The position numbers and the translations under genes were made by a program. The notes under the pieces were generated by a model. That model was not told the origin of the DNA, made no database searches, and was given only the letters and a program-made list of their open reading frames with translations. This document shows, piece after piece, positions 1 to 45,475 of a DNA stretch of 45,475 nt (position 1 is its first letter; each line of letters starts with the position of its first letter). This DNA comes from Candidatus Woesebacteria bacterium (GTDB lineage Bacteria > Patescibacteriota > Microgenomatia > UBA1400 > UBA1396): NCBI GenBank assembly GCA_963749595.1, contig CAVVNJ010000010.1:131223-176697 (forward strand), written 5' to 3'.

Positions 1-42
1 GGCCTATTATACGTGCCGCGGGGCCGTTATACTGATAGGGCT

Positions 43-661
43 ATGTTTGCGGGCCTGCTGCGCCAAACCAAGAAGCGGATTAAGGTCCCATCGTTGAATC
101 TATACCCGGAGGATCCGTTCTACGAGACCTTTGTTGGCAAGATTTTGCGGTGGGCGGTGTCCGTTGGCCGACATATCGTGATTTTTACCGAGCTGGTCGT
201 TATCGGCAGCTTTTTCTCCCGTTTTGTCCTGGACCGACAGCTGACCGACCTCAATTCATCAATCGTCCAAAAACAAGCGATTGCCGAGTCTTATGGTTCT
301 CTGGAACAGGATTTTCGGGCCGCGCAGCAGCGGACCAAAGATATTGCTCTCGTATTGTCGACTCAGGGCCGGTGGCAAGTTTTAGATACCTTGGCCAAGG
401 CAACTCCGCCTGGAGTTGCTTATGAGCAGCTAGCGCTGGCGACCGACCGATTAACCATTCAAGGAAAAGCCGGCTCCAATCAGTCGCCTAGCGCTGTTCT
501 TGCGTGGCTTGCAGGCGCAACCGGACTTTGGCCCAATCACCATTGGCGAGATTGAGAGCGGCGATCAGCGTGATCCGGGAGTTTCCTTTTCCGTCACTCT
601 CGTCTATCAAAAGGGATTATCCGGTCAGATTGAGTTTGTTCAACCTGGAAGGAGCCGCTGA
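43..661 (+). CDS. PilN-like type IV pilus assembly protein (one apparent frameshift near 487)
   Basis: N-terminal 'SLNLYP', TM segment, coiled coil, then 'TPPGV..LTIQGKA'. Removing one base near 487 extends the frame (LALFLRGLQAQPDFGPITIGEIE...) to TGA 659-661, overlapping the next ATG (TGATG). Adjacent to a PilO-like gene. Confidence 0.7.
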
Positions 662-1368
662 TGGCTGAGCAGCGGAATTTTGTCACCTCGTCCGCGCTGC
701 GGGAAAACCTGCAGCAGTTTTATACCCGTCCGGTAACGCGTGTATCCTTGGAGTTATTGTTGTCCCTGACCACGGTAATTTTCTTTGCACTGTTTGCCTT
801 ACGACCGACGATTAATACCATGTCCCGTTTGGTGCGGGAAATTGAAGAGAAGCGGGAGATCGACGATGCGCTTTCGAAAAAGATTGCCTCTCTCTCCACG
901 GCACAAAACGAATACCTAACCTATAGCGATCGGCTACAGATTCTCGATACCGCGATTCATCAGGAATTATCGTTAGAGAATGCACTAATCTATCTGGAAT
1001 ATACCGCCGCCGAGGCCGGTGTAAATTTGGCTGGATTGCAGATTAGGAATTTCCCCCTGGCTCTATCGGACGAAACGAGTGAGCCATCGGCCGCGATCGA
1101 CCAAATGGCTAATCGGGAAATCGGAATTTATACCGCCCAGGTTTCCTTTGAAGGGGATTTGACGAGCATCAAAAGTCTGTTTCAAGGTCTTGAAAGTATC
1201 CGCCCCCTTTTGGCTGTACAAGGTTTTGCCTTGTCGGTGAGGGAGGAGCGAGAGGCACAGCCGGTAGTAACGGCTAATGCGACCTTGCTTCTTTATGGCT
1301 ATCAGCCCAAGGCCAAGCCTGCCGCCAAACCGGGTCCTAAAGCTACCATCACTGAAGAAGAATTATGA
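661..1368 (+). CDS. PilO-like type IV pilus assembly protein
   Basis: TM 'IFFALFALRPT', coiled coil and 'VSFEGDL..IKSLFQGLE.IRPL' PilO-type C-terminal fold; follows the PilN-like gene. Confidence 0.7.
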   Translation: MAEQRNFVTSSALRENLQQFYTRPVTRVSLELLLSLTTVIFFALFALRPTINTMSRLVREIEEKREIDDALSKKIASLSTAQNEYLTYSDRLQILDTAIHQELSLENALIYLEYTAAEAGVNLAGLQIRNFPLALSDETSEPSAAIDQMANREIGIYTAQVSFEGDLTSIKSLFQGLESIRPLLAVQGFALSVREEREAQPVVTANATLLLYGYQPKAKPAAKPGPKATITEEEL

Positions 1369-1673
1369 AACGTTACAATTATCAAGCTTTGTTACGACAG
1401 CGGTCGGTTGTGGCTGCCCTAACCATCGGTTTGCTGGCCGCAATGTTGGGCACCGGAATCGAGTTGTATGTCAGCACAAAAGAAACTACGGTCACCCCAG
1501 TAATAAAGACGTTAACCGAACCACTTGACCCATTGTTGGACCTTAACACAATTGAGCAGTTGGAACAAAAGCGACTGGTGACGGTCGATGAAGCGCGGGA
1601 AGGGGTTTTGCAGAATATTAATGCGAACCCTCCTCCTGGGGAAACGGCGACCCGGTCGGCGGCCAATCAGTAG
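1365..1673 (+). CDS. Small single-TM hypothetical protein in pilus operon
   Basis: ATGA overlap with the upstream gene; N-terminal TM; 'PLDPLLD' motif. Confidence 0.65.
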   Translation: MKRYNYQALLRQRSVVAALTIGLLAAMLGTGIELYVSTKETTVTPVIKTLTEPLDPLLDLNTIEQLEQKRLVTVDEAREGVLQNINANPPPGETATRSAANQ

Positions 1674-1680
1674 CGAACCC

Positions 1681-1709
1681 TTGCCGGGCGACTGATTACT
1701 CGGTACCAT
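1681..1709 (+). promoter_or_regulatory. sigma70-like promoter close to start codon
   Basis: TTGCCG(1681-86)-17 bp-TACCAT(1704-09), 9 nt before ATG 1719. Confidence 0.55.
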
Positions 1710-1718
1710 GTCTATAGT

Positions 1719-3128
1719 ATGGTCACTGTCCCCGCTCCGCAGGCCAAAGGCCTGTTGGCCAAGCGTATTCCCACCTTGATCGGCCTGGGCCTGTTGATGG
1801 TCGGCGTGGTGGTGGGTATTGTCTTGGTTGGACGAGGAACAGGCGGTTTCTTGCCGCGGGCAGCTGAGGGCGCGACGCCAAAACAAGTGCGGATCACCAA
1901 TATTACCGATACTGGATTTGCGGTTTCCTTTATTACCGACACCGTTTCGCCTGGATATATCCGCCACGGGACGGATGCTGATCGAGCCACCAACCAGGTA
2001 GCCGACGATCGGGATCAACTGACTGGCGGCGGTGGTGAATATACCACTCACCACGTCACCGTGCGCGGCCTACTGCCAGGTACACAGTACTATTTTCAAA
2101 TAGGCACTGGTTCCCGGGATCTTTTCGATAACAATGGTGAACCTTTCGCGGTGCGCACCGCCCGCGCTTTAACCACGGCACCGGAAGCGCGAACGGCCTA
2201 CGGCAACATTCGCAATGAAGTCGGTAATCCAGCCGATGGCGCTCTGGTTTACCTTTCGGTGCCGGGAGCATCACCACTGTCAGCTTTGGTGAAGGCTAAC
2301 GGAAGCTGGGCCGTGCCAATCTCTGGTTGGCGAACCGCTGATTTGTCCGCTGCTTTTTCCTTGACCGACGATTTAAGTGTCCGGATTCAGGTTTTAGGCG
2401 CCGGGCGAGGGCAGACGTTGGAAGCCTCCGCCTTGGTAAAAGACCTTTCGCCTTTGGTTGATCTCCAATTTGGTCAAACCCCGCCCTCGCCCGGCGCTGA
2501 CACCGAGCTTTCGGCCTCACCAACGCCCACCCCGGCATCAGCCTTAGGCGATACCTTTTCCGAATCGGAGGGAACCCAAGTCAATGAAGCCACCCCGGTG
2601 GGGGTGAGCTCAGTACAAGAGGGAGAGACAATTAGCACCGAACGGCCGGAGTTTAGCGGTCAGGCGCCACCGAACAGTTATCTGCAGATCGAGGTTCACT
2701 CGCCCCAGACTTACGCCGGCGTTGCCCAAACCGACTCGACCGGCAGTTGGAGCTGGACACCCCCCGGCAATCTCGAACCCGGTCAACACACGATTGTTGT
2801 GACTTACACCGACCCGGCTGGTATCCAGCAAAAAGTGGAGCGCAATTTCATCGTTCAGGCCAGCACCGGTTTTCCAGCCTTTACCGCTACCCCTTCCGGA
2901 GCCACGCCAATTCCGACGCCGCTGCCTACTCCATTACCAACGCCGGAGCCCACGCCGTTGCCGACACCCGAACCTACTCCCATCGCCGTCATCGGGCCGA
3001 CGCCCGAACCGCAACCGCAACCGGTATCCGGAGCGATCAATCCTTTTCTGACTCTGGCTGGTCTAGCCCTGCTCTTCTTTAGCAGTGGAGTCTGGGGTGC
3101 CAGATTGTTATATGGAAGACGGAGATAA
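1719..3128 (+). CDS. Surface protein: N-terminal TM, Fn3/purple-acid-phosphatase-N-like domain, Ig-like (Big) domain, PT linker, C-terminal QPVSG+TM+basic tail
   Basis: 'VRITNITDTGFAVSF...HHVTVRGLLPGTQYYF', 'RPEFSGQA...GSWSWTPP.NLEPGQHTI', PTPLPTPEPT repeats, ends QPVSG-hydrophobic-RRR. Confidence 0.8.
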   Translation: MVTVPAPQAKGLLAKRIPTLIGLGLLMVGVVVGIVLVGRGTGGFLPRAAEGATPKQVRITNITDTGFAVSFITDTVSPGYIRHGTDADRATNQVADDRDQLTGGGGEYTTHHVTVRGLLPGTQYYFQIGTGSRDLFDNNGEPFAVRTARALTTAPEARTAYGNIRNEVGNPADGALVYLSVPGASPLSALVKANGSWAVPISGWRTADLSAAFSLTDDLSVRIQVLGAGRGQTLEASALVKDLSPLVDLQFGQTPPSPGADTELSASPTPTPASALGDTFSESEGTQVNEATPVGVSSVQEGETISTERPEFSGQAPPNSYLQIEVHSPQTYAGVAQTDSTGSWSWTPPGNLEPGQHTIVVTYTDPAGIQQKVERNFIVQASTGFPAFTATPSGATPIPTPLPTPLPTPEPTPLPTPEPTPIAVIGPTPEPQPQPVSGAINPFLTLAGLALLFFSSGVWGARLLYGRRR

Positions 3129-3129
3129 T

Positions 3130-3654
3130 GTGGCCACAGCTGATCTAGATGAACTCCTGAAAGATTTGCAGCGCGAAAGGCCGTCGGGTAATTCTTCCGG
3201 AGTTTTGGAACTGGATACTCATTTGGCGGATCGGCCAACGGCGGCTCCCATGCTTTATACCCCGGTCGAGTCCGGTTCTAGTCGGCCAACCGAACCTTTA
3301 AGTAGCACCGCCAGGGTCTTAGCTAGCGGTTTAACCGAGCGTCAGAGGCGATTGCCGAAGATTGATTTCCGGATGGTCGGCGGCGTTCTGGCCGTGTTGG
3401 TTTTGATTATAGGAATTGGTTCCGCAACCATTTTAACCGGGGAGTCACAAGAACTTCGTCAGCGGGCTTTCGTGGCGGCGCCGACTATCACTCCTATCCC
3501 GGAGTTTGCCGTGGCGGAGACGCCAACACCATTGCCAATTGTTGAGGAGACTGTTTCCACCCAATCTGCGACCATTACCTTGATCGTCAGCGTAGTAGGT
3601 CTGGTTTTGGTAATCGGCCTGGTAGCATTCCTTTTTTGGTCTTTTGTCGTATAA
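3130..3654 (+). CDS. Hypothetical membrane protein (two TM segments, SQELRQRA motif)
   Basis: GTG start 2 nt after the upstream stop; two hydrophobic helices; 'ESQELRQRA' after the first TM. Confidence 0.65.
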   Translation: MATADLDELLKDLQRERPSGNSSGVLELDTHLADRPTAAPMLYTPVESGSSRPTEPLSSTARVLASGLTERQRRLPKIDFRMVGGVLAVLVLIIGIGSATILTGESQELRQRAFVAAPTITPIPEFAVAETPTPLPIVEETVSTQSATITLIVSVVGLVLVIGLVAFLFWSFVV

Positions 3655-3666
3655 TTTCGCCAGCTG

Positions 3667-3740
3667 GCGCGCATAGCTCAATTGGTTAGAGCACGAAGCT
3701 TATACCTTCGCGGTTCGGGGTTCGAGTCCCTGTGCGCGCA
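3667..3740 (+). tRNA. tRNA-Ile (anticodon UAU)
   Basis: Cloverleaf: acceptor GCGCGCA/TGCGCGC, D arm GCTC/GAGC, anticodon stem CGAAG/CTTCG with loop CT-TAT-AC (3701-3703), T arm CGGGG-TTCGAGT-CCCTG, discriminator A, no encoded CCA. TATAAT at 3650-3655 upstream. Confidence 0.92.
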
Positions 3741-3743
3741 CTC

Positions 3744-3772
3744 TTGCGCCGAGTAAATTTATTTGCCATACT
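3744..3772 (+). promoter_or_regulatory. sigma70-like promoter, leaderless configuration
   Basis: TTGCGC(3744-49)-17 bp-CATACT(3767-72), 6 nt before ATG 3779. Confidence 0.6.
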
Positions 3773-3778
3773 AGCGTC

Positions 3779-4663
3779 ATGGCCGAGCCCACGAATTTAA
3801 TTTCGGATGCCTTATTGGGTAAGTCTGGATCCAGTCCGGCTGCTTTGCCGACCACACCCACCGCGACTCCGGTTACTTTGCCGCCGGTAGTTCCGGTCGA
3901 GGCGATAAAGCCCGAACCATTAACCCTAGCCAAAGAGGCAACCCTGGTGCCCACCGTGGCTCCGGAAACTCAAGTCGCAATGTCGGTCACCCCGGCCCCG
4001 GTTTCACCATCTATACCAAGTGCAACTCCGGTGGTCGGTTCAGCCGTGGTGCCAGGCGTTTCTTCAGTGAAGCCGCCAGCAGTGGTCGCTGACGGTAGTC
4101 GACGCACTTTTCTGATAATCCTTGCCGCGGTGGTTGTTGGGGCGATCTTGCTGGCTGGCGGGGCCTTTTGGCTGTGGCAACGACTAAGCACTCCGGTAGT
4201 GGAACCCGAACCTTCATCATCAGCTCAGGCAACGGTCAAAATTGCTACCCCGGAAGAAGTGGCGGGGCTGGTTGTGGTTCCTACTGCCAAGGCGGAATTT
4301 GGGGCTATGGCCCAGGCTTACCCAAATGCTAAGGCCTACGCGTTGGAGAATTCGATCATCAAAGGCAATTTGTATTATGACGAAGATGTCGCCACCGGTG
4401 AGCTGGTGTACTTCCTCAAAATACAGGGTGGCGAAAAGACTGATCGCTCCCTAGTAATGTGGTTAGTCGATCAAGAGGGTAGTTATTCACTGGTCGACTC
4501 GATTTCTTATGAGGAAGAAGGGGCAGCCAAATATGGCTTTGCCGTTTACCGGGTGCCAAAAGCCGATTTGCCGTATGTCGGGGTGACTTTATCCTATGAG
4601 ACGGCAACCTGGGATGTGGCGCCGAACGAACCAACTGAGAAAGTAATCGATGCTCAACTTTAG
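3779..4663 (+). CDS. Membrane-anchored protein: Pro/Ala-rich N-terminus, TM, possible RskA-like (anti-sigma-K) extracellular domain
   Basis: Single TM; C-terminal 'LVMWLVD...VTLSYE...PNEPTEKVIDAQL' loosely resembles the RskA C-domain. Confidence 0.6.
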   Translation: MAEPTNLISDALLGKSGSSPAALPTTPTATPVTLPPVVPVEAIKPEPLTLAKEATLVPTVAPETQVAMSVTPAPVSPSIPSATPVVGSAVVPGVSSVKPPAVVADGSRRTFLIILAAVVVGAILLAGGAFWLWQRLSTPVVEPEPSSSAQATVKIATPEEVAGLVVVPTAKAEFGAMAQAYPNAKAYALENSIIKGNLYYDEDVATGELVYFLKIQGGEKTDRSLVMWLVDQEGSYSLVDSISYEEEGAAKYGFAVYRVPKADLPYVGVTLSYETATWDVAPNEPTEKVIDAQL

Positions 4664-6551
4664 ACGACTTAACCGATTGCAACTTTCCGGCCGGGCTTTA
4701 TTGAGGCTTTTTCTGGCTTTCGTGGTGGTTTTCGGGTTCACTTTCGATTTGCTGCTAACTACGAAGCCAACCACATCTAGGGCCACTACCTGTTCCGGAG
4801 GGTATTGTGAATCAGCCGGAGCCTGTTGGCCGCCTGGTTTTGAGGGTCATAATAGCGATACTGGTTGTCGGTATACTTGCGCCAACGGAAGCTGGTCCAA
4901 TCCTATTTGTGATTTGACCGCTCAGGAAGTTGCTACCGCCCAAGCTCGGAAAGAAGAATACGAGCGGGCGGCGGCCGGAACGAAGACCACGACTGGTAGC
5001 GGAGGTTCAACTGGCGGCGGCGTATCAACGTTGTGCGGTTCTTCTTTCCCGACGGCCACGGTTTGTCGCGGCAAGCCCATGTTTTCTACCCAGCAGGGGT
5101 ATGTTTGTGTGCCAACCAGTGGCGACGCTTGTGCCGCTCGGGAACCAGGTTCGGTTGGCGCTGACGCTGATGGCGATGGTAGGTATGAAGCGGCGCTTAG
5201 CACCGCGTCAGCGGCTGAACTGCAGAGTGGTGCTTGTGACGTGGTGCTAAGCTGTGCTTGTCCGTCAGGGGTTAAAAAAACTTGTTTGTCAGCTGGCGTG
5301 CTGGGATCCGCTAGCGCGGAAAGTTATTGTGCTCGTCGAGTTTGCCCAGCCGTGGGAACAGGTGGAAAGGTCTGCGAGCCGGGTTCAGTAAACTGTATTC
5401 CTGGGACTACGAGCGGTTACTTATGTAAGCCGGATGGTACTGGTTTCATGACCGAAAGTGTCCATGCTCATGCTTGTGGGGCAACGAGTGGAACCTCTTA
5501 TTGCGATGGGGGTGCTGCTGGAGCTACCTGTCCCGTAGGTATGACCCGAACGGAAACAGCTGGTGGAGCGGTTAATTGTTGTGGCACGAAAAGAGATTGT
5601 GAACGTACTGGCGCCGATTGTTCTTCGACTTCAATTAAGATCGAAACCACCATTACCACTTGTGGTTCGACGCAAATCCGCCGTTTTATTGGTTGCGGTA
5701 CTCAGCCTGGTAAGCCGGAGGGCCAAGCCAACTGCTACAACATTTGTCAGAGCGGGGTAGTGCGAAATAACGTCTGTATTTACGAGCCCGGTCTTTCCTG
5801 TGGCGCCAAGGCTGGTGTGGCTCCCCAGCCCACTCCTGTTCCACAAACCCAGACCGTGGTTCAAACACCGGCACCAACACCCACCCCCACCCCTAGGCCC
5901 AAAGCCACTTGCGGACAGAACTGTAATCAAAATACCCCCTGCCAGAACTCGCTGGCCTGTGTCAGTGGGGTCTGCCGATCCACCGCCTGTTCAGTCAGTG
6001 AACAAAATGCCCAGTGCGTCTGTCAGCCGCCACCCCCAGTAGCGCCGGTTTGCGTGGCCATCTATGCTTCCAAGACTGATATTAAGCTGGGTGACGAGGT
6101 AACTTTCACCTGTGGCCGCGTACCCAATACCGAGCGCTATGAATTTCGTTATGGCTTTACAACTCTAAAGTCGGCTTTCAACGAAGCAACTTTAACGGAG
6201 TTGCCGCCAGCTACGGCGACCTCCAATATTTCCCAAACCATCAAAGTCGATAAGATAGGGCGATTCCTGATTCAGTGCCGACCCTGTGGGGCCAATAATC
6301 TTTGCCAGGCTTGGGAACCCCTGGGTGGACAGATTGGTGGACCCACACTCGCGCCAGAAGAATCAGTTGTTTCGGCCACGCCTACACCCACGCCTGCGCC
6401 AACTCCAACTTTAGAGCCGGGAGCTACTCCTACGCCCACTCCAGAACCGACTCCGACTCCGACTCCAGAACCCACGTCCACGCCTACTCCCACGCCCACG
6501 CCCACGCCTCGGCCAACTCTACCAACAGATTTTAACGGGAACATGCCATGA
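4650..6551 (+). CDS. Large cysteine-rich secreted/surface protein with PT repeats
   Basis: N-terminal TM/signal, dozens of Cys in small modules, PTPTP linkers. Confidence 0.8.
   Translation: MLNFRRLNRLQLSGRALLRLFLAFVVVFGFTFDLLLTTKPTTSRATTCSGGYCESAGACWPPGFEGHNSDTGCRYTCANGSWSNPICDLTAQEVATAQARKEEYERAAAGTKTTTGSGGSTGGGVSTLCGSSFPTATVCRGKPMFSTQQGYVCVPTSGDACAAREPGSVGADADGDGRYEAALSTASAAELQSGACDVVLSCACPSGVKKTCLSAGVLGSASAESYCARRVCPAVGTGGKVCEPGSVNCIPGTTSGYLCKPDGTGFMTESVHAHACGATSGTSYCDGGAAGATCPVGMTRTETAGGAVNCCGTKRDCERTGADCSSTSIKIETTITTCGSTQIRRFIGCGTQPGKPEGQANCYNICQSGVVRNNVCIYEPGLSCGAKAGVAPQPTPVPQTQTVVQTPAPTPTPTPRPKATCGQNCNQNTPCQNSLACVSGVCRSTACSVSEQNAQCVCQPPPPVAPVCVAIYASKTDIKLGDEVTFTCGRVPNTERYEFRYGFTTLKSAFNEATLTELPPATATSNISQTIKVDKIGRFLIQCRPCGANNLCQAWEPLGGQIGGPTLAPEESVVSATPTPTPAPTPTLEPGATPTPTPEPTPTPTPEPTSTPTPTPTPTPRPTLPTDFNGNMP
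6376..6525 (+). repeat. Coding Pro-Thr dipeptide tandem repeat
   Basis: Degenerate ACNCCN repeats encoding TPTPTPAPTP... Confidence 0.8.
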
Positions 6552-7420
6552 ACCGAGCTCAATTACGTCAGCACATTCGTACCTATCGGCCAATAGTGGT
6601 TGGGGTTGGTATTTTTGTCCTCGCCCTGCTGTCTTTTGCCGTTATTTACTTTATTCGCATCGCACAACAGGCTCTTGCACCGACAGCTCCAGTTTCCATT
6701 CCCAAGGCAGCGGTCGAGGTCTGTTCCACTCAATTTGAGATTCCGATGGAATGTATCTCGCTGGAGCCAAGTGGGGAGGTGGCGAAAGACGCTGAAGTTA
6801 CTTTCGCCTGTGACGGACTGGCCGGGGCGGATAAGTTTATCTTTAGCTTCCGTAGCTCTGCCGATGAAGATTTTACGGTAATTGCTTCCGGATCGGCCAA
6901 GGTTTCTCCACTTTTTATTATCGGCGATTATGTCGACGTTCGCTGTCAGCCCTGTGCCGGTGAGTTTTGTGCTTCAGAAGCGAATGTCACTTCCCGCTGC
7001 AGTTATAATTTCGTTGCCCCACCAACACCAACTCCCACACCAACGCCCACGCCAACCCCGACTCCAACGCCTACACCAACACCAACTCCGACCCCCACAC
7101 CCACTCCCACGCCGGTGCCGCAGTGTGACAGTGACTGTTCGACCGACAGCGATTGTCCCGGAAGTCTGGTCTGCTCGGAAGGATCCTGCCGGAACGCGGT
7201 GTGTACCGAGGCAACCAACTGTATTTGTGCCACTCCGACCCCCACGCCCACTCCGACGGCCACGCCGACTCTTCCCCCGGAGGTTGAGATCACTCCCACC
7301 CCAATACCGGAAGAATTGCCGCAAGCTGGCGCCGCCACCCAGACCGTTGCCTTGGCCGTGCTTGGCTTTGGCGCCCTGTCGCTAGGCGTCAGCCGCATCA
7401 GGCTGGTCAAACGGCACTAA
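6548..7420 (+). CDS. Cys-rich surface protein with PT linker and LPQAG sorting-like C-terminus
   Basis: ATGA overlap; N-terminal TM; Cys modules; long (PT)n; ends LPQAG-hydrophobic-RIRLVKRH. Confidence 0.8.
   Translation: MNRAQLRQHIRTYRPIVVGVGIFVLALLSFAVIYFIRIAQQALAPTAPVSIPKAAVEVCSTQFEIPMECISLEPSGEVAKDAEVTFACDGLAGADKFIFSFRSSADEDFTVIASGSAKVSPLFIIGDYVDVRCQPCAGEFCASEANVTSRCSYNFVAPPTPTPTPTPTPTPTPTPTPTPTPTPTPTPTPVPQCDSDCSTDSDCPGSLVCSEGSCRNAVCTEATNCICATPTPTPTPTATPTLPPEVEITPTPIPEELPQAGAATQTVALAVLGFGALSLGVSRIRLVKRH
7019..7115 (+). repeat. Coding (Pro-Thr)n tandem repeat
   Basis: About 16 consecutive PT units with varied codons. Confidence 0.85.
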
Positions 7421-7427
7421 TTTTCGC

Positions 7428-7456
7428 TTGCACTAGCGCCTGAATCTTGGCATACT
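7428..7456 (+). promoter_or_regulatory. sigma70-like promoter, leaderless configuration
   Basis: TTGCAC(7428-33)-17 bp-CATACT(7451-56), 6 nt before ATG 7463. Confidence 0.6.
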
Positions 7457-7462
7457 GGTCTC

Positions 7463-9100
7463 ATGAGTTCGGCCCCTGCCTTTAAGACCGTCGTTTTTTT
7501 TGATCAGGATGAAGTTTTGGTTTTTGTCACGGCTAAAAAAGGCTGGCGCCAGCTGGCGGGTACTCATTCCCTAAGTCAACTTCCGGATAAAGAAATAATC
7601 GATGCGGTTAAAGACGGGAACGTCTTAGCCGTGGTTTCAGATGAAGCTTGTGGACACCTGCAACTCATCGTTCCCAATAAGAAAGAAGCCTACGCGGATG
7701 AAAATATCGGCCGACTTCTTGGCGAACAGCATATCGATATCAACGTTTATGAGTTTGCCTCGCAGCGTTTTCCCCTGGGTAGAGATGAGATTCAGGTCAG
7801 TGTGTCTGGTATTGAAAAAGAAGTTTACCAAAAAGTCGAACGCTGGGTTTCCGCACTGGGCAGCAAAAAGTTTTGGTTACTGCCTTTCGGTTGGTTCGTT
7901 TCGGCGCTCAAGTCGGTTGAGCCAGCCCTGATTGCGGTAATTTTGAATCCCAAACGAGTGTTGGTTTCCCATCACTATCTGGGTGTCGATGATGCGCGGG
8001 TGATCCCGTTGGCTGATCTACGCGATTACGTTTTGGCCCGTAAAGAAGAGCGGAAAGAAACCCACCTGCTTTATCTGCAGGGTGCTCCGGACCTACGTCG
8101 GGAGACGACCAAACAGATGGGAGAGGCCATGGCCGTCCATACCCTCTTGCCGGATGAAGGTGAGAATGCTCTTTTGGCCGTAGTAGAGGCGGTGATGGCC
8201 AAGGGCGGGGAAACGTTGAGTGAACTGTTGCATTTTGTGGGCGAAGCGGAGTCGGCAGAAAAGGCAACTAAAACTGCGAAAGCTGAAGTAGTAAAAACAG
8301 AAGTGGTCCAAGAAGAGTTAGCACCTGAAGTTGCGGCCGCGACCAGTGTTTCTGTTGCCGAGGAGCTGCCCAAGCCAGAGTTGCCGACATCAGTAGAGAA
8401 TGTTGAGCCGGTGGCGCCATCCGAATCAGCCGCTCGGACCGTGGTTGAGGTTGAAGAGGAGCCGCCCGTAGTTGTGGCCCCCGCGGTCGAGGTGCCGGTG
8501 GTCACAGAGCTTCCCGCTGCCAGTGAAGCTCCAACCGACTTAGTCAGCCAACTTCATGAGGGTCCAGTGGTTAAAGATAATACCGACCGCTATTTGGAAA
8601 TGCCGGAAAAAAGATCGCGCTGGAAGGGACCAATCTTGGTTTTCTTGGCCGTGACGATTATTACCGGTGTTGTTGGTGGGGCGGTCTTCTGGTCGCGTCA
8701 GGTTCGGCCGCCAGGGCCGCCTTTACTACCAGCCGCCGGTCAGTCGACTCCGACACCGGAGCCGACTCCCACCGCTACGCCCACCGCCAGCCCGGCGGCC
8801 GAGTTGAGCGCAGCGGAAAAGAAACAAACTAGTATCGTTGTCCTGAATGCGACTGGCGTGGCTGGCCTGGCCGGCAAGGTGAAGACGAAGCTGGCCGAAT
8901 CAGGCTGGACCAATGTCCGCACCGGTAATGCTGAGGGTAGCTATGATGGTGCCACTTTTATTTACACGGCTAAGGAAGAATTAATACCCATTTTGTCAAA
9001 GGATCTGGGTGTCGAGTTGAAGCGCGCAGCCCAAGTGAAGGAATCATCGGCCGCTGATGCCACGGTCGTGATTATCTTGGCCGAACGCCTTTCGCTCTGA
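7463..9100 (+). CDS. LytR C-terminal domain-containing membrane protein
   Basis: C-terminal 'IVVLNATGVAGLAGKVKTKLAESGW...TGNA...TVVIIL' is LytR_C-like, preceded by a TM and an acidic Pro-rich linker. Confidence 0.8.
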   Translation: MSSAPAFKTVVFFDQDEVLVFVTAKKGWRQLAGTHSLSQLPDKEIIDAVKDGNVLAVVSDEACGHLQLIVPNKKEAYADENIGRLLGEQHIDINVYEFASQRFPLGRDEIQVSVSGIEKEVYQKVERWVSALGSKKFWLLPFGWFVSALKSVEPALIAVILNPKRVLVSHHYLGVDDARVIPLADLRDYVLARKEERKETHLLYLQGAPDLRRETTKQMGEAMAVHTLLPDEGENALLAVVEAVMAKGGETLSELLHFVGEAESAEKATKTAKAEVVKTEVVQEELAPEVAAATSVSVAEELPKPELPTSVENVEPVAPSESAARTVVEVEEEPPVVVAPAVEVPVVTELPAASEAPTDLVSQLHEGPVVKDNTDRYLEMPEKRSRWKGPILVFLAVTIITGVVGGAVFWSRQVRPPGPPLLPAAGQSTPTPEPTPTATPTASPAAELSAAEKKQTSIVVLNATGVAGLAGKVKTKLAESGWTNVRTGNAEGSYDGATFIYTAKEELIPILSKDLGVELKRAAQVKESSAADATVVIILAERLSL

Positions 9101-9109
9101 GGAGCGGCC

Positions 9110-9457
9110 ATGGAAAGACCGATATTCATGATCGGCTGGGAATTTCCACCGCACCATAGCGGTGGCTTGGGCGTTGCTTGTCAGGGTATGGCGCGGGGTT
9201 TATTGGCCTTAGATTTACCCGTCGCTTTTGTCTTGCCCAAGTCGATTCCTGACGGCCAGGTATACGCCCAATCAAAACACCAGCTGGCCCCTGGTTTATC
9301 GATGGACCTAATTCAAGTCAACTCCAACCTGGAGCCCTATTGGCAGCAGACCGCCGATTCGCCGCGCGCGGATATGATCAGCGAGGCATACCGGTACGGC
9401 CAAGTGGTTGGCGAGTTGGCACCACGGTTTGATCCGGCGGTTCTCCACGCCCACGAC
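9110..9457 (+). pseudogene. N-terminal part of GT4/glycogen-synthase-like glycosyltransferase, truncated at junction
   Basis: 'MIGWEFPPHHSGGLGVAC...VLP...LHAHD' (family continues HAHDW); downstream sequence is the antisense of a LacI gene. Confidence 0.85.
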
Positions 9458-10449
9458 GACCAAAATTGGATGAATGACCTCGCTGACAGTTCTGACCTTG
9501 CCGCTAATCAACGCCAGCAGTTGCGTCGCCATGCAGCGGCCGACTTCGGCCGCGCGGTAGTCTACCGTGGTCAAGGTGGGATCTAACGCGAGGCAAAGGT
9601 CCGTGTTGTCATATCCGACCACGGCAACGTCGTCGGGAATCACCGAGTCCGCGCCCTCGCAGAATCTTCATCGCCCCAGCGGCCATGTAGTCATTGGCAG
9701 CAAAAGACCCCGTCCGGCGTGAATTCCGTCAGAATGCTTTCCATGGCGGTCGTCCCGCTTGGGATCGTAAAGTCGCCGTAGCGCTTGGTTACCTTTCTGA
9801 CCCCCGCCGCAATGAGCCCTTCAAAAAACCCCCGTTCGCGCTCGATCGCATCCACGTGCGTTTCGGGCCCATTGATCATTGCCACTCGCTGGCATCCCCG
9901 TTTGGCAAACTGCTGGGCGACCAACTGTCCGCCGTGGTAATTATCCAGATCCACATAGTTTACGTCAGCTCCAAAGCAGGCCGGCCGCATCATCACGTAA
10001 GGAAACGAGCGTTGCCGAAGCGGATAGAGAAATGGGTAGTCGCGAAGGTATTGCGGGACGATGATGATGCCATCGAGGGTCCGGTCTCCCACAACGCGCT
10101 CAAAGTAGTCCATCAAGTCGGGATCTTCATGCGATTTGACATCAAGCCGCAAGCTGTAGTTGGCTTGGTAGCCCACTGCCAAAACGCCCTGCTGCAAATA
10201 GTAAAATAGCGACGTCTTGTGAACGATGTTCGTTATATTAACCGACGTCATCATCAGCAAAGCGATGGTGTTTGACTTGCCTGTGTTCAGCGTGCGCCCG
10301 ATGCGATTGGGCACATAGTTCAGCCGCCTGGCGCACTCCAAAACCCGCGCGCGCGTGGATTCCTTAACCTCTCCCCGGTTCAAGGCCATTGAAGCCGTAG
10401 CTACCGATACTTTCGCAAGCTCCGCTACTTCCTTAAGGGTGGCCCTCAT
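9455..10449 (-). CDS. LacI-family transcriptional regulator (frameshifted near 9650-9695, last codons lost at junction)
   Basis: HTH 'TLKEVAELAKVSVATASMALN'; C-terminal 'IPDDVAVVGYDN...PTLTTVD...IHPILVV' lies in another frame. Confidence 0.9.
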
Positions 10450-10722
10450 TCCGATAGCATGACCCGCGAAGGAGCGGTGTCACCGGCTCGGACGGATTCG
10501 CGAAATTCCGGCTGACGATGAATCCAGCCGCGCAGGTTGTTGTAGCTAACTTCAAGCTGACACTGGGTTTTGAGGATTGTGCGGACCGTGGTGAGGGGAA
10601 TGCCTTCCTTGACGGCATTGATGACAAAATCCCGGTAGGGTGTCAGTTTGCTCGCCCGTCGCCGCTTTTGTTCGGCGAGGGCGCGGGCTTCTTTTAGCAA
10701 CTTGCTCGGCGTCAACTTTCAT
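10446..10722 (-). CDS. Small basic HTH-like hypothetical protein
   Basis: 'SKLTPYRDFV..AVKEGIPLTTVRTIL..QCQLEVSYNNLRGWI' is HTH-like; ATGA overlap with LacI; start at 10715 (TTG) or 10722 (ATG, needing a frameshift). Confidence 0.55.
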
Positions 10723-10733
10723 AGTCAACTACA

Positions 10734-10814
10734 TGTCATTCTGACAATTGGATATACAATATCAATAAATCATTGATACCATAATTCTTATTGCATTGCT
10801 TGACAGTATGTCAA
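10734..10814. promoter_or_regulatory. AT-rich control region with three inverted repeats
   Basis: TGTCA-TTC-TGACA (10734-46), TATCAAT-AAATC-ATTGATA (10760-78), TTGACA-GTA-TGTCAA (10800-14). Confidence 0.55.
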
Positions 10815-10983
10815 ATAGTCTCGCTATCGACCCTAAAGGCAGCCGCGCTGGAATACGTCGCCCAATGAACGATCGATTTTCGGGAAGTATTGCTCGGGAT
10901 CCGCGAGAAGTGGACTTGGCGATTCTGTGAGGCTCGCGCGGGCTCCTTGACGGTAAGTCATACCCGTGGTACTACCAGGCAAT

Positions 10984-11062
10984 GAGAGGAAGCTCGGGCG
11001 CGTTTCGGTTGAGGAACTGGATCAAGCGATTGAGGGATTGAACGAGATTCATCGGCGCGTAG
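10984..11062 (+). pseudogene. C-terminal remnant of MazF/PemK-type toxin
   Basis: Reads 'ERKLGRVSVEELDQAIEGLNEI', resembling PemK/MazF C-termini; no N-terminus present. Confidence 0.45.
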
Positions 11063-11184
11063 CTTTTTAAACGGTTAGAGTGCTCTGCGAAGGGTGGCGC
11101 GCTTCGGACCTGCTGCGATAAGCCTCCTACGACTGCTAACGTGCGCAAATTCCATTTTTAGGCGTGCCCGAGGCACGACCTGAA

Positions 11185-11718
11185 CTATTCCGGGGGAGAT
11201 TCGCCGCGAGCTTCGAACCACTTTCGCAAGAAGAACAAATCTCCGGCATCCTTCTCGCGGCGGGTGTTCTTCTTCATGCGCCAAAGGAGGCGAGGCGAAG
11301 CGAACGGAATTTCAACATCGCCGATTTTTCGGACGATGATATCCTTGGATGCTTCCTCATAACCGATCCCGGAAGCGGATTTCATCAGGTCGACGACAAT
11401 CTCATCCGCCACGCGAACAATGGTGTATTTGGAGACGTCCCCGGGGTCGAGTTCGTCCGCCGCACGGTCGGGGAGGCTCCGAAGCGCCATATAGATCTTC
11501 GCTTCGTTCTCAGGCGCGGTGTCCATGAGGATATCAAGGTCCCCGGTGAATCTCGGATATCCGGCATGGATGATTGCGTAACCGCCGATCACCAGGTAGC
11601 GTGCGCCGAGTTTGTTTAGTATCCGGCAGAGCGCGACGAGGTCCTCTTCAACCGGCGGTCTCGGGACTAATGCCGATTCTTCCCCGCTGCCGCTTCGGCG
11701 ATCTTCGTCATCAGCCAA
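11185..11718 (-). CDS. Nucleotidyltransferase-family protein
   Basis: 'YLVIGGYAIIHAGYPRFTGDLDIL' (GG..DxD) and 'MKKNTRREKDAGDLFFL'. Confidence 0.85.
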   Translation of the reverse strand: MADDEDRRSGSGEESALVPRPPVEEDLVALCRILNKLGARYLVIGGYAIIHAGYPRFTGDLDILMDTAPENEAKIYMALRSLPDRAADELDPGDVSKYTIVRVADEIVVDLMKSASGIGYEEASKDIIVRKIGDVEIPFASPRLLWRMKKNTRREKDAGDLFFLRKWFEARGESPPE

Positions 11719-11891
11719 TCGTTTGCCTCCTCATGTGAGTGAAACCGATAAACTCCTTTGGGAACGCCGAGCGCTTGCCGAAACGAGGCGCCTGCCTGCT
11801 GGACTCCCATACCAAAGCGGAATCCGTCAGCGACTCGTCTCCGCCCGACCGTCTTGCCGGGTGTTTCCTCGAGGTTGATGATCGGATCCAT
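11667..11891 (-). CDS. Small protein upstream of nucleotidyltransferase (putative TA partner)
   Basis: 74 aa, 'PKGVYRFHSHEEANDW' motif, overlaps the NTase start. Confidence 0.7.
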   Translation of the reverse strand: MDPIINLEETPGKTVGRRRVADGFRFGMGVQQAGASFRQALGVPKGVYRFHSHEEANDWLMTKIAEAAAGKNRH

Positions 11892-12281
11892 GAATGGAGT
11901 CTAACACGGTGGCCAGACGCACTCAACAGTTGCGAGACGACTCACGGCAGGGTCATGCGATTTGTTCCAGGGTCACCAATCTCGCAGAGCCCGCCGACAG
12001 GTGGGATAATCCTGTCGCTCCGACCAAACGCGACAGGATGAAAATAGTCCGGGCGGTGCTCAAGACAGAGTCGCGGAATGCCGACCCCTCAACGATCAAC
12101 CCTCAACCATTTTTCCGACTGCCTGCGCGCCAGCGCCACGCCAGGGAAGCCCAATCTCGCAGAGTCTGCCCGGGAGGCGAATAAATCCTGTCGCGTGAAA
12201 GACGGAAGATTGTCCATTGTTTTAAGGCTTTTTTGGGTGCGGGGACACCTAGATTATGATAAATGGAAACACTTTCCTGTT

Positions 12282-12593
12282 ATGAGCAACGAATCATCCG
12301 ATCAAGAGATTCATTCCGCTGAGAGCATCGAATCGCTCGATCGGCGCTTGTTTTTGCGGAGCCTTGGAAAGTGGTCGGGCGCAGTGATCTTAGCGGTGAC
12401 CGGAGGCGTCTGGCTTACCTCTTGCGTTGGCAGCTGGATCAACCGCGGGGGAGTCGGTGGAGGTGGCGGATGGATCAATCGCAGAGGAGTCGTTGGAGGT
12501 GGCAGCTGGATCAATCGCAGGGGAGTTGTTGGGGGTGGCGGATGGATCAACCGGCGTGTGGGCGGCGGAAGCGGCTGGATCAATCGCTGGTAG
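12282..12593 (+). CDS. Gly-rich repeat peptide, putative triceptide (GrrA/OscA-like) RiPP precursor with Tat-like leader
   Basis: MSNESS...DRRLFLRSLGKWSGAVILAVTGGVWLTSCVGS followed by five WINR motifs with Gly-rich spacers, ending WINRW. Confidence 0.75.
   Translation: MSNESSDQEIHSAESIESLDRRLFLRSLGKWSGAVILAVTGGVWLTSCVGSWINRGGVGGGGGWINRRGVVGGGSWINRRGVVGGGGWINRRVGGGSGWINRW
12435..12590 (+). repeat. Coding tandem repeat, 36/36/36/33-bp period
   Basis: TGGATCAAYCG at 12435, 12471, 12507, 12543 and 12576. Confidence 0.9.
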
Positions 12594-13153
12594 GTCGATT
12601 TACGTGTCCCAGGGAAATCCGGGCTGATCTTTTGTGAGATGCAGATCGGAACTCGAGGAAGTCGATTTTTGTGCCCCAGTCTGAGTAAGAGCCCTCTTCG
12701 ATCGGAATTCCATCAGATCTGTACGCGCGACCGGTTCGTTCACCATTCAGGAGCTTGATGCCGAACAGGCCAAAACTCTCCCCATTTGATCGCCGAGGCA
12801 CGCGGGCTGCAGGCAAAGGCGACGAGATCCCGCGACTTTCCGCGGCTCCATCAGGCGGTTGAGGAGAGACAAGGGACTGTATTCCACCGCAGAGCGACGG
12901 TTCGCCTCCTGTTCGGAGAGCTCGGGCAGATTTCCTTGAGGCACCATTGACCCGGCTATCGCGGCCTATCTGGACGAACCTTCCACCCCACGCCCTGCCG
13001 CTGTGATCTGCGGGTTCCGCCGAAGCCCGCCACACTTGTTACTCTCACCCTCCGCAACACCGGCCCTAATCTGTCTCACAAGCAAAAACCGGTGCGTCGT
13101 TTCAGAGAACTCGAATCCACCATGAATCAGAACCTACACATGATGATTACAAC

Positions 13154-13573
13154 ATGAGCACAACAACTCCCTTGACCGGCGGATGCGCTTGCGGCGCGGT
13201 TCGCTACGAATCCACAGCCACACCTATTCTGATGCTTCACTGTCACTGTCGCGATTGCCAGCGAGCCAGTGGCGGGGCGTTTTCGTCTTTCGTCATCGTG
13301 CCTGCGGAAGCTTTCAAGCTCTTGCAAGGCTCGCCCCGCTTTCATGCGTCGCCCAGCGAAAAAGGCGGCATGACCCGCCGGGGCTTTTGCCCTGAGTGCG
13401 GCGCGCCGATTGTGGTCAAGCCCGATACCGTTCCTCAATTTGTTGCGATCAGAACCGCGAGCTTGGATGATCCCAGTTGGTTCAAAGCGCAAATGGACGT
13501 GTGGACATGTGACGCGCACCCGTGGGACGAAATGAATCCCGCGCTGCCGAAGTTTGAAAAGTATCCTCAATAA
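13154..13573 (+). CDS. GFA family (glutathione-dependent formaldehyde-activating) protein
   Basis: 'GGCACGAVRY...HCHCRDCQR...RGFCPECGAP' zinc motifs. Confidence 0.93.
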   Translation: MSTTTPLTGGCACGAVRYESTATPILMLHCHCRDCQRASGGAFSSFVIVPAEAFKLLQGSPRFHASPSEKGGMTRRGFCPECGAPIVVKPDTVPQFVAIRTASLDDPSWFKAQMDVWTCDAHPWDEMNPALPKFEKYPQ

Positions 13574-13704
13574 GAGCGAAGGGGAACTTTATGCCGAACC
13601 CCAAACCGTCAAAGTGTGGTTCCAGGGCCGGTAAGGCGTGTCGATCGTCCGAAGCAGTCGACCTCGCGTGAGTGGCCAGGACGCCAAATGACACCTTGCT
13701 CGGC

Positions 13705-14721
13705 TCAGAAGCCCGGCAATCCGTCGCGGATGTGCTGAGAGAAGTCGGGCGCAGCGTCGGCAGCGTTCGCGGCGGCGTTGACGAGCGCACGGCTTTTCAA
13801 GTCGGCGAACGGCAGACCGCCTGTGGCCAGCGCGCCACGCTCGAACAACAATTCGTCGCCTTTGCCATTGAGCAAGATACGCCAGTCCCAAGGGATGCGC
13901 TGCGCGGCGTCACGCTGTGTGCGGATGGTCGTCGTGCAGTTGGTCGTCACAGCATTGTACCAGCGCGGGCGGACGTGGAGTTCATTCATCGCGGTGATGT
14001 ACTCCATGAACCGCTCGCGCGCTTTCTCCGGCGACGCGGTTGTTCGGTAGAGATAGACGTCTTCGCTGCGGCGAAAGTTTGTCCGTACGCGAATGACATC
14101 GCGCTCGTCGGCGACGATGTAAATCAGCTCGTACTGCCGGTAGAAGCCGCCGATCGCTGAATAGTTCTCGCCGATTTCCCTCCGCGTCTCGATGGAAAAG
14201 CAGAGCGGCGGCGCGTCGGCAAACTGGAAGCTCGCGATGGGATGCGCCATCCACGGCGAGCCCCAGTAGTTGATGGCAAGGTCCAGCCCGGTGATCTGCG
14301 AAAGTCGCACCGTGCGCGTCTCCCAATGCGGGGTGTAGTCGGTATCGGTGCGGTAATCGAAGTTGCGGACATTGTGCAGCGTCACCTCGTCACCGTTGAT
14401 CTCCGCCCACGGCTCTTGCGCCACGTCGGGTTGCCACGCGCGGGTACTGCTGGGTTTCAAGGTGAGCCACCATCCGAGCACCAGGGCACAGCCCAACAAG
14501 GTGACACCGAGTTTTCGCCACGCACCAGGCACGAAGACGATCGCAGCCAGCAGCGAGAGCGCGAATACCCAGGCCGCCTCAGCGTTCAGCACCGGAAAAT
14601 CGTAGGAGAGCGCGCCGAAGGCCCAGAGGGCAAAACCGAGAGCGAGGAGCCAGGCAATGGTCCAACCCGCCACGCGCACCGCGCGAAAGACCAAAGGTAT
14701 GCGGCGAGTCGGTGAATTCAT
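13705..14721 (-). CDS. DUF4105 / Lnb N-terminal domain membrane protein
   Basis: Three N-terminal TMs, 'LHNVRNFDYR', 'MAHPIASF', 'YNAVTTNCTT'. Confidence 0.88.
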   Translation of the reverse strand: MNSPTRRIPLVFRAVRVAGWTIAWLLALGFALWAFGALSYDFPVLNAEAAWVFALSLLAAIVFVPGAWRKLGVTLLGCALVLGWWLTLKPSSTRAWQPDVAQEPWAEINGDEVTLHNVRNFDYRTDTDYTPHWETRTVRLSQITGLDLAINYWGSPWMAHPIASFQFADAPPLCFSIETRREIGENYSAIGGFYRQYELIYIVADERDVIRVRTNFRRSEDVYLYRTTASPEKARERFMEYITAMNELHVRPRWYNAVTTNCTTTIRTQRDAAQRIPWDWRILLNGKGDELLFERGALATGGLPFADLKSRALVNAAANAADAAPDFSQHIRDGLPGF

Positions 14722-14769
14722 CGCGTGCGGTGAGGATGTCGATCGGGATGTTTACGACTCCGCCAGGCC

Positions 14770-14910
14770 GGTGAGTAGCCAGAATGCGACGCACGTCTCC
14801 ATGGCCCTGCGGGGGGCTGATGCGCGCTGTGATCCGGAGGCAGGACGAACTTCTTTTTGCGCACCGTCCCGGTGCGAACTCCGAGACGGCGCGACGCCGT
14901 GAGCAACCCG
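14770..14910 (-). pseudogene. C-terminal remnant of alpha/beta hydrolase
   Basis: Broken frames read 'HGVAPSRSSHRDGAQKE' / 'PDHSAHQ' / 'VRRIL', resembling the 'DGVVPYWSSHLDGAQSE..HSAHQ..EVRRIL' hydrolase end. Confidence 0.45.
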
Positions 14911-15413
14911 CGGGAAGATTGGTGAGTTCACCGAGTGAGCAACGGCACTTCGGCCAGACCGACCTATCAGCGGTCGATCCAACCGCCACCACCCCAGCAA
15001 TCCAGTGTCGCGGGTCGCCGCTTTTTCAATCGATGATTCGCTGCTCATAGGAAAAACGTCTTTTCTCTGATTAATTCTCTCCCGATTTTCAACTGTCCAT
15101 CACAGAGAACACCGGGAACACAGAGGACTGGGCAAGATCTTTTGCAAGGCAATTCCTGTGGGGGAGCGCAGGAATTGCCTCGTAAATTTGGTTCAGGTGA
15201 TCGATTCCGATTCGGAGACTCACCAGGTTCGATTGTGCCCTGTCAACTCTCAACCATCCTCGCCGCAGAAGAGGCCGGAACACAGAAGGACAGCCCCAGT
15301 CATCAACCACTTTGTTCGATCGTAGCCCTTCTGCGAATCACCCTCATCCGCGCCCGCCCTCGGAATTATTTTTCGGATTGACGGCGTGGCGTGCTGTGAA
15401 CGATGTGGTCCTC

Positions 15414-16181
15414 GTGGAGTTTGCTGATCCCACAACGAGGGCGCGCGACAGCCTGGTCGTCATCGAACGGGTTAACAAGTTCTATGGGGACCTTCACGTG
15501 CTCAAGGACATCAATACGACGGTCGCCCGCGGCGAGGTCGTCGTGGTGATCGGGCCCTCCGGTTCCGGGAAGTCGACGCTCTGCCGAGCCATCAATCGAC
15601 TCGAAACTATCGACTCCGGAGTCATATCGATTGATGGCGAACCGCTGCCTCAAGAGGGCAAAGAACTCGCCAAGCTTCGGGCCGACGTCGGGATGGTTTT
15701 TCAGTCATTCAATCTCTTCGCGCACAAGACCGCCCTCGAGAATGTGACTCTCGGGCCGATCAGAGTTCGAAATATGAAACGCGAGGACGCTCGCGAAAAG
15801 GCCAGGTCTCTCCTGAAGCGGGTAGGGGTGGCGGAGCAGGCGAACAAATACCCGCATCAGCTTTCCGGCGGCCAGCAGCAGCGAGTGGCTATTGCCCGCT
15901 CGCTGGCGATGGATCCCAAATTGATTCTGTTGGACGAACCAACCAGTGCGCTCGACCCGGAAATGATCAGCGAGGTTTTGGACGTCATGGTCGACCTGGC
16001 GAAGGGAGGCATGACGATGGTCGTCGTCACTCACGAGATGGGTTTTGCGCGGAATGCCGGCAGCCGGGTGCTCTTCATGGCGGACGGGCAGATCGTTGAG
16101 GAGGCTCCGCCGGCGGAGTTCTTTACGCGTCCCAAAAATGAAAGGGCCGCCGATTTCTTGTCGAAAATCCTGGCGCATTAA
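15414..16181 (+). CDS. gluA: Glutamate/amino acid ABC transporter ATP-binding protein
   Basis: Walker A GPSGSGKS, signature LSGGQQQR, Walker B LILLDEPTSALDPE, VVTHE; start uncertain (GTG 15414 chosen). Confidence 0.9.
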   Translation: MEFADPTTRARDSLVVIERVNKFYGDLHVLKDINTTVARGEVVVVIGPSGSGKSTLCRAINRLETIDSGVISIDGEPLPQEGKELAKLRADVGMVFQSFNLFAHKTALENVTLGPIRVRNMKREDAREKARSLLKRVGVAEQANKYPHQLSGGQQQRVAIARSLAMDPKLILLDEPTSALDPEMISEVLDVMVDLAKGGMTMVVVTHEMGFARNAGSRVLFMADGQIVEEAPPAEFFTRPKNERAADFLSKILAH

Positions 16182-16220
16182 TCGGTTGAAAAACGTGCGA
16201 TTGTTCAAGAAAGAGAAAAG

Positions 16221-17114
16221 ATGCGGAACAAACTACTCCTAGTCCTCAGCCTGGCCGTAGCCAGCGCACTTTGCCTAAGTTCCTGTGGCGACTCCGGGAA
16301 ACCGTCGGCCGGCCACGATTCCGGGGCAAACGGTCCCTACCAGCTCACCGTGGCGAAAGATCCTAAATTCGAAGCGGGCACGACGATGGAGCGACTTTCC
16401 AAGGCCAAAAAGATCACGATTGGCACCAAGTTTGACCAGCCGTTGTTCGGCCAGAAAGGACCCGATAACAAGCCGCGAGGATTCGACGTGGCCATTGGTT
16501 CGCTCGTCGCGGCCCGGCTTGGAATTCCCTACGAAAACATCGAGTGGGTAGAAACCGTTTCCGTAAATCGCGAGCCCTTCCTTCAGCAAGGCCGGGTGGA
16601 TATCGTGGCGGCGACCTATACGATCAACGATGAACGCAAGAAAGTCGTCGACTTTGCGGGCCCCTACTACGAGGCGGGTCAGTCGCTCATGGTTCTCAAA
16701 TCCAACAACGATGTAAAAGGCCCAGAGGACGTCCGGGACAAACCGGTCTGTTCGGTGGAAGGGTCGACACCTGCCGCCAACATTGTCAAACAATATGGGG
16801 CCAAGCTGGTCGCGACGGACGCCTACTCGAAATGTCTCGAGCCGCTGCGTAACGGGCAAGTCGTGGCGGTGACCACCGACAACGTGATCCTGGCCGGCTT
16901 CGTCGATCAGAACCCCGAATTCAAAATCGCCGGCGAGCCTTTCACCAAGGAGCCATACGGAGTCGGCCTGAAGAAGGATGACGACAAATTCCGCGCGTTT
17001 CTCAACGATGTCCTCGCAGAGGCTGAGAAGGACGGAACGTGGAAAAGGCTTTGGGAAGAGACGGCGGGCAAGGTTCTGCCGACGCCTCAGCCGCCGGCGG
17101 TCGATCGGTATTGA
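16221..17114 (+). CDS. gluB: Glutamate ABC transporter substrate-binding lipoprotein
   Basis: Lipobox LSSC; 'IGTKFDQPLFG', 'ATYTINDERK', 'AVTTDNVIL', 'EPYGVG'. Confidence 0.9.
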   Translation: MRNKLLLVLSLAVASALCLSSCGDSGKPSAGHDSGANGPYQLTVAKDPKFEAGTTMERLSKAKKITIGTKFDQPLFGQKGPDNKPRGFDVAIGSLVAARLGIPYENIEWVETVSVNREPFLQQGRVDIVAATYTINDERKKVVDFAGPYYEAGQSLMVLKSNNDVKGPEDVRDKPVCSVEGSTPAANIVKQYGAKLVATDAYSKCLEPLRNGQVVAVTTDNVILAGFVDQNPEFKIAGEPFTKEPYGVGLKKDDDKFRAFLNDVLAEAEKDGTWKRLWEETAGKVLPTPQPPAVDRY

Positions 17115-17147
17115 CGAGCCGACTGACCGGATCGAGGAGCCATTCGT

Positions 17148-17795
17148 TTGAGTGTTGTCTTTGATAACTTCGGTCTGTTCTGGCTTGGTTTCGTCTCCAC
17201 TCTGCACCTGCTGATTGTCTCGGGCTTTGGTGCACTGTTCTTAGGCACCGTGGTCGCGTCATTGCGCGTGTCGCCGTTCGGTTCCTTTCGCGCTTTAGCC
17301 GCAATCTATACCGAGGTCCTGCGCAATACCCCTCTCACTCTGGTATTCTTTTTTTGCGCATTCGTTCTCCCGAAAATCGGAGTGATCCTGGACTTTCAGT
17401 TCGCGGCGATTGTGGCGCTGACCGTTTACACGGCTCCGTTCATTGCCGAAGCTTTGCGCTCGGGAATCAACGGCGTGCCCGCCGGTCAGGCGGAAGCCGC
17501 GCGCAGTATCGGCTTGAGGTTCGACCAGGTGCTCATCCTCATTATTTTGCCGCAAGCCTTTCGCATGGTGATTCCGCCGCTGGTGAATGTGTTCATCGCG
17601 TTGACGAAAAATACCTCGGTGGCGGGTGGTTTTTTCGTCTTCGAACTCTTCAGTGTCGGGAAACGTCTCGCTAATGCGCATGGTTCAGCGGTGATTCCGA
17701 TTTTGCTCGGTGTGGCCTGCTTTTACCTGCTCATTACGGTTCCCCTCGGCCAGTTGTCTCATCGCCTCGAGGCCAAGGTGGCGCTGGCTCGATGA
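17148..17795 (+). CDS. gluC: Amino acid ABC transporter permease
   Basis: 'RNTPLTL', EAA loop 'EALRSGINGVPAGQAEAARSIG', 'LTKNTSV'. Confidence 0.9.
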   Translation: MSVVFDNFGLFWLGFVSTLHLLIVSGFGALFLGTVVASLRVSPFGSFRALAAIYTEVLRNTPLTLVFFFCAFVLPKIGVILDFQFAAIVALTVYTAPFIAEALRSGINGVPAGQAEAARSIGLRFDQVLILIILPQAFRMVIPPLVNVFIALTKNTSVAGGFFVFELFSVGKRLANAHGSAVIPILLGVACFYLLITVPLGQLSHRLEAKVALAR

Positions 17796-18625
17796 ACTCC
17801 TCGGTCCTTTACGACGCGCCCGGCCCCAGGATGCGGCGGATATCGCGCATCGTTTCCATTGTTGGTCTCTTGGCGATGGCCGGCGGGATCGCATGGTTGT
17901 TAGCCATCCTCGCTGCACCCCGCGAAACACAGCCCGGGATCGTGCAACCCGGGTTGTTCGACTCGTCCCGCTGGAACATCTTCTATGAGCCCTTCCGTGG
18001 CTACAGTCCCGTTCAAGTGTGGAATGGCATTCTCAGCGGGCTCCTGGCCACTTTCGGCGCCGCGGTCGTCGCGGGCATTCTGGCGATGTGCTTGGGCCTG
18101 GTCATTTGCTTGTTGCGACTTGCCAAAAGAAAGTGGCTGCGCGTGCCCACCACAATCCTCCTGGAATTCGTGCGCGGCATGCCGGTCCTGCTGATGATGC
18201 TCTTTATCCTGCTGGTGTTCGGGATGTCCACCTTCTGGGTGGTGGTGGCGGCGCTGGCGATTTACAATGGCGCCATCATCGGCGAGGCCATTCGCGCGGG
18301 CATCCAGTCCCTGCCACGGGGACAACGCGAGGCGGGTCTATCTCTTGGACTGAGCAGCCTGCAGGTGAGGTTGATTGTCGAGTTGCCGCAGGCGCTACGC
18401 CAAATGACGCCGATCATCGTAGCTCAACTCGTGGTTTTGCTTAAGGATACTTCGCTGGCTTACATCATCGGCTATGAGGATCTCCTAAAGAAGGTCACAA
18501 ACCTGTCGAACTTCTACGGTGATCGGTACTTCTTTTCGGTGTTCTTTGTCGCCCTGATCGCCTATCTGATCGTGAATCTGAGTCTGTCGTGGTTCGCCTG
18601 GTATCTGTCCAGGCACGTGCGCTAG
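17792..18625 (+). CDS. gluD: Amino acid ABC transporter permease
   Basis: 'SSVLYDAPGPR', 'RGMPVLL', 'GQREAGLSLG', 'LLKDTSL'. Confidence 0.9.
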   Translation: MNSSVLYDAPGPRMRRISRIVSIVGLLAMAGGIAWLLAILAAPRETQPGIVQPGLFDSSRWNIFYEPFRGYSPVQVWNGILSGLLATFGAAVVAGILAMCLGLVICLLRLAKRKWLRVPTTILLEFVRGMPVLLMMLFILLVFGMSTFWVVVAALAIYNGAIIGEAIRAGIQSLPRGQREAGLSLGLSSLQVRLIVELPQALRQMTPIIVAQLVVLLKDTSLAYIIGYEDLLKKVTNLSNFYGDRYFFSVFFVALIAYLIVNLSLSWFAWYLSRHVR

Positions 18626-18813
18626 GGCCGACAGACCTGTGCCAGGGGGCCGCGGTGGGACGCTTTCGCGTTTGACGCGCTGCCCGGCGGGGTCGCGGCG
18701 CGGCGCTAAAACCGGGTTGATCGCACGAGCGCAAGCGCGGGACACCGCAGCTGTCATCCTCGACGTGGTTGTGAAATGGGCGTACATTAGATTGCTAATA
18801 AGCCGAACTCCTC

Positions 18814-19713
18814 ATGAAAACCATTGCCCTCGTAGGCTTGGTCGCCGGCGCGCTCACGAGCACCGGATTCTCTCAAGCTCCCGTGGAAACGCCGCCGGAA
18901 ATGGCCGAAGTCGTCGCGAATGACCGCGCTTACGAAGCCGCCTATGCGAAGTCCGATGTCGAAGCGCTCGTGGCTTTTTTCACCGACGACGCGGACTACA
19001 CGACGAAAGAGGGGCGCACTTTCAGCGGCCGCGCGGAGATCGAGGCCGCGATCCGCGCCGGGTTGACGGCCAATCGCGGATCGAAGCTTGCGATCAATGC
19101 GGAGACTGTCCGTGTGCTCGGGCCCGAGAGTCTGATGGAGAAAGGTTCGACGATGGTAACCTCGAAGGACGGTGAAACCAACGGCGAACTTTATACCGCC
19201 ATTCTCATCAAGAAGGATGGCAAGTGGAAGATCAGTCAGCTGATTGAATCACCCCTGCCGGACGTTTCGCCGCACGACCGGCTTTCGGAGCTCGCCTGGC
19301 TCGTGGGCGATTGGGAGGAAACCGACAAGTCGGATGATCTCTTCATACGCAGCACGTATTCGTGGGGGCGCGGCGGAAGTTTCCTTACCCGCAGCGTGAC
19401 GGTGAAGCGTGGCGACACGGTGACGCTCGAGGGTTGGCAGATCATCGGGTGGGATCCGATCGAGGAACGCCTCCGTTCATGGACCTTCGACAGCGAAGGC
19501 GGATTTGCCGAAGGGTACTTCACCCGCGAGGGAAGTCGCTGGCTGCTCCGCGAGACGGGCGTCACCCCCGAGGGCAGCCGGACCGGAGCGGACCATACCA
19601 TTACCAAGATCAGCGGGGACCGCTTTACATGGGAATCGAACAACCGGACGCTCGACGGCGACCCTCAGCCAGGCATCGGCCCCATCCGGATTGATCGAGT
19701 AGAGGGAAATTGA
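18814..19713 (+). CDS. Secreted SgcJ/EcaC (NTF2-like, DUF4440) domain protein with second beta domain
   Basis: Signal peptide; 'YEAAYAKSDVEALVAFFTDDADY...GRAEI...GKWKI'; second domain 'LAWLVGDW...IGWDP...SWTFDSEGGF'. Confidence 0.85.
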   Translation: MKTIALVGLVAGALTSTGFSQAPVETPPEMAEVVANDRAYEAAYAKSDVEALVAFFTDDADYTTKEGRTFSGRAEIEAAIRAGLTANRGSKLAINAETVRVLGPESLMEKGSTMVTSKDGETNGELYTAILIKKDGKWKISQLIESPLPDVSPHDRLSELAWLVGDWEETDKSDDLFIRSTYSWGRGGSFLTRSVTVKRGDTVTLEGWQIIGWDPIEERLRSWTFDSEGGFAEGYFTREGSRWLLRETGVTPEGSRTGADHTITKISGDRFTWESNNRTLDGDPQPGIGPIRIDRVEGN

Positions 19714-19717
19714 TGCC

Positions 19718-21568
19718 GTGCTCCGAAGACTTCCATCCGTCCTTGCCCTGACGACGGTGCTTGCCCTGTTCTTTGAGAGCGCGGCGGTTTATGCGGGGCG
19801 TGGCGGTGGGGGCGGACGAGGGGGTGGCGGGGGAAGCTTTTCGCGGCCTTCCGGGGGCGGCTCCCGTCCCTCAGGCGGGCATGTCTCACGACCCTCGGGA
19901 GGGGGAAACGTCTCGCGCCCGTCTGGCGGGAACGTCTCGCGCCCGTCGGGTGGGAACGTCTCGCGGCCCGCGCAACTTCCTTCCAGCAGCGTCTCACGAC
20001 CGAGTAATGGACGTGTGCCATCCACTCCTTCGAAGCGGCCCACCGGCGGCCAGCGTCCAACGGGCGGAGGGAGCGCCGCGCAGCTTCCGTCCAGTAATCG
20101 GCCGAGCACAGCGAAGCGACCTTCCAAGCCTTCCAACCAACCGGCAACACGCCCGGGAGGCGGGGAGCGTCCGTCACAAATGCCAACGCGTCCCGGGGGT
20201 GCGGAGCGGCCTGAGACACGTCCAGGAGGTGGTGTTGCGGAGCGACCGACGCAAAAGCCGACGCGTCCCGGGGTTGGCGAGCGGCCTGAGACGCGTCCGG
20301 GAGGCGGCCTGGCGGAACGCCCGGAGGCGGGCCCAGGGGGGCGGCCCGCGCAGCTTCCCGCCAAACCCGGGACGGGAGTAGCCGAGCGTCCCGGAGGGAA
20401 ACCCAGCCAACACCCGAGCGCGGGCGAGGTGGGGAATTTTCTGGGTATCGCCGGGGGCGCGGCGGCCGGGGGCGCGATTGGCGGCGCCCTGGCCAATCGC
20501 CCGACGCAGCTTTCAGCGGAACGTCCCGGACTCGGCGAGCGTCCGGCGCGACCGGAGGAGCGGTCCAACTGGGGGGAGTGGTCACAGAATCGCGGCGGTC
20601 AGTGGCAACAGCGCGTGGACAATCGAAACGACGCCTGGAACCAGCGCGCCGACAACCGTCAAGAGGCGCGTAGCAACTTCCAACAGACCCGCGACGAGCG
20701 CTGGAACAACCTGGAAAGCGCCCGGGAAGACCGTCAGGCATGGCGCGATCAGAATCGCGAGGATTGGCAGCAGCACCGTCAGGATCTGTGGAACTACCGT
20801 GGGGAGCGCGCGGAGGAGGTCTGGGACAACGCCCGCGATTTTTACGACGGCGTGTTTGATGATCGCTGGTGGGGTGTCTGCGGCTGGGGCGGGGCGTGGG
20901 TCGGCAATTATCCCATCAATCCCTGGTGGTGGTGGGCGCCGGCCGCGTTTGGGGCCGCCGCGGTCTTTGTCGACGTGGTCACCCCGGATCCGATCTACGT
21001 GGATTACGGTATGAATGTCATTTACGAGGGCGACACGGTCTATGTGAACAATCAACCGTTTCCCACCGAGCAATACGTCCAACCGGCGATCGACCTCGCC
21101 ACGAGTGTCGAGCAACCGCCGCCGCCGCTGCCGGCCGCGACGCCTGCGCCCACGACCCAACCGGCCGCCGCTCCGACTCAGGAATGGATGCCGTTTGGCG
21201 TCTTTGCGCTTGCGCAGGAAGAGAAAGGCGACCCGGCCATGTTCTTCCAGATTTCCGTCAATCGCGCGGGCATCATTAGCGGCGCCTACACGAGCGTCAT
21301 CACCGGTGACCAGCGGCCCATCGCCGGGCAGGTGGACAAAACCACTCAGCGCGTCGCGTGGCGGATCGGCGACAATACGGAGACGATCTTCGAGACCAGC
21401 CTCGCGAATCTCACGCAGGACGTCTCACCTGTCGCCATCCACTTTGGAAAGGCGCAAACGCAGGTTTGGCTGCTTGTCCGCATGCCCGAACCGGCCCTTG
21501 GCGATCACTCGCAGCAGCTTCCCGAAGCGCCCAAAACGCCGCCGCCACTCAGCAAGCCAAAGGCATAG
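19718..21568 (+). CDS. Secreted low-complexity repeat protein (SRPSGG / RPGG-ERP repeats, Trp/Arg/Gln-rich segment, globular C-terminus)
   Basis: Signal peptide, repeats, 'PWWWW', 'YVDYGMNVIYEGDTVY', 'EWMPFGVFAL...GAYT...RVAW'. Confidence 0.8.
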   Translation: MLRRLPSVLALTTVLALFFESAAVYAGRGGGGGRGGGGGSFSRPSGGGSRPSGGHVSRPSGGGNVSRPSGGNVSRPSGGNVSRPAQLPSSSVSRPSNGRVPSTPSKRPTGGQRPTGGGSAAQLPSSNRPSTAKRPSKPSNQPATRPGGGERPSQMPTRPGGAERPETRPGGGVAERPTQKPTRPGVGERPETRPGGGLAERPEAGPGGRPAQLPAKPGTGVAERPGGKPSQHPSAGEVGNFLGIAGGAAAGGAIGGALANRPTQLSAERPGLGERPARPEERSNWGEWSQNRGGQWQQRVDNRNDAWNQRADNRQEARSNFQQTRDERWNNLESAREDRQAWRDQNREDWQQHRQDLWNYRGERAEEVWDNARDFYDGVFDDRWWGVCGWGGAWVGNYPINPWWWWAPAAFGAAAVFVDVVTPDPIYVDYGMNVIYEGDTVYVNNQPFPTEQYVQPAIDLATSVEQPPPPLPAATPAPTTQPAAAPTQEWMPFGVFALAQEEKGDPAMFFQISVNRAGIISGAYTSVITGDQRPIAGQVDKTTQRVAWRIGDNTETIFETSLANLTQDVSPVAIHFGKAQTQVWLLVRMPEPALGDHSQQLPEAPKTPPPLSKPKA

Positions 21569-21728
21569 CGCCCCACCCTCTTCCTGCTTTGTGAGAGCGT
21601 GTTGCCTTTACCGCCGCGGCCTCTTCACGATGTCGACTCACGGATGGACTTTCGTCGAGAGGGCTTCTCCAAGACGATCTTGCGAAAGGGGGTTCGGCCC
21701 GGCCACGCGCGGAGCACGGCAGGGAAGA

Positions 21729-22760
21729 TCAGCCGATATTGAACTGCGTTTGAAGACGGAAGGGGACATGGTCGAGGGCGTGGGGCCCACGATCATCACC
21801 GGAGCTCGCACGCATGAACCGAATGGCGCGACGAACAATCTCATCGAGGTCCTGGACGAGCAAGTAGTCAATCTGCTGCGTCCGTAAGAGAGGCTCGGTG
21901 ACTCTGTTCATCTCGTGAGTAATGTAGACGGGACGATACGGATTCCTTAACTCGGCTAATGCCTGGGCCAGGCCGCGGTTGCCCCCCGCGACATTGTAGA
22001 CTCCGAGAATATTCGGGTTCGCTGGCAGCAGTTTTCGAGCGGCCTCATAAGTGGCTTCATCGGAGTCGTCGCCTTTGATGACCTCCAAGACCTCCACGCT
22101 TTCGAATTGCTGGCGCATGATCGAGCGGAATCCGATTTCGCGATCTTCGTGACAGCGGTAGGAAAAGCTGCCAACCACGACGGCGACCTGGGCGCCCGGA
22201 CGACCTTCCAGATGGCGTCCCATCAAATAGCCCGCGACGTTGCCAGCGGCTCGGTTGTCAATGCCGAGATAGGCCGAACGGGCGGACAATTCGAGGTCCG
22301 AAACCAGAGCCAGAACGCGCTTCCCGGCCTGCCGGAGGCGTTTCAGCTCGTCGATAATCGGCGGAATGTCCTTGCCGACGATGGCAACTGCATCCAGTCC
22401 ACTCGTCTGACTTTTGAGCGCTTCGACCACCGCCTCATCGGAGGCGGCGCCCAGCCCCTCGATTTCCGACGCGCGATCCCTGTTTCGCTCGATCGCCGTT
22501 AAGAAAGACTCCGTAAAGGCCTGGCCCGCCTGAATGACAAACCCAAGGCGTTGGGGGGTCTGAGATCTCGATGACCCACCAAAAGTCTCCTGGGTCTTGA
22601 GTTCATATTCTGCCTCGAGCTGGGCGAGCGCCTGGTTCACTTTGTCCCGCGTGCGAGGGTGGACTCCAGCTCGACCATGAAGGACGCGGTCCACGGTTGC
22701 GTTGCTGCAGCCACTCAGGTTCGCAATTTCATCAATGGAGGGTCTCGCCCTGGTTCTCAT
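21729..22760 (-). CDS. LacI-family transcriptional regulator
   Basis: 'SIDEIANLSGCSNATVDRVLHGRAGV', 'YLGIDNRAAG', 'HEDREIGF'. Confidence 0.92.
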   Translation of the reverse strand: MRTRARPSIDEIANLSGCSNATVDRVLHGRAGVHPRTRDKVNQALAQLEAEYELKTQETFGGSSRSQTPQRLGFVIQAGQAFTESFLTAIERNRDRASEIEGLGAASDEAVVEALKSQTSGLDAVAIVGKDIPPIIDELKRLRQAGKRVLALVSDLELSARSAYLGIDNRAAGNVAGYLMGRHLEGRPGAQVAVVVGSFSYRCHEDREIGFRSIMRQQFESVEVLEVIKGDDSDEATYEAARKLLPANPNILGVYNVAGGNRGLAQALAELRNPYRPVYITHEMNRVTEPLLRTQQIDYLLVQDLDEIVRRAIRFMRASSGDDRGPHALDHVPFRLQTQFNIG

Positions 22761-22902
22761 TCCTTGGAGGATATCCTAAAGCCAAGACTACTTCAACTCA
22801 TAAAGCCTCATTACCCATCATCCGCAACGTCGGACGGGAGCGGGCTGTTTGCGCCAGCAGAGCCTGGGGCGTTCGGCTCCAAGCTCCTTCGGCATAAATC
22901 GA

Positions 22903-22919
22903 TCGAGAGTTCCTCTCGA
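22903..22919. terminator. Short hairpin downstream of SDR gene
   Basis: TCGAGAG-TTC-CTCTCGA; no clear U-tract. Confidence 0.25.
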
Positions 22920-22940
22920 CCGTCGGTTGATACGCTTCAC

Positions 22941-23741
22941 CTACTCGGGGTAGGCGCCGGAGACGCGCTGATCGTAGTCGATCAGGGCTCCGGTGATGAC
23001 GCCCGACTCCGGACTCAACAGGTAGGCAGCCAACCCGGCTACTTGATGGGGCTTGACCAATTGGCCCATCGGCTGCGCAGCCTCCGCTTTGGCCAGCCAA
23101 TCGCCACCTACACCGTGGAACTTCTGTTGTGTCGCGTTCTCGCCCGGGGTGTCCATCCAACCGGTGAGGATTCCGTTGCAGCGGATGCGATGGGTGGCGA
23201 AGGCATTGGCGACATTCTTGGTCAGAGTCGCCAGCGCCCCCTTCGAGGCGGAATAGGGCGCCAGGTAGGACTGCCCACAGTGCACCACCATCGAGAGGAT
23301 ATTGACGATGCTGCCTGGCTGGCCGGTTTCGACCAGGTGGCGAACCACCCCTTGCATCAACAAGAAGGGCCCGCTCACGTTGGTATGGAACATCCGGTCG
23401 AGAAGCTCGGGAGTGGTGTCCAGCAGGGTGCCGCGGTCCGGTAAGGCCGCGGCGTTAACCAGAGCATTGACAGAGCCAAAACGCTCAAGGGCGGCGGCGA
23501 CCAGCTGGAAGCAGTCGTCGGCCATCGACACGTCGGCCTTGATGAAGACACAGTCCGTGCCGAGAGCTTGGATGCGGTCAGCCGCCTTCTCTCCCTTGTC
23601 GACGCTGCGTCCGCTCAGAACGATGCCACGCGCACCCTCTCGGGCCAGGCGCTCGGCGATGGCGAAGCCCAAACCTTGGGCTCCTCCGGTGATGATTGCC
23701 GTGGTGGTTCGGTTTCTTAAGAAGAAGTCGTTGTTGTTCAT
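22941..23741 (-). CDS. SDR family oxidoreductase
   Basis: TGGAQGLG, NAA, YSASK catalytic motif. Confidence 0.93.
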   Translation of the reverse strand: MNNNDFFLRNRTTTAIITGGAQGLGFAIAERLAREGARGIVLSGRSVDKGEKAADRIQALGTDCVFIKADVSMADDCFQLVAAALERFGSVNALVNAAALPDRGTLLDTTPELLDRMFHTNVSGPFLLMQGVVRHLVETGQPGSIVNILSMVVHCGQSYLAPYSASKGALATLTKNVANAFATHRIRCNGILTGWMDTPGENATQQKFHGVGGDWLAKAEAAQPMGQLVKPHQVAGLAAYLLSPESGVITGALIDYDQRVSGAYPE

Positions 23742-24754
23742 GGCCAGGTAATTTCACAGTTTGGTTTTAGTTCGATGGTCTTGCCCAGTCGAAGAGATGC
23801 TCCGGCAGCTTCCGCGAGATAGACGGCCCGCAGACCGTCGATGGCCGTCACCGAGGCCGGTTGTCCCTGAGCCAATCCCTGGATGAACGCCTCAATTTCC
23901 AGCCGATAGCTGTCGCCGTAGCGTTCCATGAAGAAGGCTCGAAAGCGATCCGGTGCGCCAAAGCTCGTGCTGGAGAATCGCCTGAAGCCGGTCGCCTGCG
24001 GATTGTCGGACATCACCATGCCCGTCGAGCCGAACGCCTCGATCCTCTGGTCGAAGCCGTAAGCCGTGCGCCGTGAGTTGAGAATGACGGCCTGCTTGCC
24101 GCTCGGTGTGACGAGGGTCACGCAAGCCGTGTCGATATCGCCGAGCTTGCCGATCTCGGGATCGACCAGACAACTGCCACGACTGTGAATGCTGGTGGGT
24201 TCTTCACCGAGCATCCACCGGGCCATGTCGAAGTCATGAATCATCATGTCGCGGAAGAGACCGCCAGACCTGGGTATATATTCGAGCGGGGGCGGATACG
24301 GATCGCGGCTGGTGATGGTCAGTTGCTCCAGATTGCCGATTTCGCCACTCGCGATGGCCTTCTTGACCGAGGCGTGTCCCGGGTCAAAGCGCCGATTGAA
24401 GGCCAGAAAGACCTTTTTCGCCCGATCACCCAGCGCGTCGACGCACAGTTGCGCCTCGGCCAGCGTCGGCGCCAGCGGCTTCTCGCACATCACGGCCTTG
24501 TCAGCCTCGATCGCCTCAATCACGTACTTCACGTGGGTGTCCGAAGAGGTCGCCACCAGCACGGCGGCGACCTCAGGATGACTTATGGCTTCTTCGGCGC
24601 TCCGAGCGACCGATGCGCCGGTCTTCGCAGCGAGGGAGGCCGCGGCCGCCTCAGCCACATCGAAAACAGTTACCAACCTGGCACCTGCAGCCGAAATCGC
24701 CTCCGCGTGGACCTTGGCCATTCGACCCGCTCCCAGTAGCGCAAGACCGATCAT
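23738..24754 (-). CDS. iolG: Inositol 2-dehydrogenase (Gfo/Idh/MocA)
   Basis: GAGRMA, CEKP, 'FNRRFDP', 'TSRDP', 'GGLFRDMMIHDFD'. Confidence 0.88.
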   Translation of the reverse strand: MIGLALLGAGRMAKVHAEAISAAGARLVTVFDVAEAAAASLAAKTGASVARSAEEAISHPEVAAVLVATSSDTHVKYVIEAIEADKAVMCEKPLAPTLAEAQLCVDALGDRAKKVFLAFNRRFDPGHASVKKAIASGEIGNLEQLTITSRDPYPPPLEYIPRSGGLFRDMMIHDFDMARWMLGEEPTSIHSRGSCLVDPEIGKLGDIDTACVTLVTPSGKQAVILNSRRTAYGFDQRIEAFGSTGMVMSDNPQATGFRRFSSTSFGAPDRFRAFFMERYGDSYRLEIEAFIQGLAQGQPASVTAIDGLRAVYLAEAAGASLRLGKTIELKPNCEITWP

Positions 24755-24844
24755 AGCCCACCTCCGATCCGGTAAAGATATGATGTATTATGAAGGATAT
24801 TGTGCGATGGCTTCATAGAATGTGCTTGATATGATAATTGTGAT

Positions 24845-24859
24845 ACATCATCATGATGT
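24845..24859. promoter_or_regulatory. Palindromic putative operator upstream of iolG
   Basis: ACATCAT-C-ATGATGT within an AT-rich intergenic region rich in ATGAT/ATCAT. Confidence 0.45.
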
Positions 24860-25154
24860 TGTCAAATGATATTCTTTGATGGTCATGCATCAGTGTTTGA
24901 CATCAAAATAACAACGCCCATCATCCTCGTATCACCCTCGATTCCTATGAAAGAAACCTCCCTCTTCGTGCTACGGTGACCGCCCCGAAAAAAGTTCTCC
25001 GCAGACTTGCAGGCTGGCGCAAACTCCTGCCGCAATTGCGGTTGTTGGCGTAGTGGAAACCGTCCCTGCCGCTGACCAACCAACCATTCCAATCATCGTC
25101 CAAGATACGACCATGTTTTTCTGGTAGATTGTGGTCGCCGGCGCCCGCAGGGTG

Positions 25155-25332
25155 GGCAGGGAAACTCAATGTGAACGTACCGGAGCTCGGGGCTCAATCC
25201 GAATCCGATATCAACGGCCAGATCTCGATCCTTGAGAATGCGGTATCAGGAAACCCAGCGGCTATCGTGATCGCACCAACCCAATTCAAAGCGCCAGGTC
25301 AGCCGATCAACGAGGCGGCCACGAAGGTTAAG
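25155..25332 (+). pseudogene. Internal fragment of sugar ABC substrate-binding protein
   Basis: 'KLNVNVPELGAQSESDINGQISILENAVSGNPAAIVIAPTQFKA', with no start region or C-terminus. Confidence 0.75.
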
Positions 25333-25547
25333 ACTCAATATTCGTTCAGTTGAGGGGCGAGTGGTCTGGAAACACAAGAATTGGGACGGGAGAGTGAATC
25401 GCCTCAGCGAGTCGCTCTCCCGATCCTTTCGCGACCGCGCATTGGCAGCGGTCCCGCGTGCTTAGCATGCTCGTGAACAACAGAGTGAGCGTTTCGCGGC
25501 GGCTTCGACAGCGCGTCGACCTCCCACCAGGATATCCGCGCAACGGA

Positions 25548-26072
25548 CTACCGGTTTCCGCCGGCCAGGACCGACATGATGGATCGACCTGTATTCGAAG
25601 GACGTGAGCGGCCTTCCGACTCTGAGGCCGCCGATTTCACCGGGACAATGATTATTGGACATGGCGCCTGCTTGACGACCTGCATCAAGACGTTGCCACT
25701 AAGGACATGCTGCGCGGCAAGGTGCCCGTGGCAACCCAGGATGATCAGTTCCGTATGATATCTGGCGGAGTGTTCAAGGATTCCCTCCACCACGAGGCCA
25801 ACGTGAGCCACTGGTTTCACTTCGAGCCTCTCGGTTCGCAAAGGAAGCGCCAGAGAATCCAGACGTGCCTTCAAACCTTTAGGGGCCCGCAACGGCCACG
25901 CAACCGCCGAAATAGCATCCTCTCCTGCTTGCACAGGCAATTGCATCGTCACGGGCTCAACAATATGTAAGAGGATAATTCGGGCCGAGAGTGCGCGTGC
26001 AAGTCCCGCGGCGCTTTCGATGACGGGGTGCGCGGCATCGCTAAAATCGACCGCGGCGAGAATGGTATTCAT
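25548..26072 (-). CDS. Universal stress protein
   Basis: 'ILAAVDFS...ILLHIV...LIILGCHG...GNV..QVVKQAPCPIIIVP'. Confidence 0.9.
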   Translation of the reverse strand: MNTILAAVDFSDAAHPVIESAAGLARALSARIILLHIVEPVTMQLPVQAGEDAISAVAWPLRAPKGLKARLDSLALPLRTERLEVKPVAHVGLVVEGILEHSARYHTELIILGCHGHLAAQHVLSGNVLMQVVKQAPCPIIIVPVKSAASESEGRSRPSNTGRSIMSVLAGGNR

Positions 26073-26380
26073 GACAAACCGCCGACGGTCGCGAGAGCTT
26101 CCCGGTTCGATTCCATGCCTGACTCGCTGCCCAAGGCAAAGAACCGATCTACCGCCCTGATCGCTTCTCGCTCGTCGGGGCCCGACGCTTCAATCTCGAG
26201 CGTGGCGCCAAGACCTGCGCCAAGAATGAGAAGACTAATGATACTATTGGCTTCTGCGGCCTTGTCGTCCAAGCGACAGAGAATGTTGGAACGGAACTGA
26301 CTTGCAAGTCTCGCTAGATTCCCTGCTCGACAAAGGAGCATGCCCTCTTTCCATGGCACGATAACGGTCGTAAGTTTCAT
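26069..26380 (-). CDS. HPr-family phosphocarrier-like protein lacking the catalytic His
   Basis: HPr fold motifs 'ANSIISLLILGA..G..LEIEASGPDE.EA'; the His15 region reads GMLLCRA. Confidence 0.8.
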   Translation of the reverse strand: MKLTTVIVPWKEGMLLCRAGNLARLASQFRSNILCRLDDKAAEANSIISLLILGAGLGATLEIEASGPDEREAIRAVDRFFALGSESGMESNREALATVGGLS

Positions 26381-26679
26381 CTGCGGACCATAATCCATCG
26401 ATGTGGCCATGTCTGCTGGGCGAGCGACGATATTCATGTCGGGTGAGATCCTACACCGAACAACGAAAAGAGTGTGACATTGTTTAGCTCATCTTTGCGT
26501 TCCGGCTCGGTCGAGAGCCGCGGAACTGAGTTCTGCGAGCTAGACTAAAAACAATTAGCGTCCCGTCATTCCTTCGAACATCGTAAAGAAGGCAATGGAG
26601 GCCCGCTTAGTTTCGCCTAGCTCACATCGAAGTCGAATTTCGGTGTCTCAGGAAATGTCAATCCAGGGGATGAGCTTCT

Positions 26680-27664
26680 TTACTGATGTCCAACGACGCG
26701 ATGTGGGACGTACGGCTCTTCCAGGTAAGCGACTTCTTCCTGGGTCAACTTAACGGACAGGGCGCCGACGGCGGTTTCCAGATGCGTGATCTTTGTTGCT
26801 CCGATGATCGGTGCTGTCACCGGTTTCTTCTGTAACAGCCAGGCCAGGGCGATGTGAACGCGCGGAACCCCTTGTTTTTCGGCGATTTCCGCGACCCGCT
26901 CCACGACCTGTCGATCGGTTTCGGCGCTGGCGTCGTACTTGCTTTTCGCGATTTGATCGGTTTCGGAACGAAGCGTGCTTTCGGACGACCAGTCGCGCGT
27001 TAATCTTCCGGACGCGAGGGGACTGTATGGAATCACGCCGATCTTCTCATCGCGGCAGAGCGGCAACATCTCCCGCTCTTCTTCGCGGTAGATGAGGTTC
27101 AGATGATTTTGCATCGACACGAAGCGAGTCCATCCATGCTGCTTCGGCGACGTACAGCGCCTTTTGGAACTGCCACGCGAACATGGCGGAGGCACCGAGA
27201 TAGCGGGCCTTGCCGGCTCTGACCACGTCATGCAGCGCTTCCATCGTTTCCTCGATTGGGGTTTGATAATCCCAGCGATGAATTTGGTAGAGGTCCACGT
27301 AATCCGTCTCCAGCCGCTTCAGGCTTTGGTCGATCTCGCTCAGGATCGCCTTGCGCGATAGCCCGGCGCCATTCGGTCCGTCGCGCATTTTGCCGTGCAC
27401 TTTGGTGGCGATGACGACTTCGTCACGATTCGCGAAATCTTTCAGAGCGCGTCCGAGAATCTCCTCGCTCTTCCCAATGGAGTAGACGTTGGCCGTATCG
27501 AAGAAATTGATCCCCAGCTCGAGAGCTTTCTGGATGATCGGCCGGCTGTTCTCCTCGTTAAGCACCCATTTGTGAATCCAACGTTCCGCATCCCCGAACC
27601 CCATGCAGCCGAGGCAGATTCGGGACACATCCATTCCGGTGTTTCCTAGCTTCGTGTATTCCAT
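26680..27664 (-). CDS. Aldo/keto reductase (frameshift near 27145)
   Basis: 'MEYTKLGNTGMDVSRICLGCMG', 'FFDTANVY', 'DLYQIHRWD', then 'SMQNHLNLIYREEERE', 'PIIGATK'. Confidence 0.9.
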
Positions 27665-27759
27665 ATGATTTCCTCTCTTTCCATGACTGGAGTTCCCGGT
27701 CCGGGCATCGCGATCGTCGATCCTTGTCGTGAAGCTCTTTCTCATCGAGGGCCATCGCA

Positions 27760-28774
27760 AGGCTCCCGCTAAGCCCTTCCAGAACAAGCTTGCCAAGATA
27801 GTGCTCATCAAGCGCCCGATGCGCTTCGTCGGCTTGGTCAAGCGGAAAACTCCGCGCGACATGGACCTCGAACGGCCCAGTCGTCGGCGGCCCCGAAGAT
27901 TCGATAAGGTGGTGATTGAGTTTCTCGATCGCCTGCGGGTCGGGCATTCCATCGTAGGACTTGGCATCAATTCCAAATGGCGGCTTCGGCATCGGTTCGA
28001 CGCCGTTGGGATACGCAACGCGCCCTCCCGCGCGTATCGCGGTGAGGGCCTTGTCGGCCACGGGTCCGCCGGCGGTGATCAGCGCCGCATCAAGTCCGTT
28101 GGGCGCGAACTGGCGGGCGGCGGCTACGATGTCGTCCTTGTGTCCGTCGACGACCGCGTCGGCACCCAGCCTCTTGACCAGCGCCACGCCGTCGCTGCCC
28201 GAAGCGACCGCGAACACACGGGCGCCCATGCGTTTGGCGAGCTGCACGGCGAGGTGGCCGATGCCGCCGCTGGCACCCGAAGATCATCGACCGACTCACC
28301 GGGCTTGAGAGCCAGCGTGTCATCCAAGCCGCGAAGCGCGGTCATCGCGTCCACGGGCATCGCGCCCGCCTGCTGGGTCGTCAGCTTGCCGGGAATGCGC
28401 GAGACGTCGTCGGCTTTGACCGCGGCGTACTCGGCGTAGAAACCGCCCTTGGGATTCACCAAGCTGAAAGCGTAGACGCGGTCGCCTGGCTTGAGCCCTT
28501 TGACACGATCGCCCACGGCCGCGACGGTGCCCGCGCCATCGGAGCCAAGCACATAGGGGAACTTCGGCTCGATGCCGAACACCTTGGCGAACCCGCCCTC
28601 TCGCTCGAACGGGTCCCATTGGCCCACGCCGGCCCACTCGACATGGATCAGCACCTCATCGGGGCCGACCTCGGGCACTGGGAGCATTTGCAGTTTCCTC
28701 GTCTCAAGACCGCCGAAACGATCGAGCGCGATCGCCTTCATTGTGTTCTGCGTTGCCTGTCTCATGGTGGACAA
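27760..28774 (-). CDS. NADP-dependent (quinone) oxidoreductase, MDR family (frameshift near 28280; 3' end approximate)
   Basis: 'MKAIALDRFGGLE', 'LGSDGAGTVAAVG', 'GFYAEY', 'QLAKRMGARV', 'FPLDQADEAHRALDEHYLGKLVL'. Confidence 0.85.
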
Positions 28775-28783
28775 TACTCCGTT

Positions 28784-29240
28784 CTACTTTTTAAGCTCAA
28801 CCGTTACTGTTACAGAGCCGGGCACATCAAAAGCTTCCATGCTGGAATCGACTTTACCAATGACGATAAGGCCGGGGATCGGGAATCTCCTGGCCGTCGT
28901 GGCGGTAGAAAGATGACCACGTCAGGGCCGGGAGCCCAGGAGGCGACGTGCCCAAGGTCGGACGTGTGTGCGTTTCCTTTCGTTCGCGATCGGTCGTGGC
29001 AGGTGCCCAAACTTCTCCCGGCGGAAGAGATCGTTCATCGTCAGTGTCAGCGGCAACAGGGAAACGAAATCCTGGGTGGTCTTGCTATCGATGAAAGTAG
29101 CCGTTAGCCCTGTCTTCGACTTTCAGTCTTATCTTCATACTGTCTGTGCGCTTGGTCGTGGCGTTCTTGGCGCCGCGAGCGGCGTGACTAAGGGCCATCG
29201 CCAACGCGAGCGCCGAAAGAATACGTCTCAACGTGTCTCT
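28784..29240 (-). CDS. Cyclophilin-like fold protein (frameshifted; start approximate)
   Basis: Pieces read 'MKIRLKVED', 'SKTTQDFVSLLPLTLTMNDLFRREKFGHLPR', 'SWAPGPDVVIFY', 'GLIVIGKVDS', 'GSVTVTVELKK*'. Confidence 0.75.
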
Positions 29241-29249
29241 CCCTGCTAT

Positions 29250-29634
29250 AACGCTATTGCTCCCCCGCGGCGTGACCTTGACTGTCGCGGAGCGGGCGCG
29301 TTTGCTGATCATCGGGGCGAGATACGGACTGCCGCGGTAATTCGCCTCGTAGGCGTCGTCGACAAGGTCCTTAATCGGCCCGTCGACCGGCTCGAAGCTG
29401 ACCTCCTTCGTGGTGCCGGCGACAGTTATCCGCCCCGCCTTCTGCCGCACCGCAGCCTGGTACCAACCAGAGTCCTGTCCGTAGCAGGCGCGCACGTAGA
29501 GCTCTTCACCGACCGCGACAGACCAATCCACGTCGGGGAGTACCGTAGGTCACACCGTCCTCGCGAAACTGTGAAATGTGCAGGTCATCAGTCCCAGCGA
29601 TCTTGCGCAGTTCATCTTTCGACCATGTGGTCAT
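29250..29634 (-). CDS. DUF2255 family protein (frameshifted; 3' end approximate)
   Basis: 'MTTWSKDELRKIAGTDDLHIS.FREDGVTYGTP', 'WSVAVGEELYVRA..GQDSGWYQAA...SPYL.PMIS.RARSATVKVTPR'. Confidence 0.8.
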
Positions 29635-29675
29635 TTGTGAGTCCTTCTTGCTTTACGGGCGTGGCGGTGTCCTTA

Positions 29676-29980
29676 AGAGACTGTTGAAAAACCCACGCAT
29701 GTCACGCGCGAGCTCTTTGGGGCAGATATCGGTGGAGGGACGAAGGAGCATCCCCATGAGGGGCTGTGACTGAGGAGCGACGCCGAGAGATGCCCCAAAG
29801 AGTTCGCGCCCTCCGGGTTGCGCCAATTTTCGGCCCTCGCGGTGTCGCCAAGCTTGTCCGTAGCGCTACGGCTTGCGGGGAGATGGGGACCCCGCAACCC
29901 CATCAAGCCTGCGCTTGGCTCCTTGCGATCTTCCGAAAATTGACGGCAACGTGGCATACGTGAGTTTTTCAACAGTCTCC
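29676..29980. mobile_element. MITE (non-autonomous) with IS1182-like ends
   Basis: 30-bp TIRs at 29677-29706 and 29950-29979 (27/30), TA on both flanks, nested internal inverted repeats, no credible ORF. Confidence 0.8.
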
Positions 29981-29989
29981 TAGGCTGAG

Positions 29990-30499
29990 TTACTGGCGGT
30001 ACTGGTCGTCGCTGACCTTTTCCATCCAATCGACGACCTTGCCGTCGAAGGCTTCCTGAATGGCGATATGGGTCATCGCGGTGGTCGGCGTGGCGCCGTG
30101 CCAATGCTTCTCTCGGGGTGGGATCCAGACCACATCCCCGGGATGAATCTCCTCAAGCGGACCGCCCTCGTGCTGCACCCAACCGCAACCGGTCGTGACA
30201 ATGAGAGTCTGACCGAGCGGATGCGTATGCCAGGCCGTGCGAGCACCAGGCTCGAAGGTGACGCTGGCGCCGGCGACGCGGGCCGGAGCGTTGGCTTGAA
30301 ACAAGGGATCGATGCGGACCGTGCCGGTAAACCAATCGGCCGGTCCTTTGCTGGACGGTTGTGAACCAACTCTTTTAATTTCCATACTGAGTTTTTGCTG
30401 TTGAGGTGAGGAGGCACCTGCTTGCGCCCGAATAGTCGCCGGGAAGGCGAACCCGGTGGCGTTGGTGATTTTAAGAAAGGTGCGCCGGGAGAGCGGCAT
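29990..30499 (-). CDS. Cupin domain protein (Tat-like leader, or alternative start at 30385)
   Basis: '[16 protein letters not shown]...[20 protein letters not shown]...KHWHGA...MTHIAIQE'; upstream 'SRRTFLK'. Confidence 0.9.
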
Positions 30500-30879
30500 G
30501 GTGCGAATTGCGGAGTTCGGATTGCTTATCGATGAAACAACGATCTGCAATGAGTCTACTGCTACTCGAGAGTGGCCGCTCTCGCGATCGTGCGGCACCT
30601 GTCGTATTCTTGCGGAAAAGCGCTGTGTTCCATTTCCGCTTTGACGGCTGGCGGAGTTGCACGGGAGTGGCGCCTGATTTCGGCTCCTGCTTGCGATGTC
30701 GGGTGACGGCGCATTGAGTCGTGAAGTGATCGTGCTGCCGCTGATAAACCAACGGTCCGCCGATGGTAAAGAACCGAAACACGGTAGCCCGTCGCAGGAT
30801 GCCTCAGCCTTCCGGGTGCAGGCTTTCGCAGCACACGCCGGCTGAATGTCGTCGCTCCATGTGCATCTCCATGCCATCC

Positions 30880-31085
30880 CGAGAAGAGCGAGCGAGGATT
30901 GGGATGGCAATGGCCGCCGCGGCAGAGCACCGCGAGCGTGCTGACCAGGAATGCCCCGCTCAGGCCCGGCACGGTTGCGACCAGACCAAGTGCTGGCGAG
31001 GCCCGGCGACAGATCAAGAAAGGCGGTATAGGCTCCCATGGCGAGGCCGCGGCTCTGCGGCGGAGCGTGGCGGACGGTCGACGCT
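30880..31085 (-). pseudogene. C-terminal fragment of MFS transporter (YhhS/YfcJ-like)
   Basis: '[22 protein letters not shown]', then '[24 protein letters not shown]' in a shifted frame. Confidence 0.7.
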
Positions 31086-31319
31086 CTCGCAAGGAACATG
31101 CGATTACTGACTGCGGGATCCTACCAGAGTGCCCAGCCTCAAAAGAGGGTGTCTCGATCGTTCCGATAAGCGGCGAGGCCTTCCGTGCCGCTTGTCGTTG
31201 AGCGCAGAGAAAGCAGAAATCCTCGCCCCGACGGCGTGAGCACCGCAAGAAGCCGGGGCGAGCGACTCGGCCAATTGGGCAAAGGTTAGTCGCGGCCGCT
31301 CCGCACCCTCCAGATCCGG

Positions 31320-31736
31320 CTAGACCACGTTAATTGCGACCTCGATGTTGCCGCGAGTGGCGTTGGAATAGGGGCATAACTGCTCCGCCGTGTCCACCAA
31401 GGACTGGGCAACGTCGCGCTCCACCCCCGGCAGGCTGACGTTGAGACGGGCCGCGAGGGCGTACGCCCCGTGAGCTGTGCCCAGATCCACTTCGGCGTCA
31501 ATCGCCACGTCAGCGAGAGCGACCTTCTTCTTGGCGGCGGCGATCTTAATCGCACTGAGGAAACAGGTCGACCAACCCGCGGCAAAGAGCTGTTCGGGAT
31601 TGGTGCCAGTGCCCGCGGTGCCGGGAGGCGATACCTTAATGTCAAGCCGCCCATCGTCGGTGCGCGAGGCCCCGCCCTCCCGGCCACCTGTGGTGTGAGC
31701 TTTGGCGGTGTACAACACTTTTTCGAGTTTCGTCAT
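31320..31736 (-). CDS. ohr: Organic hydroperoxide resistance protein (Ohr/OsmC)
   Basis: 'LYTAKAHTTGGR', 'GTNPEQLFAAGWSTCF', 'CPYSNATRGNI'. Confidence 0.93.
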   Translation of the reverse strand: MTKLEKVLYTAKAHTTGGREGGASRTDDGRLDIKVSPPGTAGTGTNPEQLFAAGWSTCFLSAIKIAAAKKKVALADVAIDAEVDLGTAHGAYALAARLNVSLPGVERDVAQSLVDTAEQLCPYSNATRGNIEVAINVV

Positions 31737-31872
31737 GGTAGGATCCTCTATTTGTTCGGTTGAGTTTGTGTTTTCTTTTCTAAAGAACTATCCATTGCCG
31801 TAGTTCACGGAAGCAAATCCATATCGAAACGTGGAGGTGCATCGAAGGATGATTCGTTGATGTGCAGGGCCT

Positions 31873-32802
31873 CTACTTCCGCCCCTGCCTGGCCATGAAG
31901 TCCTGTACGAGACGGATGATCTCCTCCGCTTTCAAATCCAGCGCGAAGTGCCCGGCATCCAGGATGTGGACCTCAGCTCGAGGATCATCCTTCTTATATG
32001 CTTCCGCCCCGGCTACCGTGAAGGAAGGATCGTAGCGCCCCCATAGAACCAGGAGCGGCGGCTGGGTATCGCGAAGCCATTGCTGCCATTTTGGGTACGA
32101 CTTGAGGTTATTCTGGTAGTCGTAAAAGAGATCCGCCTGAATATCCGCCTGTCCCGGCTGGTTGAGAAAGTAGTACTCGTCCACCCACAAATCAGGGTTA
32201 TATAGAGCGGGATCTGGCGAGGTCCCGACGTGCCTTTTGCGGGTTGCTTCAAGGGACAAGAGGTTAGCTCGCAATTCGGCCTCGTGAGACGGACGGTCTT
32301 GCCAGAAGGCTCGCCGAACCGCCCAAAGAGGCGACAAGCCCTCTTCGTGCGAGACAGCATTTTGGATAATCATCGCCTGGACCCTTTCGGGATGCGCCAG
32401 GGCCATGCGAAAACCGACCGGTCCCCCGTAGTCCTGCATGAAGAGCGTGTAGCGATCGAGATGCAGTTGCTCTGTTAAGTCCTGCATGACCTTCGCCAGG
32501 TGATCGAAGGTGTAAGCGAAGGTTTTGGGATCCGGCCAGGACGAATGCCCAAAGCCGGGATAGTCCGGCGCGATCAAGTGATATTGAGTGGCCAACTCCG
32601 ACTCGAGCAGCGGCTGATACATCCGGGAAGAAGATGGCAGCCCGTGCAGAAGCAGAATCGTCGGTCCCTCTTTCGGTCCGGCCTCTCGATAGAAGATATC
32701 GAGATCACCGACGCGGACCGTGTGATAGGAAACTTCGCCGAGCACGTTGGTTACGTTCATGAGGAGGATAGCTCCGATGAGGATCTTCGAGGCTCGTTTC
32801 AT
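31873..32802 (-). CDS. Alpha/beta hydrolase (epoxide-hydrolase-like) with signal peptide
   Basis: 'LLHGLPSSS', 'APDYPGFG', 'QDYGG' nucleophile elbow, 'AGHFAL'. Confidence 0.92.
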   Translation of the reverse strand: MKRASKILIGAILLMNVTNVLGEVSYHTVRVGDLDIFYREAGPKEGPTILLLHGLPSSSRMYQPLLESELATQYHLIAPDYPGFGHSSWPDPKTFAYTFDHLAKVMQDLTEQLHLDRYTLFMQDYGGPVGFRMALAHPERVQAMIIQNAVSHEEGLSPLWAVRRAFWQDRPSHEAELRANLLSLEATRKRHVGTSPDPALYNPDLWVDEYYFLNQPGQADIQADLFYDYQNNLKSYPKWQQWLRDTQPPLLVLWGRYDPSFTVAGAEAYKKDDPRAEVHILDAGHFALDLKAEEIIRLVQDFMARQGRK

Positions 32803-32979
32803 GGATCGAACGCCTTGCTAGAATCGGACGGGATCTTCCTCAGGGCAAGAGGACTTCTTCCGGCGCAGCTGGGTTCGGTTTGTGTGCCCGGCTTGAGGCG
32901 ATTCTCGCGCAGTCCCGCGCCGGCTGCTGGCCGCATGCGGCTCGTTACCTTGCGGATCCGCCCGTCACCGAGCGGCGGC

Positions 32980-34251
32980 CTAGCGGAGAGGGTTGGGTAA
33001 CTGCTTCTCGGCAAACTTGATTCCCCGCGCGTTCAAGGCGTCGGCAGCCATCGGAGAGACCACGCCCGTGATCGCGACTAAATAGCCGCTCGGACGAGTG
33101 GTGAACTTTGCGGCCTTCAACGCCGTGATGAAACGCTCGACCATCGGGGTCCAGGCCACGTAGTCCCATTGAATGGGAACGACGACGGTCCCGTCATTGG
33201 TCTGGCAGACCGTGAGGTCGTTAAGATGAGTGATCCGAGCTATGGGAGCAGTGTTGTTCAGGTTGGCCATGATTTGCACGCTCTCCTGAAAGGCGAGAGC
33301 ATCGTGTTCATCCTGACTGTTGGCGGCCCGAAGGATGAACTCTCCCTGGCCGGGAATGTTTCCGAGCTGTGCAAGAGCGGCGACGGTCAGCGTCTGCGTC
33401 GTCGGTGAAATCGCGCTGTTATTCACGAAAGCATTCGCGGCTTCCGGGGCGATGCCCATGTTATTGGTCAGCAGGCCGAGATTCATTTGCTGCAATTGAC
33501 CCGGGCTCTTGTCGCGGAGGGAATCCTGCAAGGTCGCCGTCCAATTGAGTCCGTGGAGCGTGGCGCCGGCCGCGCCACCGATGGCGCCCATCCCAAGACC
33601 GACGGCAAACTTTCCGAGGAAGGCCGGCCAGGCCACTTTGTTCAGCTCATTCTGAAAGACCTGATTGTTGCAGTAGGGATCCACCCCAAGTCGAAGGGCG
33701 AGATCGCGTTTCGTTTTGGCAAAGCCGCTCAGGTTTTCTACGAGTTGACCCTGCCCAATGCCGGAGGTGTTCCCGTCCGCCACGTTCTTCACGGCCTGTC
33801 CCGCCTGATTAAGGAAGCCCAAAATACCTCGCGGCACGCTGGCGAGTGTGGGGAGAGGATTGGTCACCAAATCTTGCGCGACGTTGAGCGGAGTCGCGGC
33901 GGCCTGCGCGGCCGCCTGAGTGAACTCGGTCGTCTGCGAGATGGCCTGCAGCGCGGCGATGCCCTGGATCTCGGCGACCCGGCGCATGAGCATGGCGTTG
34001 CCATCCGCGGTGAAGACTCCGAAATCGGAATCGATCGTATATTGGTTCGAACCGGCATTAGTCGGCACAGGGTCGCGCACAGTAAAGTTTGGACCGGAGA
34101 GGTATTGCGGCTGCAGGATCGCGCTGGCGCTGAGCGTGGGGAGCGGCTCGAAAACCTCCGGCGTCGCTGATGCCGAGGGCGTCTGGGCGAATAGTTGGGC
34201 TGACCCCGCGAGAACACTGCAGGCAAGGAGAAAGATGGTGCTTGGCTTCAT
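32980..34251 (-). CDS. Secreted hypothetical protein
   Basis: Signal peptide, 423-aa intact ORF, 'KRDLALRLGVDPY' motif; no function recognised. Confidence 0.75.
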   Translation of the reverse strand: MKPSTIFLLACSVLAGSAQLFAQTPSASATPEVFEPLPTLSASAILQPQYLSGPNFTVRDPVPTNAGSNQYTIDSDFGVFTADGNAMLMRRVAEIQGIAALQAISQTTEFTQAAAQAAATPLNVAQDLVTNPLPTLASVPRGILGFLNQAGQAVKNVADGNTSGIGQGQLVENLSGFAKTKRDLALRLGVDPYCNNQVFQNELNKVAWPAFLGKFAVGLGMGAIGGAAGATLHGLNWTATLQDSLRDKSPGQLQQMNLGLLTNNMGIAPEAANAFVNNSAISPTTQTLTVAALAQLGNIPGQGEFILRAANSQDEHDALAFQESVQIMANLNNTAPIARITHLNDLTVCQTNDGTVVVPIQWDYVAWTPMVERFITALKAAKFTTRPSGYLVAITGVVSPMAADALNARGIKFAEKQLPNPLR

Positions 34252-34434
34252 GCGTGGAAGGAAAGTCTTTCAGACAAGATTGCAGGATGCAACGTCCACG
34301 GGAGCCAAGGTGAAGTGTCCCAAAGAGAGACGTTGGATCGCGCGATAGAAAGACGGACCGTTTTTGGGGACTACTCCGGCTGGTTCCGGTGTTCTGGCCG
34401 ACTCGCCGAGGGGCAGCCAGAAGAGACGAAGAAA

Positions 34435-35296
34435 TCAGAGCGCAAGCGCTTCTTCCAGTGCCTGGCGCATGACGGTGGCATCTGCGTCGATGCCCGTCCA
34501 GGTACTTGATGCCGATGACTCCCTGCGCGATGAGCATGGCGAGTCCGTCCATCACACGGCAACCGCGCGCTTCGGCGTCACGAATCCAGCGCGTCCGCGG
34601 CGGGTTGGGGATGCCATCGGCGATGACCATGTGCGGCTTTAGCGAATCGACATCGACGTCGAGCCGGGCGTCGACGTCGGGGTAGAGGCCGACGGAGGTG
34701 TTATTGATGACGATGTCGGCTTCTTTCGGCAGCCAGTATTGGCTCGGCCAGGCAAGTGCCTCAGCTTTTGTGGACGTCTTATCGTTCAAGAGCCGGGCCA
34801 GTTCCTCCGCGCGCGTTCGGTTACGGTTGACCACCAAGATCCGTGTGGCGCCCGCCAGAGCCATTTCCACCGCGACCGCCCGGGCCGCTCCGCCAGCCCC
34901 GAAGAGGACAACGGTCTTCCCAGCGGGATCGATGATGTTTCGCAACGCCACGACAAAGCCGCGCCCATCGGTGTTTTCGCCGACGTATCGGTCATCGCGG
35001 CGCACGACGGTGTTCACGGCGCCGATGATTTGCGCCGACTCGCCGAGGCCGTCGAGATGCGGGATCACCGCAATCTTGTTGGGGATCGACAAATTAAAGC
35101 CGACCCATCCCATTGCCTTCGCGCCGCGCACGGCGTCGCCGAGAAGTTCCGGCGGGACTTCGCAGTTGATGTAACGCCAGTTCAGCCCGTGATGCCGGTA
35201 AGCAGCTTCGACCATGGCGACGGTGGGATTTTCCGCGACTGGCTTCGCAAAGCAACCAGTCAGCTGGGCAAGAAAGTTGGGTGGTTCGTGCGTCAT
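34435..35296 (-). CDS. aroE: Shikimate dehydrogenase (frameshift near 34500)
   Basis: 'NLSIPNK', 'IGAVNT', 'ENTDGRG', 'GAGGAARA', 'DGLAMLIAQG'; the shifted frame finishes 'TGIDADATVMRQALEEALAL*'. Confidence 0.88.
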
Positions 35297-35372
35297 GAAA
35301 TTTTCTCGGGTTCCCGTGATCTCGAATTTGCCTGTGGAATCGGAGGCTGGCGCGACTCGACTGAAAGTGATC

Positions 35373-36981
35373 CTACTTCAGTGAGTCCACGGCGACCCTT
35401 TCGATGGCCAGTCCCTCGTGGTAGCGCTTCATGAAAGCCGCAAAGCCGGCCACGTCCGACGAATCCGGAGCCAAGGTCGTGCTCTGTCCTTCGGCGAAGA
35501 CTTTGTTGGCGAGGTAGGTTTCCAAGGGCTCGTTTTTGTCCCGACGAAGCAGATAGGCGGCGAGCAAGGCGATTCCCCAGGCGCCGCCCTCCCCGGCGGT
35601 TTCCATGACGGAAACCGGCACGTTCAGCGCCGCCGCCATGATTTTCTGGCCCACTTCCTCTGTCTTGAAGAAGCCACCGTGTCCGAGAACTGTGTCGATC
35701 TTCACCTGCTCCTCTTCAAAGAGGATGTCCATGCCGATCTTCAATGTCGCGACGGCCGAGAACAGGTGCACACGCATGAAGTTCGAAAGCGAGAAGCGGC
35801 TTTCTGATGTGCGCACGAACAGCGGACGCCCTTCTTCCAGATGCGTGATGGGCTCACCCGCCAGATAGTTGTAGGCAAGAAGCCCGCCGGCATCGGCATC
35901 GCCTGTCAGTCCCTTCTTGTATAAGAGCTCAAACAGCTTCGCTTGACTGATCTCCACCCCAAGTGCATCCACGAATTCCCGGAAGAGACCGATCCAGGCA
36001 TTGAGGTCGGAGGTGCAGGTGTTGCTGTGCGCCATCGCCACCGGTTTGCCGCTGGGTGTGGTCACCATATCGATCTCCGGATGTAATTTCGAGAGCTCCT
36101 TTTCCAAGACGATCATCGCGAAGACGGACGTTCCCGCGGACACGTTGCCCGTTCGCTCGGCGACGCTGTTGGTGGCCACCATGCCTGTGCCTGCGTCGCC
36201 CTCGGGGGGACAAAGCGGGATGCCCGGCTTAAGTTGTCCGGTAGGATCGAGGAGCTTGGCGCCTTCCTCGGTGAGCACGCCGGCGGCCTCTCCTGCCACG
36301 AGGACTTTTGGAAAAACGTCGAGGAGCTTCCAGGAGATGTTCTCCGCCTTGAGCCGCTCTTCGAACAACTGGACCCGGCCCGCATCGTAGTCATTGGTCT
36401 GGCTGTTGATTGGGAACATTCCGGAGGCGTCACCAATGCCCAACACCTTTTGCCCCGTCAGTTTCCAATGAACGTAACCTGACAGCGTGGTCTGATAACT
36501 GAGGTCCTTGACGTGCGGTTCCTTATTCAGGATCGCCTGATAGAGGTGGGCAATGCTCCAACGATGGGGAACGTTGAATTGGAACAATTCGGTGAGTGCT
36601 TCTGCGGCCTGCGCGGTGGTTGTGGTTCGCCATGTGCGAAACGGGACCAGGAGATTTCCGTTCTTATCGAAGGCCATATATCCGTGCATCATGGCGCTAA
36701 AGCCGAGGGAGCCGATGCTCCGCAAGGGGGTGTGCGTACTTGTCGGAAACCTCTTTGCTGAGGTTCCGATAGCTCTCCTGCAAGCCACTCCAGACATCTT
36801 CGAGACGGTACGTCCAGACGCCATTTTCGTACCGGTTTTCCCAATCATGACTCCCCGACGCGATCGGCGTATGGTCCTCGCCGATCAACACCGCTTTGAT
36901 CCGAGTCGAGCCGAGCTCAATGCCGAGGACGGCCTTTCCGCTATCGATTGTTTTGGTGATATCGTTTCGATTCATGTTCAT
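35373..36981 (-). CDS. FGGY-family sugar kinase (xylulo-/ribulokinase-like; frameshift near 36735)
   Basis: '[15 protein letters not shown]', 'GFSAMMHGY', '[13 protein letters not shown]', 'SAGTS', 'HGGFFKT', 'EGGAWG'. Confidence 0.9.
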
Positions 36982-37160
36982 CTCTCCGAAGACTTAAAGG
37001 CATCTCTGCAAAGAGGTATTGCGGGCGTTTCAAGTTGGTTTGTCAAGCTTCCCGCCGCAAAGAAGCCTTGGCGTTGCGGGGATTTGAGCGTGGAACCTCC
37101 GCTGATTTCCGAAGTTCCGATTCGTGCGCGCGATCACCGAGCGAACGGATGCACGCGCCG

Positions 37161-39430
37161 TCAGGCAGGCGGCTGGCTCGAGGCCTTTCCCGGGTCGAAT
37201 TCTGTAAAAACCTGGCCCAGCTTCTGAAATTCCCGCCGGGTCGCGTGAAGCAGGTGAGGCATCTTCACGATGCCGTCGTCCGAGGCGAGGAAAGCAGCGG
37301 CGAGAGCAACGTTCTTGATATTCCCACCGCTGAGTTTGAATTGGCGCGAGAGGAGATCGAGATCCACATCCTCAGCCAAAGATATCCCCTCTGGCCAGAT
37401 GCCGTCCCAGATGCGTCGCCGGTCAACCTCATCGGGGAACGGGAAGTGGATCGAGAATGCCAGGCGTCGAACGAAAGCCTCATCGAGGTTTTGGCGAAGA
37501 TTGGTGGCCAGAATGGCGACGCCTTCGTAATCCTCCATTTTCTGGAGCAGGTAGGAGATTTCGATGTTGGCGTAGCGATCGTGGGAATCGCGCACCTCAG
37601 AGCGCTTGCCAAAGAGCGCATCGGCCTCGTCGAAGAAGAGGATGATATTGCTGTTCTCGGCGCCCGTGAAGATGGCATCAAGATTCTTTTCGGTTTCGCC
37701 GATGTATTTGCTGACAACTTGCGAAAGATCGATCTTGTAGAGGTCAAGACCCAGCTCGTTGGCCAGAATCGCCGCCGCCATCGTCTTGCCCGTGCCGCTG
37801 GGGCCCGCGAAAAGGGCATTGACGCCTTTGCCGGTGGAGAGCTTGGCACCAAAGCCCCACTCGCCCAGGACGCGGTAGCTTTGCGCGACGCGTGGCACAT
37901 TTCGCCAAGTTGGGCGAGCGCGTCGGCGGGAAGGACAATGTCCTTCCAAGTATGGATTGGCCTGATTCTGCGCGCGAGCTTGTCGAGTTTGGGGTCGGAC
38001 TGCGCGCGGCACGCAGCCTGAAGCTCTTCGACGGTGAGGGGGCCAACCTCGGGCGAGCGCGAACGTGCGAGATTGCCAGCCGCGGACATGGCATCTTGAA
38101 TCTGGCCAGGCGTGAACCGGAACTTGCTGGCGAGCGCGCCGGCGCCCGCGTTCGCGGCGTGCACGTGACCGTCCATTAAGATGGCTTTTCCACAGGCGCT
38201 TCCTGATGCCTTCATCCGGTACCGGGATTTCGAAGTCCGAAGAAGGCGACGTCATTCAAAAGCCCGAGAGGTTTCCAGGTCCGACGGCCGAGAAGGAACA
38301 GAGTTAAAGCAAAGGTCTTGGCCACCTCGAGCAGCGACCTCAGCAGAGGCTGTTTGTCGTCGCCGAGGAGTGCGTCAAAATTCTGAATGCTCAGTGCGGC
38401 TGGTTGAAGCACCGCTTCGCGGCCCAACAACCAGAGCGCCTCCTCGAACGGCATCGGACCGGCGGTTAGCTTGTCGGCTTCCGTGACCAAAAGAGGCAAT
38501 TTGAGCTCCCGGCAAACGGCTTCCGCCAGCAAGTGCTTCCCGGACCCGTACGGTCCGCCGAAGTGGAAGACGATCGGTCCGCGCTGCGACTTCTCCCGTC
38601 CGCGATGCCACTCGATAAAGCTGCGGATACGGCTTTGAATGTGTTCGTCTACGGGCACTTCTCCGAGGTCAACCAACTCGGAGGCGAGTCGTGCAAACGG
38701 CTCAAGCCGGGCATCCATTTCGTTGAGGCCGAGAAGGAAATTCACGGTCCGGTCATCCAGTTTGAGGAATCGCGAAATCAAGGGCGAGGGGCCGTCCGGC
38801 GAGGCATCCGTCATCTGCAACAGGCGATACTTGAGGAGCGGGGACCTGGGGTCAAAGGCCAGCCGGGCCGCCAGTTTCTCGGGCATGGTCGGACAGAGGA
38901 GGTTCAGCACGAGGTCAACACTCGCTTTCTTGCGAGTCACGTCGTCCTGTAAGTAGGCGTAAAGCTTTTCGTATTTGCGGTTCAATTCCGGGGCCAGACA
39001 AATGAGAAGGCATTGTTCTTCAAACGGGGTCAGGTGGAAGAGCCGGGCAAGGTAGGGCAACGGCAGATAGATCCCGGCTTCCAAGCTCGCCGTTCGCCGC
39101 GCCTCAATGTGGGCGGAGACCTCGATAAGCGCCGCTTGAAGGTGGAGAGTCGACGGATTTTCAGCGTCTTGACCGGCGTCGGCGGACGAGTCGAGCGGGT
39201 CGCCTAACAATCGGCGGATCTCCTCTTCCGTCAGCACCAGACCCTTGAATTGTTGCAGAGGAGTCGATGATGTCCCGGGCTCTTGCTCAGGCATCCGACA
39301 GCCAATCAGCAAATCCAAGCGCCGGAGCTCATCGGAGAGATGCTCCCAGGCCGTTGCGTAAGGCTCCGGGCTGGCGACTGTTGCTGGCTCTGCGTCTTTG
39401 GAATCAGCTGTCCCCGTCGGCTCCGCTCAC
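37161..39430 (-). CDS. eCIS-associated AAA+ ATPase (Afp15/Pvc15-like) with N-terminal winged-helix; several frameshifts
   Basis: 'PYATAWEHLSDELRRLDLLI', 'LAPELNRKYEKLYAYLQDDVTRK', Walker A GPSGTGKT, 'VSKYIGETEKNL', 'FDEADALFGKRSEVRDSHDRYAN'; split across three ORFs. Confidence 0.88.
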
Positions 39431-39811
39431 TTTCTCCCCTGTCCTTTCACCCGCCTTATGAGAAGTCGCTTTTCGAGCGTCACGCGCACGCAAACGCCGA
39501 GACGCTTTCATTGCCGCTAACTTGCTGGAAGGGACCAAAAGGAGTCAAGCTTCGAACGTGTTTCCTGATAGAGCGGCGCTACGGTTCACGGTCGGGAGCA
39601 ACTGAACTGTCCGCTCAAAGCGCAATCCAAGGCTGGCCTGGTTGAGGGCGTGTATCCCAATGGCATCTCGTCAGGACATTTGCTAGAATTGGATGGCGCT
39701 GGATTTCGCAACTCCTCCATTCTTACCTTGACGCTGCCGGCAACTCTCGACGATAAACTTTAGGTTCGCGCGCTTCCGCAAAGGAAGGAGGGCCGCATGC
39801 TCGAGTGAAAG

Positions 39812-42800
39812 ATGGACGCAAGCACTAAAGCATCACTCACCGTCCGTGAACCCGGGAAAGGGCAGAGAGCGGATTTTTCTTCTCAAGCAAACAAGGTTTG
39901 CCATTGCCCACAGGGACGTTCCGCTATTGATCAGATTTCCTTTCTGCAAAGGGCGGTGGGGAATCGTGAAGTGGAGCGAGTGTTGAGATCAGGGGTGATA
40001 TCCCCGCCGGTGCGAACTCGCCCATTGGTGGCTCCTGCGCGTTTGCACTCCAACCAGGGCGGGATATTACAGCGAAAGTGCGCCTGCGGTGGCGCGGCGG
40101 ATATGTCGGGAGAGTGCGAGGAGTGCGGCAAAAAGAAGCGACCGGCTCTGCAAACCAAGTTAAAGATTAATGAGCCGGGGGATATCTACGAACAGGAAGC
40201 GGACCGCGTGTCCGACCAGGTCCTGGCAGCGCAAGCACTTCCTTTGGTTAGTGGCGCACCACGACGTCTCCAGCGCTTCCCGGGGCAATCGAACGGGCAG
40301 CCGGATGCGGCACCCACCAGCTTAACCGAGGTGCTGGCCAGTCGCGGCAGGCCGCTCGATCAGGTGCTTCGGCAGGACATGGAGCAGCGCTTCGGGCACG
40401 ATTTCTCAAGCGTTCGCGTCCACACCGGCGCGCAAGCGCACGACTCGGCCCGCTCGCTCCAAGCGCTCGCCTACACCGTCGGTAACAACATCGTTTTCGG
40501 CACCGGACAATACGCACCGGCCACGAGGGCGGGCCGGTCGCTGATCGCGCACGAGTTGACGCACGTTGTCCAACAGGGCGGAGGCGGTGGGAGGCGGGAC
40601 GTGCACCGCATGGTGCAGCGCCAGCCCGACCCCGCCCCCGAGAAGGAAAACGAGCAGGAGAAAGACTTTGGCATCGTCGGCCCTCCCCAGCCGGCGGCGG
40701 CGGAGCTCCCTGGCTTTGGCGACACGTCGGCGGATGCCGCGTGCCCGCCGTTGCCGACGAACCTCGGCCGGCTGGCGCCGGTCCCTCCGTGCCCCACGGC
40801 GGAGACCGACATCACCGGCGAGCGCTTCACGTTCTGCCGCGCGTCCGACGTTTTCTCGCCGAGGTTCGAGCGGCCGCGGCTCATCACATGGGCGCGCTCG
40901 CAGCCGGCCAAGTCCACGTTCGTCGTCCACGGCTATGCCAGCGAGAGCGACGGCACGCCAACACAGAACGTTAACGTCTCATGTCACCGCGCCAAGCGCG
41001 TCGCGCGGGAGCTCTACAACGCCGGTGTTCGGTCGGAGCGCATCGAGATCGCCGCGCGCGGTGGAACCACCCGCTTCGGCGCCGGCGCTGGGAAGCTGGC
41101 GCTCAACCGCGTGGCCGTGGTTCGGGCGGAGGCGCCTCAGGCGGTCGCCACGACGGTGCCGTCCCCGACGGATCGACGCGCTCTCGTCGACGTTGCGATC
41201 GGTAAACTTACGCGCGGCGAGTATCGGCTCGCCGCCGACGCCTACGTCGCGCGGTGGACGTGTGGCCGAATGCCGAGCCTCGCCGAGGTGGTAAGACGCA
41301 GTGTCGTGCGCATCGAGGGGGAGAAGCTGGCGGCCGATTTTCGGACGGACGATCCGAAGACCCATCTGCGCGCGCCTGGCGCGCAACTCGGGGGACCGAT
41401 CCCCGTCGGGCGAAACGAGATTGTGCTCGCCCGCGAGGCGTTCGACGACACAACCGATCCTTTGTCGTGCGTGATGGCGCGTATCGTCGATATGGTGTTC
41501 CACCACGCGGCGGCCGACATCATCCCGCGGGCGGAGCAGCACGCGGCGGCGCTGTTCCTCGTCGAGCTGGCGGGGCTCCCTCCGTGCCGCAGCCCGGACG
41601 CGCAGGTCGTCCAGGGCTCAGTCGGGCGACCGGCGTTTGACTGGTGGAGGCGTCCTTCGACCGACCCGCGAAAGGCGACTCAGCCTGATTGCGGCGCATT
41701 TGCGGAAGGGCCACTGCCCGGAGCGATCGCACCGCAGCCGACGCCGGCTACGGCAGCTGCCGCGCCGACGTTTTCCGTGCGTCGCTTTTTCTTCGACGGG
41801 AGCGGTGGCGTGGCGACGGTTTTTGTGCACCCGGCCGCGGACGTCGACCCGGCGAAGAATATCGCTGCGTCTGGACGCCTTCCGGGATCCGGAACCTCCA
41901 TCCGGGCCGGCGCCTCGGTGGTGGCGTCCGGCAGTCCGGCGGAAGTGGCGCGATGGCAGGTCGGCTTCGTGCAGACCATCGTTTCCGACCGCGTGGTGGT
42001 GAACTACGTCGGCGGGCAGCGCGTGCGCTTCGAGCTCCCAGTCCCCATCCGCGACGGTGCGCGCCGCGACCGCGCCGCGCCACCGTGGTTCGATCCGGGC
42101 CTGGTCGATACCCTCACCGCACCGGGTAGCCTTGCGATAGCCGGGCTGTTTGCCGAACCGTGGATGTTCTTCCCGTACCACTTCATGGATCCCGCCCAAC
42201 GCGGCCGCATGAAGGAGGTGCAGGACCCCAAGGACCCGAAGAAGTCGACGAAGGTGCCGCTGGACGAGATCGACCACGGCAACGTCGCCAACCGGGCGCA
42301 CCGAGCGACCGTCTTCAACACCTGGCTGGTCGCGCGGCGTGACGATGCGCCGCTCGACCGGTTCTCGACGCAGTTCCTCGCCGGTCGCATGATCGCGTGG
42401 ACACAGCGCGCGGACTTCATTGGGGCGGCTGGCACCGGCTCGTTCGACGCGTCGGTCGATCCAACACCGCTCACCGACACGACCGACATGCAACTCGCCG
42501 GTCCGACGGCGGCCGAGCTCGAGCCGCCTACGGTAGGCGGCACTCCGTCACCGCGCGAGGTGATGCGCTCCCGCCGCGTCGTGGAGGTGGCAGAGGCGTC
42601 GCCGAAGGCGAAGGGCGTGGGGCTGTCGTTCGCCGACTACGGCGCTCGCATTCAGAAGATCGCGGCCGAGATCGAACCCCTCCGTCGCGCGCTCGACATC
42701 ACCGACGCGCTCTTCGTCCGCATCCGGATCGATCCGACCACCGGACGCGTGGCGATCCACCGTCCGCCGGAGGCTCCCGCGGCGGACGCAAGGTTCACGA

Positions 42801-43742
42801 CAGGGGACACGGACGTGACCTACCGGGCGGCGATGGCGCGGTTCGCCGAGGAGGTCGTGTTCCGCGCGCGGAAAGATCTCGTGCTCGCCGACACGGCGAA
42901 GATTGCCAACGCCGGCTTCATGCCTGTGATGATCAGCGCAATCTCCGAGCAGAAGCGGCCGAAGAATGTCATGTCGCCGCAGCGCGAGCTGGGCAGGGCC
43001 GGTCTGCTTGCTGAGACGCAGCTGGATACCGAGAGCGAGACGCGCCGGGCAGCGAATCCCGGCGTGTTCGATCCGGAGTTTCGGGTTCCGGTGACCGTGG
43101 CGTTCGGCTCGGAGCGGTACCTCTTCGACTTCACGCGCTCGTTCGACGCCGTCCAGACCGCGTGTGGCAACAAGCTGGGCGGCCCCAAGTCGCTTGCGTG
43201 CACTGTGCCGAAGCTCGCAAACAAAGAGCAGCTCAGCGTCGATGTGACGTCTGCGTCCGAGTTGTTGGGCGTCGACGTCCTTGCTTCGCCGATCGCGGTC
43301 AAGGTCACCTTGTCGCCCGTGACGGTTCAGATGTTCATCCCCTCCGATGGTCTTGCGCTCGAGAGGATTAGCGGCCGCGGCCTCACGAAGGACTCGCTCA
43401 ACCACGAGCTGCACCACCTCATCGACGAGCACCGGCTCATCCAGTCCCTCAAGACGCGGCTGGCGCGCGCGATCCGCGTGCGCGTAATAGAGCTTCGGCG
43501 GCTCGCCGCGAGCGACCCGTCGATGCGCGCCGGCGCACTCACAAAGGGGGCGATCGAGGCGGTCGTCTGGGATGAGGACCGGGCGTCACTACGCTGACTA
43601 CATCAGGGAGGGCGACCGGCTCAGCGATATCGTCCACATCTCCGAGGACCAGCCGGTGCTGACCGAGGCAGAGGTCCAGCGTTTTTGGCCCGAGTTCCAG
43701 ATGCCCAAGCGTTTCCCGCACCAGGGAAGCTTCGAGCCGTAG
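39812..43742 (+). CDS. eCIS core (DUF4157) protein with OmpA-like domain and large unknown C-terminus (probable frameshift near 43583)
   Basis: 'QRAVGNR', 'LQRKCACGG', 'MEQRFGHDFSSVRVHT...ALAYTVG...HELTHVVQQ'; OmpA-like 'VHGYAS..G...N..VSCHRAKRV'; C-terminal HELHH. The ORF stops at 43597 but a shifted frame continues to TAG 43740-42. Confidence 0.85.
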
Positions 43743-44017
43743 GTGGCCGCGGCCCTTCTCCGTAACGCTCGGCTGGTGAGCTCAGGGGCGGTTAGGTGGG
43801 CGCGCAGCCTGAAGGGCGCCAAGTGCACTTCACTTCGAGTGGAAACTATACATGGCACTCACCCGTATCGAGGTGCCGCAAGGTGCGCTGGTCGCACGTG
43901 CGGTCAAAGAGGTGGGGATATGGAGGAAAGGGATAAGGCAGTGAAGGACCTTAAGCGGCTTATTGACTGAATCGGGGTGCTGGGGCATCGTGAGGTCAGG
44001 CCGGCTACTCTTGACTA

Positions 44018-45475
44018 GCAGACTGTTGAAAAAGTGGCCATTTTGCGTGGCCGTGAGATAGAAGCGGAGATGTTTTCTAAGCGGCAGGCTGAAGAGGAGC
44101 AGGGAGAGTTTTGGATCGAGCGCGCGCGAGTGTCGAAGCCGAAGAGCCAGGGTTTTTACAGCAAGCTCAACGAGCATTTGGCCGCGATGGATTTTGCGCG
44201 GCAGGTCTGGGCGTTGTGTGCGCCGGCCTATTGCGAAGAGAGCCGGGGCGGACGACCCTGGGATTGATCCGGTGGTGTATTTGAAGATGCTCATGGTCGG
44301 CTTTTTCGAGAACCTGCCGCAGCGAACGAGCGATTGCGGCGCGCTGTGAGGACAGTCTCTCGGTGCGGGCGTTTCTGGGCTACGGACTGGAAGAGAGCAC
44401 GCCCGATCACAGCAGCCTGAGCGTGATTCGGCAGCGGCTTGGGGCCGAGATTTACCAAGGAGTTTTCGAGGTGGTGCTCTCCGCGCTCAAGGCCTACGGG
44501 CTTTTTCGAGGTCGGCACTTGGGGATCGATTCGAGCGTGATCGAAGCCAATGCGAGTCTGCGCACTCTGGTGCATCGCAATACCGAAGCAGGCCTATTGG
44601 GAGTATGTGAAGGAATTGGCGGCCCAAGAGGGCGTCGACCCGGAGGATCAGGGGGCGGTGCGCCGCTTCGATAAGCAGCGGCCCGGACGCCGGACGAGCA
44701 ATCAGGAATGGAAAAACCCGCATGACCCGCAAGCCAAGGTGGGACGCACCAAGGACGGGGCCTGCGATATGATTTACAAGCCCGAGCATGTCACCGATTT
44801 GGAAAGCGGAGCGATTGTCCAAGCGGGAAGTTTTGGAGGGTGATCAGGCGGACACCGAGGCCTTGAGCGCGCGGGTCGCCACGGCGGTGGAAGTGGTCAA
44901 TCGCATCGTGGCCCACGAAGAGGATGGCGTGGTGCGTTCGCTCACCGCGGACAAAGGCTACTTGGCCATCGAGGAAATTGCCCAGATCCAAGAGTTCGAC
45001 ATTCGCACGGTCATTGGGGGACGCCCACGCTGCTCGGCGTCGCCAGCAAGGATTGATCGCCCCGTTGCGCAAAGCTCTTCATCGCGCCGCCTCTGCCGTG
45101 AAGAGCCAGTCGGGCAAGGCGCTATTGCGCAAGCGCGGCATGCACCTGGAACGTAGTTTCGAGCATGTCCTTGACGAAGGTGGACTGCGTAGGGCCACGC
45201 TGCGAGGAACAGCCAATCTCACCAAGCGGCATAAGATCGCGGCCACCTGCTTTAATTTGAGCTTGTTGATGCGCACTCTCTTGGGAGTCGGGACTCCCAA
45301 ACAATGGATGGCCGGGGCCTGTGACTCCTTTCAGGCTTTTATCGCTTACCTTGAGCGGGGAGTCTTGTGGTTCCGTAGCCTTCCCCTCGGGTCCAGAGCT
45401 CTCATCCTTGTTTTTCTTAATTTCTTCGGAACCCCTAGTCACTGCATGAAAACCTGGGGTTCTTCAACAGTCTGC
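44018..45475 (+). mobile_element. Insertion sequence, IS1182-like (DUF772 + DDE transposase)
   Basis: Perfect 13-bp TIRs GCAGACTGTTGAA at 44018-30 and 45463-75 enclosing a transposase. Confidence 0.88.
44070..45475 (+). CDS. Transposase (multiple frameshifts; no stop inside window)
   Basis: 'GGRP.IDPVVYLKML', 'FLGYGLEESTPDHSSLS', 'LGIDSSVIEANAS', 'ADKGY', 'ERSFEH', 'FNLSLLMR'. Confidence 0.88.

Follow-up and report, generated by a model that had tools for sequence, protein, structure and literature searches.

A displaced W-I-N-R repeat peptide gene, probably a precursor copy of a widespread radical SAM/SPASM cassette of soil bacteria

The window, i.e. the whole 45,475-nucleotide stretch of DNA analysed, contains an intact ORF which is probably a working but displaced precursor copy of a conserved gene cassette, its product being matured in trans, exported by the Tat pathway and probably cross-linked. 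The cassette, a widespread and unnamed set of soil bacteria, combines a radical SAM/SPASM enzyme with three other genes, and serves probably to cross-link such peptides and to export them.

Precursor ORF and its family

The ORF and its parts are located as follows.

12282..12593, + strand: precursor-type ORF P0001, 103 aa plus stop, intact
12339..12362, + strand: twin-arginine motif D-R-R-L-F-L-R-S (residues 20-27), preceded by an acidic N-region (residues 1-19)
12363..12386, + strand: leader motif L-G-K-W-S-G-A-V (residues 28-35), family-specific, with predicted contact to the 270-aa partner protein
12378..12425, + strand: hydrophobic stretch (residues 33-48) with a lipobox-like L-T-S-C at its end, as read from the sequence
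12426..12590, + strand: core (residues 49-103) with five W-I-N-R motifs, Gly/Val spacers between them, and W as last residue
12428..12550, no strand: 36-bp tandem DNA repeat beneath the motif array (Tandem Repeats Finder)

All the elements described in the original prediction, i.e. the 103-aa frame, RRxFL, LTSC, five W-I-N-R motifs and the final W, were present at 12282-12593 (+). The first bases of the motifs are 12435, 12471, 12507, 12543 and 12576, and their tryptophans are W52, W64, W76, W88 and W99, followed by the C-terminal W103; L-T-S-C comprises residues 45-48. The 36-bp repeat claimed for the array was likewise recovered by Tandem Repeats Finder at 12428-12550 (period 36, 3.4 copies, 85% matches, score 176), with successive motifs 36, 36, 36 and, for the last gap, 33 bp apart. 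The start at 12282 is consistent with the N-termini of the homologues, and a longer frame starting at 12078 was rejected as upstream read-through.

Among 1415 candidates, 912 database proteins matched the window precursor at E<=0.01, and thus the gene, which had been called an orphan, is one with respect to its neighbourhood, where the cassette genes are absent, but not with respect to its family. A chance open frame across a 36-bp DNA repeat, to which the low-complexity, repeat-borne sequence and the lack of a match of the window protein in Pfam and NCBIfam would correspond, has a practically negligible probability against 912 homologues sharing a conserved non-repetitive leader, a surrounding gene order conserved across phyla, and substitutions that are mostly synonymous.

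In a 22-sequence alignment the leader residues R21, R22 and F24 as well as G29, K30, W31, S32 and A34 were invariant, and R21 and R22 remained so in 78 sequences. Family-wide, 434 of the 517 core tryptophans fall within W-x-N, of which W and N are invariant, while position 2 is mostly I (208) or V (195) and position 4 mostly R (306) or G (101). The cores of 79 precursors consist of G (39.3%), R (14.5%), W (13.0%) and N (11.2%), with 2.3% Ser and 0.0% Cys, and carry 4-8 repeats, rarely 3 or 10. L047 was left out, as its precursor ORF was not recognisable at the contig end, L067 was excluded from the motif statistics due to a truncated ORF call, and L037 and L067 are absent from alignment A4.

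The family thus has the Gly-rich repetitive C-terminal half known from GrrA/OscA1 precursors, and the aromatic-X-X core motif of triceptides, as five W-I-N in the window copy. The affiliation with GrrA/OscA that the original prediction had in mind was not borne out by the model TIGR04260: the window protein had no match at E<=10; among 78 relatives, 32 gave weak matches (E<=1), located in the repeat region, the best of which (E 5.2e-5) would by E-value scaling still lie below the cut-off of 31 bits; and the C. flavus protein L056 scored 21.2 bits. Judged by this model, the precursor family is not GrrA/OscA.

Twin-arginine signals follow a (S/T)-R-R-x-F-L-K-like motif with a moderately hydrophobic stretch after it. 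The window leader fits this consensus (D-R-R-L-F-L-R-S, then G-A-V-I-L-A-V-T-G-G-V-W-L), and matched none of the Tat-signal models even at E<=10. At E<=1, TIGR02811 matched 24 and TIGR01409 matched 17 of 78 relatives, with best E-values of 5.5e-3 and 4.4e-4, respectively, and L027 reached 16.0 bits, just under the cut-off of 16.7. TatC was above cut-off in all five genomes of the host lineage (see below), including G126, a 5.4-Mb Verrucomicrobiae metagenome-assembled genome (MAG); it was not found in the assembly under which the contig is filed (G000), which is not the true host. Motif, weak model matches in relatives and TatC together support the proposed Tat-like leader.

A lipobox has the consensus [LVI][ASTVI][GAS]C and ends the signal. 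L-T-S-C agrees with it, as proposed, but among the 79 loci analysed it is restricted to the window copy and its orthologues L002 and L003; L017, L018 and L020 have a different Cys-containing lipobox match, and most other relatives displayed have an A-x-A type site at the same place.

Cassette, enzyme and partner protein

The conserved cassette has the order exported SnoaL/NTF2-like protein, precursor, 270-aa partner, and radical SAM/SPASM enzyme. The 79 loci used to delimit it come from Verrucomicrobiota, Acidobacteriota and Pseudomonadota; SnoaL-like and precursor genes in them were told apart with HMMs, since read-through ORFs join them. The SnoaL/NTF2-like gene lies directly upstream of the precursor in 76 of these loci, the partner gene downstream in 57, and the enzyme gene beside it in 56 (49 when only the 64 loci with sufficient flanking sequence are counted). 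The full four-gene set was found in 46 of the 64 well-flanked loci, and SnoaL-like gene plus precursor alone in 14. By phylum, full cassettes occur in Verrucomicrobiota (37), Acidobacteriota (11), Pseudomonadota (2) and others (2). Other neighbours, such as an RND pump, are almost confined to Verrucomicrobiota, and no conserved protease or exporter gene was found in the cassette neighbourhoods. Two clusters of neighbouring ORFs (6 and 7) were rejected because their ORFs run antisense to the SnoaL-like and radical SAM genes. The link between homologues and radical SAM/SPASM enzymes, on which the predicted modification depended, was thus recovered in the neighbourhood survey. Precursor, partner and enzyme are not covered by any curated family model, and no description of the cassette was found in the literature searched, within which scope it is undescribed.

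In the cassette enzyme, the cysteines of C-x3-C-x2-C and nine further ones are invariant in 29 sequences, and the SPASM domain scores 52.1 bits (cut-off 27). Against NCBIfam, the highest scores were obtained with anSME (141.7 bits), DynA (132.2), DarW (118.6), DarE (104.0) and GrrM/OscB (68.4), all below the family cut-offs of 349.45 (TIGR03942), 450 (DynA), 650 (DarE) and 310 (TIGR04261); the named cyclophane-synthase models gave 50-70 bits against cut-offs of 310-450. Among PDB sequences the best match was anSME (3.1e-28), with the cyclophane synthase ChlB second (1.7e-11). By these profile scores the enzyme is not GrrM/OscB; among named families, anSME, DynA and DarE come closest to it.

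The 270-aa partner had no Pfam or NCBIfam match, and its profile gave nothing significant against PDB sequences (best E 0.29). Its structure model (pLDDT 88.4) had as top Foldseek match 9gmc_A, i.e. ChlB complexed with ChlA (E 1.3e-3, TMq 0.52), so that no match was obtained at E<=0.001, and an Atlas structure row for a radical SAM/SPASM cluster gave a TM of 0.62 against the partner. An hhalign comparison of partner and enzyme families returned a probability of 42.8% and an E-value of 2.5e-4, spanning a C-x2-C-x5-C...C motif; the only invariant cysteines of the partner are four at the C-terminus. These weak scores suggest that the partner has a radical-SAM-like fold, in which the cysteines of the SAM cluster are missing.

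The partner encoded in the full cassette of G126 (L066) was modelled together with residues 1-56 of the window precursor. The predicted complex had an ipSAE of 0.77 (runs 0.75, 0.78 and 0.77), compared with 0.01 for the best of three controls, at least 76% of contacts in common between runs, and a pLDDT of at least 64 for the partner chain. Of 80 solved complexes 58 attained the ipSAE mark applied, as did 2 of 110 mismatched pairs, a calibration that is only rough because own alignments were used. The lowest-error contacts are at leader residues 31-35, and the partner is predicted to bind the window leader at K-W-S-G-A, which supports binding and does not show it.

At the genome level, 101 genomes of the host order comprised eight with both precursor and enzyme, two with the enzyme alone, one with the precursor alone, and 90 with neither; hence eight of the nine precursor-holding genomes also carry the enzyme. 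For eight of the 14 well-flanked loci with only SnoaL-like gene and precursor, there is a full-cassette locus with the same assembly accession prefix. When five further genomes with such a lone pair were tested, the enzyme was present elsewhere in three and not found in two, both metagenome bins.

These counts bear on a simpler explanation, in which the exported peptide works without modification, either as a Trp/Arg/Gly-rich (lipo)peptide of the envelope or as a partner of the periplasmic NTF2-like protein, and the enzyme acts on the cassette-linked paralogue alone or is not needed. The tighter linkage of the SnoaL-like gene as compared with the enzyme, the 14 two-gene loci, the two enzyme-less genomes of the five tested, and the change of the cleavage region to L-T-S-C in the window subclade would all agree with this. 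The residues predicted to contact the partner, among them G29, K30, W31, S32 and A34, are, however, invariant in the lone copies as well, and the window's own leader gave the high predicted-complex score with the partner; moreover, the precursor lacked the enzyme in just one of the nine precursor-holding genomes of the host order, and the enzyme-less genomes are metagenome bins. Unmodified export is on balance an unlikely explanation, and modification by the cassette enzyme is the preferred one.

True host and rearranged surroundings

The features of the contig that concern the origin of the gene are the following.

9450..9470, no strand: junction between DNA of a small-genome lineage (~1 Mb, left) and Verrucomicrobial DNA (right), where two gene fragments stop
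9468..12256, no strand: rearranged Verrucomicrobial DNA in place of the SnoaL-like gene
12257..12281, + strand: 25-nt stretch 5' of the ATG where the similarity to L002 and L003 starts (blastn start 12257 for both)

The bases 9468-45475 are 92-98% identical to G126, the similarity beginning at window position 9468. At the junction a Glyco_transf_5 match breaks off in the ORF that starts at 9110, at its residue 116, and a LacI-family match stops at about residue 60 of ORF 9643-9308. Contigs from two other sequencing runs fit the window from 9457 rightward, and the loose end of one of them, X1, goes on leftward with unlike letters. None of the contigs of four runs spans 8000-9406, a gap that proves nothing by itself, and the best sequencing run contains at most 0.25 of the window's sampled words. 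The GC profile has no sharp step at the junction, for which the whole-contig tetranucleotide analysis is more telling. On these alignments the contig combines two unrelated organisms, either as a chimera or by a graft, and the true host of the gene is, by sequence similarity, a Terrimicrobiaceae-like Verrucomicrobium and not the filed assembly of ~1 Mb.

As the contig joins two organisms, searches for partner and enzyme in the gene's "own genome" mislead here. The genome-wide search proposed for a maturase returned from G000 no match for SPASM or GrrM (TIGR04261), three Radical_SAM matches that are all on other contigs, and no tblastn hit for cassette enzyme, partner or SnoaL-like protein; to take these blanks as absence of the maturase was rejected, since the right part of the window stems from another organism. 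G126, in turn, carries the full cassette L066 in addition to the orthologous lone copy L002, which shares 92% protein identity and, over the gene, ~90% nucleotide identity with the window copy. The assumption that the maturase acts in trans thereby gains support by proxy, through a relative.

Within the window, the HMMs of cassette enzyme, partner and SnoaL-like protein had no match in 2283-22593, in accordance with the prediction that neither maturase nor exporter is encoded nearby. The adjacent ABC genes at 15312-18625 (SBP_bac_3, two BPD_transp_1, and ABC_tran) were dismissed as a peptide exporter, as they represent a binding-protein-dependent importer. The DUF4440/SnoaL-like ORF at 18814-19710 was rejected as the missing companion, with 23 bits on the cassette SnoaL HMM versus 238-268 for true members.

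Upstream of 12257, the window, L002 and L003 loci differ from one another. The SnoaL-like gene lies 44 nt upstream of the L003 copy and is absent at the window and L002. The stretch 9468-12256 instead contains a split gene of the LacI family, two small ORFs without family match (11185-11891, minus strand), and short repeats at 10986-11064 and 11976-12044; its similarity to contig C25 of G126 is broken into separate pieces (92-98% identity), and the sequence from 12257 onward matches contig C19. A weak scan, restricted to the sigma-70 consensus, revealed no sigma-70-like promoter on the + strand in 11700-12282. RNA runs containing the window DNA were not found among the sequencing runs searched, which has no bearing on expression.

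The start of orthologue similarity just 25 nt before the ATG, the mosaic of pieces found elsewhere in G126 with its split LacI-family gene and short repeats, and the result of the promoter scan are what a decaying relic might leave behind, one that recently lost its SnoaL-like neighbour and promoter by rearrangement and is no longer expressed or matured. Such decay is nevertheless rather improbable, as L002 of G126 keeps an intact ORF in the same SnoaL-less layout in spite of a nucleotide identity of about 90%, and as the cores of the window copy and L002 differ with a dN of 0.008 and a dS of 0.196, unlike those of a free-running pseudogene. Over the whole ORF, the dN/dS ratios against L002 and L003 were 0.25 and 0.40, respectively. 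The core of the window copy is, as far as substitution rates tell, still under purifying selection, and a working copy remains the preferred reading.

Proposed maturation and relation to known systems

In the proposed route, the partner would grip the leader in the cytoplasm at R-R-L-F-L...G-K-W-S-G-A, as in the predicted complex, and would hand the Gly-rich core on to the radical SAM/SPASM enzyme. The enzyme would then modify each W-[I/V]-N, the likeliest product being a Trp-to-Asn carbon-carbon three-residue cyclophane, an assignment based on the invariant W and N and on the nearest named families of the enzyme. Another modification is possible, because the best-scoring family, anSME, catalyses a different reaction and all scores are far below the cut-offs. 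The same leader would subsequently act as the twin-arginine signal, and the rigid product would leave through Tat; an exit without dedicated protease or exporter is proposed on the grounds of the motif, of TatC in the hosts, and of the lack of such genes among the conserved ones. The A-x-A site of most relatives would be cleaved by signal peptidase I, and in the window subclade with L-T-S-C the product may be lipid-anchored or remain tethered. Since the window copy is without all three cassette neighbours, it would depend for maturation in trans on a cassette located elsewhere in the true host.

The system resembles GrrA/OscA1 in its small precursor with Gly-rich repetitive C-terminal half and aromatic-X-X motifs and in its radical SAM/SPASM enzyme. 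It differs from GrrA/OscA1 in that the cassette also encodes an exported protein of SnoaL type and a partner of radical-SAM-like fold that lacks the cluster, and in its hosts, which according to their database records are Verrucomicrobiota, Acidobacteriota and Pseudomonadota.

Triceptides are defined by aromatic-X-X motifs and the loss of 2 Da per cross-link (PMC12912966, PMC9055067), and the characterised ones are described as undergoing proteolytic maturation ahead of the first motif (PMC12912966). With the triceptide systems (XyeB, ChlB, YhhB, AmcB, FxsB, MicB) the cassette shares repeated motifs, in this case of the form W-[I/V]-N, and a radical SAM enzyme of the SPASM type, whereas the leader of the window family looks like a Tat signal, and the cassette has no conserved protease.

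DarE, DarW and DynA are, after anSME, the best-scoring families of the cassette enzyme, and their substrates likewise have Trp-containing cores. Dynobactin carries a Trp-to-Asn carbon-carbon link. Darobactin and dynobactin are single peptides of 7-10 residues, in contrast to the 55-residue repeat array with Gly spacers and export signal of the cassette precursor, and the enzyme stays far under the cut-offs of 450-650.

The anSME family (TIGR03942; PDB 4K36), the best family and solved-structure match of the enzyme, modifies its protein before export by oxidising Cys or Ser, residues that are absent from or rare in the family core. TorD/DmsD/NapD-type chaperones are cytoplasmic proteins which bind a twin-arginine leader until maturation is completed. 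The predicted partner-leader complex resembles them in concept only, as no kinship in sequence or fold was found and the partner is radical-SAM-like with a four-Cys C-terminal motif.

More tentatively, the cassette may represent a hitherto undescribed class of peptides that are modified by a radical SAM enzyme and exported, and in which the leader is both the handle of a two-protein maturase and a Tat signal, four to eight Trp-Asn cyclophane beads are separated by polyglycine spacers, an NTF2-like protein is the periplasmic co-worker, and lone lipobox copies are membrane-anchored and matured in trans. If so, soil Verrucomicrobiota, Acidobacteriota and some Gammaproteobacteria would share a portable four-gene system for Tat-exported, multi-ring, Gly-spaced Trp-peptides. 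Of interest for research on ribosomal peptide natural products and on protein export would then be the single leader that serves as enzyme handle and as Tat signal, the radical-SAM-fold protein that without a SAM cluster acts as substrate-binding subunit, and the obligatory periplasmic NTF2-like companion.

The precursor gene and its family

The ORF and its translation contain the following features.

12282-12593, forward strand: precursor-type ORF, 103 codons plus stop
Residues 20-27 of the window protein: D-R-R-L-F-L-R-S
Residues 28-35: L-G-K-W-S-G-A-V
Residues 45-48: L-T-S-C, the end of a Gly/Ala/Val-rich hydrophobic stretch
W52, W64, W76, W88 and W99: five W-I-N-R, with Gly/Val spacers between

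The original prediction had described an RRxFL motif, LTSC, five WINR cores, a 36-bp repeat and a terminal W, accurately as judged from the translation, in which the N-terminus is acidic and the last residue is Trp. The start codon (ATG 12282) agrees with the start of the homologues. The W-I-N-R units are spaced by 36, 36, 36 and 33 bp in the DNA, and a tandem repeat at 12428-12550 (period 36, 3.4 copies, 85% matches) was identified by Tandem Repeats Finder.

The window protein returned no Pfam or NCBIfam match, even at E≤10. It is not the orphan it had been taken for, as the search of a 5.8-billion-protein collection produced 1415 candidates, 912 of which matched at E≤0.01; where named by their source, homologues were called 'hypothetical protein', one evident mis-annotation excepted. 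Both leader arginines, W31, S32 and, within the repeats, W and N were invariant in the precursor alignments, with F24, G29, K30 and A34 additionally invariant in a narrower set of 22 sequences. Among 79 precursors (78 loci and the window), the number of W-x-N motifs per copy ranged from 3 to 10 and was mostly between 4 and 6; these motifs included 434 of the 517 core Trp residues. In 403 of the 434 motifs the second position was occupied by I (208) or by V (195), and the fourth was R in 306 and G in 101. The core of these precursors comprised 39% Gly, 14.5% Arg, 13% Trp and 11% Asn. An A-x-A type site closes the signal just ahead of the first motif in most homologues inspected; apart from the window copy, only its nearest relatives, L002 and L003, have L-T-S-C at that site.

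The four-gene cassette, its enzyme and its partner protein

A one-genome-per-species scan resulted in 106 relatives, and the best 80 of the 106 loci were analysed, representing by record title 50 Verrucomicrobiota, 14 Pseudomonadota (Competibacteraceae and Thiodictyon among them), 12 Acidobacteriota and 4 others. ORFs were called, neighbours were clustered, and HMMs made of the three recurrent neighbours were used to score each locus. A precursor could be recognised in 79 of these loci. A SnoaL_3/DUF4440-type gene encoding a signal peptide was located directly upstream of it on the same strand in 76, a gene for a ca. 270-aa partner directly downstream in 57, and a gene for a ca. 390-aa radical SAM/SPASM enzyme after the partner position in 56. 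The neighbourhood survey thus found the predicted co-occurrence of homologues with radical SAM/SPASM enzymes, which supports in its main lines the view of the ORF as a RiPP-like substrate of such an enzyme. The four-gene set was found in several phyla.

Gene content of the 64 well-flanked loci (≥600 nt upstream and ≥2500 nt downstream)
All four cassette genes: 46
SnoaL-like gene and precursor only: 14
SnoaL-like gene alone missing: 2
Partner alone missing: 1
Precursor by itself: 1 (L002)

No conserved protease or peptide exporter was present among the neighbours of the analysed loci. Other neighbours were nearly restricted to Verrucomicrobiota: AcrB-type RND efflux pump genes were near the cassette in 18 loci and membrane-fusion protein genes in 17, almost all of this phylum (e.g. 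L033 13589-16738, L018 6187-7416), and probably reflect lineage synteny outside the system. In Competibacteraceae, the variant locus L050 (9568-10264) has two tandem precursor genes, and in both L050 and L027 (6948-9291) the radical SAM gene precedes the SnoaL-like gene; the cassette HMMs detected no partner in either.

The enzyme has conserved cysteines as C-x3-C-x2-C near the N-terminus and nine more invariant cysteines in a SPASM-like arrangement, and SPASM domain TIGR04085 scored 52.1 bits (cut-off 27). It remained below the cut-off of every named NCBIfam family.

Enzyme scores against named families (bits; cut-off)
anSME: 141.7; 349
DynA: 132.2; 450
DarW: 118.6; 650
DarE: 104.0; 650
GrrM/OscB: 68.4; 310
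YhhB, AmcB, XyeB, FxsB: 53-62; 370-450

Compared with solved structures, the profile of the enzyme family gave matches to anSME (3.1e-28) and to the cyclophane synthase ChlB (1.7e-11). Since no named cut-off was reached and these were the structure-sequence matches, the enzyme is, on sequence grounds, placed as a distinct branch of anSME-like SPASM enzymes, the group that also holds the daropeptide and three-residue cyclophane enzymes, for which PMC12912966 states a common origin.

The partner had no Pfam or NCBIfam match. Its only invariant cysteines are four, located C-terminally (C-x2-C-x5-C-x12-C), and in profile-profile comparison the second halves of partner and enzyme aligned over a range that covers the four-Cys motif (probability 42.8%, E 2.5e-4). 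In Foldseek searches with an AlphaFold model built from 27 sequences (pLDDT 88.4, pTM 0.85), no match reached E≤0.001; the best was ChlB bound to ChlA (9gmc_A, E 1.3e-3, TMq 0.52), with the rSAM enzyme TigE ranked lower, and ESM Atlas structures returned radical SAM clusters at TM 0.49-0.62. The individual scores are weak but concordant, and the partner is read as a putative radical-SAM-fold paralogue that has lost its SAM cluster.

A complex was predicted from the partner of L066, the full cassette of the related 5.4-Mb Verrucomicrobiae MAG G126 (chain 1, from partner alignment A2), and residues 1-56 of the window protein (chain 2, from precursor alignment A1). The ipSAE was 0.77 (runs 0.75, 0.78 and 0.77), when the best of three controls gave 0.01; 58 of 80 solved complexes score that high, as do 2 of 110 mismatched pairs, a calibration that applies only roughly because own alignments were supplied. 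At least 76% of contacts were common to the runs, and partner-chain pLDDT was at least 64. The lowest-error contacts joined leader W31-V35 to partner residues 144-155, which include Y145 (nearly invariant), V151 and P154; E156, F158 and H159 follow this stretch, 159 being also within the listed interface. The model supports binding of the precursor leader by the partner, and the predicted contact would explain why conservation of G-K-W-S-G-A exceeds the needs of a Tat signal.

True host and history of the window copy

The filed assembly G000 (1.16 Mb, 12 contigs, 83% complete) belongs to an order with sampled genomes of 0.7-1.3 Mb among those listed. The contig of the window, C10, contains a junction.

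9450-9470 (C10 about base 140,680): junction, ca. 1-Mb small-genome lineage left of ca. 9457, Verrucomicrobial DNA right
9308-10449, reverse strand: LacI-family regulator, split into overlapping ORFs 9691-10449 and 9308-9643
10986-11064 and 11976-12044: short repeats of ca. 70-80 bp
11185-11891, reverse strand: a pair of small ORFs (177 aa and 74 aa) that overlap, no Pfam match
18814-19710, forward strand: 299-aa secreted DUF4440/SnoaL-like protein
19718-21568, forward strand: 616-aa ORF, no Pfam match, unusually high GC (0.64-0.70)
29671-29986: MITE-like element (ca. 310-316 bp) with terminal inverted repeats

Relatives of a left-side gene (4650-6548) were present in 7 of 8 genomes from the family of G000; for a right-side gene (13705-14718), a search of 20 genomes gave none. 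Tetranucleotide analysis separated the last ca. 37 kb of C10 (GC 0.58-0.64) from the rest of G000 (about 0.50). Window 9468-45475 was 92-98% identical to G126, in which no match to 1-9467 was found. Three repeats recurrent in G126 were single-copy in G000; one of the three is the MITE-like element, present in G126 in about 25 near-full-length copies (72-93% identity). TatC was not found in G000.

Two genes are broken off at the junction near 9457: a starch-synthase-type N-terminus reaches it from the left and the LacI-family gene from the right. Single-base gaps at 9641, 9645 and 9699 in contigs of other runs indicate that the LacI split is a frameshift or sequence error. From 9457 rightward the window agrees with contigs from two further public runs, and the listed loose end of one contig, X1, runs leftward from the junction with unlike letters. 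The contig is probably an assembly chimera, a recent graft being the less likely explanation. The true host of the ORF is a Terrimicrobiaceae-like Verrucomicrobium, not G000, and the maturase blanks in G000 are therefore uninformative.

Similarity of the window to the orthologous loci begins 25 nt before the ATG. L003 (89% identical protein) has retained the SnoaL-like gene 44 nt upstream; in the window and L002 (92%) it is lost, and their upstream DNA is dissimilar. In its place the window has pieces that in G126 lie on another contig, flanked by the short repeats. Each of the two repeats has further copies on G126 contigs C25 and C19, and the first one in L003 (240-312) as well. The two small ORFs at the relatives' SnoaL-like position could be a mobile two-gene module. 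The DUF4440/SnoaL-like gene 6 kb downstream was rejected as the missing companion: it is only a remote relative of the cassette protein, scoring 23 bits with the cassette SnoaL HMM against 238-268 for genuine members, and its nearness to the precursor is probably coincidental. Compared with L002, dN was 0.051 and dS 0.202 for the whole ORF, and 0.008 and 0.196 for the core alone; judging by these substitution rates, the ORF is under constraint despite its lost neighbour.

The prediction that a maturase acts in trans gained support, as G126 contains both the lone copy L002 (on C19) and the full cassette L066 with its own precursor (on C11). Eight of the 14 well-flanked loci with only SnoaL-like gene and precursor had an assembly accession prefix in common with a full-cassette locus, and of 5 additional genomes of this kind, 3 had the enzyme at another site. 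Among 101 genomes of the order of G126, 8 had both genes, 2 only the enzyme (both matches starting at model position 89), 1 only the precursor and 90 neither, counts which are description and not a test because related genomes are not independent.

Proposed export and maturation

The leader sequence D-R-R-L-F-L-R-S fits the twin-arginine pattern. Tat models gave weak matches (E≤1) to part of the 78 relatives, 24 with the model for formate-dehydrogenase Tat targets and 17 with that for generic Tat signals, and all 5 host-lineage genomes tested contained TatC; the suggested Tat-type leader is thereby supported, with the window copy itself matching neither model. The SnoaL-like companion also has a signal peptide, which as judged by eye (L006, L022, L023, L024, L027) is an R-R signal in Verrucomicrobiota, a lipobox signal in Acidobacteriota and a Sec-like one in Competibacteraceae; the signal type varies with host, and export is the constant trait. 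An exporter of folded proteins would suit a peptide rigidified in the cytoplasm, and a cassette with no protease or transporter is consistent with cleavage by general signal peptidases.

In the best-supported account of the system, the leader would be gripped by the cluster-less partner, the SPASM enzyme would modify the W-[I/V]-N motifs, and the modified peptide would leave through Tat; extra copies such as that of the window would be matured in trans. The top family of the enzyme, anSME, performs other chemistry than cyclophane formation. By analogy, from the triceptide motif rule and the relatives of the enzyme, the modification is most likely a Trp-to-Asn three-residue cyclophane.

The working principle would be similar to that of GrrA/GrrM and other triceptide systems. 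However, the cassette differs from these in its two added proteins and export-type leader, and neither precursor nor enzyme qualifies as a member of those families (GrrM/OscB 68.4 bits, cut-off 310); the family is not GrrA/GrrM. No description of this cassette was found among the texts searched. The significance of the finding rests on the cassette reached through the ORF, not on the lone copy itself.
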